Positions 1 through 64,000 of a DNA stretch of 64,000 nucleotides are shown one piece after another; position 1 is the stretch's first letter, and every line of letters begins with the position of its first letter. This DNA is from Thermomicrobiales bacterium (GTDB lineage Bacteria > Chloroflexota > Chloroflexia > Thermomicrobiales > UBA6265): NCBI GenBank assembly GCA_046328335.1, contig JAXLWU010000007.1:4094-68093 (forward strand), in the 5' to 3' direction. A model generated the notes under the pieces. That model was given only the letters and a program-made list of their open reading frames with translations, did not search any database and was not told where the DNA came from. The position numbers were made by a program, and so were the translations under genes.

Positions 1-310
1 CCGAGTGACCGTCGATGAGCCGGGCGCCGGCGATTGCCAGCGGCACCATCTGGCCGGCGGCGATGTTCGGAGCGCCGGTAACGACGGTCAGGCGATGTTC
101 GCCGGCATCGACGGTGGCGAGGACCAGCCGGTCGGCATTTGGGTGGCGCACCACCTCCTCCACATGGCCGACGAACACCCCGTCCCAGTCCGCTCCGATC
201 CGGGTGATCTTCTCCGCTTCGAGTCCGGCCATGGTGAGACGATGCGCGAGTTCTTCCGGCGTGAGGCCGGTATCGACAAATTCCTTGAGCCAGCTGTAGG
301 GAACCTTCAT
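1..310 (-). CDS. pheT: Phenylalanine--tRNA ligase beta subunit, N-terminal part; the gene runs off the left edge
   Basis: Minus-strand reading frame open to the window edge, with ATG at 308-310. Translation starts MKVPYSWLKEFVDTGLTPEELAHRLTMAGLEAEKITRIGADWDGVFVGHVEEVVRHPNADRLVLATVDAGE..., a typical PheT N-terminus with a tRNA-binding OB domain. It lies 50 nt downstream of pheS. It is missing from the ORF track because there is no in-window stop. Confidence 0.85.
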   Translation of the reverse strand, partial: MKVPYSWLKEFVDTGLTPEELAHRLTMAGLEAEKITRIGADWDGVFVGHVEEVVRHPNADRLVLATVDAGEHRLTVVTGAPNIAAGQMVPLAIAGARLIDGHS

Positions 311-360
311 CGATTAGGGACCTCGATGTGATACGGGCCTTGCGACGGCATGAGGGCCGC

Positions 361-1404
361 TCACGCGGCCGGTGCGAACTGACGGAGGAAGCGCAAGTCG
401 TTGCCGGCGAAGGCACGTAGATCGTCCACCCCGGTCCGCATCATCGTCAACCGTTCGATGCCGAGACCGAAGGCGAATCCACTGTACAGCGTGGGGTCGT
501 AGCCAACGGCCTCCAGCACCCGCGGGTGGACCATGCCGGCGCCTCCCATCTCCAGCCAGCCGGTCCCCTTGCAGACGCGGCATCCCTTGCCACCGCAGAT
601 CGCGCAATCGACGGCGAAATCGACTCCCGGCTCAACGAAGGGGAAGAAATCACAGCGGAAGCGGATTTTCCGCTCCGCGCCGAAGAGTTGCCGCGCCAGT
701 TCGGCCAGCGTGCCCTTGAGGTCGGCCATGGTGATGGTGCGGTCGACCGCGAGCCCTTCGAGCTGATGGAACATCCACTCGTGGGAGGCATCCTGCGCCT
801 CGTAGCGGTAGACCCGGCCCGGCACGATGACGCGCACCGGCGGCTGGGTCTGTTCCATGACCCGGGCCTGCATCGGCGAGGTGTGAGTGCGGAGCACGAT
901 CTCACTGGGGCGATCGACGTGGATGGTGTCCCAGACATCGCGCGCCGGATGATTCGCCGGAATGTTGAGCAGGTCGAAGTTGTAGCGCCCGGTCTCCACC
1001 TCGGGACCGAAGACGGTCTGATAGCCAAGGAAGGCGAAAATCTCGCTCAACTCGTCGATCATCTGCGAAACCGGGTGGACCCCACCAAGGATCGGGGGCC
1101 GGCCGGGCAAGGTGACGTCGACCGCATCTTCCGCGAGGCGAGACTCCAGCGCGCTTGCCGTCAGTTCGTCGCGGCGCGCCTCCCAAGCGACGGTGAGTTC
1201 CTGCTTGAGCGTGTTCCCTGCCCGGCCGGCCGCAGGGCGATCTTCGGCAGGCAGCGAGGCGAGCCCGCGCAGAAAGAGGGTCAACTCGCCCTTTGCTCCG
1301 AGATAGGCCCGCTCCCAGGCGGTGATGTCCGCGACCGACCGCGCGACCCCCAGGGCGCCGAGGGCCCGCTCCCGTATGTCTGCCAGTTGTTCCTGTGCCT
1401 GCAT
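361..1404 (-). CDS. pheS: Phenylalanine--tRNA ligase alpha subunit
   Basis: ORF 361..1521 trimmed to the ATG at 1402-1404 (MQAQEQLADIRERAL...). Class II aaRS core strings are present (RFRCDFFPFVEPG, GFAFGLGIERLTMM). The upstream part of the long ORF is occupied by the T-box leader. Confidence 0.9.
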   Translation of the reverse strand: MQAQEQLADIRERALGALGVARSVADITAWERAYLGAKGELTLFLRGLASLPAEDRPAAGRAGNTLKQELTVAWEARRDELTASALESRLAEDAVDVTLPGRPPILGGVHPVSQMIDELSEIFAFLGYQTVFGPEVETGRYNFDLLNIPANHPARDVWDTIHVDRPSEIVLRTHTSPMQARVMEQTQPPVRVIVPGRVYRYEAQDASHEWMFHQLEGLAVDRTITMADLKGTLAELARQLFGAERKIRFRCDFFPFVEPGVDFAVDCAICGGKGCRVCKGTGWLEMGGAGMVHPRVLEAVGYDPTLYSGFAFGLGIERLTMMRTGVDDLRAFAGNDLRFLRQFAPAA

Positions 1405-3220
<1,816 letters not shown>

Positions 3221-3290
3221 TTGATCAGAACGGGGGCGTCGTTCCAGCCCTCATCCGGAATTCGACGCATCACCGTCGTTTACTGGAAGC

Positions 3291-3535
3291 GCGCACCCTC
3301 ACCCCAACCCCTCTCTCCGTGCGCAGGCTGACAAGGGGAGGTCGGACGGTCTCGTCGCGCGCACCCTCACCCCAACCCATCGCCTCCCTCCCGAGCCTCC
3401 CTCCACTGGAGGGAGGAGTCTCCCGGTGCGCAGGGAGAGGGGCCTCCCGGCGCCACCAATGATCGCGTGTTCATTCGGATTCCGAATAAGCCCATCTCCC
3501 GCCCGGCGGGAGAGGGGCTTGGGGTGAGGGCAAGC
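3291..3535. repeat. Cluster of family R1 repeats (CCCTCACCCC / GGGGTGAGGG type) between the convergent eno and pepF
   Basis: GCGCACCCTCACCCCAACCC occurs at 3291..3310 and again at 3357..3378. An inverted copy GAGAGGGGCTTGGGGTGAGGG is at 3510..3530. A perfect hairpin CCTCCCTCC-ACT-GGAGGGAGG sits at 3397..3417. The stretch 3295..3341 is close to the reverse complement of 45049..45093. Confidence 0.7.
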
Positions 3536-3581
3536 CTTTCGCCACCGCCGTGTTGAGTCTTGGAATGTCGCTCCGCCGCAA

Positions 3582-5453
3582 CTACGCGACGGTCTCTTCC
3601 CGCTCGCGTGGCTGGTTCAGTACGCCACTGGCGGCGATCTGTTCCATCTCGGCCACGACGAGGGCGAACTCCGCCAGTCCGGCTTCGATCGGCGCGGCGG
3701 TGGCGAGATCGACCCCGGCCTCTTTCAGCAGCAGCAGTGGATAGTCCTGGCCTCCGGACGCCAGGAGGTTCAGATAGCGCTCTCGTGCCGGAGCGCCTTC
3801 GTCGCGGATGGCGCGAGCCAGGGCGATGGCGGCGGACATCCCGGTCGCGTACTGGTAAACGTAGAACGCGCGGTAGAAATGCGGGATGCGGCCCCAGTTG
3901 ATGCGGACGCCGGGATCGATCGCCACACCAGGAAGGTAGTCGGCGTAGAGATCGCTGTAGGTGTCGCTGACCCGTTCGAGGGTGATCGGGATACCGCTCT
4001 CCGCATCCGCGTGAACGCGTTGCTCGTACTCCGCGAACATGGTCTGCCGCACTACCGTGCCGTAGTACGTTTCGGCGAAGCGGTCGAGGATGGCGAAGCG
4101 CGTGATCTGCTCGTCTGCCGGGAGCGCGGCGAGCAGGCTCCAGGTCAGCAGCACCTCATTGACCGTTGATGCGATCTCGGCGAGGAAGATCGGATAGCCC
4201 GCATCGTGAAAGGGCAGATTGGCGTCGGCGTAAAAACTGTGCATGGCGTGGCCGGCTTCATGGGCGAGGGTGAAGACATCGCTCATCGTGCCGTTCCAGT
4301 TCATAAGGATGACCGGCGGCGCCCCGTACGCGCCCCAGGAATAGGCGCCGGAACGCTTCCCCTTTGTTTCGTGGACGTCGACCCAGCGGCTCGCGAACCC
4401 CTGTCCCAGGTCGGAGACATACTCCGGCCCGAGTTGGCCGATGCCATCCAGGACGAGATCGACCGCCTCGCGATAGGAATAGCGCCGCTCCGGCTCCGAG
4501 GAGAGGGGCACCGCGAGATCGTATGCGGCCAGCTCATCGAGACCGAGCAATCGCCGGCGCAGATCGAGGTAGCGTGCCAGAAGTCCCCGCTCACCACGAA
4601 CAGAGGCGATCAGAGTGTCGTAGACGGACGTGGGAATGTTGTCGTCGAACAGCGCCAGCTCGCGCGCTGAACCATGGTTGCGCACCCGAGCGCGGAAGAT
4701 ATCGCCCCGTACCGAGGCCCCATGCAGCGCCGCCAGGGTGTACTGGTGATCGAGATAACTACGCGTAAACGCCTCGTACGCGCGCTGACGGGTTTCGCGA
4801 TCTGGCGAACGAAGGAGCAAACTGTATCGCCCCTTGGTGAGCGCGATTTCCTGTCCGGTATCGTCCAGCACCCGGCCGAAGGTGAGGTCGGCGTTGTCCA
4901 GCGCGGTGAAGGCGTCCCCCGGCGCGCGGGCGATATCGGCGTTCTGCGCAAGGACCTGTTCCACCTCGAGCGAGCGGACGTGCGGCCGATGCCGCGCGAG
5001 ATCGTCGAGGAGATGGGCAAACGGCGCGAGGAGCGAATCGGCGCGCAAGGCGTCAAACTGGTCCGGCGGCAGCGCCAGCAGTTCCGGATCGATGAAGGCG
5101 AGCGCCTCCGACGCCTCGATGGCAAGCGCGACGGAGCGCTCGTAGCGCGCCAGCGCCGTGCTGTCGGCGGTGTTTTCGTCTCGCCGCAGTTGGGCATAGA
5201 CACGCAAACGTTCCAGGTTCTCCCGCACAGCCATGCTGTCGTCGAACGCTTCGCGGAGGCGGGCCGCTGAATCGCCAAGATGCCCGCGATGGCTGACCGC
5301 TTTCGCCAGGAGCGATGCCAACCGATCGGCGTCGGCTTCCCAGGCACTCTCGTCGCTATAGATGCCGGATAGGTCCCAGGTATCCTCAATAGCGACCTGA
5401 TCGCGGGTCGGAATTTCGCCGCGGGGAAACTCGATGAGTTGCTGCTTGTCCAT
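3582..5453 (-). CDS. pepF: Oligoendopeptidase F (M3B zinc metallopeptidase)
   Basis: 623-aa ORF with the HEAGHAMH zinc motif and M3-family length and organisation. ATG at 5451-5453 is preceded by AGGGAG. Confidence 0.85.
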   Translation of the reverse strand: MDKQQLIEFPRGEIPTRDQVAIEDTWDLSGIYSDESAWEADADRLASLLAKAVSHRGHLGDSAARLREAFDDSMAVRENLERLRVYAQLRRDENTADSTALARYERSVALAIEASEALAFIDPELLALPPDQFDALRADSLLAPFAHLLDDLARHRPHVRSLEVEQVLAQNADIARAPGDAFTALDNADLTFGRVLDDTGQEIALTKGRYSLLLRSPDRETRQRAYEAFTRSYLDHQYTLAALHGASVRGDIFRARVRNHGSARELALFDDNIPTSVYDTLIASVRGERGLLARYLDLRRRLLGLDELAAYDLAVPLSSEPERRYSYREAVDLVLDGIGQLGPEYVSDLGQGFASRWVDVHETKGKRSGAYSWGAYGAPPVILMNWNGTMSDVFTLAHEAGHAMHSFYADANLPFHDAGYPIFLAEIASTVNEVLLTWSLLAALPADEQITRFAILDRFAETYYGTVVRQTMFAEYEQRVHADAESGIPITLERVSDTYSDLYADYLPGVAIDPGVRINWGRIPHFYRAFYVYQYATGMSAAIALARAIRDEGAPARERYLNLLASGGQDYPLLLLKEAGVDLATAAPIEAGLAEFALVVAEMEQIAASGVLNQPREREETVA

Positions 5454-5660
5454 GCTGCTCCCTGTACACCCGCGCCGCGGATTTCGCGATCATCGCGAGA
5501 TAGACGGACGCGCCGCGGGTTGAATCTGTTGATCGCGCGTCCGCGCCCGACGCATCGGGGCAACGTGCGCCGGTTAGACTACTTCCGACGAACGACGACA
5601 GGCATCTGGTGGTTGTTTCACACACCACGGCCGGGTTGTGGATCGAGTGAGAATCCTCCC

Positions 5661-6029
5661 ATGTCGCCTGAACTGATCGACAACGCGACCGGGAACGTGA
5701 CGCCAATATGCGTCGAGTGTGGCGAGCCGTTCGTGCGGCAACCGGGCGAAGTCGCGGCGCGCCGCGGCACGGGGATGGCGCCGTCACCGCGCTGCCCGGC
5801 ATGCCGGGTGGTGCTACGAGAGGCGCATAACGCCCGGGTGATGGAACTTCTCAAGCACGGCGACTTGCGTGGTCCACGCGAGGCCGCGCCGGGAACCCAG
5901 GAGGGGGCGACCCGCGTCTACCCGGCAATCTGCGCCGAGTGCCGGCGCCCGATCCACCTGCCCTTCAAGCCGCGACTCGACCGGCCGGTGTATTGCCGCT
6001 TCTGCCGGGACGCGCGCCACGGCCGGTGA
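5661..6029 (+). CDS. Small zinc-ribbon protein (CxxC-x17-CxxC-type domain)
   Basis: ORF 5439..6029 trimmed to the ATG at 5661. The 122-aa product has CVEC...CPAC and CAECRRPIHLPFKPRLDRPVYCRFC; the latter matches the PF-x-P-x-RPVYC-xx-C pattern of CxxC-x17-CxxC domains. No strong SD. Confidence 0.45.
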   Translation: MSPELIDNATGNVTPICVECGEPFVRQPGEVAARRGTGMAPSPRCPACRVVLREAHNARVMELLKHGDLRGPREAAPGTQEGATRVYPAICAECRRPIHLPFKPRLDRPVYCRFCRDARHGR

Positions 6030-6141
6030 TTCGATTGCGCTCGTCTTCGAGTCATGGACGAAAGAACCGCGCCGCTCATTCCGCATTCGGGAATGAGCGG
6101 CGCGGACCAGAGGGCGAATTGCCATAACGATCGGCATATGG

Positions 6142-6225
6142 GTCGTCCCGACGGAGGAGGGACCTCGGCGGTGGCCGTGATCCTCACGGACGCCAAGATT
6201 CGTCGCTGCGACTCGGAGCGACCCT
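6142..6225. repeat. Family R2 repeat copy (core GTCGTCCCGA.GGAGGAGGGACCTCGGCG)
   Basis: 6142..6170 matches the core found at 14663..14692 and 35620..35649. Intergenic position. Confidence 0.5.
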
Positions 6226-6255
6226 TGCTCCCCACGCTGCGAAGCGGTCGCCCCG

Positions 6256-7686
6256 TCAGGAGGCGAGATCGGAGGCGAATTCCTGCTCGACGGCCGTCAG
6301 TGATTCGTCGACGATCTCGACCATGCGGTCGATCTCGTCCTTCGTCACCACCAGCGGCGGGGCGAAGTGGATCACGTCCCAGGAGCGGGTGACGAGACCT
6401 CGCTTGAGGGTCTCCTCGCCGAGACGAGCGGTGAAGGCGTGACCCTTCGGCCAACCCTCCTTCGTCTCCTTGTTGCGCACCAGATCGAGCCCATGCATCA
6501 GCCCGACGCCGCGCACGTCGCCGACGCTCGGGTGGGCGCGCAACTCTTCCAACCGGCTGCGCAGGTAGCGGCCCTTCTCGGCGCTCTGGCCGACCAGACC
6601 CTCCTCTTCGAAGATTTCGATGTTCTTGAGGGCGGCGGCGCAGGCGGCGGCATGCCCACCAAAGGTGAGCAGGTGGCCCATGACCGCTTCCTTGTTCTCC
6701 TTGAAGACATCGTAGATCGATTCGCGCACGATGGTCGCGGCGATCGGCGCGTAGCCGGAGGAGAGACCCTTCGCGGTCGTCATGATGTCGGGGACGAATC
6801 CGAACTGCTCGGTGGCAAACATCGTGCCGGTGCGGCCGAACCCGTTGATCACCTCGTCGGCAATCAGCAGTACGCCATGGCGGTCACAAATGTCGCGCAA
6901 CATCTGCCAGTACTTGGGTGAGGGTACGTGAACGCCGGCCGCGGTCGAAATTGGCTCACCGATGACCGCGGCGACCGTCTCCGGTCCCTGGTTGATGATC
7001 TCCTGCTCGACGTACTTGGCGGCCATGATGTCCGCCGCCTCGCCTTCGAGTCCAAAATCGGAGCGGTAGCGGTCCGGATGCGGCACGTGGTAGACGCCGT
7101 ACATGAACGGACCAAACCACGTTTCATTGTGAGAGGCGGTCAGGCTGAGCGCGCCGTAGGTCATGCCGTGATAAGAGCGGCGGCGGGCGATGATCTTGTA
7201 TCGCTTCGGGAAGCCGCGCATCGACTGGACCTGCTTGGCGATCTTGATCGCGGTTTCCACCGCTTCGGAACCGCCGGAAACGAAGAAGACGCGGTTGAGA
7301 TCGCCGGGGGTGATCGCCGCCAGTTTGTCGGCGAGTTGCACCGCCGGGGTGGTGGTGTAGGTCATCACCGAGGCGTAGGCGAGGCGTGCCGCCTGATCGG
7401 CGTAGGCCTGCGCGATCTCGCGGCGGCCGTGACCGGCGTTGACGACCCAGAGCCCCGAGATACCGTCGATGTATTCACGACCCTGCACGTCATAAAGACG
7501 CGCACCTTCGCCACGGTCGAACACGCGAAGGTTGTCCGATTCGAACTCGGACCAAGGCAGCATGTGGATCCAAACGTGCTCGCGGGCCGACTGCTCGACC
7601 GGATGTGCCTCGGATGGGGCGCCGGGGGCGCCGTTGGTGGGCCGGGACCCAACACTGACCTGTTCCGCGACCTTCGCGCTTACCAT
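6256..7686 (-). CDS. Class III (omega-type) PLP-dependent aminotransferase
   Basis: ORF 6256..7737 trimmed to the ATG at 7684-7686, preceded by GGGAGG. Typical class III aminotransferase length and conserved blocks (SGGSEAVETAIK, LLIADEVINGFGRTG, TTAKGLSSGY). Confidence 0.85.
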   Translation of the reverse strand: MVSAKVAEQVSVGSRPTNGAPGAPSEAHPVEQSAREHVWIHMLPWSEFESDNLRVFDRGEGARLYDVQGREYIDGISGLWVVNAGHGRREIAQAYADQAARLAYASVMTYTTTPAVQLADKLAAITPGDLNRVFFVSGGSEAVETAIKIAKQVQSMRGFPKRYKIIARRRSYHGMTYGALSLTASHNETWFGPFMYGVYHVPHPDRYRSDFGLEGEAADIMAAKYVEQEIINQGPETVAAVIGEPISTAAGVHVPSPKYWQMLRDICDRHGVLLIADEVINGFGRTGTMFATEQFGFVPDIMTTAKGLSSGYAPIAATIVRESIYDVFKENKEAVMGHLLTFGGHAAACAAALKNIEIFEEEGLVGQSAEKGRYLRSRLEELRAHPSVGDVRGVGLMHGLDLVRNKETKEGWPKGHAFTARLGEETLKRGLVTRSWDVIHFAPPLVVTKDEIDRMVEIVDESLTAVEQEFASDLAS

Positions 7687-7917
7687 GATCGAACTCGCCT
7701 CCCGCGTACGATGAGCCAGACCGCGATGTTCCTGCACGCCACGTTGCGTGGAGGGGGCAAGATGCTCGTTGCGAAGCCCTTCGCGCGGCTGCGGAAACTA
7801 TAGCAAAGGGGCACCCTGCCTTTTCCGCGAGGACGCTCCGTTGACGGCGAGTGGCAGGGAGTCGATGATCCCGGTACGGTGTTCGTGACATGGGCGAAGA
7901 CCGAGGCGGGGAGCCTG

Positions 7918-8289
7918 ATGATAGAGATGCGGTTGAACGCAAGTGAGCACGGGGCGCGGCGGATCGTCGATCATCCCATCTTGGGACAGCTGCCAGCTGC
8001 GGCAATGGTCCGCTTTACCTTTGACGGCATCACGATCGAGGCGCGCGACGGGGAGCCGATCGCGGCCGCGCTGCTTGCCGCCGGGATCCGGGTGTTCCGC
8101 ACCATGCCCCGGAATGGTGATCCGCGCGGTGGCTATTGCATGATCGGGCGCTGCGCTGACTGTGCGGTGATCGTCGATGGGGTGCCGAGCATCCCCGCCT
8201 GCGTGACCCCGGTGCGCGAGGGCATGCGCGTCGAGCGGCAGCAGGGGCTGGGCGAGGCCGCATGGGATCTGGCCGAGACCGTGCCATGA
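7918..8289 (+). CDS. Small (2Fe-2S)-binding subunit, HcnA / opine-oxidase / sarcosine-oxidase-alpha N-terminal type
   Basis: ATG at 7918 preceded by GGGGAG. Product has FTFDGITIEARDGEPIAAALLAAGIRVF...GGYCMIGRCADCAVIVDG..PACVTP. Its stop overlaps the next start (ATGA at 8286-8289). Confidence 0.7.
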   Translation: MIEMRLNASEHGARRIVDHPILGQLPAAAMVRFTFDGITIEARDGEPIAAALLAAGIRVFRTMPRNGDPRGGYCMIGRCADCAVIVDGVPSIPACVTPVREGMRVERQQGLGEAAWDLAETVP

Positions 8290-9245
8290 AAGGACAGGTG
8301 ATCGTTGTCGGCGGTGGACCAGCGGGTCTCAGCGCCGCCACCGCGGCTGCCGCTGTTGGCGCGCGGGTGCAATTGCTGGAAGAGCGCCCGGAGGTCGGGG
8401 GGCAACTACGATATCGCGTGCAGCCGGTGCACCCCGCGCTGGATGGGTCGGGAGAGCGCCCCCGAGTCCTGGCGCATCTCCTGACCGCCGCAGCGCTGGA
8501 CGCCGGGGTCGAGATTCGCACCAACGCAGCGGTCGTCGGCTGGTTTCCCGGCAATGAACTGATGGTGGTGGGTCCGGACGACGGCTCGCGGTTGCGAGCG
8601 GAGACGATCGTCGTCGCCACCGGATCGGCCGATCTGCCGTATCCCTTTGCCGGCGCGACCTTTCCGGGGGTGTTCAGCGCCCGCGGGCTGCAAATGCTGT
8701 TGAATCAGCATCGCGTTCTCCCTGGCCAGCGGTACGCGGTCATCGGTGGCGGAGACGAGGCAGAGGAACTGACCGTCGACATCCATCTCAGCGGCGGCGA
8801 GGTCGTTTGGGCGGGGGTGGCGCCGGCGCCGTTTCTGCGCGCGCGGGGCGCCACCGGCGTCAGCGGGTTGCAGGTCGGTCAGGATCGGTACGAGGTGGAT
8901 GTCATCGCGATTGCCCTGGGACGGCAACCCGATGCTGCGCTGGCGATGATGGCGGGCGCGGCCGTCGGGATGTCCCCGGTCCTTGGCGGCTTCACGCCGA
9001 TTGTCGATGAGCAGATGCAGAGCGGTAGGCCAGGGGTGCTGGTCGCGGGAGATGCCGCCGGCGCCGGGAGCGTCGCCGCGGCGATTGGCGAGGGCCGGAT
9101 CGCGGGGCTTGCCGCCGCAAACAACCTTGGGTTGATCGACGACGCGGTAGTCACCGAGGCTGTTATGACCCGTGGCGCCGAAGTCGAATGGCGTTCCGCG
9201 GTCCGCGCTGAACTTCAACCACGCTTTAGCCAGCCGTTCGAATGA
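8286..9245 (+). CDS. FAD/NAD(P)-binding oxidoreductase, HcnB / opine-oxidase subunit A-like, lacking the usual C-terminal BFD domain
   Basis: Begins MKGQVIVVGGGPAGLSAATAAA (dinucleotide-binding GxGxxG). A second Rossmann-like motif is VIGGGDEAEE. ATGA overlaps occur at both ends of the gene. Confidence 0.75.
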   Translation: MKGQVIVVGGGPAGLSAATAAAAVGARVQLLEERPEVGGQLRYRVQPVHPALDGSGERPRVLAHLLTAAALDAGVEIRTNAAVVGWFPGNELMVVGPDDGSRLRAETIVVATGSADLPYPFAGATFPGVFSARGLQMLLNQHRVLPGQRYAVIGGGDEAEELTVDIHLSGGEVVWAGVAPAPFLRARGATGVSGLQVGQDRYEVDVIAIALGRQPDAALAMMAGAAVGMSPVLGGFTPIVDEQMQSGRPGVLVAGDAAGAGSVAAAIGEGRIAGLAAANNLGLIDDAVVTEAVMTRGAEVEWRSAVRAELQPRFSQPFE

Positions 9246-9256
9246 AAGAGGTACTC

Positions 9257-9589
9257 ATGGCGGAAGGGCAGGCCGACGAACACGCGGGCATCTCCGAAAC
9301 GATGATCTGCCGTTGTGAGGAACTCGCCGCGAGCGAGATTGTCAGCGCGATAGCCAGTGGAGCGCTGTCGCTGAACGACGTCAAGCGACGGACGCGGGCG
9401 GGTATGGGCGCCTGCCAGGGGATCTTTTGCCTCCCAGCGATTACCGCCCTGGTAGCGGAGGCGGCCGGGGTGCCCGTGCAGCAGGTCGCCCCGATGACCA
9501 GCCGCCCACCCACCCGCACCGTGCGGCTGGAAATCCTGGCTGACCTCGTTCCTGAATCCGATGCAGAAGTCCGAAGCCGCGAAGGTTGA
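9257..9589 (+). CDS. BFD-like [2Fe-2S]-binding domain protein
   Basis: Contains ICRCEE...MGACQGIFC, the cysteine pattern of BFD-like 2Fe-2S domains. ATG at 9257 is preceded by AAGAGG. An alternative ATG at 9242 overlaps the upstream stop. Confidence 0.6.
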   Translation: MAEGQADEHAGISETMICRCEELAASEIVSAIASGALSLNDVKRRTRAGMGACQGIFCLPAITALVAEAAGVPVQQVAPMTSRPPTRTVRLEILADLVPESDAEVRSREG

Positions 9590-9649
9590 GTGGGTACGGC
9601 TAGCGCCAGTGACATCGAAACGCTCACGTTATTGCTGAAGGGGGACCTG

Positions 9650-11074
<1,425 letters not shown>

Positions 11075-11224
11075 TTCGGGTTTCATTGCCTCCACGACGA
11101 GCCCCGTATTCGCCCAGCGAAGGCGGGACTCTTATCTGTCCCGCCGGATGCTTTTCCTCGGCGGTAACTCTCGGAATCGTCCGACTGCCGGTTGGTCCGG
11201 CCGCGATTCACGGGGTCCGTCCGG

Positions 11225-11297
11225 CGAAAAAGAGACCTCGGCGGCGTCGCATGGTCTGCTGAACGCGGAGATTCCTCGCCGCGACGTGGAATGACAC
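11225..11297. repeat. R2-related repeat fragments
   Basis: AGAGACCTCGGCGGCGTCGC (11231..11250) and GAGATTCCTCGCCGCGACGTGGAATGACAC (11268..11297) resemble the R2 arms seen at 45145..45225. Confidence 0.4.
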
Positions 11298-11414
11298 AAC
11301 TCAACGACGCCGCTGCCACGCCGCGTCGTACGGGGGCGAGGCGTGCCCCAATGGTCATCTGAGTTGAGACACTCGCCGCGCGAAGACCCCATCTCGAGGC
11401 GCTGTGGCCGTTAG

Positions 11415-12017
11415 CTACGGACCGCCGTCCAGCACCGACTCCGGGGGAGGATCGGCACCCGAACCATTTGCCGCGGGATGGTGATGACCATGTGGTTCGT
11501 CCGGGTGGACCCAGAGAATGAAGGCCAGTGCGGCGATTACCAGGGCGACGGCGGCGCCGAGATGCAGGATGTTCGGGTCACCATCCCACTCGACAACATC
11601 GCCGAGGAAGGTGACGCCGAGGAGGACCACGGTGACGCCGATCAGGAGGCGCTTGAGGTCGTTCAGATCGTCCACCACCAACCAGCGGGGCAGGTTCAGC
11701 GCATGGTCGATGAAGAGCTGATAGAGGCCCAGGGACACAATATAGAGCACCGTCCCGAGCAGGATGATGTCCGTGACCTGGATGAACTCGACGCCGAGGC
11801 GATCGATGTGATGTCCGGATAACGTGCCCGCATCGACGTGCCGGCCCGAGGCCGGGTCCACCTCGCCAAAGACGCCGGGATCGAACTGGACAACTTCGCG
11901 GATCGCCATCCTGATCACGGTCAGTGTGGCCATGATCAGCAGGACCGCCGAACCGATGAAGGTAGCGACAACGGCAAGGCCGACGATGAAGCGGCTGGCC
12001 CCGAAAATGGCTCTCAT
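11415..12017 (-). CDS. Integral membrane protein, YqhA/UPF0114-like
   Basis: 200 aa with about four hydrophobic segments. The block DIILLGTVLYIVSLGLYQLFID...LPRWL..DDLNDLKRLL resembles UPF0114. His-rich C-terminus. Confidence 0.5.
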   Translation of the reverse strand: MRAIFGASRFIVGLAVVATFIGSAVLLIMATLTVIRMAIREVVQFDPGVFGEVDPASGRHVDAGTLSGHHIDRLGVEFIQVTDIILLGTVLYIVSLGLYQLFIDHALNLPRWLVVDDLNDLKRLLIGVTVVLLGVTFLGDVVEWDGDPNILHLGAAVALVIAALAFILWVHPDEPHGHHHPAANGSGADPPPESVLDGGP

Positions 12018-12046
12018 GATCGCGGCACTATCTGGTGCATCATCAC

Positions 12047-13033
12047 TCAGTTGATCGCGCGGGCCGCGTCAAACTTGCCGGCCACCTGAGCGGCGCGAAA
12101 CACCTCGATCGTGTCCTGGACACCCTGCGCCAGCGGCCGCCACTGCGGTGGGCCGAGCAACTCCTGAATGGCCTGGCCATCGACCCCATCGGGGGTGAAG
12201 AGTGGATCGGGGTTGAAGGTGATCGTGCCCACGCTCTGTGGCACGGCCTGCTCGATGGCCGCGACCACATCGGCTACAGAGGCGACCGTGCCGCCGAGGT
12301 TGTAGACGGGCGCGCCCTCCGGCATGGTGCGAGCGGCCTTGATGAACATGCGCGCGACATCGTCCGCGTGCTGGTAGGTGTCGGTGCCGCCAAAGGAGAC
12401 GTGATACGGCTGTCCCACCGCGGCGGCGGCCATCGCCTTGGTCGGAGTGGAACTGACCCCCTGATCGCGGCCCGGCCCATAGACAAAGAACGGCCGCAGG
12501 CCGACGCTTGGCACCTGGTAGTCCTGCCAGTAGATCGCGGCCCAGCCCTCGTTGGCTTCCTTGGTCACGCCATAGAGGGTGGTCGGCGCCAGGGGCGCGT
12601 CATCGGCCAGAGGGCCCGGTGGATAGAGATTGGCGGGACCGTAGACGGCGACGGATGAGGCATAGACGAGACCGCGTATTTGTTCCGCCAATTGCCGCGC
12701 GGTTTCGAGCACGATCGCGCTACCGACGACATTGACCCGCGCGCCGAGGATGGGATTGGCGCGGACGAACGGCACCTGCAATGCGGCCAGATGGACGATA
12801 TGGGTGATCTGGTTCTCGGTGACGACGTCCTTGAAGCGCTGCTCGTCGGTGATGTCGCCGGCGACGAAATTGACGCGGGCGATGTCGTCCTCGCTCATGA
12901 TCAGGCGCATGCGGTAGGGATCACCGGGGAGATCGTAGGTCGTGACCGGGACTCCCTCATCGATCAACCGCTTGACGGTCCAGGAACCGATGCAGCCCAG
13001 CGCTCCCGTAACCAGGAAACGCTCAGTCGTCAT
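12047..13033 (-). CDS. NAD-dependent epimerase/dehydratase family protein (extended SDR)
   Basis: N-terminal VTGALGCIGSW Rossmann motif. 328 aa. ATG preceded by GGAG. Confidence 0.8.
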   Translation of the reverse strand: MTTERFLVTGALGCIGSWTVKRLIDEGVPVTTYDLPGDPYRMRLIMSEDDIARVNFVAGDITDEQRFKDVVTENQITHIVHLAALQVPFVRANPILGARVNVVGSAIVLETARQLAEQIRGLVYASSVAVYGPANLYPPGPLADDAPLAPTTLYGVTKEANEGWAAIYWQDYQVPSVGLRPFFVYGPGRDQGVSSTPTKAMAAAAVGQPYHVSFGGTDTYQHADDVARMFIKAARTMPEGAPVYNLGGTVASVADVVAAIEQAVPQSVGTITFNPDPLFTPDGVDGQAIQELLGPPQWRPLAQGVQDTIEVFRAAQVAGKFDAARAIN

Positions 13034-13232
13034 TCACTCACTCCAGTGTCTGGGCCGCTCTGCGGCCGTCGTTGCGTGTGTCACCTGATTGCCGGGGCGT
13101 CAGCCGCGCCCTGAATGGCGCGGACAGGATACCCGACCATGCCGGGGAGTGGGAACGAGGTCTCGCCACCCGCGCGAATCGCGTTTTGCCGACGACCTTT
13201 TGAGAAATGCGTTCTGGTCCTTGAACGCGGTG

Positions 13233-13302
13233 GTCAGGAACGCGGGCGACGCAAGCGTCGCACCCTACGACGACATGCTGTAGGGTGCGACGCTTTCGCC
13301 GC
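13233..13302. repeat. Family R3 repeat, inverted pair (GTAGGGTGCGACGC.TGCGTCGCCCGCG type)
   Basis: The reverse complement of 13233..13269 is CGTAGGGTGCGACGCTTGCGTCGCCCGCGTTCCTGAC. This nearly equals 58393..58430. A second partial copy, TAGGGTGCGACGC, is at 13281..13293. Confidence 0.65.
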
Positions 13303-13341
13303 TCCCCTCCTCAGCAACGATGCTCCAATTGTCGGAACCAG

Positions 13342-14583
13342 CTAACCGACCGGTTGCGGTGTGTAGTAGTTCGCGTAGCGCCAGAGTCCGACGGCGGTCA
13401 GTTCCTCGTCGTCGAGCGGTCCGGCCCCGAATCGTCCGGGATCGAGCGATGTAAGATCGAAAGGTGGCTCGCCGCTGATCGCCCATTCGGCCAGCGCCCG
13501 CCCAATGCCGGCGGAGATGGAGAATCCGCTACCGTTGCAGCCGGTCGCCGTCCAGAATCCACGCAGGCCGGGCATCGGTCCGGCGAGGAAGCGGGCGTCG
13601 GGCGTCATGGTGAACAGCCCGCCGCGGTGCTCCGCGACCGGAGTGTCGCCCAGTGCCGGCACCAGCGGCCCGAGCGCCGCCGTGAACGTATCGAGGATTG
13701 CCATGTCGAGCGGCGTATCGGCAATGGTGAACGTGGGATCGCGGCGGGGATCGATCGCCAAGGGATCGGATTCCATGCCCCCCATCATGATCCCGCCTCG
13801 CGCCGGGCGAAGATAGGCGGAAGCATCGACGATACGGGCGATCGGCTCGGTTGGGGACATTCCCGCCACGGGACGCGTGATCAGCAACTGGTGCCGCACC
13901 GGGGCCACTGCCACCTCGACGCCGGCCAACGCCCCAATGCCGCGAGACCAGGCGCCGGCCGCATCAACCACCAGCGGAGCGGCGATGTCGCCACGAGGCG
14001 TGGAGACCCCAGTCACCTCGCCCCGGTCGGTTCTGATCGCCGTCACCGGCGCCTCGCCGATGACCCACGATCCGAGTTGACGGATAGCCTCCACGTAGGC
14101 GTTCAGCAGGGTCGCTGGTTCCTCGACATAGATATCGTCGGGGATGAACCAGGCAGAGCGGATGTCGCGGCCGCTCAGGTAAGGCGCGATGCGGTGAACT
14201 CCCGCGCCATCGAGTGGTTCCAGTGCGACACCCCAGCCGAGCGAGGCGTGGGCTTCCTCATCTACCAGCGCGGCGTGATCGCGGGTACGCGCCGCGAGGA
14301 GACTGCCGGATTGCACAAACGGTAACGGTATCCCGGTGGCGGTGGAGAACCCCTTGACGACCTCGATGCTGAGCTGGGCGAGACGGGTCAGGGTTTCGTC
14401 TGCTTGCACCAGTTTGTAGAGGCCGGCGGCGCGCGGTGATGTCTGGGAGCCGGGGGCAAAGCGGTCGAGCACCACAACGCTCCCCGCGCCGAGGCTGGCC
14501 AGTTGATAGCCCGTGCTGAGCCCGAATGCGCCGGCGCCGATGACAACGGCGTCGGCCTGAGTAACGGGAAGCGGCGAGTCCAT
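13342..14583 (-). CDS. FAD-dependent oxidoreductase (DAO family; glycine/D-amino-acid oxidase or HcnC-like)
   Basis: ORF trimmed to the ATG at 14581-14583, preceded by GGGGAAAGGG. Begins MDSPLPVTQADAVVIGAGAFGLSTGYQLA (GxGxxG). Confidence 0.8.
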   Translation of the reverse strand: MDSPLPVTQADAVVIGAGAFGLSTGYQLASLGAGSVVVLDRFAPGSQTSPRAAGLYKLVQADETLTRLAQLSIEVVKGFSTATGIPLPFVQSGSLLAARTRDHAALVDEEAHASLGWGVALEPLDGAGVHRIAPYLSGRDIRSAWFIPDDIYVEEPATLLNAYVEAIRQLGSWVIGEAPVTAIRTDRGEVTGVSTPRGDIAAPLVVDAAGAWSRGIGALAGVEVAVAPVRHQLLITRPVAGMSPTEPIARIVDASAYLRPARGGIMMGGMESDPLAIDPRRDPTFTIADTPLDMAILDTFTAALGPLVPALGDTPVAEHRGGLFTMTPDARFLAGPMPGLRGFWTATGCNGSGFSISAGIGRALAEWAISGEPPFDLTSLDPGRFGAGPLDDEELTAVGLWRYANYYTPQPVG

Positions 14584-14657
14584 ATGATCCCTTTCCCCTG
14601 CTGGGTGGCTCAGCCCAGCACGCATTCCGTTTGCTCAAACGACAGCGGCGTGCCGAA

Positions 14658-14757
14658 TCGTTGTCGACCCGAGGAACGAGGGACCTCGGCGTTCGGGCTC
14701 ATCCCCGTGACCGACGAGATGCCTCGCCGCGGCTCGGAACGACACGTCGTTCGCCCT
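14658..14757. repeat. Family R2 repeat, full-length copy of about 95 nt
   Basis: The left arm GTCGACCCGAGGAACGAGGGACCTCGGCGTTCG differs by 1 nt from 35620..35652. The right arm GACCGACGAGATGCCTCGCCGCGGCTCGGAACGACACGTCGTTCGC parallels 35665..35712. Confidence 0.7.
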
Positions 14758-14769
14758 CCGCGGCAACGG

Positions 14770-15864
14770 TCAGGCCGTGGCCGCGGCGGTCTCGCGCGCG
14801 GCGGGGCGGCCCTCCCCGAGCAAGCAGCAGTTGATCGGGCAGACGTCGTGACTTGGACCCAAGGCGCCCAGCGCGCGCCGCGTGGGGTGGTCAATCATGC
14901 GTTCCTCGATCAACTCGCGAATCATGGCGATGAACGCCGGATCGATGCCCACGGTCGGCACCCGCGTGAATGACAACCCCAGTGCACCGGCCCGCTCCCG
15001 CGCTTCGAGATCGAGATCATAAAGCACTTCGAGGTGATCGGAAATGAACCCGGAGGGCACGACCACGACATCCCGCGCCCCTTGCGCATGCACGTCGTCG
15101 AGGACATCGAGGATGTCCGGTTCCAGCCACGGCACCTGTGGCGGCCCGCTGCGGCTCTGCCAGGCGAGCCGGTAGTTGGAGACGCCAGCTGCTTCCGCGA
15201 CGAGCCGGCAGGTCTCGCGCAGTTGCCGCTCGTATGCCGCGCCTTTGGCCATCGAGACCGGAACGCTGTGAGCGGTGAAGACCACCACGGCGGAGTCGCG
15301 GCGTTCGGCGGGAAGGGTGGCGATTGCCGCACCGAGTTCGCGCGCCATCGGCATCACAAAACCGGGGTGGTTGAAGAAGGTGCGAATCTTGTCAAACCGC
15401 ATTTCGGTTTCGCCGAGCGCGGCCAGAACCCGCTGAATGTCTTCCCGATACTGCCGGCATCCCGACCATGAGCTGTAGGCGGAGGTAACGAACACGAGGA
15501 CATTCCGCACGCCGTCGCTCCGCATTTGAACGATGGTGTCTTCCAGGAATGGATGCCAGTTGCGGTTGCCGAAATAGACCGGCAACGCGATTTCGTGGTG
15601 GCGCAGTTCGACTTCCAAGGCAGCAATCAGAGCGTGGTTTTGGGCATTGATCGGGCTGACCCCGTCGAAGTGCGCGTAGTGCTCCGCTACCTCCTCCAGG
15701 CGCTCGCGCGGGATGTTGCGGCCCCGGGTGACATTTTCGAGAAAGGGCATGACGTCGGCCATACCCTCTGGGCCGCCGAAGGACTGGACCAGGAGCGCGT
15801 CGTAGTGTCGCGCGGATTCGTCGTAAAGTGGGGCGCCAGGCCGATCGGCGCCATGAATGGTCAT
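14770..15864 (-). CDS. hemH: Ferrochelatase (Actinobacteria/Firmicutes-like type with a Cys-rich C-terminus)
   Basis: Contains YDALLVQSFGGPEGMADVMPFLENVTRGRNIPRERLEEVAEHY and FISDHLEVLYDLD blocks. The C-terminal CPINCC cysteines are compatible with a 2Fe-2S-binding variant. ATG preceded by GGAG. Confidence 0.88.
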   Translation of the reverse strand: MTIHGADRPGAPLYDESARHYDALLVQSFGGPEGMADVMPFLENVTRGRNIPRERLEEVAEHYAHFDGVSPINAQNHALIAALEVELRHHEIALPVYFGNRNWHPFLEDTIVQMRSDGVRNVLVFVTSAYSSWSGCRQYREDIQRVLAALGETEMRFDKIRTFFNHPGFVMPMARELGAAIATLPAERRDSAVVVFTAHSVPVSMAKGAAYERQLRETCRLVAEAAGVSNYRLAWQSRSGPPQVPWLEPDILDVLDDVHAQGARDVVVVPSGFISDHLEVLYDLDLEARERAGALGLSFTRVPTVGIDPAFIAMIRELIEERMIDHPTRRALGALGPSHDVCPINCCLLGEGRPAARETAAATA

Positions 15865-16100
15865 CGAACACTCCTACAGTCGGGCGGCAGACGGGTTCCT
15901 CGTCCATGAGCGACAATGCCGCAACCTGACATCACGCTTCGCCCCTCACCACACGCGGAAGGTTATGAGCGAAAGCCACCCGCTTGCCCGGTTCGCGCGG
16001 ATGGTCGTGCTGGTCACGATGTCTTGAATGCTACCGGTAACACCGTCGAGCCGGCGCGTTGGCGGCTTTGCCCTGCCCCGGAGTCTGCCACGAATGATCG

Positions 16101-17027
16101 CTACGCGTCGGTGCTCCGGGCTTCACCGATCGTGTAGTGCGCGAGGTCTTCGTAGACCGTGACCAGCGCGCTGTGATCGAGGTCGCCGCGACCCGCGGCA
16201 GACAAGGCTTCGAACAATTGGCCGACTAATGCCGTTGCCGGCGCGGGAACAGCGGTCGCCCGGGCGGTTTCCAGCGCGATCGCGAGATCCTTGCGGTGGA
16301 GATCGATGCGGAAACCGGGCTGGAACTGGTGAGCGATCATGCCCGGGCCCTTCAACTCCAGCACCCGGCTGGCGGCGAGACCACCTGAGAGTACCTGCAC
16401 GATTCGGCTGGGATCGACACCCGCCTTGGCACCAGTCACCAGCGCCTCGCTGACGGCGGCGTAGTTGATCGCCACCACCATCTGATTGCACGCTTTCACG
16501 ATCTGTCCAGCGCCAGGGCCGCCAACGTGGACGATCGTCTTGCCCATCGCGCTGAAGAGAGGCATCGCCCGCTCGACGTCGGCTTCGTCGCCGCCGATCA
16601 TGATGCTGAGCGTGCCCGCGATTGCGCCCTTGTCGCCGCCGCTGACCGGCGCATCGAGGGCGCTCGCACCGCGTTCCCTGACCGCCTGATGCACCTCGAC
16701 CGCGGTAGCCGGCGCGATGGTGCTCATATCGATCAGCAACTGGCCAGGTTGCAAGGAAGTAAGGACGCCCTTTTCGCCAAAGACCACCTCCCGGACATCG
16801 GGCGAATCGGGGAGCATGGTGATCACGGCCGCGGCGCGCGCCACGACCTCACGTGGGCTGCTTGCGGCGGTGAACTGGTTGCCTTCGGCTATGAGCGCGT
16901 CGACATCGTCTCGGCTTCGGTTGTGAACGACGAGATCGAACCCCGCGGCGGCCAGATTGCGCGCCATCGGTTTACCCATGATGCCAAGACCAATGAATCC
17001 GACCGGACCACCTTCGAACCCTGCCAT
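16101..17027 (-). CDS. 2-hydroxy-3-oxopropionate (tartronate semialdehyde) reductase / 3-hydroxyisobutyrate dehydrogenase family
   Basis: Has the GFIGLGIMGKPMARNL NAD-binding motif. About 300 aa. Adjacent to hyi. ATG preceded by GAGGAG. Confidence 0.8.
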   Translation of the reverse strand: MAGFEGGPVGFIGLGIMGKPMARNLAAAGFDLVVHNRSRDDVDALIAEGNQFTAASSPREVVARAAAVITMLPDSPDVREVVFGEKGVLTSLQPGQLLIDMSTIAPATAVEVHQAVRERGASALDAPVSGGDKGAIAGTLSIMIGGDEADVERAMPLFSAMGKTIVHVGGPGAGQIVKACNQMVVAINYAAVSEALVTGAKAGVDPSRIVQVLSGGLAASRVLELKGPGMIAHQFQPGFRIDLHRKDLAIALETARATAVPAPATALVGQLFEALSAAGRGDLDHSALVTVYEDLAHYTIGEARSTDA

Positions 17028-17055
17028 GCCTGTGCGCTCCTCTACCCCATGGATC

Positions 17056-17844
17056 TCACGCGGGCCAGTATCCCATTTCGGTAATCCAGCGCAGCGACGA
17101 TTCTGTATCCTCCAGAGGACGGTACTCCAGACCGATCCACCCGTCGTAACCCGCGGCCTCGATGGCGCTGAAAACGAACGGATAGTTGATCTCGCCCGTG
17201 CCAGGCTCGTGCCGGTCGGGGCTGTCGGCGATCTGGATGTGGCCGATCTGGCCGATGCGCGCCGCGATGGTGGCGGTCACGTTCCCGACCATCCGTTGTG
17301 AGTGATAGACGTCGTACTGCAGTTTCAGGTTCGGATGATTGGCTCGCTTGATGACCGCGAACCCGGCATCCGGTGTTGGCAGCAGGAACCCCGGTGCATC
17401 GAAGGCGTTGAGCGGTTCGATGACTTGGAGCACTCCGATCTTCCCTGCTTCATCGGCCGCAAAGCGGAGGTTGTCGACGAGCGTGGCGATCTGTTCCTCC
17501 TCGGAGATATCGTCGAGACGCTTTCCGGCCAGGCAATTGAGCTTGCCAGCGCCCAGTTCCGACGCGATACCCAGTCCCTTCGCCACACCGGCGCGGAACT
17601 CCTCGACTCGCCGCGGATCATTGGCGAGGCCGCGGTCACCGTTGGCGAAATCGCCCGCCGGGAGATTGAAGAGCACCTGCTCTAGATCGTGGCGCCGCAG
17701 TTCCTCTCCGATCGCGGCGGTGTCGTACTCGTAGGGAAATTGGAACTCGATGGCGCGAAACCCGGCCGCGGCGGCAAGGGAGAAGCGTTCCAGAAACGGC
17801 CGCTCGGCGAAGAGCATCGATAGATTCGCCGCGAATCGGGGCAT
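17056..17844 (-). CDS. hyi: Hydroxypyruvate isomerase
   Basis: Begins MPRFAANLSMLFAERPFLERF...GFRAIEFQFPYEY, the typical Hyi N-terminus (TIM-barrel xylose-isomerase-like). 262 aa. ATG preceded by AAGGAG. Confidence 0.85.
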   Translation of the reverse strand: MPRFAANLSMLFAERPFLERFSLAAAAGFRAIEFQFPYEYDTAAIGEELRRHDLEQVLFNLPAGDFANGDRGLANDPRRVEEFRAGVAKGLGIASELGAGKLNCLAGKRLDDISEEEQIATLVDNLRFAADEAGKIGVLQVIEPLNAFDAPGFLLPTPDAGFAVIKRANHPNLKLQYDVYHSQRMVGNVTATIAARIGQIGHIQIADSPDRHEPGTGEINYPFVFSAIEAAGYDGWIGLEYRPLEDTESSLRWITEMGYWPA

Positions 17845-18136
17845 GTGGAAACTCCTTGTGGAACCAATCTTGCTAGAGCAGTCGCATCCTAGTCGTCGGG
17901 AAGGAGTACGGTCAATCGAAGCCGAATACCGAATCCGCCGAAATGACGCTTTCGCCTTGCGCCGGATCTGTCCGCTTCGATGGTGTATCCATAGTTGGAC
18001 GGTTGCTCCATTTGGAGGTGCGTGGCACAGGTGTTACGATGATTTGTGCCTTCGATAGAGACCGCGCTTTACGGCGCGAATTCAGGTTGCTTTAATGACC
18101 CCTTTCCGTAAAGCGGGTCAGCGAGAGGAGAAATCA

Positions 18137-18871
18137 GTGAGTGAGGTTACGGGCAGCGGCGATGTCTACACCATGGCTGAAGCCGCCCGTTTGAAAGGAG
18201 TCTCCTACCACACGGTCTCGCGAGCCGTGCGACGGGGCAAACTTCCCGCCACCAGACTCGGCCGGATGGCCCTGATCACGTCGGAGGACCTCCGCGAGTG
18301 GCGGCCCATGAGGGAGCGCGCCCCCCGGAAATACCGCCGGCGGGAGCCGAATCCGGAAGCGGCGCCCGCGATGCTGGACCTGGCGTCGGCCGAACGGGTC
18401 GAACTGGCAAGCCGGCTGGCAACCCTCTCGGAGACATTGAACGCGGCCGCGGCGAAGGCCGAGCGGGGTGATTTTTTCGAATTGCTCGCGGACCGATTGG
18501 CCGGAACGCTCGGGCTACGGCGAGCGGCGATCCGGCTCCTCGATGAAGAGCACGGCAAGACGGTTCGCGTTGGCGGATACGGTTCGCCAATGACGAATCT
18601 TCCGGATGAGGCGCCGGCCAAGGGTTCGCCCCTGATGCTCGACGTGACGCGGCCATCACGCGCAACCGTGGTCAGCAATCTCACAGAGCAGGGCATTCCC
18701 GAGGGGATGATGTTGAACGTCAGTTCGCTGCTGGTGGCGCCCATTCGGCGCGGCGATGACTACGTTGGCGTGATCATCGCGGACAAAAACGGTGAGCCGT
18801 TCCAGTTGACTTCGAGCGAACTCGATTTCGCCCAGGCCATGGCAAACGTGGCCGCGCTGGCGGTCGCGTAG
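18137..18871 (+). CDS. Excisionase-type HTH DNA-binding protein with a C-terminal GAF-like domain
   Basis: GTG at 18137 lies 7 nt after GAGAGGAG. The N-terminus YTMAEAARLKGVSYHTVSRAVRRGKLPATRLGRMALITSEDLREWR matches the HTH_17/excisionase pattern. The C-terminal roughly 150 aa look GAF-like (LLVAPIRRGDDYVGVIIADK). Confidence 0.6.
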   Translation: MSEVTGSGDVYTMAEAARLKGVSYHTVSRAVRRGKLPATRLGRMALITSEDLREWRPMRERAPRKYRRREPNPEAAPAMLDLASAERVELASRLATLSETLNAAAAKAERGDFFELLADRLAGTLGLRRAAIRLLDEEHGKTVRVGGYGSPMTNLPDEAPAKGSPLMLDVTRPSRATVVSNLTEQGIPEGMMLNVSSLLVAPIRRGDDYVGVIIADKNGEPFQLTSSELDFAQAMANVAALAVA

Positions 18872-18982
18872 GCATACTCTTTACCGAGCGACCCGTCGTG
18901 CGGATCGGTTCTGCAGTCGCTCGCCGCAGACAGTGCCCACGCCCGGATCTCTGGGTCGCGACCGCTGTTCCCGGATGTTGAG

Positions 18983-19007
18983 CCCCTCTCCCCGCGAAGG
19001 AGAGGGG
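18983..19007 (+). terminator. Hairpin CCCCTCTCC-N7-GGAGAGGGG followed by TTTCTCT; possible terminator or R1-like element
   Basis: 9-bp perfect stem seen directly, with a T-rich tail. It lies 112 nt downstream of the 18137..18871 stop. Confidence 0.4.
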
Positions 19008-19195
19008 TTTCTCTATCCCGAAGCCGGTTCCGAAAACCTCCATCCAGCGGAGTGGTACTCGACATCAGCCAGAATCGCTGCTGACGCTCGTCGATCATCA
19101 AGGTGGATCGCTTGTCCAACGTTGGCGTGCGGTGCGCCGCCGTCTCGACCCTCCGCTCTCGCCCAACTCGAGATCGTCACCAGGCGAAGCCGCAT

Positions 19196-20569
19196 TTATC
19201 GCGGTTCCAGTTGCCCCGTTTGGGAGGGGCTTGCCGCGACGGGAAGCGGAGGATGCCGGTCCGGCCGCCCGCGCCCGATGCCTTCATAGCGTAGCCCCGC
19301 CGCTTCGAGCGCGGATGACGGAAGCAGGTTCCGCCCATCGAGAACAAGATTGCCACGCATGACGGCGGCGACCCGATCGAAATCGAGCAGCGCGTATTCA
19401 GGCCACGGAGTACAGAGCAGAACGGCGTCGGCACCCTCGGTCGCGTCGTACGGATCGTTGCACGGTAGCAATTCTGGGATCCGCCGCGCGGCATTTGCCA
19501 ATGCGGCAGGATCGTGGGCTCTGACTCGCGCGCCACGCTCGAGCAGCATTTCGACAATTGTCACCGCCGGGGATTCGCGTAGGTCGTCCGTCCCTTCCTT
19601 GAACGCGAGACCCCAGACCGCGATCGTTCGCCCATCGAGCCCGCCAAGCAGTTCATCGGCGCGGGCGACAAAGCGGCGTTGCGCGTCTCGATTGATCTCC
19701 AGCACCGCTCGCAGCAGTCCGGGATGGAGCCCGGCGCCCTCCGCCATGCGCGTCAGGGCGCCGACGTCTTTCGGGAAGCAGGATCCGCCAAAACCGATCC
19801 CGGCGTGCAGGAAGCGAGGTCCAATGCGCGCGTCGTGGCCCATCCCCTCAGCGACGACGGTCACATCCGCGCCGAGCCGTTCGCAGAGACGTGCAATGTC
19901 GTTGATGAACGAAATCTTGGTGGCGAGAAAGGCATTGGCGGCGTACTTGATCAACTCGGCGGAGCGGTGGTCCGTCTGAACGATCGGTGCGCCGAGTGGT
20001 TCGTACAGCCGGGCAACCGCACTGATCGCGACGGGATCATCGCCGCCAATGACGATCCTGTCCGGATGGAGAATGTCGTGAATGACCCGACCTTCGCGCA
20101 AGAACTCGGGGTTGCTGACCACGGAAAACCGCGCCGTGGCGGGGGCATGTTCGGCGACGATGCCGGCAACGAGTTCCGCCGTGCCGACCGGCATGGTGCT
20201 CTTGTTGACGACGACAGTTGACGCGTCCGGAGGGAGGTTGGCGCCAATCGAGGCAGCCGCGGCGCGGACCTGGCGCAGATCGGCCTCGCCATCGGAGAGC
20301 GATGGCGTGCCGGTGCAGAGAAACACCATCTCGCAACCGGGAACGCCGTCGGCGTAGTCAGTGGTGAATCGCAATCGGCCCGCGTCGAGATTGCGCCGAA
20401 GCATGTCGGGAAGTCCGGCTTCGAAAATGGGACTCTCGCCGCGATTGAGCATCGCGACCCGGTCGCGATCGATGTCCAGGCCGACAACCGCGTGCCCGAG
20501 TTCCGCCAGAGCCACGGCATAGCCGAGCCCCACATACCCGCCGCCGCCGACAACGCAGATGCGGGTCAT
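19196..20569 (-). CDS. ugd: UDP-glucose 6-dehydrogenase
   Basis: ORF 19196..20827 trimmed to the ATG at 20567-20569. Begins MTRICVVGGGGYVGLGYAVALAELGH. Contains GFGGSCFPKDV with the catalytic Cys. The start overlaps the upstream stop (ATGA). Confidence 0.88.
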   Translation of the reverse strand: MTRICVVGGGGYVGLGYAVALAELGHAVVGLDIDRDRVAMLNRGESPIFEAGLPDMLRRNLDAGRLRFTTDYADGVPGCEMVFLCTGTPSLSDGEADLRQVRAAAASIGANLPPDASTVVVNKSTMPVGTAELVAGIVAEHAPATARFSVVSNPEFLREGRVIHDILHPDRIVIGGDDPVAISAVARLYEPLGAPIVQTDHRSAELIKYAANAFLATKISFINDIARLCERLGADVTVVAEGMGHDARIGPRFLHAGIGFGGSCFPKDVGALTRMAEGAGLHPGLLRAVLEINRDAQRRFVARADELLGGLDGRTIAVWGLAFKEGTDDLRESPAVTIVEMLLERGARVRAHDPAALANAARRIPELLPCNDPYDATEGADAVLLCTPWPEYALLDFDRVAAVMRGNLVLDGRNLLPSSALEAAGLRYEGIGRGRPDRHPPLPVAASPSQTGQLEPR

Positions 20570-21051
20570 TCCCAGAGATCCTCCTCGTCGTCGATGGTGA
20601 ATGCGGGTTGTGGCGCCGCGTCTGCCGTGTGGTGCGCCGCCGCAAGGAGCGCGGTCACCATTTCCTTGCGGCGGAAGAACTGCCGGATTTCCTGCCAGAG
20701 GTCCGGCTCGGTGCGGCCGAGTTGGAGCAACCGATCGGAGAAAACGACATCGCCGCGCGCCCGCTGCTCGGTCATGAATTCGGTGGAAAGGAGTTCGGCG
20801 AAAAAGAGCGGGCCGATATCGGACCATTTCTCACGGTAGAAGCGGCGCAGGTCGGCCTGTGCTTCCTCGCCAAGCGATTCCCCCTCGACGGTGACGAAGG
20901 CGGACCAGTCGATGGCGTCCAGGGTCGCTTCGAGGAGATCGACGTGCTGCTGCTGCCGGACCTGATCGACGAGCGCATCGATCCTGGCCCGATCGAACGG
21001 CAACTCGTGCGGAGTCTCCGGCAGCAGTTGATCAGAAGGTGAATCGGTCAT
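20566..21051 (-). CDS. Hypothetical acidic protein (161 aa), translationally coupled to ugd
   Basis: Clean ATG at 21049-21051. The stop overlaps the ugd start. I recognise no family. The C-terminus ends in an acidic DDEEDLWE tail. Confidence 0.5.
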   Translation of the reverse strand: MTDSPSDQLLPETPHELPFDRARIDALVDQVRQQQHVDLLEATLDAIDWSAFVTVEGESLGEEAQADLRRFYREKWSDIGPLFFAELLSTEFMTEQRARGDVVFSDRLLQLGRTEPDLWQEIRQFFRRKEMVTALLAAAHHTADAAPQPAFTIDDEEDLWE

Positions 21052-21113
21052 GCAAGTGGCGCTCGCCAGGTGCGCGGGTCATGGCCGGAGTATAGGCTCG
21101 CCCGGTGCGGGCA

Positions 21114-22046
21114 TCAGGTGACCGGCGGGTTCCGCCAGACTTGGCAGACCCAATCTTCGCGCTCATCGCGGCGAACCATTTCCAGACCTCGTGCCAGAAA
21201 TGCCTCGTGAACGCCGTCCTCCTTGATGTCGATGATGCCACCCAGAATGAGCGTTCCCCCGGGCCGGATGGCGGCGACGAGCGGATCGGCCAACTCGGTG
21301 AGAATCCGTGCGATGATGTTGGCGACCACCAGATCGTATTCACCCTGGAAAGGCGCATCAGGGCCAACGCTGCCGAGTTCGGCGCGAACGATATCACCTA
21401 CCTGATTCCGCTCGGCATTCTCGCGCGAGGCGCGCACCGCGACCGGTTCGATGTCGACGCCATCGACCGCGGCGGCGCCGAGTTTGGCCGCGGCGATCGC
21501 GAGCACGCCGGAGCCGATGCCGACATCGAGCATGCGGTCTCCCGGCTGCAAACAGTCTTCGAGCGCGATCATACACAGTTGGGTCGAGGGATGCAGACCC
21601 GTGCCAAACGCCATGCCGGGATCGAGTTCGATCACGACGTCTTCCGGGTTTGCCGGCCGATCGTGCCAGGGAGCCCGGACGCTGACGCGCCTGCCGACGC
21701 GGTGAATGGAGTAGTGGGCTTTCCAGGCGTTGGCCCAGTCCTCCTCGGCGCGTTCGCTGATCTGGAGGTCGCCGATCGGACGCAGCCGGCCGAGATACCA
21801 AAGACCTTGCCGGATTGCCGCAATCGTGTCCGGGGCAACGTCAGCGGCATGGAGAAAGGTCCGCACCGTCACGGGGCGGGTGGGATCGACCGCGAAGTTG
21901 TCTCCGTCGGGATCCTGCGTAAATGGCTCCTCGATGACGACGCCGCCATTGAAGCCGCGGCTGGCAAACAATTCGGAGACCGATTCGACCGACTCGGCGT
22001 CGCAGGTGACGGCCAGTTCGAGCCATTCCTTCGGGGTTTCAGGCAT
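21114..22046 (-). CDS. prmA: Ribosomal protein L11 methyltransferase
   Basis: PrmA-like N-terminal domain (WLELAVTCDAESVESVSELF). SAM-binding block LDVGIGSGVLAIAAAKLGA. 310 aa. Confidence 0.85.
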   Translation of the reverse strand: MPETPKEWLELAVTCDAESVESVSELFASRGFNGGVVIEEPFTQDPDGDNFAVDPTRPVTVRTFLHAADVAPDTIAAIRQGLWYLGRLRPIGDLQISERAEEDWANAWKAHYSIHRVGRRVSVRAPWHDRPANPEDVVIELDPGMAFGTGLHPSTQLCMIALEDCLQPGDRMLDVGIGSGVLAIAAAKLGAAAVDGVDIEPVAVRASRENAERNQVGDIVRAELGSVGPDAPFQGEYDLVVANIIARILTELADPLVAAIRPGGTLILGGIIDIKEDGVHEAFLARGLEMVRRDEREDWVCQVWRNPPVT

Positions 22047-23020
22047 CAGTTGGACACCACGGCGTCATCGCCGATATTGAAACTACCGGTGACCCCGTTC
22101 AGCCTGGCGCGGCGCCCAACGAGCGACCCACTGACAAGCGATCGGCTAATCATGGCCCGGTCGTCGACAATGCTGTCCCGCACCACGCTATCGCGTACGG
22201 ATACGCCGTGACCGATGCTGGCGTAGGGACCGATCACGGAGTTTTCAATCGTCGCGTCCGGGGCCACGACTGACGGGGCGATGATCGTGGCGCCATCACC
22301 GCGGGACCGTTCGGCGCCGACCCGATCGAGCAGATAGCGGTTCGTATTGAGAAGGTTTTCGGCGTTGCCGCAGTCTTCCCAGTCCGAGACCGGCATGGAC
22401 ACGACTCTGGCGCCCGCGTCGATCATCAGTTGGATGGCGTCGGCGATGAAGTACTCGTTCTTGAGGGAGAGCCCGCGTTCCATCTGTTCCTCGATCGCGG
22501 TGTACAGATCCTCGACATTGCGCACGTAGTAGATGCCGATCACCGCGAGTTTCGAGATCGGATCCTGCGGCTTTTCGATGAGCCGCACGATCAGCCCATC
22601 CTCGACGACGGCGATGCCGAGCGCGGAGGGATCGTCGACCTCTTTGGTGAACATCACCACGTCGGCATCGGTGCTGGTCAGCCCGGAGAAGTCCGCCTCG
22701 AAGAGCATGTCCGGAAAGAGGATCAGCGCGTCCCGCTCCACGAGCCCGCGGGTGCGGATGATGGCGTCGGTCTGTCCTTTCATTTCCGGCTGCTCGACAA
22801 AAGCCACCGGCACGTCCAGGCGATCGCGCGCCCAGCGCTCGATCTGATCGCCGAGGAACCCGGTGATGAACACGATCTTTTCCGGCTGCAGCGGCAGGAC
22901 CCGGTCCAGCACATGTTCCAGCATCGGTTTGCCCGCGACCGGCACCAGCGGTTTTGGCTTGGTCCATGTCTGCGGCCGCAATCGGCTGCCCAGCCCGGCA
23001 ACAGGAAGAATGATGTCCAC
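22046..23020 (-). CDS. Sugar-1-phosphate nucleotidyltransferase with a C-terminal left-handed beta-helix domain
   Basis: ORF trimmed to the GTG at 23018-23020, preceded by GGAGGA. Contains ILPVAGLGSRLRPQTWTKPKPLVPVAGKPMLEHVLD, the NTP_transferase signature. Hexapeptide-like repeats at the C-terminus. Confidence 0.8.
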   Translation of the reverse strand: MDIILPVAGLGSRLRPQTWTKPKPLVPVAGKPMLEHVLDRVLPLQPEKIVFITGFLGDQIERWARDRLDVPVAFVEQPEMKGQTDAIIRTRGLVERDALILFPDMLFEADFSGLTSTDADVVMFTKEVDDPSALGIAVVEDGLIVRLIEKPQDPISKLAVIGIYYVRNVEDLYTAIEEQMERGLSLKNEYFIADAIQLMIDAGARVVSMPVSDWEDCGNAENLLNTNRYLLDRVGAERSRGDGATIIAPSVVAPDATIENSVIGPYASIGHGVSVRDSVVRDSIVDDRAMISRSLVSGSLVGRRARLNGVTGSFNIGDDAVVSN

Positions 23021-23124
23021 GGTTCCTCCGCGTGAAATTGCCGTCCCATTCGGGACGGCTCGCTCCGGACAGTCGAAACGTTGTCCGCACTCTACCAAAC
23101 GGCGACCCGGCGCCAAGGCGCGGG

Positions 23125-23670
23125 TCAGTTCTGGGACCGCGGGGTGCGGTCAAAGGGAAAACTGGCGGTACCCCGGTCGATTCCCGCCCAGACGAGGGCC
23201 TGGTCGAGTGCGCTGTAACCTGCCCGCATGATCGGCGCCGGTAGCCGGGCGGCGTTGACCGCATCGCGGGAGTCCGCTGTCAGTGGCGCCGCTGTCACCG
23301 CCAGCAGCACCAAGAAGACGATGGCGACGCCGCGGACCGCACCGAGCGCCATACCGAGCAGACTATTCAGCCACCCGAGAACCGAGCCCGTACCCAGCCG
23401 TGAGACCGACCCGAGCAGGATGCGTGCCGCCACCCCGAGCACGCCAAGCGCAGCCAGGAAGATAGTGAAAAACCCGATCATTGCCGCCACCGTCCCGAGT
23501 CCCTCGATCCGCCCGAGCGGCGAGGCGGCGACCGGAGCCAGTTGATAGGCGACGAATAGCGCGACGGCGAAGAGCAGGAGGTCGACGATGCCGAGGAACA
23601 ATCCCCGTGTCAATCCGCGGACAGCGAACAGCCCGATGACGATGAGGATCATCAGATCGACGACGTTCAT
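23125..23670 (-). CDS. cvpA: CvpA family membrane protein
   Basis: ORF trimmed to the ATG at 23668-23670. 181 aa with four hydrophobic segments. The N-terminus MNVVDLMILIVIGLFAVRGLTRGLF is typical of CvpA. Confidence 0.7.
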   Translation of the reverse strand: MNVVDLMILIVIGLFAVRGLTRGLFLGIVDLLLFAVALFVAYQLAPVAASPLGRIEGLGTVAAMIGFFTIFLAALGVLGVAARILLGSVSRLGTGSVLGWLNSLLGMALGAVRGVAIVFLVLLAVTAAPLTADSRDAVNAARLPAPIMRAGYSALDQALVWAGIDRGTASFPFDRTPRSQN

Positions 23671-23873
23671 CAGCAGGATTGCCTTTGTCGCGCGGGTCTC
23701 GATCCACCCCAGCGGCAGTGATGCTGCCGTGACGTGTGCATCGTAGCCGGATGCCGCGAGAGCATGCGGCCGCAACCGGAGCGAATGGTCATCTCCGTTC
23801 CCCAACTCAGCGCCCCTGCGCGATCTTAACAGTAGATGTAACAGTTGGCGTGGTAGGCCCTGGGGAACATCGC

Positions 23874-23879
23874 TACAAT
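23874..23879 (+). promoter_or_regulatory. Candidate -10 box TACAAT upstream of the first sulfotransferase gene
   Basis: AT-rich hexamer in a GC-rich intergenic region, 53 nt before the ATG at 23932. No convincing -35. Confidence 0.3.
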
Positions 23880-23931
23880 GACCGCCGCGATCCTGAGTTC
23901 GCGACGTGTGGTGGAGGAACGACGAGACAAC

Positions 23932-24792
23932 ATGACTGGAGCGAATATCCTCGTGACGGGGACACCCCGCTCCGGGACGACCTTGACGTGCCATCTGCTC
24001 AACAAATTGCCGGATACCCTGGCGCTGCACGAACCGATGAAGGTCAAGTACTTCGAATCGTTGCCTCCTGATTCCGTCGTCGCGATGATCGAGCAGTTTT
24101 GTGTCGGGCAGCGCGCCTCAGCCATTCGTAACAAGCGGGTGGTCTCCAAAAACGTCGATGGCGTCGTCCCCGACAACCCGATCGGTGAAGGCCGGTCCGA
24201 CGCGGGCTACCGCATGAGCATCGCCTCCAAGGGCGCGATTCGCATTGACAAGGACCTCTCCCCCGATTTCACCCTGGTCATCAAGCACAACTCCTCGTTC
24301 ACCGCGATGCTGGGAACACTGGTGCAGCATTTTCCGGTGTTCGGCGTGATCCGCAATCCGCTCGCGACCCTGGCATCGTGGAGCAGCGTGAATTTCAACG
24401 TGCGCATGGGGTATGCGAAGGCGGCGGAGCGACTGGATGAAACGCTCACGCAGCGGCTGGCCGCGATCGAGGACGATCTCGATCGGCAGCTCTGCTTGCT
24501 CGACTGGTTTCACCGTCAATACCGGACCCATCTCCCGGAGTCGTCGGTCCTGCGCTATGAGACGGTGGTCGAATCGGGGGGGCGGGCGTTGCGGGTCGTC
24601 AAGCCGGAGGCGGACCAATTGGATGAACCGATGGTCAGCCGCAACACCAGCAAACTCTACGACCACGACGGCATGCTGCAGATCGGAGAGCGCCTCCTGA
24701 AGAGCGATGGCGCCTACTGGGAGTGGTACACGCGGGAAAGTGTCGCTGAGTTGCTCGAACATGTGAGTCACGCGCCGCAGGAGGCGATGTGA
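23932..24792 (+). CDS. Sulfotransferase, family A, copy 1
   Basis: ATG at 23932. Has a 5'-PSB-like loop ILVTGTPRSGTTLTCHLLN and a 3'-PB-like IRNPLATLASW. Paralogous to 25611..26462 and 32035..32883. Confidence 0.7.
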   Translation: MTGANILVTGTPRSGTTLTCHLLNKLPDTLALHEPMKVKYFESLPPDSVVAMIEQFCVGQRASAIRNKRVVSKNVDGVVPDNPIGEGRSDAGYRMSIASKGAIRIDKDLSPDFTLVIKHNSSFTAMLGTLVQHFPVFGVIRNPLATLASWSSVNFNVRMGYAKAAERLDETLTQRLAAIEDDLDRQLCLLDWFHRQYRTHLPESSVLRYETVVESGGRALRVVKPEADQLDEPMVSRNTSKLYDHDGMLQIGERLLKSDGAYWEWYTRESVAELLEHVSHAPQEAM

Positions 24793-24893
24793 CTGGAGCC
24801 ACGGGTGGCGCGACCGAGGAAGCATGTCGTGGTTGATCAGCTGCGAGAGCGCGTCTTCTCTTTGAGCCGGAGCCTGGTGAGGATCTGTGTGCG

Positions 24894-26462
24894 ATGACCT
24901 ATTCGCTGCAAGAATTGGGAATCAAGTACGGGTCTGAGAAAGTCACGCACGGGTTCCTGGCACAGTACGAGCCGTTGATGGCGCCGTTTCGCGACCAGGT
25001 CTTCGATCTTCTCGAAATTGGCGTCAAGAACGGCGCCTCGATCCGCATGTGGCACGAGTATTTCCCGAAGGCCCGCATCATCGGGCTGAACCCCGAATTG
25101 GTCACGCTTGCCGACGAGGAATACCTCCCGCGCTACTTTTTTCACCGGGGACGTCAGGACGACGAGGCGGCGCTGCGCGAAATCGCCAAGACGAGCAGCC
25201 TCCGCGTCGTCATTGACAACGGCAGTCCCTTATGGGTCGATCAAATCAAGACATTCCAGGTACTTTTTCCGTTTCTCGAGCCGGGCGGCGTCTATGCCTG
25301 CGAGAACGCCTACACCAGTTTTGGACCCCATGCCAGCCGATGTCGTGACTCAGCGACGGAATCCGCCGCGCAGCACTTCCTCCACCTTGGGGCGGGTCTG
25401 ATCTCGGACCGCCCCACCGAATTTATGCCGACGCATGTGGACTCCGGGAAATCGCTCTTGCGTAAAGTGCGCAGCATTGTCTGCCTGCCGCGATGCGTCA
25501 TCGTCACGCGCGAGGCGAAGGGTACGACGAAGGACCGCCGCGGTGAGCGGTTGGGAATGAAGACGCGGGACGTGCCCCTCCTGACCGGCACGCAGCGGAC
25601 GATCGATCCCAGAAACATCATCCTGACGGGACTACCCCGGTCTGGAACGACCTTGACGTGCAGCCTGCTGAACAAGCTCCCCGATACGGTCGCCTTACAT
25701 GAACCGATGCAGGGCCGTCATGTGGCCGGGGACATGCCGTTGTCGAGTCGCAGTCGGCTCGTTCAGCAGTTTTTTCAAGAGCAACGGGATTCGATGCGGA
25801 ATCAAGGTGTGGCCAAGTCCCGCACGCTGGCCGGCGACGTTCCTGAGAATCCGTTCGGCTTGCAGTTCACCGACGAAGGTCTCCGCCAGCAACTTGATAC
25901 GAAAGGCGAGATTGTCGTCGACAAGGAGTTGTCACCAGATTTCAAGCTCGTAATCAAGCACATTGCGTCGTTTGCCGCGATGCTCGAAGACCTCGTCGCC
26001 CGTTTTCCGGTGTATGCGCTGGTTCGGAATCCCCTGGCGGTACTGGCTTCCTGGTCCACACTTGATGCCGCGCTGCAATATGGGCGCCTGGGGCCGGCGG
26101 AACGGCTTCAACCGGAACTGGCTGCCCGCCTGGATGCCATCGACGACAGTGTCGACCGGCAGATCGTATTGCTTGACTGGTTTTTCGCGCAGTTTGACCG
26201 GTATCTCCCCCCGGCAGCGATCCTTCGCTATGAGACCGTGATCGAGACCGGCGGACGGGCGCTGGCGGTGATCGAGCCAGAAGCGGCGAACCTGGGCGAG
26301 GCCCTCTCGAGCCGCAACGCCAGTGAGTTGTACGAACGCGACTACGTCCTGGACGCAGGACGCCGCTTACTTGCATCCGATGGCGCGTTCTGGCGCTACT
26401 ACTCCAGGGAGAGCGTAAGTGCACTGATGGCGGAGTTCGAAGGTGCTCTTGCGCGGCGCTAA
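24894..26462 (+). CDS. Fusion protein: class I SAM-methyltransferase-like N-domain plus family A sulfotransferase C-domain (copy 2)
   Basis: The N-domain has YGSEKVTHGFLAQYEPLM...LLEIGVKNGASIRMWHEYFPKARIIGLNP, a SAM motif-I-like region (about 24894..25500). The C-domain starts near 25611: IILTGLPRSGTTLTCSLLN ... VRNPLAVLASW. Confidence 0.7.
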   Translation: MTYSLQELGIKYGSEKVTHGFLAQYEPLMAPFRDQVFDLLEIGVKNGASIRMWHEYFPKARIIGLNPELVTLADEEYLPRYFFHRGRQDDEAALREIAKTSSLRVVIDNGSPLWVDQIKTFQVLFPFLEPGGVYACENAYTSFGPHASRCRDSATESAAQHFLHLGAGLISDRPTEFMPTHVDSGKSLLRKVRSIVCLPRCVIVTREAKGTTKDRRGERLGMKTRDVPLLTGTQRTIDPRNIILTGLPRSGTTLTCSLLNKLPDTVALHEPMQGRHVAGDMPLSSRSRLVQQFFQEQRDSMRNQGVAKSRTLAGDVPENPFGLQFTDEGLRQQLDTKGEIVVDKELSPDFKLVIKHIASFAAMLEDLVARFPVYALVRNPLAVLASWSTLDAALQYGRLGPAERLQPELAARLDAIDDSVDRQIVLLDWFFAQFDRYLPPAAILRYETVIETGGRALAVIEPEAANLGEALSSRNASELYERDYVLDAGRRLLASDGAFWRYYSRESVSALMAEFEGALARR

Positions 26463-26580
26463 GAGGAGCGCTTGGCTCGATTCAGGTCGCCATTTCCCCG
26501 TGTGCTTTCCCGCCGCGTGCGAGTTGACAATCTGGACGCGGTGACGAGCGCGCTTCTGAACACCTAGCGGCCCGGAGACC

Positions 26581-28419
26581 ATGGTGGATGCGTCACAGAC
26601 AAGGTGGCAACAAGTGAAGCCCGCGGTGACAGCAAAGCCAACGCGCGCGCGCTATGCCGTCCCGGCGGTGATCGCGCTTGCCATCGTCGGATTCCTGCTA
26701 CGGCTCGCGATCGGCCGGCAGTTGCCCCTGTGGATCGACGAGGCGTTTTCCGTGCTGGCCATCAACCAGACAGCCCACAGTGGGACACCTGTGCTCCCTT
26801 CAGGCGTTCTCTATTTGCATGGCGCTACGCTCTCATATCTGATGGCGCCGCTTGTCGCCCTGGGCTGGATCCAGCCGCTGGATTACGAAGCGATGCGGCC
26901 AATCAGCGCGCTGGCTGGCGCGGTCGCCATCGTTTTGATCTACCTCCTGGCGCGCACAGTCCGGTTGCCGGAAGGAGCCGCGGTGATTGCGGCCGCGCTC
27001 CTGGCTTTGGATCCCGTCACCGTCCAATGGGGCGGCTATATCCGGATGTACGAGCTGCAACAGGTGTTTACGATCGGGGTGGCGCTTGCGTTCTTCCATG
27101 CGCTTAGCGCTGACAATTCCGGTTCCGCAGGTCAGGTAACCCGGTGGGCGCTGCCCGGACTAGTTGTGCTCTTCTGGATGGCCGTCTTTACCCATCTCTC
27201 CGCGGCGCTTCTCTGGCCGTTCATGGCCCTCGCGGCGCTGCTCGTCTACGGTAGGAAACTGTTCTCCAGGTACCGTCCACTGCTCGCGGCGCTGGGGGCC
27301 GCGGCGCTGGCGCCGCTTACGCTGGTGTTGCTGTCCTCGAATCTGGGACCGGGCGCGGGAACGAAGATACCGGGGAACACTGAAGGTCTTCCGGGGGTCA
27401 GTTTCCTGGGCGAAGACAAGATTCGCTTCGACCAGTTCATCCACCCGGATCCCTCGGTCTGGACCTCGCTCTTCGGGCCCGGTCCGCTCGAACTGATCAT
27501 GCCACTGCTGGTCACCGCCGCATCGGCCGCCGTCTTTGTGCTGCTCTTCATCCCGGATTTCTTGCCTCGGAGTCCGACATGGTCGAAAGCGCTCCTCGGT
27601 GCCTTGCTCCTCCTCCACTGGGGCCCGATCGTTGTTTTCGCGATGGTATCTGGACCCGTTGCTGATCGCTACGGCTTGCTCCTGATTCCGTATGGGTACG
27701 TGATCGTTGCGGCGTTTCTGTACGCGCTGACAGTGCTCCCCTATGCCGATCCGCGCTCGAGAAATGCCGTCATCATCGGCTGGAGCGCGACCGCGGTTCT
27801 TACTGCCGCGCTTCTCCTACACATGGTCGTCGGAACGATCTGGCTGTTCCAACGGGTGCCAAAAAAAAGTGCCATGGAGCCCGCGCTCGAGTTTCTCGCC
27901 CAGCATCGCGAACCCACCGCGCCCATCGCGCTCACCATTCCGCCAGCGATGGCGAAACTCGTCCTAGGTAGCACCGATGGTCTCGTCTTCCTGGCAGGGG
28001 TAGAAGACAGCCAGCGCGTCCTGCGGTACACCCGGCTCACCGCCGCCGGAGAGCGCGTGGATTATTGGCTTGGCGGTCCGGCCCTTGGATCGACCAGAGA
28101 AGTCTGTTCGTTCCTTCGCCAATCCCCCGAAGGATGGCTGTTCATTACCGATTCAGCCTGGGAGCAGTGGGGTTTTGTCGGAGGCAAAGATCAACGAAAC
28201 AGCAAGATCGAAGAGATGCAGGCAATCATTTCCGCCGCGGGCAAGAGCGAGTTCGAGGATCCGGATGTTCGAGTTTTCCGCATCCTCCCCGAGGCGCAAT
28301 GGAAGCCCGGCGTGGATCAGTTGTGTCCGGTTGCGAAATCAGACAATCAGCGTCACAAGCCCGATCGCAACCGGGACGATCGCAAGCATCACGGCGTAAC
28401 GGCAGACAGCGCATCGTGA
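26581..28419 (+). CDS. Polytopic membrane glycosyltransferase, ArnT/PMT (GT39/GT83, PMT_2)-like
   Basis: 612 aa with more than 10 hydrophobic segments. Has the first-loop motif PLWIDEAFSVLAI (DE motif of the GT-C ArnT/PMT families). A soluble C-terminal domain of about 170 aa follows. ATG preceded by GGAG. Confidence 0.7.
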   Translation: MVDASQTRWQQVKPAVTAKPTRARYAVPAVIALAIVGFLLRLAIGRQLPLWIDEAFSVLAINQTAHSGTPVLPSGVLYLHGATLSYLMAPLVALGWIQPLDYEAMRPISALAGAVAIVLIYLLARTVRLPEGAAVIAAALLALDPVTVQWGGYIRMYELQQVFTIGVALAFFHALSADNSGSAGQVTRWALPGLVVLFWMAVFTHLSAALLWPFMALAALLVYGRKLFSRYRPLLAALGAAALAPLTLVLLSSNLGPGAGTKIPGNTEGLPGVSFLGEDKIRFDQFIHPDPSVWTSLFGPGPLELIMPLLVTAASAAVFVLLFIPDFLPRSPTWSKALLGALLLLHWGPIVVFAMVSGPVADRYGLLLIPYGYVIVAAFLYALTVLPYADPRSRNAVIIGWSATAVLTAALLLHMVVGTIWLFQRVPKKSAMEPALEFLAQHREPTAPIALTIPPAMAKLVLGSTDGLVFLAGVEDSQRVLRYTRLTAAGERVDYWLGGPALGSTREVCSFLRQSPEGWLFITDSAWEQWGFVGGKDQRNSKIEEMQAIISAAGKSEFEDPDVRVFRILPEAQWKPGVDQLCPVAKSDNQRHKPDRNRDDRKHHGVTADSAS

Positions 28420-28493
28420 CGATGTTCATTATTCACTGACGATGGCTTCCCGGAGTGCGATCGGGCGGTACTCCGACGCACCGGCGAGGGCGC

Positions 28494-30008
28494 CTATGCG
28501 TTGGCACGATCCCCACGCCGACCGCGACGTGGTTCTGCTTCAAGGTCGATTGACAACCTGTCCGCGAGCAACCGCGTCAGTTGCTCGGCCGTGGCGCCGC
28601 TGCACCGGCGCAAGATACGCGCCGCCGAGGCCGCGATGTCCCGGTGGTGGAGCACGCACTTGCTGACGCTGCGTTCGCCCGGCAACAGAGCGATGAACTG
28701 TGCGACCTGCTGTTCGACCGCCGCGGGATCTCGGGCGACATAGTACTGCGCCAGGGCCCAACTGAGCGGCCACGATTGCGGCGATTGCGCGACTGCCTCC
28801 CGCGCGAATTCCGGCGCCAGCGTATCTCCCCCCGGAATATCCTGGATCATCGAGTAGAGCCAGGCGTCATTGAAATCGTCTTGGAGCCCCTGCGCGCGAG
28901 CGGCAATCGAAGCGGCAACCCTCCTGTTGAGGAACCCACTGGCATCGAGGTACTCGAGGATGCGCGGCAGGTCGAGCAATAGCGGGGTCGTGTTCAACTG
29001 GGGACGGCCGCCGAGACCGAGGCAATTGCAGTAGGACGATGGCGCACCCGCCACCGCTGGACTCAGAAAATAATCTTCTCGCGGAATTCCCGCGGTCATG
29101 AAATGCAAGGTCGGTTCGTTCAATGCGAAGAACACGTTGTACGACGCGCTGCCCGCGCTGGTGAGGATTTGGCTGTGCTGGTTCACGAGGCGAACCTGGT
29201 CGCTGAACGTCATCGTCTCCGGATGGGCGATGCGAAATCCATTCTCCCGCAGTGCCTCTTCCAGTTCGAACTCGCCGACGATTTGCCGGCGCCCGCTCGG
29301 CAGGAGCCGGCGGCTGAGGTAGACCGGTTGATCGAGCCGGGAGGAGTCGCCAACGATGCGGGCCGCGACCTCACGAAATGGCCGCGGCATCCACTCATGT
29401 GCTCCGTAGGAGAGTTCGTACAGTGGCTCCGGGACGATGACCCGTCGTAACCGGGTAGGCCGCTCCAGGAACACGATCCGCTCCGGCGGAATGCCAAACG
29501 CGGCGAGGATCGTGCTGGTAATGCCAGCAGGCTCCGCCCCGGTCTTGCGATGAAAGACGACCTTGACTGACGGATCGACCTGATCGAGAAACCAGGTCCG
29601 CGTCAGCGATTCCATGAGAAAGTGGCCAAAATGGGTGAAGAACCATCCCAGATAGACCACCTCGCCCTTGAGTTCATCCACCGGCGCGATGTCCACAGAC
29701 TCGGCGATTCCGCCGCGCACCTGCGCCCCCCAGCGGAAACTTCGCCGGCGCGCCTGGGCGAATGAGACGGGTGACCCGTCGCTCGCGAGCAGGGCGCCTT
29801 GCGTGACGAATCGTCCGGGTCCGCGATCGGCCGCGGCGACTTTCGCGCCTGGGACAAAAATCGCGTTTTCGACGAACTCGTATCCCGGCTCTCCGCCGCG
29901 AATCTCGACCGCTCCAAGTCGTTCATCGAGCGTCTCGAGCAACCCGTCAAAACCGGACAGGGAAAACTGGTCGGTGTGGAGCGTTCGCGTCGGCCCGATC
30001 CGGACCAT
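28494..30008 (-). CDS. GT61/DUF563-like glycosyltransferase with a helical C-terminal extension
   Basis: Contains WFFTHFGHFLMESLTRTWF, VYLSRR and ENGFRIAHPETMTFSDQVRLVNQHSQILTSAGSASYNVFF blocks typical of DUF563. ATG preceded by GGAGG. Confidence 0.65.
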   Translation of the reverse strand: MVRIGPTRTLHTDQFSLSGFDGLLETLDERLGAVEIRGGEPGYEFVENAIFVPGAKVAAADRGPGRFVTQGALLASDGSPVSFAQARRRSFRWGAQVRGGIAESVDIAPVDELKGEVVYLGWFFTHFGHFLMESLTRTWFLDQVDPSVKVVFHRKTGAEPAGITSTILAAFGIPPERIVFLERPTRLRRVIVPEPLYELSYGAHEWMPRPFREVAARIVGDSSRLDQPVYLSRRLLPSGRRQIVGEFELEEALRENGFRIAHPETMTFSDQVRLVNQHSQILTSAGSASYNVFFALNEPTLHFMTAGIPREDYFLSPAVAGAPSSYCNCLGLGGRPQLNTTPLLLDLPRILEYLDASGFLNRRVAASIAARAQGLQDDFNDAWLYSMIQDIPGGDTLAPEFAREAVAQSPQSWPLSWALAQYYVARDPAAVEQQVAQFIALLPGERSVSKCVLHHRDIAASAARILRRCSGATAEQLTRLLADRLSIDLEAEPRRGRRGDRANA

Positions 30009-30117
30009 CCTTGGCCTCCGATGCTGACACGCCGCGCGAGACCAGGGGTCGGCGCGAGAGACAGACCAAGTCTACCGCCGAAAACGCTGCCACGGGCGCG
30101 GCCGGCTGAGCAGATCG

Positions 30118-30126
30118 TGATAGAAT
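30118..30126 (+). promoter_or_regulatory. Candidate extended -10 promoter element TGATAGAAT
   Basis: TGn+TAGAAT in the divergent intergenic region upstream of 30262..31203. The paralogous gene at 34649 also has TAGAAT upstream. Confidence 0.35.
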
Positions 30127-30261
30127 CAAGATCCGCGCCTGCTGCGGCTTTTCGCCTGCGCCGGCATCCATGAACACGTGTCAGCGTTATTGACGACCGC
30201 GGCGTGGCACTGTGCCATCGGCCACCATGAACGTGAACTCGAGCAACATCCTGGGAATTGC

Positions 30262-31203
30262 ATGGGGGTCGTCCTGTTCTTCAGCATCTATCGGAAGTTT
30301 ACCGGTGGTCATCTCAAGGCGCGACACTACCTCGATCACGTGCTGACCTCCCGCGATTTCACGCCCCGCATCTGGTTCTCGGACAACTCGCGCTGGCAGG
30401 GCGATCCATTCTGGGATGGGATTTCGCCTCTCGTGGTCGACCACGACCACCCGATTCACCCCGATGTACTGTTCGTGGGCGGCCGCAACTGGCGGCTCGT
30501 CGACGACTATCCCGCTCTCGATCCAACGATCCCCATCCTCAATCTGGTGCAGCACGTCCGGCATGCGGACGAGGACGATATCCGGTTCGAGTATCTCGGA
30601 CGGAAGGCGATCCGCATCTGTGTCAGTCCTGAAGTCGAAACCGCGATCCGGGCTGCCGGGTGTGTCGGCCCCACAGTCGTGATCCCCAATGGCATCGATT
30701 TGCCCGTAGCCGAGCCTGATAGCGCAGCGGCGCGTCCTGTCGACCTCCTGGTTGCCGGTTTGAAACAGCCGGAGACTGCCATCCGCGTGGGACACGCGCT
30801 GTCCGCACCCGGGAGAGCGATCGAGGTGCTGACCGAGCGACTGCCGCGTAACGAATTCCTGAACGCGGTGCGGCGCGCGCGGGTCACGCTGTTCCTCCCT
30901 CATTTCGAAGAGGGGTTTTATCTGCCCGCGCTGGAGGGGATGGCGCTGGGCACGGTGGTGGTGTGCCCGGACTGCATCGGCAACCGTTCGTTCTGCCTGC
31001 CCGCGGTCAACGCGTTCCGGCCGCCATATCTGATCGACGACCTGATCGCCGCGACCGATGCCGCGCTGACGCTCGGGGCAGAGGTCATGGCCAACCTGCG
31101 TCGAGCGGCACGTGAGATGGCGCAAGCGCATAGCATTGCCACGGAGCGGCAACTGTTTCACTCGGTGTTGGACAATATTGATGTCTTATGGAAGGAGTCA
31201 TGA
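30262..31203 (+). CDS. GT-B (GT4-like) glycosyltransferase, paralogue 1
   Basis: ORF trimmed to the ATG at 30262, giving 313 aa, the same length as paralogue 34649..35590. Contains EGFYLPALEGMALGTVVVCPDCIGNRSF, which resembles the GT4 E-x7-E region. Confidence 0.7.
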   Translation: MGVVLFFSIYRKFTGGHLKARHYLDHVLTSRDFTPRIWFSDNSRWQGDPFWDGISPLVVDHDHPIHPDVLFVGGRNWRLVDDYPALDPTIPILNLVQHVRHADEDDIRFEYLGRKAIRICVSPEVETAIRAAGCVGPTVVIPNGIDLPVAEPDSAAARPVDLLVAGLKQPETAIRVGHALSAPGRAIEVLTERLPRNEFLNAVRRARVTLFLPHFEEGFYLPALEGMALGTVVVCPDCIGNRSFCLPAVNAFRPPYLIDDLIAATDAALTLGAEVMANLRRAAREMAQAHSIATERQLFHSVLDNIDVLWKES

Positions 31204-32042
31204 TGTCGATTGAGCCCTTGAACACCGTGGCTGGCGCGTCTCGCCCCGCGCGTCACAAGGATATCGAGGAACGCGATCCTCCACCGGAGCGGATCGCAAG
31301 CGCCGGCGAGCGCCAACTGCCCGACTTCATCATTATCGGCGCTCAGCGCGGGGGCACCACCTCGCTCTATCGCTACCTGGTGGAACATCCTGACATCGGT
31401 CCCGCCTACTGCAAGGAAGTGCACTATTTCGACCGCTACTTCGATCGAGGCCCGAACTGGTATCTGGCGCACTTCCCCATTCGCGGCGAGTACAAGATCG
31501 CGGGTGAGGCGAGTCCGTACTACCTCTTTCACCCCGAGGTTCCTGAACGGCTGCGCGAGTACGTGCCAAACGCGAAACTGATCGCCTTGCTGCGCAATCC
31601 GATCGATCGGGCCTACTCCCAGTACCAGATGAACTCCCGGAAGGGCAACGAGTCCCTTTCGTTCGAGGAAGCGGTGGAACGGGAACCGGAACGTCTCGCT
31701 GGAACTGATGACCCTCTCGATCCCTCCTGGCGCCATCACTCCTATCTCGCGCGCGGGTTGTACGCGGAGCAGTTGCGCCGCTGGTTCGAGATCTTTCCGC
31801 GCGACCAGATCATGGTCATCCAGAGCGAGCGCTTCTACGGAAATCCGGAACGGACCTTGCATGAGGTTCAGGCGGCAATTGGATTACCTCCCCACACACC
31901 GGGACGATTCAAGGCCTTTCATCAGTCCGAGTATCCGCAGATGGATGACGCGCTGCTCGAACGCCTGCGGGCCCATTTTGCGCCGCACAATCGCGACCTG
32001 TATGACCTCCTGGGCGTCGACTTCGGATGGGACCATGCCTGA
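31200..32042 (+). CDS. Sulfotransferase, family C (heparan-NST / Sulfotransfer_1-like), copy 1
   Basis: ATG at 31200 preceded by GGAAGGAG, overlapping the upstream stop. Has the 5'-PSB PDFIIIGAQRGGTTSLYRYL and the 3'-PB LLRNPIDRAYSQY. Confidence 0.8.
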   Translation: MMSIEPLNTVAGASRPARHKDIEERDPPPERIASAGERQLPDFIIIGAQRGGTTSLYRYLVEHPDIGPAYCKEVHYFDRYFDRGPNWYLAHFPIRGEYKIAGEASPYYLFHPEVPERLREYVPNAKLIALLRNPIDRAYSQYQMNSRKGNESLSFEEAVEREPERLAGTDDPLDPSWRHHSYLARGLYAEQLRRWFEIFPRDQIMVIQSERFYGNPERTLHEVQAAIGLPPHTPGRFKAFHQSEYPQMDDALLERLRAHFAPHNRDLYDLLGVDFGWDHA

Positions 32043-32883
32043 CACGATCCTGATCACCGGTACGCCACGGTCCGGTACCACGCTGACCTGTCACTTGCTG
32101 AACAAGTTGCCAAACACGGTTGCCCTGCACGAACCGATGCGGGGCAAGGACATGCGCCACGGGGAGGGTATCTGCGCCGCCGTAACCGCGTTCTGCGCGG
32201 AGCAACGCGCCTCGATCCTGAAAGCGGGGCTCGCCATCACCAAGCATGCCGGTGGGGCGGTCCCGGCAAACCCGGTGGGTGACAACCGGACCGCGGAGGG
32301 TTACCGGGAGCGGGTTGTCACCAAGGGTGAGATCGAGATCGACAAGCCGGTCGATCCGGATTTCACGCTCGCGGTCAAGCATTGCGGTTCGTTTACGGCC
32401 ACGCTGGACCGCCTGGTCGCCGAATTCCCAGTCTATGGTCTTGTCCGCAACCCACTCGCGACCCTGGCCTCCTGGAGTTCGGTCGATTTCCCGATTCGCC
32501 AGGGCCGGGTACCGACCGCGGAGCGGCTCGATCGCGAACTCGAGGCGACGCTCGATCAGATCGATGACACCCTCGATCGGCAGCTCTTCCTGCTCGATTG
32601 GTTTCACGAGCGAATGCGCCGGTATCTCCCCGAGGCGTCCATTGTCAGGTACGAGGCAGTAGTGGAAACCGGCGGCGCGGCGCTGGCCGTCATGCATCCG
32701 GCCGCTTCGCACTTGTCCGAGGACCTGGACAGCCAGAACCTGAGCAAGCAGTACGACCGCGATCACATGCTTCGACTCGGCGAACGACTTCTGGCCTCAG
32801 ACGGGGCATACTGGAAATCGTACGACCGGCGCGAGGTCGAGAATCTGCTCGACGATCTCCGCGCGCTCCCCGTCGCGAGGTGA
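32035..32883 (+). CDS. Sulfotransferase, family A, copy 3
   Basis: ATG at 32035 overlaps the upstream gene by 8 nt. Contains ILITGTPRSGTTLTCHLLN ... VRNPLATLASW. Confidence 0.7.
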   Translation: MPDTILITGTPRSGTTLTCHLLNKLPNTVALHEPMRGKDMRHGEGICAAVTAFCAEQRASILKAGLAITKHAGGAVPANPVGDNRTAEGYRERVVTKGEIEIDKPVDPDFTLAVKHCGSFTATLDRLVAEFPVYGLVRNPLATLASWSSVDFPIRQGRVPTAERLDRELEATLDQIDDTLDRQLFLLDWFHERMRRYLPEASIVRYEAVVETGGAALAVMHPAASHLSEDLDSQNLSKQYDRDHMLRLGERLLASDGAYWKSYDRREVENLLDDLRALPVAR

Positions 32884-32935
32884 CCGGACTGAGGGCTCAG
32901 GCAGAGAGGCCGGCCCCAAACGGCGCGGCAACCGC

Positions 32936-33667
32936 CTACCGCACCTCGTAACCCAGCGCTTTGATCAGGTCCGCGTACTGGTCGCGGAAGATGGTCAAAT
33001 GCACGTTGCCGAGTTTGTCGCGCGAGTCACCGACCTTGCCGACTCGTACGTGCCGCGCCAGCCGCTTGCTCATCTTCCGCATATTGTCCACGCTGCAGGC
33101 GTCGATGGCTTTGTCGATGCGGTCGCGATCGACCGGCTCGATCTGGTTCGTGACCGCCGTCAGCGCGCCGACCGCGTCGCGGTGCAGATCTTCGTAGCGA
33201 ACGACGATGGCGCGGCCGCTGTGGATCCATTCCTCGCCCCGGCGCATCTGATCGCCGAAGCCGGTGGCCAGGTAGTCGAGGATCGCTGGATCCTCGAGCG
33301 GTTTGCCGTACATGGTGTCGCGCGGGCGTTCCTTGGGGCGCACCTTGCCCTTCTCCTTGTCGAAATCGGTCCGCGACTGGATCCAGTAGTACATGGAGAC
33401 GAACGCGTCGTACGGATCCCGAATGATGGTCACCAGATGCGCAGGTGTGTCGTCAATGGCGTCGCACAATTTCGCCTTGTAGCGGCAGTGCTGATGAAAG
33501 ATGGTGCCATCGGGGAAACGCCCGTCCGCGATGAATTTGCGGAACTCCTCGACATTGGTATCGGGAGAGTCATCGCCGTTGATCCACTTCAGGTCGTAGA
33601 CCTGGCTGAGGAGGCACTTGATCCACTTGTTCCCCATTTTGGGGGGCGACGTAATGACGATGCGCAA
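32936..33667 (-). CDS. Sulfotransferase, family B (cytosolic-SULT-like), copy 1
   Basis: TTG start at 33665-33667, 5 nt after GGAGGA. Contains IVITSPPKMGNKWIKCLL (variant PSB loop), IIRDPYDAFVS (3'-PB) and VGKVGDSRDKL (GxxGDW-like). Confidence 0.7.
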   Translation of the reverse strand: MRIVITSPPKMGNKWIKCLLSQVYDLKWINGDDSPDTNVEEFRKFIADGRFPDGTIFHQHCRYKAKLCDAIDDTPAHLVTIIRDPYDAFVSMYYWIQSRTDFDKEKGKVRPKERPRDTMYGKPLEDPAILDYLATGFGDQMRRGEEWIHSGRAIVVRYEDLHRDAVGALTAVTNQIEPVDRDRIDKAIDACSVDNMRKMSKRLARHVRVGKVGDSRDKLGNVHLTIFRDQYADLIKALGYEVR

Positions 33668-33699
33668 CCGGTTCCTCCGTTGGCGGTTCAGTTCGCGGC

Positions 33700-34419
33700 C
33701 TAGCGAACCTCGTATCCCAGATCCTTGATCATGTCGGCATATTTTTCGCGGAAAATCGCGAGGTGCTCTTCGTTCAGTTTTTCGCGCGAGTCGCCAACCT
33801 TCGCGGCGCGCACATGCTTCGATTTCTCGCCACCCATCAGGCGCATCTTGTCCGCGGTGCAGGCATCGACCGCGGCGGCGATCTTCTCGTCCGGTACTGG
33901 CTGAATCTGGTCGGTGATGCTGCGAAGTTCGGTGATGGGATCGGAATGCAGCCGTTCATAGCGAACGATCAAACTTCGCCCACTCTGCAGCCACTCTCGC
34001 GCTCGCCGCATGTTGTTGCGGAAACCGCCGTTGCGCAGATAGGCGAGCACCTCGGGATCGCTCAGCGACTTGCCGAGCATGATGTCGGTGCGACGGCCGC
34101 TGCGCAGCCCGTCGTCCTTGTGCTGCTGGATGGTGAAATACGAGGAGACGAACCCGTCGTACGGATCGCGGATGATGGTGACCGCGTGGGCGGGAACCCG
34201 CTCGATCAGATTGGCAAGATCTTCCGAGTAGTCGTAGTGCTGGTGGAAGAGGGTGTTGTCGGGGAACTTGCCAGCGTCAACCCACTCCTGCAGCAGATGC
34301 AGTTGCGGGCGCCGTGGCGTTTCCCGGTTGCCCAGTGGCCGCAGATCGTAGACATGGGCCAGGATGCACTTGAGCCAGACATTTCCGGCTTTCGGCGGTC
34401 CCGCAATGATGATCCTCAC
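33700..34419 (-). CDS. Sulfotransferase, family B, copy 2
   Basis: GTG start at 34417-34419 after GGAGG. Contains IIIAGPPKAGNVWLKCIL, IIRDPYDGFVS and AAKVGDSREKL. Confidence 0.7.
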   Translation of the reverse strand: MRIIIAGPPKAGNVWLKCILAHVYDLRPLGNRETPRRPQLHLLQEWVDAGKFPDNTLFHQHYDYSEDLANLIERVPAHAVTIIRDPYDGFVSSYFTIQQHKDDGLRSGRRTDIMLGKSLSDPEVLAYLRNGGFRNNMRRAREWLQSGRSLIVRYERLHSDPITELRSITDQIQPVPDEKIAAAVDACTADKMRLMGGEKSKHVRAAKVGDSREKLNEEHLAIFREKYADMIKDLGYEVR

Positions 34420-34603
34420 CGGATCGCACCCCTCCTCGTAACGGCATCCCCAGCATGGTTTTCACCTGAGAGCCCGAACCGATCCCGCGCTGCAGCCATA
34501 GCTGTGGCGCCGATTTCCGGCGAGCGAACGCGCGGGTTGTCGCTCGGGCGATTGCGGAGTGTACCAAAGTACCGTGCCCAGGAGTCGCAGGGGATGTCTC
34601 GGC

Positions 34604-34609
34604 TAGAAT
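34604..34609 (+). promoter_or_regulatory. Candidate -10 box TAGAAT
   Basis: 40 nt upstream of the GTG at 34649. Same hexamer as at 30121..30126 upstream of the paralogue. Confidence 0.35.
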
Positions 34610-34648
34610 CGCACCCTGAGACAAGCCGCTTCGCGACAAAGGACCTCC

Positions 34649-35590
34649 GTGCGCAACGTCCTGTTCTACCGGAAGTACCGCCGCTTTCACGGCGGTCACC
34701 TCAAAGTCTGGAACTACTTCAACCATGTGCGCACGGCGCCCGGCTTTGATGCCCAGGTGCTGTTCGATGCCAACTCGTCCTGGGATGCCACCAACCCCTG
34801 GCACGAGGCGCGGGAGCGGGTGTTCGACCGGGTCGATCAGGTCTCGCCCGATGTGCTCTTCATCGCCGGGCGTGACTGGCAGCGGCTCGATGCGCTTGGA
34901 TTGCTCGATCGCGATCTGCCGATCCTGAACATCATCCAGCATGTGCGCCATGCCGAAGACTGGAGCATCCAGTCGCGGTATCTCGATCGCAAGGCGATTC
35001 GCATTTGCGTCAGCGATGAAGTCGCCGAGGTGGTGAGCGGCGCTGGCAGCCGCGGTCCGGTGGTCGTCATTCCCAATGCGGTCGATGTACCGGCGACATC
35101 CGACGACGGATCTGCTTCGCGTCCGATCGATCTGTTCATTGCGGGATTGAAGAATAGCGGAACGGCGGCGCGAGCCGCCTCCGCGCTGAGCGCACCGGAC
35201 CGAACGATCGACATTGTGACCGATCAGTTGCCCCGCGACGAGTTTCTGGATCGAATCCGCCGGGCGCGAGTGTCGCTTTTCCTCCCGAACGACGACGAGG
35301 GGTTCTATCTGCCGGCGCTCGAAGGGATGGCGCTCGAAACACTGGTGGTCTGCCCGGACTGTGTTGGCAACCGCTCGTTCTGCATTCCTGGCGAGACGGC
35401 CTTCCGGCCCGACTACGATTTCGACCAGTTGATCGCGGCGACCGAGGCCGCACTCACGCTGCCCGCGGCAGAAGCGAACCGCATGCTCGAGCAGGGGCGA
35501 GCGATGGCGCGCCGGCATAGCCTTCCCGCCGAGCGGGAGGCATTTCATCAGGTCCTGGCCGATCTGGACGAACTCTGGGCCCAAGCCTGA
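34649..35590 (+). CDS. GT-B (GT4-like) glycosyltransferase, paralogue 2
   Basis: 313 aa. Roughly half of its positions are identical to 30262..31203 by eye. Contains EGFYLPALEGMALETLVVCPDCVGNRSF. Confidence 0.7.
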   Translation: MRNVLFYRKYRRFHGGHLKVWNYFNHVRTAPGFDAQVLFDANSSWDATNPWHEARERVFDRVDQVSPDVLFIAGRDWQRLDALGLLDRDLPILNIIQHVRHAEDWSIQSRYLDRKAIRICVSDEVAEVVSGAGSRGPVVVIPNAVDVPATSDDGSASRPIDLFIAGLKNSGTAARAASALSAPDRTIDIVTDQLPRDEFLDRIRRARVSLFLPNDDEGFYLPALEGMALETLVVCPDCVGNRSFCIPGETAFRPDYDFDQLIAATEAALTLPAAEANRMLEQGRAMARRHSLPAEREAFHQVLADLDELWAQA

Positions 35591-35614
35591 CGCTCTGGGT
35601 ACAGCGACATGCAG

Positions 35615-35815
35615 ACGTGTGTCGTCCCGAGGAACGAGGGACCTCGGCGTTCGTCTGTCGCAGACCGACGAACGAGATTCCTCGCGGCGGCTCGGCAAGA
35701 CACGACATTCGCACGCTGCTGCAGGGGATGGTGGCGCAGCGAGGAAACCGCCATAGCGCGGTGCCTTGCTGAATCCGCAGGCGACGCCTCGGTGCGTCGT
35801 CGCGTCGCACTCGTG
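35615..35815. repeat. R2 full-length copy followed by an R3-like fragment
   Basis: 35620..35712 parallels 14663..14757. 35775..35812 (CAGGCGACGCCTCGGTGCGTCGTCGCGTCGC) is R3-like. It fills the gap between convergent genes. Confidence 0.65.
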
Positions 35816-35874
35816 GTGGCGAGATGCTTCCTTCGTCAGCATGACCCATGGGGGCGGCGGTGGACTCGATTCGC

Positions 35875-36594
35875 TCAGCGAACGGGATAGCCGAGTTGTG
35901 CGATGAGGTCGGCGCACGACTCGCGAAACGCGCCGAGGTGATCCGCGGTCAACTGGTCGTGCGAATCGCCGACGGTGGCCTTGCGCACATGCTTTGCGCC
36001 GCCCTTGGTGCGCTGCCGCATCTTGTCGGCGCGGCAGTAATCGATCGCGACCTCGAGTTGTTCGTCCGGTAGCGGCGCAATGCTGGCAGTGAGCCGGCGG
36101 AGTTCGCCGAGAGAATCACGGCTGAGGTCCTCGTACCGGACAACTGCCGCTTTACCACACGTCGACCAATCGATCGCCTTTTGCAGATTGTTGCGGTAGC
36201 CGCCCTCGCGAATGAACGCGACAACGGTGGGATCATCGAGCGGTACGCCCATCAGCTCGGTGAACTTGCGCCCTTTCCGGTTGTCCTCGGCGGCATGCTG
36301 TTGCAACGTGTAATACGTCGAAACGAACGCGTCGTAGGGGTCGCGCACGATTGTCACCAGGTTCGCGCCACCAGCCACCAACGCATCCGCCGTCTCGGCA
36401 TCGTATTCGAAATGCTGGTGAAAGATGGTGTTGTCGGGGAACCGGCCCGAGGTCAGCCACTCCCGCAGCGAGCTCAGGTCAGCCTGCGCCGGCGTTTCGT
36501 GCGGTCGCAGCCAGCGTAGACCGTAGGCACGGCCGAGGAGGCATTTGAGCCACATGTTGCCGGTTTTCGGTGGTCCGGTGATGACGATTCTCAC
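35875..36594 (-). CDS. Sulfotransferase, family B, copy 3
   Basis: ORF 35875..36741 trimmed to the GTG at 36592-36594 (GGAG 8 nt upstream), giving 239 aa, the same as copy 2. Contains IVITGPPKTGNMWLKCLL, IVRDPYDAFVS and KATVGDSHDQL. Confidence 0.7.
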   Translation of the reverse strand: MRIVITGPPKTGNMWLKCLLGRAYGLRWLRPHETPAQADLSSLREWLTSGRFPDNTIFHQHFEYDAETADALVAGGANLVTIVRDPYDAFVSTYYTLQQHAAEDNRKGRKFTELMGVPLDDPTVVAFIREGGYRNNLQKAIDWSTCGKAAVVRYEDLSRDSLGELRRLTASIAPLPDEQLEVAIDYCRADKMRQRTKGGAKHVRKATVGDSHDQLTADHLGAFRESCADLIAQLGYPVR

Positions 36595-36631
36595 CGCGCA
36601 GGCTCCATGCCGCGGAGGCCGTCGTCGCGCA

Positions 36632-37933
36632 TCAGACGGCGTACCCGAACTGCTGCAGGACGTCCCCGAACTCGGCGTTGACCACGTCCTGCAACTCTGG
36701 CGAGAGCGAACTGCGCCAGCGGCCCAACGAGGTGGAGACATCGCTGCTGGTGATGTGCCGGGTCGATTCCGGGTTCTCGGCGGAAGCCCGATCGAGCATG
36801 CCCGCGATCACCGCCTCGGAGGCGTCCAGTTCGAGATACTGGAGCACGCCGCGCAGGATCTCCTCCGGCTGGGTGATGAGATCCTCGTAGCGGATCAGGT
36901 GCGCGCGGGACTGTCGTTTTGGCCAGGAACGACTCAGATTGCGGATCGTGCTGTTTCGCAGGAAATGCGCGAATTCCTCGTCGGTCTTGAGATGGGGCGG
37001 TCCAAAGGCGCGGCGTCCGAACTTCTTGTTGTACGCGAGCATCGAACTGAAGACATCGCGGAAGTCCCGGACCAGGAAGATCTCTTTCGCCTTGGGATAG
37101 AGTTCCCAGACCAGCCAGGGCAGATTGTCGGCGCGATGCTTCTCTCCCATATAGCGGACGTTGCTCTGGCCCTGACCGGCGGCGATCCGCAGGTACGTCT
37201 CCTCGGCGCTGCGCTGGCAAAAGCGGGCCAAATCCTCGACATATTCGCGGCCCATCCAGTCGATCAATCCGGGCGTGACACCGATCGGCTCCGGATAAAA
37301 CGGGTTGTGCCCGATCCACTGCTTGTTGGTCTGAAACCGGTCCGCCTGGGCCGAGTGATGGGGATCACGCGGTTCGGACAGGGTCTTCAACATGTGCCAC
37401 CAGTAGCGGGCGGTGCGGAGTTCGTAGGGGTGGAAGCGGTGGACGACGATCTCGGGATGCTCCGAGAGGAGACGCATGGTCCAGGTCGTTCCGGCGCGGC
37501 CCATGGTCGTCAGCATCAGGGGTTGCAACCGTGGTTCGAACCCGGATTGCACCGGTGCGTGACGCAACCGCACGCCACCGAGCCGCGCCCGTGAGCCGTC
37601 ATCGAGCACGGCGCGAATCTGCAATTCCGTCTCCGGTTCGAGGCCGACCACGCTCACCCAGGTACGGAAACCCGCATGACCGGCGCCGGGAACATCCGGG
37701 TAGTCGCGCGCCACGTCCGGCCGTTCCTGATCGAGCGGAGCGCGCCGGAGGACGACACCGCCCTGGTGAATCTCGACCTCCTGGACGCGCTGGCCGTCGC
37801 CGATGGCCCAACCGGCGATTTCGAGGTCATAGACATTGCGCGTGCCGATGCGGGGCGCATCGAGGGCAAAACTCCGGATCTTGCCCGTCTGCGGAGCGCC
37901 GAGCTCGATATCGTCGATGTCGATCAGCGCCAT
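36632..37933 (-). CDS. Two-domain protein: N-terminal roughly 105-aa recurring module plus family D sulfotransferase
   Basis: The module (about 37559..37933) has LEIAGWAIG...RPDVARDYPDVPGAGHAGF. The ST domain has TTMGRAGTTWTMRLL (5'-PSB), FLVRDFRDVFSS (3'-PB) and SLGRWRSSL. Confidence 0.65.
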   Translation of the reverse strand: MALIDIDDIELGAPQTGKIRSFALDAPRIGTRNVYDLEIAGWAIGDGQRVQEVEIHQGGVVLRRAPLDQERPDVARDYPDVPGAGHAGFRTWVSVVGLEPETELQIRAVLDDGSRARLGGVRLRHAPVQSGFEPRLQPLMLTTMGRAGTTWTMRLLSEHPEIVVHRFHPYELRTARYWWHMLKTLSEPRDPHHSAQADRFQTNKQWIGHNPFYPEPIGVTPGLIDWMGREYVEDLARFCQRSAEETYLRIAAGQGQSNVRYMGEKHRADNLPWLVWELYPKAKEIFLVRDFRDVFSSMLAYNKKFGRRAFGPPHLKTDEEFAHFLRNSTIRNLSRSWPKRQSRAHLIRYEDLITQPEEILRGVLQYLELDASEAVIAGMLDRASAENPESTRHITSSDVSTSLGRWRSSLSPELQDVVNAEFGDVLQQFGYAV

Positions 37934-38065
37934 GAACCGCGCAATCCTTTCCTGTTCTTCACTATCGTCCCGGTCGCGCCGCGCCGGGCATGCAAACTCG
38001 CAAACCGTGACAGAGTGCGGGGAGGTGTGTCAAGGTGGCAGCAGAGTATCGCCAGCACGGGAATG

Positions 38066-39250
38066 TCATGTCCAGCCCGGATCCCAGCCGAGAAGGTCCG
38101 CGAGGGCGGCATTGGCGGGCGCGAAATGGGCGACCAGGCGCTCGCGCATCGCCAGCGAGAGGGGGGGGCCGGTGTTGCGATTGTAGACCGCGAACGGAAT
38201 GTCCTCTCCCGGCGGCAGACCGAGAAACGCGGTCACGGTCGTGAACGTATCGGCGGTCCGCGCGTAGAGGTCTTCACTCCGCAGGATCAGCATCTGTTCC
38301 TGGGGAAACGTCGCAAACCAGCGCCGGAGTTGGTGCGTGTAGTCCCCGCGTGCCTGGTAGCTGAAATGCTTGTGAGGACGACTGGCATACGCCGGATCGG
38401 TTACGAGCCGCGCTTCCTCGCCGGCCAGTCGTGTGGCCTCGGCGTCCAGCGCTGCAGCGAAGTCGAGTGGTTCATCTCCCCGCTGCCGTTCCATGAGGTA
38501 GTGCGAATAGGCTCGCTCGACCGGGTTGCGGAGCAGGACGATCAGTTTCGCGTCGGGTGCGGTCTGGGCCAGCCGCCGTGGCGCCAATGGGTGGAAGAGC
38601 GCATACGGCGTCGCTTCCCCGGTGAGATAGCCGGCTGGCAACCGTGCCGGGAACTGCCCGCGATACCAGTCCTCGCCGCGAGCGTGACGATCGGTCAGGT
38701 AATGAATTTCCTTGGTTTCCGGGAGGGTGATTTGGGAATGTGCGCCAAGATAGGCATGGAGCGATGTAGTTCCGCCACGCTGCGTACCGATAATGAGGAA
38801 ATCTGGTCGATCAACGAGGCGAAAATCTGGTCCTGTCTCGATTTCAACTGCGGTGAGGTCCAGACGAACGGTGGCGAGATCGATGGATGTTTCATCCGCG
38901 AGTATCGCCTGAACGACGAGTGACGTTTCCCCGACCTCCGCAGCGAGCCCCGTCCAGCAAAGGAATCCGCTCTTGCGGGCAAGGGGAAGCGCCGGGTAGT
39001 CACCCGCAACGTCTGGCCTCGGCACATCGAGGGGATGGGTTGTTCCCATTTGGTCATGATTGAGGATGCGCACCCCAACCACCGGCTCCCGCTCGCCGAT
39101 GACCCAGCCACTGATCTCGATGCCGGCCCCTGGTGATACAGCGCCGCGCTGAGGCGAGTCGATCGCGAATGCGGCGATGCGTGGGTCGTTGCCATGACGC
39201 GCAACGTCCAGGACACGAACCTGGCGTCGCGGTTGTCGCTCTGGACTCAC
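38066..39250 (-). CDS. Two-domain protein: N-terminal recurring module plus family C sulfotransferase (copy 2)
   Basis: GTG at 39248-39250 overlaps the upstream stop (GTGA). The module (about 38855..39175) has IEISGWVIG...RPDVAGDYPALPLARKSGF. The ST domain has PDFLIIGTQRGGTTSLHAYL and LLRNPVERAYSHY. Confidence 0.75.
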   Translation of the reverse strand: MSPERQPRRQVRVLDVARHGNDPRIAAFAIDSPQRGAVSPGAGIEISGWVIGEREPVVGVRILNHDQMGTTHPLDVPRPDVAGDYPALPLARKSGFLCWTGLAAEVGETSLVVQAILADETSIDLATVRLDLTAVEIETGPDFRLVDRPDFLIIGTQRGGTTSLHAYLGAHSQITLPETKEIHYLTDRHARGEDWYRGQFPARLPAGYLTGEATPYALFHPLAPRRLAQTAPDAKLIVLLRNPVERAYSHYLMERQRGDEPLDFAAALDAEATRLAGEEARLVTDPAYASRPHKHFSYQARGDYTHQLRRWFATFPQEQMLILRSEDLYARTADTFTTVTAFLGLPPGEDIPFAVYNRNTGPPLSLAMRERLVAHFAPANAALADLLGWDPGWT

Positions 39251-40746
39251 GCGGTGGCGGCTTGCGGCGGCAACGGGCGGTGCCGCTCCCAGCAGATTCC
39301 CCACTTTTCCTCGAACCGGCCCTGATTCAAATGGACCAGCCGCATGTATTCGCCGGAAGGCAGCAGTTTGCCGATCGAGGCGTGATAGGCGTGATGGACG
39401 TAGACCTCCGGGGTCCAGGCTACCTCGAGACCGGCTTCCTTGACGCGGAGCGCGTAGTCCTCGTCTTCGAACATGCCGACCTCGTACCGCTCATCGAGGA
39501 GGCCGATCCGATCGAGGGTGTCGCGGCGAAGTGCGGTGCAGAACATGGCCAGCATGCGGATCGGCCGCACCTCGCGCTCGTGTTCGAGGGCAAACTGACG
39601 CGCGATGTCCTGATACTCTGCATACGTCTGGTATTGCGGATTGAGTTGCGCTTCGTTGCACGTTCGATTCGTCGCCGGGCCGATGAGCCCGATCAACGGG
39701 TCCTGGAGATGGCGGGCCAACCGGGTAAGCCAACCGCGGGGCACGATGGTGTCGTTATTGAGCAAGACGATGATGTCGCCCGTGGCGGACCGCATTCCCT
39801 GATTGTTGCCGCCTCCAAATCCGGTGTTGTGATCGTTGAAGATCGGCCGGAGGGTGGGAACGGTGGCAGCGAGGCGCTGCAATTCCTCGACTGTCCCGTC
39901 TGTGGAGGCATTGTCGACCACGATCAGTTCGTAATTCGGATACTCCGTGTTTTCCAGCACGCTGGCGAGACAGAGGCGGCTGAACGCGAGATTGTCGTGG
40001 GTGAGCACGACAACACTCGCCTTTGGCCATGTCTGCCGGATCGCGGAGTCGAGGACGGCCCAGCGTGCGGGCCAGGACACCTCACGCGAAAGATCGAGCG
40101 CCCGGCTTTGGCCCGATAAGGCGTTCGAGTCGAAGGCAATCGGGATATCCGCGTCATTGGCTCCCGTGTGGCGAGGATTTCGGCAGCCGCACGATTTCAC
40201 GACCGGCGCATCGCTGGCAATTGACACGATCCGCCAGCCGAGCCGGTCGCGAATGCGCTGATGCAGCGCCGAGCAGACGGAGGCAGGGAGCAGGATCGCG
40301 GCGGCATCGATGCCGAATTCGCGTTGGAGGCTGACCAGTGCGTCGATGGTGGGAGCGGCGATGCGATAGGTGACACCTGGGCCGATCGGCCGCGCCGCGT
40401 CTGGTGCGTCAGACTGCAGCACGAAAACCCGGTGCTCGTGACGCGAGAACTCGGCGATCAACCGGTTCTCGTACTCGGTATCAGATGGCGCATCAGACGA
40501 CACCACGATCAGGTCGTAGCGGGCCAATCGCGGCGTGAAGGCGGTCGCCAGCGCGCGGTGCACGGTCGCCTCGGGAAGTTCCGGTTCACGCGCGCGGTCG
40601 CGCGCGGCGATCACCAGATCACCGACGAGCAATGGGGGCGTTGCCACGGCGCGGCGGCGCCTGCCGCAGTTGCAACCGGGATGCGGCAGGTCATCCGCCA
40701 TCGGCAAACTCATGGTGCGGCTGGAGTCCGCGAAGTCAGGAGACAC
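39247..40746 (-). CDS. GT2 glycosyltransferase with an unassigned N-terminal domain of about 230 aa
   Basis: The C-terminal half has VVVLTHDNLAFSRLCLASVLENTEYPNYELIVVDNASTDGT and FEDEDYALR (GT-A, DxD context). The GTG start at 40746 overlaps the upstream gene by 11 nt. Alternative ATGs are at 40713 and 40701. Confidence 0.75.
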   Translation of the reverse strand: MSPDFADSSRTMSLPMADDLPHPGCNCGRRRRAVATPPLLVGDLVIAARDRAREPELPEATVHRALATAFTPRLARYDLIVVSSDAPSDTEYENRLIAEFSRHEHRVFVLQSDAPDAARPIGPGVTYRIAAPTIDALVSLQREFGIDAAAILLPASVCSALHQRIRDRLGWRIVSIASDAPVVKSCGCRNPRHTGANDADIPIAFDSNALSGQSRALDLSREVSWPARWAVLDSAIRQTWPKASVVVLTHDNLAFSRLCLASVLENTEYPNYELIVVDNASTDGTVEELQRLAATVPTLRPIFNDHNTGFGGGNNQGMRSATGDIIVLLNNDTIVPRGWLTRLARHLQDPLIGLIGPATNRTCNEAQLNPQYQTYAEYQDIARQFALEHEREVRPIRMLAMFCTALRRDTLDRIGLLDERYEVGMFEDEDYALRVKEAGLEVAWTPEVYVHHAYHASIGKLLPSGEYMRLVHLNQGRFEEKWGICWERHRPLPPQAATA

Positions 40747-43700
40747 GGGGCACGTCCATGTTCAATCGAGCATCCTCTCCGGTTCGGGTGAGATTCGGGT
40801 TGTAGAACGGGTCATGGTCGATGACATGCCCCCAGCGCTCGCGCAAATGCATGATTTCGTCCGGATGGGCGATCACGGTCTTGGTGACCGATTCGTGATG
40901 GTACAGACACGCGTGCGGCGTGTAGACCACATCGTACCCCGCCTCGCGCACGCGCAAGCAGAAATCGGTGTCGTTGAACGCGACCGGGAAGAGGGTGGCG
41001 TCCATACCTCCGATCTCTTCGTAGACCTTCCGGTCAATCAGCGCGCAGGCGAAGGTTACCGCGCTGAAGTTGCGGACCGCATCGGGAAGATCGAGGAAGC
41101 CGGGATTGTGGCCGGGTAGCCGCTTGAAAACGTGAACCGACCCGCCGAACGGGCCAAGGATCACTCCGGCGTGCTGGATCGTATCATCGGGGTAGAGGAG
41201 TTTCGGCCCGACGATCGCCACGCCCGGCCGCTGCGCCTGCTCGACCATCGCCCGCAACCAGCCGGGGTCGATAACCGACACATCATCATTGAGCATCAGG
41301 ACGTACGGCGTGGTGACCTGTCTCACGGCGTCATTGTTCAGTGCCGGGAAATTGAACGGCTTGCGGTCATCGACGATGCGTCGCACGTTGGGATAGTTCG
41401 GCGCGAGTTCGCCAACGAGATTGGCGACGTTTTCGCCGCGCGAGTTATCGACGAGCAGGATGTCGAGAGGTGGATAGTCGGTTCGCTCCAGCAGGTCTTC
41501 CAGACAGGGGCGAAGCAGGTCGAGTTTGCCACCGGTGGGGATGACCGCCGTGACCGCCGGCAGTTCGTCGAGCGAGTACCGCACCCGCCACAGCCCCGGA
41601 TGGAGGCCAAGCTCGACCTGCGCCGGGGTCTTCCGCCGCGAGACGGCATCAAGAATGACGGCCCGTTCGCTATCGGACCAGTCGCGCAGATGCCAGGGCT
41701 CGCCGCGCTGCGGCGCCACCGCGATCGTGGTAGCCAGCACCTCGGGAACGTGGATGATCGGCCCTGGCTGCTCGCTGACCCGCAGCGCGAGATCGAAGAT
41801 CGCAGCGTCGCCGACTCCCTCGCGCACCCCGCCCACCTGGAGCGCCCGCTCCCGCGAAAAGACGACCAGCGGCCCAAGATAGTTCATCGCCAGGAGCAGA
41901 TCCGGTGACCAGTCGGGTTTGAAAAATGGATTCCAGCGAACCGCGCGGACCGGATCGACGCGGTCGTCATCGACATACACCAGGGCCGTGTCCGGTCGAT
42001 CCGAGGCGACGCCAGCAATGCGCGCCAGCGCATCTGGCGAAAGGATGACGCCGGGGGAGAGGACCGCCACCAGGTCGGCGTTGCTGTCGCGCATCGCCGC
42101 GTTGACCTGCTCCGCCATGCTGTCGCCACTGCCGGTGGTCACGCCAAAGCGTGGATCGTTCCCGGCCAGCTGGCTGGCGCCGGATCGAGCGACGTCGCCG
42201 GAATCGTTTCCGATCAGCACGCGCGCGCGCCATGCCGGGTACGTCTGCGCGGAAATGGAGGTGGCAAGCGCGTCGAGTTCGTTTTCACATGCTCCGGTGA
42301 CAGGAATGAGCAGGTCGAACGTGGGACCTCGATCACTGGCTGGCGTCTCAGCGGGCGCTGCCTGTCGTTGCGCCAGCCACGCCGGGTACTGGCGGTTGAT
42401 GGCGGGCATGCCAGCGTCGATATAGTCGCCATCGTCGACGGCGATCTGCGTCGGGAGTTCGAGGCTCTGACCGTCGTTGGCGGTGATGACCACGACCAGT
42501 TCATGGGTGCCACTGGAGAGACCCGCAAGCGGAATCGACCCGGCAAAACCGCAATGATCCGCGTTTGGATACTGCCGGCGCCGTTTCGCGGCATCGGGTC
42601 GTAGGGCGCCGTAATGGAGACTGCCGCGCGGCTCGCCGTTGACGAGCACCGTCAACGAGCGGATGCCGGACGAGGCCAGCGCCCAGCCGGATACCGGCGC
42701 GAGTTCGCCGGAGGCGTAATTGGCGCCGCGCACCGTACTGTCGAGACGGCCGATGACCCGGCCCGTTTCGAAGGCGCGGCTGTCGACCTCGAACATCGTC
42801 TTCAATTCGGCCCGGGAATCCTCGGCGCCGGTGATGCGGATGGTCAGTTCGTGCATGCCATCGGGCAGATCGCCCACCGAGATTTCCCCGGAGAATCCGG
42901 CGTTCTCTCCCGCGGGGTACCCAGGAAACAACGCGGCGGCATCCGGACGCGGTTCACCATGCGGTATTTCGCCACGCAGTTCGCCGTCGACCAAGGCTTC
43001 GACCCGCACCTCGCCGGTGTCCGTCAAGGTCCAACCGGAAATCGGCAGGATGCCGTCGGTGAAAACTTCGGGGATGCGGCTGAGTGATTCGACCATACCG
43101 ACAATGCGATGCGGCAAGGTGTTGGCCGCGGGTGGCTCATCGGTCGCTTCCACCACCTCGTTCCGGGTCTCGCTAGACGTTGTCTCTGGCGCGGCTGCCG
43201 GTTCAGACTGATGGGCGGGGAGATTCACCGTCTCGACTTGCGCGCGCAAGATGGCAAGTTGGCGTTCCGCCTCGGCGGCGCGGGCCTCCGCTTCCTGGAC
43301 GCGGACGTTGAGCACGATGTTGTTCCGCACCAGGATCATCACCTGACGGGAGCGGTCGAAGAGCATGCGGTCGGCGAGCCGGTCCTGCTCCCCGGCCTCG
43401 AACCCCGCCAGCAGCGGCGACACCGTCAACTTGATCGGGTAGCGCGCCCCGTAGTGCGCCGAGAGGAGACCGTCCAGCCAGTAGTAGCCGAAATCGTCCG
43501 GGATGACCTTCTCCTGCCAACGCTCACTAAAGAGCGCGCGGTTGGCCCGCTCCGTGGCGGTCATGACATCCCGCGTTGCCGACTCGAAGTGGTAGAGGAC
43601 ACTCTCGGCGCAAAAGTGGACCTCGTAGCCTGCCTCCCCCGCGCGAAGGCAGAAATCGACATCTTCCCAGCCGTTGCGATACGACGTATCGAGACCACCG

Positions 43701-44278
43701 AGGCGGTCCCACGGTTCGCGGCGAAAGAGAGCGCAAGCGCCGGTGACCACCTGGTACCGGCGGGACATGGCGGTGCAGGGGTGATCGGCCGGGAAACCGG
43801 AGTAGATGTGGTGTGGCAGGCTATCGAGTCCGAACACCACGCCCGCATGTTGGATGGTGTTGTTTGGAAACAGGAGCTTCGAACCAACCACGGCCGCACG
43901 TGGATGCTGCTGAGCGTACGCGACCAGCGCTCGTAACCAGCCCTTTGTCGGAATCGTGTCGTTGTTGAGCAGGACCACGAATTCACCGCTCGCGGCCGCA
44001 TAGCCCGCGTTGCAGGCGCCCGCAAACCCCTGCGCGGCTTCATGGTGCACGACCCGGATGCGATCGCCATACCCCGCGAGAAACTGCGCGGTGAGATCGC
44101 TCGACCCGTCGTTGACGACGACGATCTCACGGCGTACGCCATCGTCCGCCTCGGCGAGGAGCGCGTCCAGGCACTGTCGCGTAATCGTCGCCTTGTTGTG
44201 AACCGGGATGACGACCGACGCCGACGGGTGCCCGTGCAGGGGCAGATCTGCCGGCTGGCGCGGCTCAGCGGAGGTCAT
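40736..44278 (-). CDS. 1180-aa multidomain glycosyltransferase: GT2, short coiled coil, 2x recurring module, GT2-like, GT2
   Basis: GT2 no. 1 is aa 18-240 (SVVIPVHNKATITRQCLDALL, VVVNDGSSD, WEDVDFCLR). An EA-rich helix spans aa 318-350. Modules span aa 391-499 and 508-615. A GT2-like region spans aa 655-850. GT2 no. 3 is aa 908-1130 (VTAVIPTGGKLDLLRPCLEDLL, LLVDNS, FNDTDFCLR). Confidence 0.8.
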   Translation of the reverse strand: MTSAEPRQPADLPLHGHPSASVVIPVHNKATITRQCLDALLAEADDGVRREIVVVNDGSSDLTAQFLAGYGDRIRVVHHEAAQGFAGACNAGYAAASGEFVVLLNNDTIPTKGWLRALVAYAQQHPRAAVVGSKLLFPNNTIQHAGVVFGLDSLPHHIYSGFPADHPCTAMSRRYQVVTGACALFRREPWDRLGGLDTSYRNGWEDVDFCLRAGEAGYEVHFCAESVLYHFESATRDVMTATERANRALFSERWQEKVIPDDFGYYWLDGLLSAHYGARYPIKLTVSPLLAGFEAGEQDRLADRMLFDRSRQVMILVRNNIVLNVRVQEAEARAAEAERQLAILRAQVETVNLPAHQSEPAAAPETTSSETRNEVVEATDEPPAANTLPHRIVGMVESLSRIPEVFTDGILPISGWTLTDTGEVRVEALVDGELRGEIPHGEPRPDAAALFPGYPAGENAGFSGEISVGDLPDGMHELTIRITGAEDSRAELKTMFEVDSRAFETGRVIGRLDSTVRGANYASGELAPVSGWALASSGIRSLTVLVNGEPRGSLHYGALRPDAAKRRRQYPNADHCGFAGSIPLAGLSSGTHELVVVITANDGQSLELPTQIAVDDGDYIDAGMPAINRQYPAWLAQRQAAPAETPASDRGPTFDLLIPVTGACENELDALATSISAQTYPAWRARVLIGNDSGDVARSGASQLAGNDPRFGVTTGSGDSMAEQVNAAMRDSNADLVAVLSPGVILSPDALARIAGVASDRPDTALVYVDDDRVDPVRAVRWNPFFKPDWSPDLLLAMNYLGPLVVFSRERALQVGGVREGVGDAAIFDLALRVSEQPGPIIHVPEVLATTIAVAPQRGEPWHLRDWSDSERAVILDAVSRRKTPAQVELGLHPGLWRVRYSLDELPAVTAVIPTGGKLDLLRPCLEDLLERTDYPPLDILLVDNSRGENVANLVGELAPNYPNVRRIVDDRKPFNFPALNNDAVRQVTTPYVLMLNDDVSVIDPGWLRAMVEQAQRPGVAIVGPKLLYPDDTIQHAGVILGPFGGSVHVFKRLPGHNPGFLDLPDAVRNFSAVTFACALIDRKVYEEIGGMDATLFPVAFNDTDFCLRVREAGYDVVYTPHACLYHHESVTKTVIAHPDEIMHLRERWGHVIDHDPFYNPNLTRTGEDARLNMDVPRVS
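42434..43108 (-). other. Two tandem copies of the roughly 105-aa recurring module inside the 1180-aa GT
   Basis: Copy 1: ILPISGWTLTDTGEVRVEALVDGELRGEIPHGEPRPDAAALFPGYPAGENAGFSGEISVGDLPDGMHELTIRI. Copy 2: LAPVSGWALASSGIRSLTVLVNGEPRGSLHYGALRPDAAKRRRQYPNADHCGFAGSIPLAGLSSGTHELVVVI. Both align with the N-termini of 36632..37933 and 38066..39250. Confidence 0.7.
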
Positions 44279-44906
44279 CGTAGAGGAAATGCTCCGAGCG
44301 CGGATCGGCGGTCCAGGCGGCGAGTGACATCGCGTCGCGGTCCTTGTCGCTGATCAAGTCGGTGTGGCGAACGATCGACTGCACCTTGGCCAGCAGATCG
44401 GGCGCGCAGAGGGACCAATCGATGTCGTCGGCCAGAGGCGAAATCCCCGCTTCGCAGCCAGGGCTGTACTCGCCCGAGCAGAAGTACTCGATCACCGTGT
44501 CCGCGGGAAAGGTGTTGCCGTGAGCAAATCCGGGTGGCACCCAGATCCAATCCGTATAGTCCTCGTCGCCGACCACCGGCATGTCATACGCGATTGCCCG
44601 ACCATACGTCGGCGAGCCTTTGCGAATGTCGAGGACGAGATCGATCATGTGGCCACGGATGGTGCGCACCAGTTTGCCCATATAGGGGTTCCACTGGTAG
44701 TGCATGCCGCGCACGACCCCGGCCTTCGAGTAACTCTCGTTTGCCTGCGGAAAGCGGACCCCGCGCATGAACGGCGTTTGGTCGCCCGCATCGAAATCAC
44801 TGAGGCGATACTGCTCGCTGAAATAGCCGCGATGATCGCGGAAACGGGCAAAGCGGATCACCTTCACCGAGGGAATCGCCAATTCCTGAACCGAGATGAT
44901 CTTCAC
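44265..44906 (-). CDS. rmlC: dTDP-4-dehydrorhamnose 3,5-epimerase-like (RmlC-type cupin)
   Basis: ORF 44265..45032 trimmed to the GTG at 44904-44906 (GGGAGA 8 nt upstream). Contains FRDHRGYFSEQY, VVRGMHYQ, KLVRTIRGHMIDLVLDIRKGSPTYG and VPPGFAHG blocks. Its 3' end overlaps the GT start by 14 nt. Confidence 0.82.
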   Translation of the reverse strand: MKIISVQELAIPSVKVIRFARFRDHRGYFSEQYRLSDFDAGDQTPFMRGVRFPQANESYSKAGVVRGMHYQWNPYMGKLVRTIRGHMIDLVLDIRKGSPTYGRAIAYDMPVVGDEDYTDWIWVPPGFAHGNTFPADTVIEYFCSGEYSPGCEAGISPLADDIDWSLCAPDLLAKVQSIVRHTDLISDKDRDAMSLAAWTADPRSEHFLYDDLR

Positions 44907-44987
44907 GTGTCGTTCTCCCAAGGTGGGCTGAAACCTCGAACTCCTGAACATGAGCGCCGCTTTGCACTCGCGCAGTACCGCATAGAG

Positions 44988-45410
44988 CCCCTCTCCCGGC
45001 TCGACGGGAGAGGGGTTGGGGTGAGGGCTCACGTGACGAAACCACGATACCTCCCCTTGTCAGGACGCTCAGGGAGAGGGGTGGGGTGAGGGCGAATACC
45101 CGGCGCAAACGGCGGTGATGATGGAGAGCGGCGAGCGAAAGACGTGTCATTCCGAGGAACGAGGAATCTCGGCGTGCACAATCGCATGCCAACGCGCCGA
45201 GGTCCCTCCTTCTTCGGGACGACACGCATGGCGCTCGTCGGAACGACACATCTTCCGCACGTCGCTGTAAAATCAGTGTGGCCGGTGGCCGGAGGAGGTC
45301 GCGATCGGCCAGAAACGCGGGCCGCACGAGCGTCGCCTCTCCCGCCCGGCTGTCGTAAGGGCGATGCCTGCGTCGCCCGTCTGCTGCCAAACCCGGCACG
45401 CCGCATCTCA
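44988..45410. repeat. Composite repeat island (R1 x2, R2 inverted pair, R3-like) between rmlC and rmlD
   Basis: R1: 44988..45027 (CCCCTCTCCCGGCTCGACGGGAGAGGGGTTGGGGTGAGGG) and 45071..45092. R2 core forward at 45145..45175 and inverted at 45192..45225. R3-like at 45355..45390. ORF 45029..45406 on the minus strand is made of these repeats. Confidence 0.7.
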
Positions 45411-45412
45411 CG

Positions 45413-46288
45413 TTAAGCCGACCCCTCGCTGACGAGGCCCTTGGCCTGTAGGTAATGGGCCAGCGCCTCCCGCCACGGCCGTAGCGGCGCGACACCGGTC
45501 GCGGCGAGGCGTTCGCTGGTCATCGCCGAGTAGGGTGGGCGTCGTGCTCGGCGCTCACCGGTGACGGTTTGTGCCGGTTCCATGTTGACCGCGACGCCCG
45601 CCAGATCGAACGTCGCCTGGGCGAATTCGAACCAGGAACACTCTCCCTCGTTGGTGAGGTGAAACAGGCCGCTGGCGTCCCGTTTCATCAGCGCCCGAGT
45701 CGCCTCGGCGAGATCAACGGTGTAGGTTGGGGAGAGCGCCTGATCGGTCACTACCTTGACCCAGCCGTCATTGCGGCCCTTGTTGACCATCAATTCGGGA
45801 AAAGTCCATCCCTTGCGGCTTGTCGCCGTGCCGTAAAGACCGGCGGAGCGGATGACCAGATGGCGGGGGTTGGCGTTGGCCACCATCCGTTCGCCAGCCA
45901 GTTTCGAGACGCCGTAGACGTTGTAGGGATCGGGCAGGCTCGATTCGCTATGCGGATCATGCCGCGGGCGGTCCTGACCGCCGAAGACGTAGTCGGTCGA
46001 ATAGAAGACCACCCCAGCGCCGATTTCGGCGGCGGCGCGCGCCACATTGGCGGCACCGACGGCGTTGACGGCAAACGCCAATGTCGGGTTCAACTCGCAA
46101 TCGTCGACGCGGTGAAACGCCGCCGTGTTGATCACCCAGTCCGGCTGGTGCTCCCGAATGATGCGGGAGACGCCGATGCCGTCGGTGACATCGATATCGC
46201 CATGACCGAGACCGACGGCGCCGTCGCCGAGCGCCTGCATCAGGTCCTGACCGAGTTGCCCGGTGGCGCCGATGACCAGCGTCTTCAC
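45413..46288 (-). CDS. rmlD: dTDP-4-dehydrorhamnose reductase
   Basis: GTG at 46286-46288 overlaps the upstream stop (GTGA). Contains LVIGATGQLGQDL, WVINTAAFHRVDDCE and YNVYGVSKLAGE (YxxxK). Confidence 0.85.
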   Translation of the reverse strand: MKTLVIGATGQLGQDLMQALGDGAVGLGHGDIDVTDGIGVSRIIREHQPDWVINTAAFHRVDDCELNPTLAFAVNAVGAANVARAAAEIGAGVVFYSTDYVFGGQDRPRHDPHSESSLPDPYNVYGVSKLAGERMVANANPRHLVIRSAGLYGTATSRKGWTFPELMVNKGRNDGWVKVVTDQALSPTYTVDLAEATRALMKRDASGLFHLTNEGECSWFEFAQATFDLAGVAVNMEPAQTVTGERRARRPPYSAMTSERLAATGVAPLRPWREALAHYLQAKGLVSEGSA

Positions 46289-47325
46289 GCCGGCACCCCG
46301 GTCATCACCTGTTCCTTCAGCCAGCGAATATTGAAGAAGCGGGGGTCCTTGTCCGGTTCCGGGCCGTAATCGCCGCGTTCCAGCGCCTCCCAAATGCTCT
46401 TCACGGCTTCCCAGGCGGGACGATCGGGGCTGAAGCCGAGCGTCTCCTTGATCTTCTCACCGCTGACGTAGTAGGAGCGCGCCCCGGCATTTCCCGTCCG
46501 GTCCCGCTTGACCTGGACCTCGACTCCGTAGTTCTGCTCGATGACTTCCGCGACCCAGTGCGCCAGTTCGAGGACCCGGTAGTTCTTGTGGACGAGGTTG
46601 AACGCCTCGCCGCGGATCTTCTCGATCGGCGCGGAAAGGAGGTGAATGTAGGCGTCGGAGGCATCGCGGATGTGAAGCAGCGGGCGCCACGCTTCGCCGT
46701 GACCATGGACGGTCAGCCGTTGAGTCTTCCACGCGTGCAGCGTGAAGACGTTGACCACCAAATCGAACCGCATCCGTGGCGCGGGACCGAAGATGGTTCC
46801 TTTGCGCAACATGACCGGAACGAAGAGCGGATTCTGATCGGCGATGCGCAGCAGTTCGACCTCGGCCAAGCGCTTCGTCTTGCTGTAATTCGCGGTCGGC
46901 GCGATCGGCATGTCTTCGGTCATCACCGTCACGTTCGCCTCATCCGCCGTGGTTGGGGCGTAGTAGACGGAGCAAGTCGAGGCGAAGAGATAGCGGAGCG
47001 GCTTGCCGTCCGCCTGGGCCCGCCTGGCGGCGAGTTCCGCCAGTTGCCGCGTCGCGAAGACGTTGCTCTCGCTGTTGAGTTCCGGCGCAAAATCGGCGGT
47101 GGGATCGTTGGACAGGCCGGCGAGATGAATCACGGCATCAACGCCGTCGAGCCATCGCGGATCGGGATAGCGAAGATCGCCCTCGATCACTTCCAGCCGC
47201 TCGTGCGGCGGAAATGGATTGCCGAACCAGAGCGTATCGACCACGCGCACCTGCTCGCCAATGGCGAGCAATTCGCGGACGAGCACGCTGCCGATGTACC
47301 CCGCGCCTCCAGTGACCAGAATCAT
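46285..47325 (-). CDS. NAD-dependent epimerase/dehydratase (extended SDR); not a canonical RmlB
   Basis: ORF trimmed to the ATG at 47323-47325. Begins MILVTGGAGYIGSVL. Has the catalytic YSKTK. Lacks the RmlB-type blocks I would expect. Confidence 0.8.
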   Translation of the reverse strand: MILVTGGAGYIGSVLVRELLAIGEQVRVVDTLWFGNPFPPHERLEVIEGDLRYPDPRWLDGVDAVIHLAGLSNDPTADFAPELNSESNVFATRQLAELAARRAQADGKPLRYLFASTCSVYYAPTTADEANVTVMTEDMPIAPTANYSKTKRLAEVELLRIADQNPLFVPVMLRKGTIFGPAPRMRFDLVVNVFTLHAWKTQRLTVHGHGEAWRPLLHIRDASDAYIHLLSAPIEKIRGEAFNLVHKNYRVLELAHWVAEVIEQNYGVEVQVKRDRTGNAGARSYYVSGEKIKETLGFSPDRPAWEAVKSIWEALERGDYGPEPDKDPRFFNIRWLKEQVMTGVPA

Positions 47326-47397
47326 GCAGACTAACCCCTTCCCTGACGCGGGTGCGAGATGCCGCGTTACCCTCGTGGTGGTGCGGTAATACAAGAC

Positions 47398-49068
47398 TCA
47401 GGCGGGGATCTGCCCCCGTAGCCTGCCGAGCGCGTAGATTGTCGCGACTCCGCGCTCACGATAAACCGCTTCGTAGCGGTCGTCGAGATGGCGTTCCAGA
47501 TCGGGATGGTTCGCCAACCAGGGCAGCGCGGTGCCAGGCACCACCAGATACTCCGCGCCGCCGCCGCGCGAGGCTTCGAGTTCGGCGATCGCCGCGGCAC
47601 TGCTGATATCAGTGTAATCCGCGGTGACCGAATCGGTCGCCACCGGGAAGGGCGTGGCTGGTCTGGCGCCATGCACGAGGAATGCGTCATCGCCGTAGGT
47701 GGCAACGAGCAGGGTGGCATCTGGCGGAACGTTCGCCTCGACAATGCTCCGAATCTGAGCGACGAGACGGCGGTGGTAGATGGAGGCCGGCGCACCCGGC
47801 GCGTGCCGGCTGAGCACCGCGCCCAGCACGCCCATGATCTCCGCGTCGCGCTGCATCTGAATCGATTGGGTCGCCGTCAGCATCGCCCGCTGCTCCCGTT
47901 CGTAGAGCAAGGCGATTTCGAGTTCACGTTCGCGCGCGGAAAGGTCCTCCCGCAGCCCGGCCGATTCCCGCTCACGGGCCGTGAGTTGCTCACGCAAGGC
48001 GGCGATGGTCTGCTGCTGTTGGATGAGCAGGGCGTTCCGCTCGTTGACCTTGCTGTCGCGTTCAGCGACTTTCCCTTCGAGTTCGGCGCGAAATGATTCA
48101 TGCACCGCCAGCGCATTCTCCAGTTCACGAATGCGAGCGGTGAAATCGGCATTGTTGCGGCGAAGCGCCTCATTTTCGATCCGCAGCAAATCGACGCGGC
48201 CAAGACCCCTCACGACACTGTCGTTGGCCCGCGCGGGAAGCGACACCGAGGCATCGGTCAGGGCCTCCAGATCGGCTTGTCCTTCCCACCATTCGGCCTC
48301 GTCGCACAGTCGCCGATAGAGTTCGACCACCTCTCGGGGAAAATCGTGCTCGATGAGGTCGCGCAACGTGCGCTGATGATGGCGCAGCGCGGACACCGGC
48401 GCGGATTGCGTCTCGTCCACCGTGGGAGCCGGGGGACGACCCAGGCGAGACAATACCCGCTGCAATTCCGCCTCGGGGCGCAAGAACCAGGTATCGAAGT
48501 GGGTCACGATCCGATCGCTAGCAAGCGTATCGACGATGATCCGCTCCGCGTACGTTTGCCACAGGGTGAGACCCAGAGCGAGCGAGAATCCGTCCCGGCG
48601 ATGCAACGACGTCACGACTTCGAGGGGATTACGGACCACGACCAGCGTCTGTAGTGGGCCAATCGCCGAGCGCCAGAATGGAATGGTCAGGCTGTTGCGT
48701 GGATCTTTCCATCCCCACCATGCCGCTTCGCTCAGCGGAGCGGCATGGGACCTCGCTCGCTCGCGCAAGGGGTCGAGATTGGGATCCGTCCAGTCGAACC
48801 CTGCGGGAGGTGGGCAGTCCCAGCCCCCGCCGGCCATGTTCAGCAGTTCATCGTTGAGGCGGACGAGGCCGAGATGCTCGAAGAAGCCCTCCGGGTTTTC
48901 CGCGGCGGGAGGCATGAGGTCATCGAGATCACCAAGGTAGAGCCCGGCCTGCTGCAGAGCGCGCGCCACCATCGACGTTCCGGAACGGTGCATGCCGGCA
49001 ATGCACACGGGTGCGTCAGTGTGGCTCGAGCGTCCCGAGGCCACTTTCTCTGCCAATTGCTCCTGCAT
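47398..49068 (-). CDS. Family E sulfotransferase fused to a long coiled coil and a C-terminal domain
   Basis: ATG at 49066-49068 preceded by GGGGAG. ST domain aa 20-230 (VCIAGMHRSGTSMVARAL; VVVRNPLEVVTSL). Heptad-rich, charged region aa about 291-410 (47839..48198). C-terminal globular domain aa about 415-556. Confidence 0.7.
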   Translation of the reverse strand: MQEQLAEKVASGRSSHTDAPVCIAGMHRSGTSMVARALQQAGLYLGDLDDLMPPAAENPEGFFEHLGLVRLNDELLNMAGGGWDCPPPAGFDWTDPNLDPLRERARSHAAPLSEAAWWGWKDPRNSLTIPFWRSAIGPLQTLVVVRNPLEVVTSLHRRDGFSLALGLTLWQTYAERIIVDTLASDRIVTHFDTWFLRPEAELQRVLSRLGRPPAPTVDETQSAPVSALRHHQRTLRDLIEHDFPREVVELYRRLCDEAEWWEGQADLEALTDASVSLPARANDSVVRGLGRVDLLRIENEALRRNNADFTARIRELENALAVHESFRAELEGKVAERDSKVNERNALLIQQQQTIAALREQLTARERESAGLREDLSARERELEIALLYEREQRAMLTATQSIQMQRDAEIMGVLGAVLSRHAPGAPASIYHRRLVAQIRSIVEANVPPDATLLVATYGDDAFLVHGARPATPFPVATDSVTADYTDISSAAAIAELEASRGGGAEYLVVPGTALPWLANHPDLERHLDDRYEAVYRERGVATIYALGRLRGQIPA

Positions 49069-49084
49069 CGGTCTCCCCGCGACT

Positions 49085-50365
49085 TTACGTCTGATGGCCG
49101 CTGGCCGGCGTTGTCGCAACGGTTGCCTCCTCCGCGAAAGGCGAGATCCCTCCGCGCACGAGCCGATCGAGTTCCTCCGCGATGGCGTCGAGACCGCCAA
49201 ATGGCAGCGATGCTCCTCGCGTTGATGCGCATCCCAATTCGGCGTCGATCGCGCTCCAGAGCGACTGGGGGCTCAATGCCTCCGGGCGGAGTAGGGTTGC
49301 CAAACCCCGCCGGGCGAAACCCTCCGCCCGCAGCAATTGCTCCTCCGGGCCAGGTACGCGGGGAACGACAATGGGCCGCTTGCCAAAGTGGACTGCCTCG
49401 ACCAGCGAATTGTAGCCGCCCATACTGACTACCACGTCCGCCGCGCGGACCGCGGCGGCGAAATCGGGGTCGAAGCGGGTCAATTTCAGGTCCGCGATTC
49501 CCGTTGCCAGATCGGCGAGTTCCGCCTGTTGATCCTCGCTGAGCAGCGGCCCGGTGACAACGTACGCGGTGAGCGGTTTGCCCTTTCGCTCGCGCAAACC
49601 GGAGAGAAACGCTTTGAGCATGGTGCCGCCGTCGGCGCCGCCACCGGTAGAGACCACGACCAGCGGCTTGTCTTCCGCGCCGAGGCTTTGTCGAACGTCC
49701 ACGGCCGAGCGGCGCGGCGCTTCAGGCTCCAGATATCCGCAGAACCGGGTACGGGCCGCGGTCGTTTCTGACATGCCGTAAGCCGCCACCGGATCGAACA
49801 CGCCCCGATCGCCGTAGACGAGAATGCGGTCATACCACGACTCCAGCAACGGGTAGACCTCCTCGTTCGTCCAGATGTGGCGAGTCTGTTCCGGCCCGAA
49901 GGTCACGTCCCGCATCAGCAGCGCAAAGTAGGGGCGAAATCCACGGCACCGCATTGCGGAAAACGCGGGAGCGAGTTCCTGGAAGAGTCCATGGGGGGCG
50001 TGATCGACGACGATCAGGTGGGGATCGTACCCCTCGATTGCTGCCTGGGCGATAGCGGCGCGGAACCGGATGGTGCTGTTGTGGGCGCCGGTGAACCCTT
50101 CTGTTGGCGGGAGCGTGGCATAGATGTCGCGCTTTGGCATTGCCGGCATTTTGACGAAGTCGAGGTTGGCCGGGATGTCGAATGCTCCCGTCTGCAGGGA
50201 CCCTGTCAGAAGGAGGAGGCTGTCATCCGGCCGCCGTTGGGCATAGGCACGCGCCACACCAAGCGTGATGCGCAGGTGGCCGAGCCCGGTGCCGTCATGG
50301 CTGTAGAAGAGAATCCGGCGAGAAGTTGCCTCTGAAGTGGCCGCGTCGATTGTCGTCCGCTCCAC
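49085..50365 (-). CDS. GT-B glycosyltransferase, MurG/GT28-like (COG4671-like)
   Basis: GTG start. The N-terminus RILFYSHDGTGLGHLRITLGVARA and the C-terminal VVSMGGYNSLVEAVHFGKRPIVVPR resemble GT28 C-terminal-domain proteins. Confidence 0.65.
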   Translation of the reverse strand: MERTTIDAATSEATSRRILFYSHDGTGLGHLRITLGVARAYAQRRPDDSLLLLTGSLQTGAFDIPANLDFVKMPAMPKRDIYATLPPTEGFTGAHNSTIRFRAAIAQAAIEGYDPHLIVVDHAPHGLFQELAPAFSAMRCRGFRPYFALLMRDVTFGPEQTRHIWTNEEVYPLLESWYDRILVYGDRGVFDPVAAYGMSETTAARTRFCGYLEPEAPRRSAVDVRQSLGAEDKPLVVVSTGGGADGGTMLKAFLSGLRERKGKPLTAYVVTGPLLSEDQQAELADLATGIADLKLTRFDPDFAAAVRAADVVVSMGGYNSLVEAVHFGKRPIVVPRVPGPEEQLLRAEGFARRGLATLLRPEALSPQSLWSAIDAELGCASTRGASLPFGGLDAIAEELDRLVRGGISPFAEEATVATTPASGHQT

Positions 50366-50394
50366 CGATCACGCCGAGTACCAGAACACACAAT

Positions 50395-50415
50395 GGGGAG
50401 GGCATTGCCCTCCCC
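50395..50415 (-). terminator. Strong hairpin GGGGAGGGC-AAT-GCCCTCCCC followed by AUUGUGUGUU, between the small repeat-protein gene and the GT
   Basis: 9-bp perfect GC-rich stem seen directly. A second hairpin GCGGGG-TTTA-CCCCGC is at 50434..50449. Both lie in the 97-nt gap downstream of 50463..50723. Confidence 0.45.
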
Positions 50416-50462
50416 AGAGTTGGCTTGCTTGACGCGGGGTAAACCCCGCAAACAACGCCGCC

Positions 50463-50723
50463 TTAGCTAACGAAGGCGAGGTTGTAGCTGCCGCCGGAGG
50501 CGTCCGCGATCGCGGTGCCGCCATTGGCGGAGACGCTCAGGCTGGTCGAGTTGCCAACGCTGCCGCCGTCAACCCCAACCGAGCCGCCCCACGTGTCGCC
50601 AACGCCGATGGCGTTGCCGGCATTGCCGCCGCTGTTGACATCGCCGATAGCGACCGCGCCACCATTGGCGGAAGCGGTAGCGACGCCACCATTACCGGCA
50701 GAAGCGGTATCGATGTACTGCAT
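50463..50723 (-). CDS. 86-aa Gly/Asn/Ser/Ala-rich repeat protein, unknown function
   Basis: ORF 50463..50762 trimmed to the ATG at 50721-50723 (GGGAGGG 11 nt upstream). Product: MQYIDTASAGNGGVATASANGGAVAIGDVNSGGNAGNAIGVGDTWGGSVGVDGGSVGNSTSLSVSANGGTAIADASGGSYNLAFVS. No Cys, no obvious signal peptide or TM segment. First gene of the long minus-strand operon. Confidence 0.55.
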   Translation of the reverse strand: MQYIDTASAGNGGVATASANGGAVAIGDVNSGGNAGNAIGVGDTWGGSVGVDGGSVGNSTSLSVSANGGTAIADASGGSYNLAFVS

Positions 50724-50780
50724 AACGAAATGCCCTCCCTTGTGCCCACCTAGGCCACTCAACCCGACCCTTGGGCAGCA

Positions 50781-50805
50781 ATGTCAGCGAGTTCGCAGCT
50801 GACAT
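50781..50805. promoter_or_regulatory. Palindrome ATGTCAGC-N9-GCTGACAT upstream of the small repeat-protein gene
   Basis: Perfect 8-bp inverted arms, 58-82 nt upstream of the ATG at 50723. Could be an operator or a 5'-UTR stem-loop. Confidence 0.35.
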
Positions 50806-50920
50806 CCTTCCTGCGACCCACAAGCAAGGTACCACCGGTTGGGGGGCATGTCAATGGGGGTGTACGAAATCCGTCCTGGTTTTGGATGTATCGGCGGCAC
50901 GATTTCTGGCGTGAAACTCG

Positions 50921-51484
50921 TTATGCCGATTCATTCGGGAGTTTCGGCTCGAGGGGGACAAACGGGGCTATGCGCGCCGCGAAGCGGCGCAGCAATTCAT
51001 CGCGCGCGGCGATGATTTCCGAGTGCAGCGTCGGGTCGCCTTGCTCGAGTCTGGAATCGCGCAGTTCGTCCTCGTCGCGGACGGTGACCGAGCCATCCGG
51101 CAAGCCGACAAGGTCGATGTAGAGATCGTGCCACGTCAGGAGCGGCGGATTTTGATCAGGATCGAGGCGAGTGGGGTAGGTGACGTTGGCGTACCAACCA
51201 CGTAGTTCACCCTCTGGCGCATGGACGGCGAAGGCGTTGTACGGGGCCACCGGGGAGAACCATTCCAGCAGGACATCTCCAGGGCGGAACTGGAGCCCGT
51301 CCAATTCGACCGGGCGATGGGTCCACGTAGCCTGGACGACCACCCAGCCATCGTCGCGATGCGCGATAACGAGACCCGGGTATCTCGTCACCTCGTGACC
51401 CTCTGGCGCGACCTTGACGACATTGATCCTCGTACCGGACCGGATCCGCGCCCACTCCACGCGGCGAATGTCCGGCACCGTCAC
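50921..51484 (-). CDS. DUF402 (FomD/Ntdp-like) domain protein
   Basis: GTG at 51482-51484 overlaps the phosphohexomutase stop (GTGA). 187 aa. The blocks YANVTYP...DLYIDLVGLPDGSVTVRDEDEL are typical of DUF402. Confidence 0.65.
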   Translation of the reverse strand: MTVPDIRRVEWARIRSGTRINVVKVAPEGHEVTRYPGLVIAHRDDGWVVVQATWTHRPVELDGLQFRPGDVLLEWFSPVAPYNAFAVHAPEGELRGWYANVTYPTRLDPDQNPPLLTWHDLYIDLVGLPDGSVTVRDEDELRDSRLEQGDPTLHSEIIAARDELLRRFAARIAPFVPLEPKLPNESA

Positions 51485-52875
51485 GCTTCGCCCCGGATCA
51501 TCCCCAGTACCTCCGCGGTTTTCTCGTCCAGCAGTGCCTTCTGGTCGGCTTCGACGTTGAGCCTGAGGAGGGGTTGCGTGTTCGAGGAGCGGACGTTGAA
51601 CCACCAGTCCGGGAAGTTGACCGTGATGCCGTCGAGGTGATCGATCTCTGCTCCTTCGGCGCGATAATGCGCTTCGATACGGTGCATAACCGCGACCGGG
51701 TCGGTCACTTCGCTGTTGACTTCTCCAGAGCGGAACCGGTGATCGAGGGGGGCAATCACCTGCGACAGCGGAACGCCAGCCTCGGAGACCATCTCCAGCG
51801 CAAAGAGGAGCGCGGCCATGCCGCTGTCGGCGTACCAGTTGTCGCGGAAATAGAAATGTCCAGAGTGCTCACCGCCGAAGACGGCGTCCTCTTTGCGCAT
51901 CGTCTCCTTGATGTAGGAGTGGCCGACGCGCGAGCGGATGGGCCGCCCGCCGTGGTTGGTGATCGCTTCCGGTACCCCTCGCGAGCAAATCAGGTTGTAG
52001 ACGATCGCAGCGCCAGGATCGCGCGCCAGCATCCGGGTAGCGATGATGGCGGTCAGGATATCGCCCCCGACGAACTGTCCATGCTCATCGATGAGGAAGA
52101 CGCGATCGGCGTCGCCGTCAAACGCCGCGCCGAAATCGAGTCCGTTTTCGACGACCACTTTCCGCAATTCTGCGGTGTTTTCCGGTTCGATCGGGTTGGC
52201 CGGGTGGTTGGGAAACGTGCCATCCAGTACGAAGTACAACTCGGTCACCTGAACCGGCAGGTGCCGGAACACGCGGGGCACGGTGACGCCGGCCATGCCA
52301 TTGCCGGCGTCGATCGCGATGCGAAGAGGACGAATCTTGTCCCGGTCGATGAGACTCAGCATATGGTTCGCGTAACCATCGAGGATGTCTCGCTCGATAC
52401 GGCTCCCCCGCTCGGCCGGGGGGACGATCGGCGGCAGGGCATCGTTGACGATGAGATCGCGAATGGCGTCGAGTCCCTCGTCGAGTGACAACGCGCGCGC
52501 TTCTTCGCGGGCAATCTTGAATCCGTTGTATTCAGCGGGATTGTGGGAAGCGGTGACCATCACGCCGGCCGGATAGCCATACTTGCCGATGGCGAAGTAG
52601 AGCGCGTCGGTCGAGACCATGCCGATGTCGACCGCGTCGGCGCCCGCGTCTCGAATACCCTCGATCAGTGCCGCCGCCAGAGCCGGGCTGGAGACGCGCA
52701 TGTCGCGCCCGACCACGACCGAGTCCGGTTTGAGGGTCGCGACGAGACCACGCCCAATCGCGTAAGCAATGTCCGGGGTGAGTTCTTCCGGGACGATGCC
52801 GCGGACATCGTAGGCCTTGAACAGCGACGCGATGCGCCGCCGCGATTCCGGATTGAGCGCCGATTCAGCCGTCAT
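51481..52875 (-). CDS. Phosphomannomutase/phosphoglucomutase (alpha-D-phosphohexomutase)
   Basis: ORF 51481..53190 trimmed to the ATG at 52873-52875. Contains FKAYDVRGIVPEEL, the active-site TASHNPAEYNGFK, the Mg-binding FDGDADR and GGEHSGH. Confidence 0.88.
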   Translation of the reverse strand: MTAESALNPESRRRIASLFKAYDVRGIVPEELTPDIAYAIGRGLVATLKPDSVVVGRDMRVSSPALAAALIEGIRDAGADAVDIGMVSTDALYFAIGKYGYPAGVMVTASHNPAEYNGFKIAREEARALSLDEGLDAIRDLIVNDALPPIVPPAERGSRIERDILDGYANHMLSLIDRDKIRPLRIAIDAGNGMAGVTVPRVFRHLPVQVTELYFVLDGTFPNHPANPIEPENTAELRKVVVENGLDFGAAFDGDADRVFLIDEHGQFVGGDILTAIIATRMLARDPGAAIVYNLICSRGVPEAITNHGGRPIRSRVGHSYIKETMRKEDAVFGGEHSGHFYFRDNWYADSGMAALLFALEMVSEAGVPLSQVIAPLDHRFRSGEVNSEVTDPVAVMHRIEAHYRAEGAEIDHLDGITVNFPDWWFNVRSSNTQPLLRLNVEADQKALLDEKTAEVLGMIRGEA

Positions 52876-53036
52876 CGCCTCACGCCCGCTTCCGCGCTGG
52901 AAATCCCCGCGCCGCCAATCGAATACCGTCGCTGCATTCTGGCACAGCCGAATCGGGCATACCTGCCGGCCGTTCCCTTTGCTATACCCCGGCTGATCTA
53001 CCCGTACCGCCGCGTCGGTCAAGTACGCTGCGGACG

Positions 53037-54314
53037 ATGACGCGACGTGTGACCGGTAAACGCATTGTTCTTGCCACGTTCGGATCCCCCGGCGATCTCC
53101 GGCCGTTCCTCGCGATTGGGCGTGAACTCCACAACCGCGGTCATGACATCGTGGTAGCCACAAGCGCGATCTACCTCGACCGGGTGACATCCGCCGGGCT
53201 TGGTTTCGCCCCGGTGCGGCCGAATCGTCGTCCCGGTCAGCAGGATCCCGACTTTTTCGATCGCCTGCTGCGGGACCGGCAGCCGCCAGCAGCCATCTTC
53301 CGCGAGATGTTCCTGCCGTCCCTGCGTGATTCGCTCACCGACATGATCGCGGTGGCGCAGGGCGCGGACGGCATCGTCGCCCACACCCTGGCCGCGTCGG
53401 GCCGCCTCGCGGCGGACGTGACCGGCACCCCGTGGGTCTCGGCGGTCATGCAACCGATGGGCTATTTCTCCGCGTTCGAACCTCCGGTGATCGGGCCGCC
53501 GGGGATCATGGCCGTGCTCCGCCGGGCCGGCCCGGGACCGACGCGCCAGGTATTGCGCGTGGCACGCTGGGTGAGCGATGGCTGGGCCGGCGAATGGAGA
53601 GACCTGCGCGCGGAGCTGGACCTGCCGCCCAGTGACGACCATCCACTCTGGGAAGGGCAACATGCGCCGGCACGTTCGCTGGGGCTGTTTCCCCGCTTGC
53701 TGGGGCTGCCCCAGCCCGATTGGCCGGCTCAGGCTCGGGTCACCGGATACCCGTTTTTCGGCGCTCCGGGCGAAACGCTCGACCCTGATCTTGCGTCATT
53801 TCTGGCGGAGGGCGAGGCGCCGGTGGTCTTTACACTGGGAACGACCGCGGTCAACGATCCCGGCCCGTTCTACGACGTCAGTCTCGAGGCAGCGCGGACA
53901 TCGGGCAGGCGCGCGGTCCTCCTTGGCGTGAGCCGGGAGCAGATTGGCAGTCTGGGGGGCATCGTGTTCGCCGCGCCGTACGCCCCTCACCGCCTGCTCT
54001 TTCCCCACGCGGCAGCCATCGTCCATCAAGGGGGGATCGGTACACTATCGGAAGCGCTTCGCGCCGGGAAGCCGATGCTGATCATGCCGTATGCGCATGA
54101 TCAGGCGGACAATGCCTGGCGGGCCAGCAGATTGGGAGTGGCGTGCGTCTTGCCGCGATGGCGATACCGGCCGGCAGCGGTGCGACACGCCCTGGGGACG
54201 ATTATCGACGATGGCGCGACGGCGGCAGCATGCCAGGTCGTGGCCCGGCGGATGGCGCGAGAGTCGGGCGTGGAGCGCGCCGCGGACATGATCGAAAATG
54301 TGTTCGGTGGGTAA
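53037..54314 (+). CDS. GT1 (MGT/UDP-glycosyltransferase family) glycosyltransferase
   Basis: Contains RIVLATFGSPGDLRPFLAIGRELHNRGHDIVVAT and the C-terminal HQGGIGTLSEALRAGKPMLIMPYAHDQADNA donor-binding motif. Confidence 0.75.
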   Translation: MTRRVTGKRIVLATFGSPGDLRPFLAIGRELHNRGHDIVVATSAIYLDRVTSAGLGFAPVRPNRRPGQQDPDFFDRLLRDRQPPAAIFREMFLPSLRDSLTDMIAVAQGADGIVAHTLAASGRLAADVTGTPWVSAVMQPMGYFSAFEPPVIGPPGIMAVLRRAGPGPTRQVLRVARWVSDGWAGEWRDLRAELDLPPSDDHPLWEGQHAPARSLGLFPRLLGLPQPDWPAQARVTGYPFFGAPGETLDPDLASFLAEGEAPVVFTLGTTAVNDPGPFYDVSLEAARTSGRRAVLLGVSREQIGSLGGIVFAAPYAPHRLLFPHAAAIVHQGGIGTLSEALRAGKPMLIMPYAHDQADNAWRASRLGVACVLPRWRYRPAAVRHALGTIIDDGATAAACQVVARRMARESGVERAADMIENVFGG

Positions 54315-54332
54315 TGCGATTCTCATCGGGTC

Positions 54333-54341
54333 TGCTATTAT
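54333..54341 (+). promoter_or_regulatory. Candidate extended -10 element TGCTATTAT upstream of mreD
   Basis: TGn+TATTAT, 79 nt upstream of the ATG at 54420. Confidence 0.3.
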
Positions 54342-54419
54342 GGCAATGAATCGCTGGTGCCCCGCTGGCGGTCATCCGTCGCCACGAGGCGCGACGGTGG
54401 AGGGAAGGGGCCTGCCACG

Positions 54420-54911
54420 ATGACACGCCCGGTGTTCGGCCTCCTGCTGGTGGCCGCGGCGCTCCTGCAAACCGCCCTGCTGCCTCGCTGGCAACTTCTG
54501 GCGGTGGCGCCTGGTCTGGTCGTGGTTCTCATTCTCGCCTGGAGCGCGTTTCGCGGCGTTCCGGAAGCGCTCATCTGGGTCTTTTTTGCCGGTATGTTGC
54601 TCGATGTCCTGGGCATGGATCGGCTGGGGGCCAACGCGCTCGCTCTCTTACCGGTAGCATTGATTGGTGGCCTGTCACATGGCCGCTTCTTTCACAGCGC
54701 CCTGATCTTCCCCATGGTGCTGGCGATCGTGGCGACGTTTGTCTACGTCGCGGTATTGCTGGCCCTGCGGGGGATGCTGGGTGAAGGAGGAGATGCGGCG
54801 CAGGCTCTGGGCCGGGTCACGTTGCTCCAGGCATTGTTGAACGCGATCCTGGTGCCCCCGGTGTACGGCTTGCTCAGTTGGCTGCACCGAACTGAACCGG
54901 AGCGGGCGTAA
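54420..54911 (+). CDS. mreD: Rod shape-determining protein MreD
   Basis: ORF trimmed to the ATG at 54420. 163 aa with five hydrophobic segments. The block FFAGMLLDVLGMDRLGANAL is MreD-like. The stop overlaps the mrdA start (TAATG). Confidence 0.7.
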   Translation: MTRPVFGLLLVAAALLQTALLPRWQLLAVAPGLVVVLILAWSAFRGVPEALIWVFFAGMLLDVLGMDRLGANALALLPVALIGGLSHGRFFHSALIFPMVLAIVATFVYVAVLLALRGMLGEGGDAAQALGRVTLLQALLNAILVPPVYGLLSWLHRTEPERA

Positions 54912-57736
54912 TGGGCCGGCGCAAGCGTATTCCATACGATCCGCCGCACTTGCGGGCGGGACGGCGGCAACGTCCTTCGTGGTTGCCACATCCCGAGCAT
55001 GAGCCGATTTCGCGGCGCGTTTTTCTCGGCCGCACCGCGATCATCAGCGCCTTCACGGTCCTCGCCGCACGGCTCGGCTACATGCAATTGCTCAAAGGCG
55101 AGAGTTTCCGGCTGAAATCGCAACAGAACATCCAGAAGGATGAGGTTCTGCGCCCCACGCGAGGCGTCATCTACGACCGGAAGAATCGCGAACTGGCGGT
55201 CAACCGCGAGACGTGGGAGGTCAGTGTCCGGCCGTCGGATCTGCCGTCAGCCAAGACCGAGCCCCAGGAACGGCGGCGGGTGCTCGATGAACTCATTGCC
55301 GCGCTCAGTCTCCCCGACGCGCTCGTCCTCGACCCGCTGAGCGTGCCGGAAGGGGCGCGCCAGACCATCTACGCGCGAACCGCGCAGCTGCTGGGCAAAA
55401 CGCTGACCGTTGAGCAGACCGATCAGACGGTGCTCCATCCCTTCTTTCGCGTTCCCGGGCAACTGGTTCGGGTCAACGGCCAGGACCTGCAGATCTTTGT
55501 CTACCCGAACGAAACGGCGCGAAAGTCCGATTCCGCGCGGATTTCCGCTGACGGCAAACTGATCGCGGGACAGACGGCGGAATGGCCGATGCCGCCGCGG
55601 TTCTCGACTGGCGGCAATGTGTTGGGCGTGCTCCTGACCGCCGACGGACGGTTGGCGGGAAGGGTCGACCGCGCCATCTCGAATCTCGATGAGGCAACCG
55701 CGCCGGTGACGATGGACGGCGTGATCAAGGTGCTCAGCGAGGACGCGCTGGCGCAGTGGACGCAATACATCGAGCAGGAAGAGGGCCAGAACTATCTCAT
55801 TCGCCTCGAAGATGACCTGACGATCGATCAGGCGTCGTTGTGCCGCGCCCACCTGAACGAGATTCCCGGCGTCAAGGTGATGAATCAGCTCGACTACCTG
55901 GTCGAGAACGGCCGGGACAAAGAGTCCGTGGTGGTCAAGACCGGCGTGCCGCGTGACGTGGCCCTCAAACTCGAATCGAACAAGCTCTACCTGCCGGGGG
56001 TCGAACTCGAGGATGGGGTGCTCATCCGTCGCTACCCCGGCGGCGAGGCGATGTCGCACATCCTTGGCTACGTCGGCAAGATCAGCCAGCGTGACTACGA
56101 GAATCCCAAGAACCGGGACGAACTGGGCAAGCCGCTCTACAGCCCGGATGACACCATCGGCAAGGATGGTCTCGAACTCGAACTGGAACAGACCCTGCGC
56201 GGCACCCCCGGGGCGCGGGTGGTCGAAATCAATCCGGTGGCCGACGCGTGGCAGGTCGTCCCGGATTCGACGATCGAAGCCCAACCGGGCAAGAACGTCA
56301 CCCTGACGATCGATCTCGAACTGCAACGTGCCGTGAGCGAGATTCTGCGCGCGGGCATCACCTATTCGAACGCCGACCGGCGGGCGATCGAAGCCGCCGA
56401 TCCGACCCGCCGGGTCAAGACGGAATCGGGCGCGGGCGCGGTGGTGGCGATCGATCCGCGCACGGGCGAAGTGCTGGCGATGGTCAGTTACCCCCACTAC
56501 GACAACCAACTCTTTGTCGACGGTATTTCGCAGCGGAAGTACCAGGAATACACCAGCGAGGAAGCCAACAAGCCGCTCCTCGACCGCGCGCTGCGCGGCG
56601 AATACCCCCCTGGCTCCACGCTCAAGCCGTTCCTGGCCGCCGCCGGACTGCAGGAAGGCAAGATCGACGTCAACAAGAACTACAGTTGCGTCGGCGCGAT
56701 TCAGGTCCCGTATGCCTGGGACGAATCGAAGGGGAATATCCACCCCTGCTGGGCATGGCGGCTCGGCGGGCACGGGGCCCTCGATGTCTATGGCGCCATC
56801 GAGCAGTCATGCGACGTCTTTTTCTACAACGTCGGCGCCCCGCGGCAGCCGGTTGACGAGGCGAAGAGCGACTACCTTCACTATCGGGACAAGAACCTGC
56901 TGACCAACGAACTCGGCGAACTTCACTATTTCGAGGGACTCGGCATCCAGGCGATCAAGGAGAATCTCGAAAACCGATTCTGGTTCGGCAATCGCACCGG
57001 GATCGAGCTGCCGACCGAGGGCCGCGGGGTGGTTCCCGATCCGGAATGGTTGGCGCGAAACTTCCAGGGCACCGGGTGGTCGGTCAGCGCGACGATCAAC
57101 GTCTCCATCGGTCAGGGCTATTTCCTGACCACCCCGCTGCAACTCGCGCTCAACACCGCCGCGATTGCCAACAGTGGCAAGGTGCTCAAGCCGCAAATCG
57201 TCGCCAGGACGTATGACGGCCATCCGCCGGACAAGGTCACCATCGACCCCATTGTTCAGCGAGAGGTGGGAATCAAGAAAGACCACATCGACGTGGTGCG
57301 GGAGGGAATGCGCCGCGTCGTCCACGGCAGTCTCGGCACCGCTCCGGTCAGCACGAAGTGGACGCTGACCAATCCAGCCGGGGAACGCGAAATCACCATC
57401 GGCGGCAAGACGGGCACGGCAGAAATCGGAACGGCTGACCCCAATGGCATTTACGACCGCCAGCACGCCTGGTTCACCTGTTTTGCCCCATATGAAGACC
57501 CGGAAATCGCGGTTTCGGTGATTGTCGAGGACGGGGGCGAAGGTTCGGCCTACGCCGTGCCGGTGGCGGATCGGGTGATGCGCGCGTTCTTCGAACTGAG
57601 CGGGCGACGCAAACGTGGTGTCGTGCTACGCACAGATGCCGACCCGATGCGGATCGATCAGCCGATTCTGGCCGACACCGCGGCCTTCCCCGAACCCGGG
57701 TCGTCCGGTTTGGCCCCGACGGTCGATCTGGACTGA
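54911..57736 (+). CDS. mrdA: Penicillin-binding protein 2 (elongasome transpeptidase), unusually long at 941 aa
   Basis: N-terminal TM anchor followed by LLKGESFRLKSQQN...RGVIYDRKNRELAVN. Motifs STLKP (SxxK), SIGQG and KTGTAE. Extra sequence at aa about 135-300, plus a smaller insert between SxxK and SIGQG. Confidence 0.85.
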   Translation: MGRRKRIPYDPPHLRAGRRQRPSWLPHPEHEPISRRVFLGRTAIISAFTVLAARLGYMQLLKGESFRLKSQQNIQKDEVLRPTRGVIYDRKNRELAVNRETWEVSVRPSDLPSAKTEPQERRRVLDELIAALSLPDALVLDPLSVPEGARQTIYARTAQLLGKTLTVEQTDQTVLHPFFRVPGQLVRVNGQDLQIFVYPNETARKSDSARISADGKLIAGQTAEWPMPPRFSTGGNVLGVLLTADGRLAGRVDRAISNLDEATAPVTMDGVIKVLSEDALAQWTQYIEQEEGQNYLIRLEDDLTIDQASLCRAHLNEIPGVKVMNQLDYLVENGRDKESVVVKTGVPRDVALKLESNKLYLPGVELEDGVLIRRYPGGEAMSHILGYVGKISQRDYENPKNRDELGKPLYSPDDTIGKDGLELELEQTLRGTPGARVVEINPVADAWQVVPDSTIEAQPGKNVTLTIDLELQRAVSEILRAGITYSNADRRAIEAADPTRRVKTESGAGAVVAIDPRTGEVLAMVSYPHYDNQLFVDGISQRKYQEYTSEEANKPLLDRALRGEYPPGSTLKPFLAAAGLQEGKIDVNKNYSCVGAIQVPYAWDESKGNIHPCWAWRLGGHGALDVYGAIEQSCDVFFYNVGAPRQPVDEAKSDYLHYRDKNLLTNELGELHYFEGLGIQAIKENLENRFWFGNRTGIELPTEGRGVVPDPEWLARNFQGTGWSVSATINVSIGQGYFLTTPLQLALNTAAIANSGKVLKPQIVARTYDGHPPDKVTIDPIVQREVGIKKDHIDVVREGMRRVVHGSLGTAPVSTKWTLTNPAGEREITIGGKTGTAEIGTADPNGIYDRQHAWFTCFAPYEDPEIAVSVIVEDGGEGSAYAVPVADRVMRAFFELSGRRKRGVVLRTDADPMRIDQPILADTAAFPEPGSSGLAPTVDLD

Positions 57737-57800
57737 CGCCGATTATGGTCGATGACCGCTGCGCTCATGCCGCGAGTGCCCTCACTTCAGCCCCGAGGAT

Positions 57801-57846
57801 GCCCCTCACCCCAGCCCCTCTCCCCGTGCGCGGGGCGAGGGGCTGG
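57801..57846. repeat. R1 repeat forming a long hairpin downstream of mrdA
   Basis: GCCCCTCACCCCAGCCCCTCTCCCCGTGCGCGGGGCGAGGGGCTGG. CCAGCCCCTC pairs with GAGGGGCTGG, with an inner CCCCG/CGGGG stem. Confidence 0.6.
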
Positions 57847-57940
57847 CGTGGCCAGCCGGGTCGCGGGAAGTAGGCATGTGCTCGCCCGAGTTTGATACAA
57901 GAAGACGGCTTCAGGGATCGATGACGCCGGGCATCCGGCG

Positions 57941-58345
57941 GTGAGTGGCGCGCCGCGGCTGCATCACGTCGCGATCGTGGTGGCGGACCTGGACGAAGCC
58001 GTGGCGCGTTACGAACGACTGGGCTTCGGCGGCGGCGAGCGCTTTCTCCTGCCGGAACAGGCGGTCGAAGTCGTCACCTTTCACAGTGGTGACGGCTGGA
58101 TCGAGCTGATCGCGCCGACCGATCCCGAGGGGCCGATCGCCCGCTACCTGGCCAAGCGCGGCGAGGGACTCCATCATGTGGCCTATGCCGTTCCCGATCT
58201 CGAGGCGGAACTCGGCAGATTGGAGGCTGCTGGCTCCCGCCTGATCGACGCGTCGCCGCGTACGGGCGCCCACGGCTGGCGGATCGCGTTCATCCACCCG
58301 GAATCGTGTGGGGGCGTCCTCACAGAACTTGTCGAGGAAGCGTAG
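57941..58345 (+). CDS. mce: Methylmalonyl-CoA epimerase (VOC/glyoxalase fold)
   Basis: Contains LHHVAIVVADLDEAVARYERLGF...GEGLHHVAYAVPDL...GVLTELVE. 134 aa. GTG start with a weak SD. Next to the MCM gene. Confidence 0.78.
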   Translation: MSGAPRLHHVAIVVADLDEAVARYERLGFGGGERFLLPEQAVEVVTFHSGDGWIELIAPTDPEGPIARYLAKRGEGLHHVAYAVPDLEAELGRLEAAGSRLIDASPRTGAHGWRIAFIHPESCGGVLTELVEEA

Positions 58346-58392
58346 GACCGACATCAGACCGTACCGGTCAACGATGCATTCCGCAATTCCCC

Positions 58393-58433
58393 CGTAGGGT
58401 GCGACGCCTGCGTCGCCCGCGCTCCTCACCACC
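58393..58433. repeat. R3 repeat copy
   Basis: CGTAGGGTGCGACGCCTGCGTCGCCCGCGCTCCTCACCACC. Compare with the reverse complement of 13233..13272. Confidence 0.6.
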
Positions 58434-58551
58434 TCGTTGACGGTCGGGAGCAATGCCCGTTGCTTGTCCGCCCGCGCGGCGAGTTGGTCGGCCTTGGTTC
58501 AGCGAATCCACTACAGTTGTGCCGTAGTCGAATCATGGAGTGCGGCCAGCC

Positions 58552-60126
58552 ATGTCAGTCGTCAAGAGCGAACGGGTGACCGATTCCGGTATCGAGATCG
58601 AACCGGTCTATCGCGCCGACACGGATCGCGAACCGGAGCCAGACCCTGGCGAGTTTCCCTACACGCGCGGCATCTACCCGACGATGTATCGCGGCCGGCG
58701 CTGGACCATGCGCCAGTACGCCGGATTCTCCTCGGTGGCGGAAAGCAATGCCCGCTATCGCTTGCTGCTGGAGCGCGGCACGACCGGGTTGAGCATCGCG
58801 TTCGACCTGCCGACGCAATTGGGACTCGATTCCGATGATCCGCGTGCACTAGGCGAAGTTGGGCGTGTTGGCGTGCCGATTTCAACGGTCGATGACATGC
58901 GGCGCCTATTTGCCGGGATCGATCAGGGCGCGATCACCACCTCGATGACGATCAACGCGCCAGCTTCGCTCCTGCTGCTCATGTATGAGCTGGTGGCGGA
59001 GGAGCGAGGCGTCGATTGTCGCCGCTTGGGCGGCACGATCCAGAACGACATCCTCAAGGAGTATGCCGCGCGCGGCACGTACATCTTTCCCCCGCGGCCG
59101 TCGATGCGCCTGGTGACTGACACCTTCGCGTATTGCGCGGATCGGTTGCCGGCATGGAACACCATTTCCGTTTCCGGGTATCACATCCGGGAAGCGGGCT
59201 CCTCCGCCGCGCAGGAGATCGCGTTCACCCTGGCCAATGGGCTGGCATACATCGAGTCCGCGCTCATGGCGGGCCTGGCCATCGACGATGTCGCGCCGCG
59301 AATGAGTTTCTTCTTCGCCGCCCATTCCAATCTTTTCGAGGAAGCGGCCAAGTTCCGCGCGGCGCGGCGGATGTGGGCGATGCTCATTCGCGAACGCTAT
59401 GCGCCGGCTGACCCGCGCTCGGAAATGATCCGGTTTCATACCCAAACTGGCGGCGTGACGCTGACCGCGCAGCAACCGCTCAACAACGTCGTCCGGGTGG
59501 CGTACCAGGCGCTTTCCGCCGTGCTCGGGGGAACCCAGAGCCTGCACACCAACTCCTATGATGAAGCGCTGGGATTGCCGACCGCCGACGCCGCGACGCT
59601 CGCGCTACGCACGCAACAAATCCTGGCGGATGAAACTGGCGTCGCCGATACGGCCGATCCCCTCGCCGGATCGTATTTTGTCGAGCGGCTGACGGATGAA
59701 CTCGAAGCCAGGGCGCGCGAATGGCTGGAACGGGTCGAGGCGCGTGGCGGCGCGGTAGCCGCGATCGAGCAGGGCTTCGTCCAGAACGCGATCGCCGAGA
59801 ATGCCTTCGAGCGCGAAATCGCGCGGGAACGGGGCGATGATATCGTCGTCGGGGTCAATCGCTTTGTCGAAGCCGAGGAGGTCGACGTGCCGGTGCAGCG
59901 CATCGACGAGGACGCGGTGCGAGAGCAGATCGAGCGCGTGCGGCGTCACAAGGCATTGCAGGACCGTGCGGCGGTACAGCTCGCGCTGGAACACGTCGCC
60001 GTGGCGGCCGGTAGTTCAGACAACGTGTTGCCGCCCATGAGAGACGCGCTCCGGGCCGGGGCGACGCTCGGGGAGATCGGCGCAACTCTGCGCCAAGTCT
60101 TTGGCGAATATCGCGCGCACCTCTGA
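58552..60126 (+). CDS. Methylmalonyl-CoA mutase, catalytic (TIM-barrel) subunit without the B12-binding domain
   Basis: Contains [57 protein letters not shown]. At 524 aa it is the split large-subunit form. Confidence 0.88.
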
Positions 60127-60148
60127 GCGGCGCCGGAACTGAGCGCGC

Positions 60149-60889
60149 ATGGGTTTCTCCCTTGGTGCGGCCCTGGCCGTGACGCTTTTTGGCGGTGTCG
60201 CCTCCGGTATTGCCGGTTTCGGTTTTGCCCTCATCTGCGTCCCGCTGCTGTTGCAGATCTACCCACCGCAGACCGTCGTCGCCATCAGCATTTTGCTATC
60301 GCTGTTGACCGGCTGGATCATCCTGCCGGGAGTCTGGAGACAGATTCGCGTCGCCACCGTCGCCGCGCTCATACCCTGGGCGATTCTCGGCGTCTTCGCG
60401 GGCGTGGCGCTGTTGCGGATACTCGACGTGGCACAGATCAAACTTGTCGCTAGTCTCGTCGTCGCCGGATTTGCTCTTTCCATGTTGCGGGGTTGGAGTC
60501 CGCCAGGAACCGATTCGCCCCTCGCGACTGTCGTCGCCGGCGCCGCGAGCGGCACGCTGAACGCGTTGACGGGCGTCGCGGGACCGCCGGTGGTGATGCT
60601 CTTTGTTGCGCGGAATCTGGACACCCATGCCTTTCGCACCAGCATTGTGGCCTACTTCGTCCTGATCGATGTGGCCGCGCTGGCAATTCTCGTCCGCGTC
60701 GGTGAGATCGGCTGGACCGAAACGCGGAGCGCGCTCGTTCTCCTGCCGGCGGCGATCGTTGGGACCTTCGTCGGGCGACACTTGGTCTCACGGGTACCGG
60801 TCGAAACGTTCCGCCGGCTGGTGCTGATCATGGTGATGAGCACTGGCGCGCTCGGCGTTGTCGACGCGCTGCGGACGCTGGTTAGTTGA
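60149..60889 (+). CDS. TauE/SafE family anion permease (DUF81)
   Basis: 246 aa with 7-8 hydrophobic segments. The N-terminus GGVASGIAGFGFALICVPLLL is typical of the family. Confidence 0.75.
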   Translation: MGFSLGAALAVTLFGGVASGIAGFGFALICVPLLLQIYPPQTVVAISILLSLLTGWIILPGVWRQIRVATVAALIPWAILGVFAGVALLRILDVAQIKLVASLVVAGFALSMLRGWSPPGTDSPLATVVAGAASGTLNALTGVAGPPVVMLFVARNLDTHAFRTSIVAYFVLIDVAALAILVRVGEIGWTETRSALVLLPAAIVGTFVGRHLVSRVPVETFRRLVLIMVMSTGALGVVDALRTLVS

Positions 60890-60941
60890 TCCGCGCATAC
60901 TCTCTGCCCTGAGTGTGTGTACGCGGAGTTGTGAGGTGCCG

Positions 60942-62126
60942 ATGGAGACCCGGGAGTTGACCTCGCCGCGGGTGCGGGGATTCGGGACATCGATCTTCTC
61001 CGAAATGAGCCGGTTGGCCAATTTGCATGGCGCGGTCAATCTGGGGCAGGGGTTTCCCGATTTTCCCGGTCCCGATTTCGTCAAGGAGGCGGCGCGGGAG
61101 GCAATCGACTCCGATCTCAATCAGTACGCGATTTCTCACGGCGCTCCCCGCTTGCGGAAGGCGATTGCGCAGGACTGGGCAACACGGTTTGGGCAAACGA
61201 TCGATCCCGACTTGGAGGTGACAGTCACCTCCGGCGCCACCGAGGCGATTTACGACGCGATTCAGACCTTCGCCGGTCCAGGTGACGAGATTGCCGTCTT
61301 CGAGCCGTTCTACGACTCGTACCTGCCAAGCGCGATCATGGCTGACGCCGCGCTCCGCCCGATCACACTGAAATCGCCTGATTGGTCGTTCGACCGCGAT
61401 GAAGCGGAGGCCGCGTTCGGCCCCAAGACGCGGATTCTCCTGCTGAATACCCCCCACAATCCGACCGGCAAGGTGTTCACACGAGACGAATTGGCGTTTC
61501 TCGCCACGTTGTGCCAGCGTTGGAATGTCCTGGCGATCACCGATGAGGTCTACGAGCGGATCGTCTTCGACGGTGTCGAGCATATCCCGCTGGCGACGCT
61601 GTCAGGCATGTGGGAGCGGACCCTGACGATCAGTTCGACCGGCAAGACCTTCTCCATGACCGGGTGGAAGATCGGCTATGCCGTCGGGCCAGCGCACCTG
61701 AACGCGGCCCTGCGTTCGGTTCACCAGTTTGTGACCTTTGCCACGGCAACGCCGTTCCAGGAGGCAATGGCACGAGCGCTCGAGATCGCCGCGGCACGTG
61801 GATACTACGGGGAATTGACCGCTGAGTACACCGCGCGGCGGGAGGCGCTGCGGCAGGCCCTGGAGGAATCAGGCTTGCCGACACTTCCGGTGCAGGGTGC
61901 CTATTTCGTGATGGCCGACGTGGCGAATCTTGGCTTTGCGACCGATGTCGCGTTCTGCCGCTGGCTGACTAGTGAGATCGGCGTGGCGGCGGTGCCACCG
62001 TCCGCCTTCTATCTCGATCCAGGGAGAGCGCCGTTATTGGCGCGGTTCTGTTTTGCCAAGCGGGACGAGACGATCGCCAGCGCGGCGGAACGGCTGCGCC
62101 AGATTCCGCAGCGGCTTCCCTCGTAG
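60942..62126 (+). CDS. Class I/II PLP-dependent aminotransferase (YbdL / kynurenine-aminotransferase-like)
   Basis: ORF trimmed to the ATG at 60942. Contains NLGQGFPDFPGPDFVKEAA, LLLNTPHNPTGKVF and SSTGKTFSMTGWKIGY with the PLP lysine. Confidence 0.85.
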   Translation: METRELTSPRVRGFGTSIFSEMSRLANLHGAVNLGQGFPDFPGPDFVKEAAREAIDSDLNQYAISHGAPRLRKAIAQDWATRFGQTIDPDLEVTVTSGATEAIYDAIQTFAGPGDEIAVFEPFYDSYLPSAIMADAALRPITLKSPDWSFDRDEAEAAFGPKTRILLLNTPHNPTGKVFTRDELAFLATLCQRWNVLAITDEVYERIVFDGVEHIPLATLSGMWERTLTISSTGKTFSMTGWKIGYAVGPAHLNAALRSVHQFVTFATATPFQEAMARALEIAAARGYYGELTAEYTARREALRQALEESGLPTLPVQGAYFVMADVANLGFATDVAFCRWLTSEIGVAAVPPSAFYLDPGRAPLLARFCFAKRDETIASAAERLRQIPQRLPS

Positions 62127-62247
62127 GCCCTGCTGAACGACGGCTATCGCTTGCTCGCGGCGCCGGCCCTCACCGCGTCCCCTCATATGGAATCCTGCTG
62201 AAGCCACGCGTGTTGCACGCGGGAGGAATTCCGTGTCCCGCCGGGCG

Positions 62248-62270
62248 GCAGAGGGGTTGGGGTGAGGGTG
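62248..62270. repeat. R1 repeat fragment
   Basis: GCAGAGGGGTTGGGGTGAGGGTG, intergenic. Confidence 0.5.
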
Positions 62271-62310
62271 GGCGTCCCGATCAAACAGCAGTGCTCGTCC
62301 GGATTCCCAA

Positions 62311-63846
62311 TCAGGCAACGATCCGAATCGTCCCCAGGGCCGGATCGATTGGGCCGGAGAGATACATGCCGTGCGCGGCGCCCTCGCGCAGGTAGGCGAT
62401 TTTCTCGGCCGTGATCACTTCGCCCGGAGCGAGCACCGGAATACCGGGTGGATAGGGAATGACGAGTTCGGCCGAGACTTCACCGGTCGCCTCGCTGAGC
62501 GGCACGGCGCGGGTCACCGCAAAGAAGGCGTCGCGCGGCGACATCGCCAGTTCCGCCGGAGCGACCGCAGCGCCGGTGGAGCGGAGATCGGCCCGGCGCG
62601 CTCCGCCCCGGTAGTGCTCCCGGGAGAGAGTCTCGAAAGCGCTGATCAGGCGGTCGATGCTCTCCGGTGTATCACCGATGGTGATCAGGAAGACGAGGCT
62701 GATGAGATCGCTCATCTCCGGACCGATCCCGAAGCGGTGCCGCAGCGCATCCTCGACCGCGTAGCCAGTGATTCCCAGGCCATCGACATCGACGACGAGT
62801 TTGGTGAGGTCGAAGCCGTCTACGCCGAGAATGTCCCCATCGAGCACACCGATGCCGGGAATGGCTTGCAGCCGGCGGCGGGCGTCGTTGGCGAGGGCGA
62901 TGGTGCGTTCCATCAGCGCCTCGCCGTCCAGGGCCATCTGGCGCCGGGCGGTATCGATCGAGGCCAGGATCAGCACCGAAGGACTCGTCGTCTGCACCAT
63001 GCCGACCGCGGTCCGCACCTTGTCGGGATCGACGAGTCCTCCCCGGACGTGGAGGATTGCCGCCTGTGTCAGGCTACCGAGCACCTTGTGGGTCGACACC
63101 ACCGCGCCATCCGCGCCGCTTGCCATGGCGGAGCGAGGGAGCGCGGGATGGAAATGGAGATGTGGTCCCCAGGCCTCGTCGACGTGGACCGGCACACCAC
63201 GGGCATGGGCCACGGCCACGATCCCGGTGAGGTCGGAGGCCACGCCTGAATACGAGGGACTCACGAGGGCAACCAGCTTGGCGTCCGGATGACGATCGAG
63301 CGCATCCGCGATCTGGCCCGGGGTGATGCCGAGTCCCACGTTCAATTCGGGATGCAACCGGGGCGCCACATAGACCGGCACGGCGCCGGTCAGAATCAGC
63401 GAGACAAGCAGGGACTTGTGGAGATCGCGCGCGACGATGACCGTGTCGCCGGGCCGGATCGTCGCCAGCATGAAGGCGTGATTCCCCGCGGAAGAGCCAT
63501 TGAGCAGGAAGAAACTCCGCTCCGCGCCCCAGGCGTCGGCGGCCATGGCCTCGGCGACGCGCAAGACCTCGCCGCCGAAGTGGGTATCGCCGATGCCCCC
63601 GCCGAGCGGAATGTCACAGCGCAGCGCCGCGTCACCAAACGTTTCGCGTAAGGCCGAGTCTGCCCCGACGCCGAGCTTATGCCCGGGCGTCGAAAAGGGG
63701 ACGATGCCGAGATCGTGGTAGGCGAGAATGCCTTCGAGCAGGGGGGCGCGGCGATGGTCGATGCCCGACGATTGCTCGATTCCGCTCCGCTCGAGGTTCG
63801 TTGCCGTCACTGTTCTCCCCACCACTGTGATGCCTGTTGAAGGCAC
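62311..63846 (-). CDS. Orn/Lys/Arg decarboxylase family protein (fold-type I PLP enzyme)
   Basis: Contains FSTPGHKLG, LLNGSSAGN and VVSTHKVLGSLTQAAILHV with the PLP lysine. GTG start at 63846; the exact start is uncertain. Confidence 0.8.
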   Translation of the reverse strand: MPSTGITVVGRTVTATNLERSGIEQSSGIDHRRAPLLEGILAYHDLGIVPFSTPGHKLGVGADSALRETFGDAALRCDIPLGGGIGDTHFGGEVLRVAEAMAADAWGAERSFFLLNGSSAGNHAFMLATIRPGDTVIVARDLHKSLLVSLILTGAVPVYVAPRLHPELNVGLGITPGQIADALDRHPDAKLVALVSPSYSGVASDLTGIVAVAHARGVPVHVDEAWGPHLHFHPALPRSAMASGADGAVVSTHKVLGSLTQAAILHVRGGLVDPDKVRTAVGMVQTTSPSVLILASIDTARRQMALDGEALMERTIALANDARRRLQAIPGIGVLDGDILGVDGFDLTKLVVDVDGLGITGYAVEDALRHRFGIGPEMSDLISLVFLITIGDTPESIDRLISAFETLSREHYRGGARRADLRSTGAAVAPAELAMSPRDAFFAVTRAVPLSEATGEVSAELVIPYPPGIPVLAPGEVITAEKIAYLREGAAHGMYLSGPIDPALGTIRIVA

Positions 63847-64000
63847 ATCATCTTCGCCATTTGGTATCAGCGATCCGCAACCGGGAACATGACAAGAAGC
63901 ATAGCGGAGGAATTAGCGCTGACCGTAACCTCGAATGAGGTGATCGACCGAGAGTCTCGCCTCTTGTGTCCGCCAGTCACTCGCCATAGAATCGATTCAC

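What the first reader, a model, noticed from the sequence alone, without database searches (positions are those of the whole stretch)
36632..43108. A roughly 105-aa module recurs four times in three proteins of different catalytic type
Seen: the same module occurs in four places.
- At the N-terminus of the family D sulfotransferase (about 37559..37933).
- At the N-terminus of a family C sulfotransferase (about 38855..39175).
- Twice in tandem in the middle of the 1180-aa triple-GT2 protein (42782..43108 and 42434..42757).

The shared pattern is hydrophobic-x-[IV]-[SA]-G-W-[ATV], then a strand, then RPD[VA]A, then [YF]P, then GF, then G.HEL/L.V. The stand-alone family C paralogue (31200..32042) lacks the module.

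Inference: this is a beta-sandwich-like targeting domain, either glycan-binding or an assembly/dimerisation domain. It would recruit modifying enzymes and the polymerase to the same nascent chain or complex. I cannot name the family from memory.
Basis: partly seen in the sequence, partly recalled or inferred. Interest (0 to 1): 0.55.

Follow-up and report, generated by a model that had tools for sequence, protein, structure and literature searches.

The report
Shared Ig-like handle on glycan-building enzymes
Three cytoplasmic enzymes of one sulfated-polysaccharide gene cluster in a Thermomicrobiales bacterium carry four copies of the same ~105-residue Ig-like domain, a divergent relative of the "Big_7" repeats of secreted cell-wall hydrolases, which probably holds polymerase and tailoring enzymes on the same growing sugar chain.

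Summary
There is no fifth copy in the window.

The module can be named. It is a divergent member of the Pfam Big_7 (PF17957) bacterial Ig-domain superfamily (hhalign 99.4 %, E 4e-21 against bona fide Big_7 repeats), although the window copies score below Pfam's cut-off. AlphaFold gives a confident beta-sandwich (pLDDT 92). No close solved structure exists.

The family is large: 7,812 cluster representatives. Its best-scoring members are mostly secreted peptidoglycan hydrolases with up to 12 tandem copies. Here the module sits on soluble cytoplasmic enzymes: a multi-GT2 polymerase and two unrelated PAPS-type sulfotransferases.

This arrangement is conserved in at least 10 Thermomicrobiales genomes. 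Independent clusters elsewhere also pair a multi-module GT2 with a module-bearing tailoring enzyme.

The function is inferred, not shown. The most likely role is a polymer-binding and/or oligomerising handle, analogous to the tandem Ig-like domains of S. aureus TarS. I rate it a new variant of a known kind, of moderate interest.

The parts
37559..37927 (-). Module copy in sulfotransferase A (residues ~3-125 of ORF 36632..37933). It has one extra N-terminal strand (residues 4-11).
   Evidence: BLASTP; HMM envelope; AlphaFold full-length model with strands 4-125.
36635..37525 (-). Catalytic PAPS-type sulfotransferase domain of A (residues ~137-433). The P-loop strand follows the module after a linker of only ~11 residues.
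   Evidence: Pfam Sulfotransfer_3 5.9e-19 and Sulfotransfer_1 1e-12. Foldseek best matches are TPST1/2, the CurM sulfotransferase domain and Stf9.
38855..39187 (-). Module copy in sulfotransferase B (residues ~40-150 of ORF 38066..39304; the true start is probably GTG 39250).
   Evidence: BLASTP A/B 7e-20; HMM 3.8e-51; start codon read.
38069..38806 (-). Catalytic sulfotransferase domain of B. It is 47 % identical to the module-less paralogue at 31188..32042.
   Evidence: Pfam; BLASTP 2e-71.
42782..43108 (-). Module copy C1 (residues 391-499 of the 1180-aa glycosyltransferase).
   Evidence: BLASTP C1/C2 4e-24. AlphaFold model m867778cd207b has pLDDT 92.4 and shows eight strands plus a short helix at the RPD motif.
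42434..42757 (-). Module copy C2 (residues 508-615), in tandem with C1.
   Evidence: It gives a weak Pfam Big_7 hit (E 0.079-0.13).
43529..44227 (-). N-terminal GT2 domain of protein C.
   Evidence: Pfam PF00535/PF13641 at residues 18-245.
43223..43327 (-). Short helical, probably coiled-coil, segment (residues ~318-352) between the first GT2 domain and the two modules.
   Evidence: Read from the sequence and a weak coiled-coil-type Pfam hit at residues 312-378. This is an inference only.
41960..42310 (-). Degenerate middle GT2-like domain of protein C.
   Evidence: PF00535 E 8e-4, 19.8 bits, below the 23.3-bit cut-off.
40889..41557 (-). C-terminal GT2 domain of protein C.
   Evidence: NCBIfam HpsN-like match at residues 908-1130 and Pfam GT2 stretches.
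39247..40746 (-). GT2 gene lying between C and B. It has no module and belongs to the conserved C-GT2-B-A gene order.
   Evidence: Pfam; HMM scan negative; the gene order is conserved in L002-L011.
31188..32042 (+). Stand-alone paralogue of B's catalytic domain. It lacks the module and serves as a natural control.

Best explanation
**What it is.** The four segments are copies of one ~105-residue Ig-like beta-sandwich domain. It is a divergent, cytoplasmic branch of the Big_7 (PF17957) repeat family. The best-scoring members of that family decorate secreted peptidoglycan hydrolases.

**Setting.** The window comes from a Thermomicrobiales (Chloroflexota) bacterium. The surrounding cluster should make a sulfated, probably rhamnose-containing, glycan.

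**Where the domain was grafted.**
- Twice in tandem into the chain-building multi-GT2 enzyme.
- Once onto the N-terminus of each of two PAPS-dependent sulfotransferases from different subfamilies.

**Most likely role (inferred).** The module is a non-catalytic handle that binds the nascent, still cytoplasmic, lipid-linked polymer, and possibly oligomerises as well. This would keep the polymerase and the tailoring enzymes on the same chain and raise local concentration and processivity. The nearest precedent is the pair of tandem Ig-like, CBM-type domains of the cytoplasmic GT2 enzyme TarS, which acts on wall teichoic acid.

**Shown:** homology of the four copies, the fold, family membership at profile level, soluble cytoplasmic host proteins, conservation, and recurrence in other clusters.

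**Inferred:** polymer binding and co-localisation.
For: **Homology and fold.**
- The four copies are homologous.
- AlphaFold gives a beta-sandwich with pLDDT 92.4 and pTM 0.84.

**Family.**
- hhalign against Big_7-positive repeats gives 99.4 % probability, E 3.9e-21.
- The exhaustive profile search finds 7,812 cluster representatives.
- Sampled top hits match Pfam Big_7 with E values from about 1e-18 to 1e-72.
- In 94 of the top 150 the repeats accompany a peptidoglycan amidase or glucosaminidase. This is the position normally held by wall-glycan-binding repeats.
- A marginal sequence match (E 0.001) falls on the C-terminal domain of the endolysin EfAmi1. Its authors regard that domain as a putative carbohydrate-binding module (PMC10167349).

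**Host proteins are cytoplasmic.** They have no signal peptide and no transmembrane segment, and they use PAPS or NDP-sugars.

**The module is portable and accessory.**
- A and B share only the module.
- B's paralogue lacks it.
- Other Thermomicrobiales loci carry it on additional GT2 enzymes (L007, L012).
- Some homologues of A carry two copies.

**It is under purifying selection.** Mean pairwise identity among A orthologues is 58 % for the module and 69 % for the catalytic domain.

**The pattern recurs.**
- The C-GT2-B-A arrangement with modules is found in at least 10 genomes.
- L063 has an 8-module GT2-GT9 enzyme plus a module-bearing TylF-type methyltransferase.
- L062 has a 5-module GT2 plus two further module-bearing proteins.

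**Position rules out a pure linker.** In A and B the module is N-terminal, so it connects nothing.

**Precedent.** TarS, described in PMC5156392.
Against: - No binding or interaction was tested.
- The invariant residues (GW, RPD, YP, GF) are the same in extracellular and cytoplasmic members. They therefore look structural rather than ligand-specific.
- The modules are neutral to acidic: net charge -1, -7, -13 and 0. This argues against electrostatic binding of a sulfated chain, although the sulfotransferase substrate is not yet sulfated.
- Foldseek finds only generic Ig-like/E-set folds with TM 0.5-0.64, and no specific CBM family.
- The best fold matches include the dimerisation domain of sulfite oxidase, which fits the oligomerisation rival equally well.
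- The A/B modules and the C1/C2 modules are not each other's closest relatives in an unsupported NJ tree.
Confidence: 0.45

Rival explanations
1. The module is a docking or oligomerisation domain. Modules bind each other, homotypically or between A, B and C. This would assemble a multi-enzyme complex, or simply make each enzyme oligomeric, without touching the glycan.
For: - The best fold matches by TM-score (0.62-0.64) are to the E-set dimerisation domain of sulfite oxidases and dehydrogenases.
- In the TarS precedent the tandem Ig-like domains form the trimer interface.
- The same module on three enzymes of one operon is what a shared docking code would look like.
- In L063 the methyltransferase's module is nearest to a module of the neighbouring GT in the tree, which has no support values.
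- The acidic or neutral surface charge does not favour binding of an anionic polymer.
Against: - The extracellular members occur as long tandem arrays on monomer-type hydrolases. There, self-association is not an obvious need.
- The fold matches are generic.
- No multimer prediction could be run.
- Full-length A is modelled with pTM 0.81 and a short linker. This suggests the module packs on its own catalytic domain rather than dangling as a free docking unit.
Confidence: 0.3
2. The module is an inert structural spacer or stabiliser. It would be an Ig-like domain that only separates or rigidifies neighbouring domains, or aids folding and solubility, with no binding role.
For: - Ig-like domains often act as spacers.
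- In protein C the two copies sit between GT2 domains, after a helical segment.
- The conserved residues look fold-determining.
Against: - In A, B, the L007 GT2 and the L063 methyltransferase the module is terminal, so it spaces nothing.
- It is kept at 58 % mean pairwise identity among A homologues that are 59-86 % identical to A.
- It has been acquired repeatedly by different tailoring enzymes within glycan clusters.
Confidence: 0.15
3. The module binds lipid carrier or membrane. The beta-sandwich would hold the polyprenyl carrier or the membrane surface, in the way that ML-domain proteins and RhoGDI bind lipids. All the enzymes would then be tethered to the lipid-linked intermediate.
For: NPC2 (an ML domain) and RhoGDI appear among the Foldseek matches, with E values from 2e-4 to 6e-3. 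All the host enzymes must act at the membrane on a lipid-linked substrate; this last point is an inference.
Against: - Those matches have low TM-scores (0.44-0.52) and high rmsd (5.6-7.9 A).
- No hydrophobic or amphipathic segment was found.
- The secreted hydrolase relatives have no reason to bind polyprenol.
Confidence: 0.05

Closest known systems
Pfam Big_7 (PF17957), 'Bacterial Ig domain', as found in tandem on secreted amidase_3 and glucosaminidase autolysins, S8 proteases and chitinases
   Same: - Homologous at profile level (hhalign 99.4 %, E 3.9e-21).
- Shares the GW...RPDV...YP...GF signature and an Ig-like beta-sandwich fold.
   Different: - The window copies fall below Pfam's cut-off: 14 bits against 24.1.
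- The repeat unit is about 100-105 residues, whereas the Pfam model has 70 positions.
- The host proteins are cytoplasmic biosynthetic enzymes, not secreted hydrolases.
- In an unsupported tree the extracellular repeats form a group separate from the cytoplasmic ones.
C-terminal tandem Ig-like (CBM48/CBM68-like) trimerisation domain of Staphylococcus aureus TarS (PMC5156392)
   Same: - Non-catalytic Ig-like domains in tandem on a cytoplasmic GT2-type enzyme that acts on a lipid-linked polymer.
- Proposed there to bind the polymer and to contribute to processivity and oligomerisation.
- This is the best mechanistic analogue.
   Different: - No detectable sequence relationship: TarS is absent from the PDB profile hits at E <= 1.
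- TarS is not among the top 50 Foldseek matches.
- TarS's domain is C-terminal and sits on a single enzyme. Here one module is shared by a polymerase and sulfotransferases.
C-terminal domain of the Enterococcus faecium prophage endolysin EfAmi1 (PDB 8C4D entry sequence; PMC10167349)
   Same: - A marginal sequence match (E 0.001) that includes the GW...RPDV...Y..GF motif.
- It occupies the cell-wall-binding position of an endolysin, and its authors suggest it is a new carbohydrate-binding module.
   Different: - The domain was lost from the crystal, so no structure exists.
- Its function is only predicted.
- It is extracellular in action.
- The similarity is weak.
Fn3-like X1 modules of Clostridium thermocellum CbhA (PDB 3PDD)
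   Same: The nearest solved structure that is picked up both by the sequence profile (E 0.004) and by fold (Foldseek E 6.7e-4, TMq 0.58).
   Different: - Both matches are weak.
- The X1 modules are extracellular parts of a cellulase.
- They lack the RPD-helix insertion.
C-terminal carbohydrate-binding domain of O-antigen ABC-transporter Wzt proteins (from general knowledge of the ABC-transporter-dependent pathway)
   Same: A cytoplasmic beta-sandwich that recognises a nascent, lipid-linked glycan. It shows that glycan-binding modules do operate on the cytoplasmic face.
   Different: - Not compared here, because no sequence was at hand.
- It belongs to the exporter, not to the synthetic or tailoring enzymes.
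- No ABC transporter was identified among the window ORFs examined.

Membership tests
Pfam Big_7 (PF17957) bacterial Ig domain | Scores above Pfam's gathering threshold (24.1 bits) | tested here: not met
   Only C2 gives any hit (14.1 bits, E 0.079). A, B and C1 give none.
Pfam Big_7 (PF17957) bacterial Ig domain | Profile-level homology to sequences that are bona fide Big_7 members | tested here: met
   - hhalign of the four window copies against 12 Big_7-positive repeats gives 99.4 %, E 3.9e-21 over 99 columns.
- Seven top hits of the window profile were checked. Six match Big_7 at E 3e-18 to 2e-72; the GT2 fusion P0039 matches only below the cut-off at 4.5e-4.
- The bridging sequences P0014 and P0015 pass the Big_7 cut-off.
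Pfam Big_7 (PF17957) bacterial Ig domain | Ig-like beta-sandwich fold | tested here: met
   The AlphaFold model has pLDDT 92.4 and shows eight strands plus one short helix. Foldseek matches are all Ig-like, E-set or Fn3-like.
Pfam Big_7 (PF17957) bacterial Ig domain | Extracytoplasmic host protein (typical of the family, not formally defining) | tested here: not met
   - A, B and C have no signal peptide and no transmembrane segment (maximum KD19 1.53).
- They carry PAPS- or NDP-sugar-dependent domains.
- Among the top 150 family representatives, 111 of 139 complete N-termini look like signal peptides by a simple hydrophobicity heuristic.
Carbohydrate-binding module (any CAZy CBM family) | Demonstrated binding of a carbohydrate by the isolated module | not testable with these tools
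   This needs ITC, a glycan array or a pull-down with the purified module.
Carbohydrate-binding module (any CAZy CBM family) | Significant sequence or fold similarity to a defined CBM family | tested here: inconclusive
   - Foldseek against the PDB gives only generic Ig-like/E-set matches (E >= 1.9e-4, TM <= 0.64).
TarS-type tandem Ig-like trimerisation / polymer-binding domain | Sequence or close fold similarity to TarS C1/C2 | tested here: not met
   TarS is absent from the PDB profile hits at E <= 1 and from the 50 best Foldseek matches.
TarS-type tandem Ig-like trimerisation / polymer-binding domain | Non-catalytic Ig-like domain(s) fused to a cytoplasmic enzyme that acts on a lipid-linked glycopolymer | tested here: met
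   The domain architecture of A, B and C. The TarS architecture comes from PMC5156392.
TarS-type tandem Ig-like trimerisation / polymer-binding domain | Mediates oligomerisation | not testable with these tools
   No multimer prediction was available. SEC-MALS or a structure is needed.
Wzt C-terminal glycan-binding domain | Homology to the Wzt C-terminal domain | not tested
   No Wzt sequence was compared. No Pfam hit of that kind appeared.

The most novel reading that the evidence does not exclude
The cytoplasmic branch of the Big_7 family is a portable 'assembly-line tag' for polysaccharide biosynthesis. Whichever enzyme carries it is recruited to one nascent lipid-linked chain or to one multi-enzyme complex; the carriers seen so far are polymerising GT2s, sulfotransferases, O-methyltransferases and proteins of unknown type. 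The set of tagged enzymes in a cluster would then define which modifications are made while the chain is being polymerised. This would be a docking logic comparable to that of PKS/NRPS or cellulosome systems, and it has not been described for bacterial glycan tailoring.
Probability: 0.2. Interest if true: 0.7.

Novelty: new variant of a known kind. Interest (0 to 1): 0.45.

Why it matters
**The open question.** It is poorly understood how cytoplasmic tailoring enzymes find and stay on a growing lipid-linked polysaccharide. These enzymes include sulfotransferases and methyltransferases. Outside a few O-antigen and teichoic-acid systems little is known, and bacterial glycan sulfation has hardly been studied at all.

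**What this finding offers.**
- A shared ~100-residue handle on both polymerase and tailoring enzymes gives a concrete, testable hypothesis for co-localisation or processivity.
- It gives a simple sequence marker for identifying which enzymes of a cluster act on the same polymer.
- It gives a potential fusion tag for engineering sulfated polysaccharides.

**Annotation gap.** A large set of cytoplasmic Ig-like domains is missed by the current Pfam thresholds. Public records for these proteins annotate only the catalytic domain.

Tried and rejected
**Rejected explanations.**
- Chance or low-complexity similarity: excluded by the pairwise E-values and the HMM scan.
- A fifth, hidden copy in other enzymes of the cluster, including the 240-residue N-terminus of the GT2 at 39247..40746 and the other sulfotransferases: none found.
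- 'Generic linker': cannot hold for A and B, where the module is N-terminal.

**Searches that found nothing useful.**
- A direct Pfam or NCBIfam name for the window copies: nothing above threshold.
- A solved structure of a close relative. The PDB profile searches gave only marginal hits. Foldseek gave only generic Ig-like folds.
- A solved sulfotransferase with such an N-terminal domain: none.
- Literature on Big_7, on Ig-like domains in cytoplasmic glycan enzymes, and on bacterial sulfated-glycan clusters: nothing describes this module.

- The word-indexed protein search with module profiles returned only short fragments. It could not give a census of domain architectures.
- The NJ tree of modules has no support values and long branches. 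It is used only as a hint.


Full report
**1. The observation**

The region holds three minus-strand genes:
- A, 36632..37933, 433 aa.
- B, 38066..39304, 412 aa as listed.
- C, 40736..44278, 1180 aa.

Pfam assigns the catalytic domains as follows:
- A carries Sulfotransfer_3 and Sulfotransfer_1 from residue 138.
- B carries the same families from residue 167.
- C carries GT2 domains at both ends.
- Nothing covers A 1-135, B 1-165 or C 390-620, apart from a sub-threshold Big_7 hit in C.

All six pairwise BLASTP comparisons of them are significant:

| Pair | E-value |
|---|---|
| A/B | 7e-20 |
| C1/C2 | 4e-24 |
| A/C1 | 9e-9 |
| A/C2 | 1e-5 |
| B/C1 | 1e-5 |
| B/C2 | 4e-5 |

The alignment keeps G-W, R-P-D-x-A, a later P (the [YF]P motif region) and G-F invariant. 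An HMM of the four copies, run with all filters off against the six-frame translation of the whole window, recovers only these four. The next hit has E = 0.013.

The similarity is a shuffled domain, not paralogy of whole genes:
- A and B are similar only across the module.
- B's catalytic domain is 47 % identical to the module-less sulfotransferase at 31188..32042.

**2. What the module is**

*Family size and hosts.*
- A profile of the four copies was searched exhaustively against 1.84 billion cluster representatives. It finds 7,812 proteins at E <= 1e-3 and 438 at E <= 1e-30.
- The top hits carry up to 12 tandem copies.
- The sampled top hits are Firmicutes-type secreted proteins, and their repeats are strong Pfam Big_7 (PF17957) matches, with E values from about 1e-18 to 1e-72.
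- Where public records name them, they call them 'Ig-like domain-containing protein' or N-acetylmuramoyl-L-alanine amidase.

*Relationship of the window copies to Big_7.*
- The window copies fall below Pfam's cut-off. C2 scores 14 bits against a cut-off of 24.1, and the others give nothing.
- A profile-profile comparison of the four copies with 12 Big_7-positive repeats gives 99.4 % probability, E 3.9e-21 over 99 columns.
- Two bridging sequences hit by the window profile pass the Big_7 threshold themselves.
- The module is therefore a divergent member of the Big_7 superfamily. The natural repeat unit is about 100-105 residues, longer than the 70-position Pfam model.

*Structure.*
- AlphaFold2 on copy C1, with a 55-sequence alignment, gives pLDDT 92.4 and pTM 0.84. 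The model is a sandwich of eight strands, with one short helix formed by the RPDxxxxxP motif.
- Foldseek against the PDB finds only generic Ig-like/E-set folds:
  - the sulfite oxidase dimerisation domain, TM 0.62-0.64;
  - NPC2;
  - the Fn3-like X1 modules of CbhA;
  - CopC and RhoGDI.
  
  The best E-value is 1.9e-4.
- PDB sequence-profile searches give only marginal hits.
  - The best (E 0.001) is the C-terminal domain of the E. faecium prophage endolysin EfAmi1.
  - That domain was lost from the crystal. Its authors only predict it to be a carbohydrate-binding module (PMC10167349).
- No member of the family appears to have a solved structure.

**3. Context**

*Organism.* Relatives of protein C in named genomes are Thermomicrobiales/Sphaerobacteraceae MAGs of the Chloroflexota, at 47-63 % identity.

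*The cluster.* Searches identify:
- at least nine sulfotransferase-like genes;
- GT61, GT1-like, GT2 and GT28-like genes;
- a PMT-like multi-pass membrane protein;
- rmlC, rmlD, a further epimerase/dehydratase, and a nucleotidyltransferase-like ORF (by eye).

This implies a sulfated glycan that probably contains rhamnose. No ABC transporter was identified among the ORFs examined.

*Location of A, B and C.* They have no signal peptide and no hydrophobic segment (maximum Kyte-Doolittle 19-residue mean 1.53). They use cytoplasmic donors, PAPS and NDP-sugars. Here the module therefore works in the cytoplasm. By contrast, among the top 150 family representatives:
- 94 are peptidoglycan hydrolases;
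- 111 of 139 complete N-termini look like signal peptides by a simple heuristic;
- six are GT2 fusions without a signal peptide.

**4. Conservation and recurrence**

*Within Thermomicrobiales.*
- The order C (two modules) - GT2 - B (one module) - A (one module) is found in L002-L009 and L011.
- L007 adds a 475-aa protein consisting of a module and a GT2 domain.
- L012 adds a protein with two modules followed by GT2 domains.
- A-type sulfotransferases with the module form 613 clusters at E <= 1e-10. All are annotated only as 'sulfotransferase' or hypothetical.
- Four longer homologues carry two N-terminal modules.
- Among 20 A homologues the module is 58 % identical on average, against 69 % for the catalytic domain. 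The module is therefore under purifying selection.

*Outside the order.*
- A Bryobacteraceae protein has a coiled coil, two modules and two GT2 domains (L023).
- A Nitrospirota protein has nine modules and two GT2 domains (P0094).
- In the L063 metagenome cluster an eight-module GT2-GT9 protein lies next to several relevant genes:
  - a TylF-type methyltransferase with an N-terminal module (E 1e-12);
  - a sulfotransferase whose N-terminus is a weak match (9 bits);
  - a GT61 gene.
- In L062 a five-module GT2 lies in one cluster with two further module-bearing proteins of unknown type and with PMT_2 genes.

The combination 'polymerising GT plus tailoring enzymes that share the module' therefore recurs independently.

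An NJ tree without support values shows three things:
- the extracellular repeats group together;
- the L063 methyltransferase module lies next to a module of its neighbouring GT;
- the A/B modules lie apart from C1/C2.

**5. How it most likely works**

*Shown:*
- The module is an autonomous Ig-like domain of the Big_7 superfamily.
- It is grafted onto cytoplasmic enzymes of different catalytic type that act in one pathway.
- It is accessory, because paralogues exist without it.
- It is conserved, and the arrangement is recurrent.

*Inferred:* the module acts as a handle for the nascent lipid-linked polymer, possibly combined with oligomerisation, so that polymerase and sulfotransferases stay on the same chain.

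*Arguments for this reading:*
- In the secreted relatives the repeats occupy the position of wall-glycan-binding repeats.
- In A and B the module is terminal, so it cannot be a linker.
- Full-length A is modelled with pTM 0.81 and only an ~11-residue connection to the PAPS-binding strand. This places the module next to the active site.
- The closest mechanistic precedent is TarS. Its tandem Ig-like CBM-type domains form the trimer, are proposed to bind poly-ribitol-phosphate, and raise intrinsic processivity (PMC5156392).

*Arguments against:*
- The invariant residues are the same in all contexts, so they look structural.
- The modules are neutral to acidic.
- Fold matches are generic, and the best ones are to a dimerisation domain.

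I give polymer binding 0.45, pure docking or oligomerisation 0.30, inert spacer 0.15 and lipid or membrane binding 0.05.

**6. Comparison with what is known, and novelty**

- Membership of the Big_7 superfamily is supported at profile and fold level, but not by Pfam's own threshold.
- The cytoplasmic setting departs from the family's typical setting.
- The module is not a TarS homologue. The resemblance is functional only.
- No solved sulfotransferase has such a domain.
- Literature searches found no description of this module on cytoplasmic glycan enzymes.
- I rate it a new variant of a known kind: a known domain family in an undescribed cytoplasmic role that spans several enzyme classes.
The binding or assembly function itself remains untested.

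**7. Limits**

- Model coordinates could not be inspected, so no surface analysis was done.
- No multimer prediction was possible.
- The family census rests on the top 150 representatives, which are biased towards proteins with many repeats.

Noticed in passing
window 39247..39304: B is listed from GTG 39304. A GTG at 39250 forms a GTGA overlap with the stop codon of the upstream GT2 gene (39247..40746). That is the more likely start and would give a protein of about 394 aa, translationally coupled to the upstream gene.
   Followed up: partly
window 24894..26462 (+); also 23878..24792 (+) and 32047..32883 (+): The 522-aa protein seems to fuse a weak methyltransferase-like N-terminus (Methyltransf_24, E 0.19) to a P-loop 'TGTPRSGTTL' sulfotransferase-like domain. 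Two shorter paralogues of that domain lie nearby. All score below Pfam's sulfotransferase cut-off, so they may form a separate sulfotransferase-like family.
   Followed up: partly
window 32936..33667, 33700..34419, 35875..36741 (all -): There are three small paralogous Sulfotransfer_1-type genes (Pfam checked for two of the three). Together with A, B, 31188..32042 and 47398..49200, the cluster holds at least nine sulfotransferase-like genes. That is an unusually high number for a bacterial glycan cluster.
   Followed up: partly
window 30178..31203 (+) and 34649..35590 (+): Two paralogous GT1-like glycosyltransferases, each with Pfam scores just below the cut-off. Each is flanked by sulfotransferase genes, which suggests a duplicated sub-module of the cluster.
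   Followed up: no
window 26581..28419 (+): A 612-aa multi-pass membrane protein with only a weak PMT (GT-C) hit (E 0.022). The unrelated module-bearing cluster L062 also contains PMT_2 genes. It may be the transferase or ligase that handles the finished glycan outside the membrane.
   Followed up: partly
window 41960..42310 (-), inside protein C: The middle 'GT2' of the 'triple-GT2' protein is degenerate (PF00535 19.8 bits, below the 23.3-bit cut-off). It may be non-catalytic.
   Followed up: partly
P0298, P0305, P0308, P0314 (homologues of A, 575-613 aa): Some A-type sulfotransferases carry two N-terminal modules. The extra one is closer to canonical Big_7. One of these proteins comes from a MAG labelled Actinomycetota.
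   Followed up: partly
L063 7873..9183 (-) and 9654..10832 (+): In a metagenome cluster with an eight-module GT2-GT9 protein, a TylF-type methyltransferase carries an N-terminal module. A sulfotransferase there has a short, weakly matching N-terminal variant (IAGWA...RP...GF). A GT61 gene is also present, as in the window.
   Followed up: yes
window 47398..49200 (-): A 600-aa protein with a sub-threshold sulfotransferase-like N-terminal half and coiled-coil-type weak hits in its C-terminal part. It lies next to the rml genes.
   Followed up: no
window 40027..40746 (-): The first ~240 residues of the 499-aa GT2 encoded between C and B match no family and are not a module. They form an uncharacterised N-terminal domain.
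   Followed up: partly
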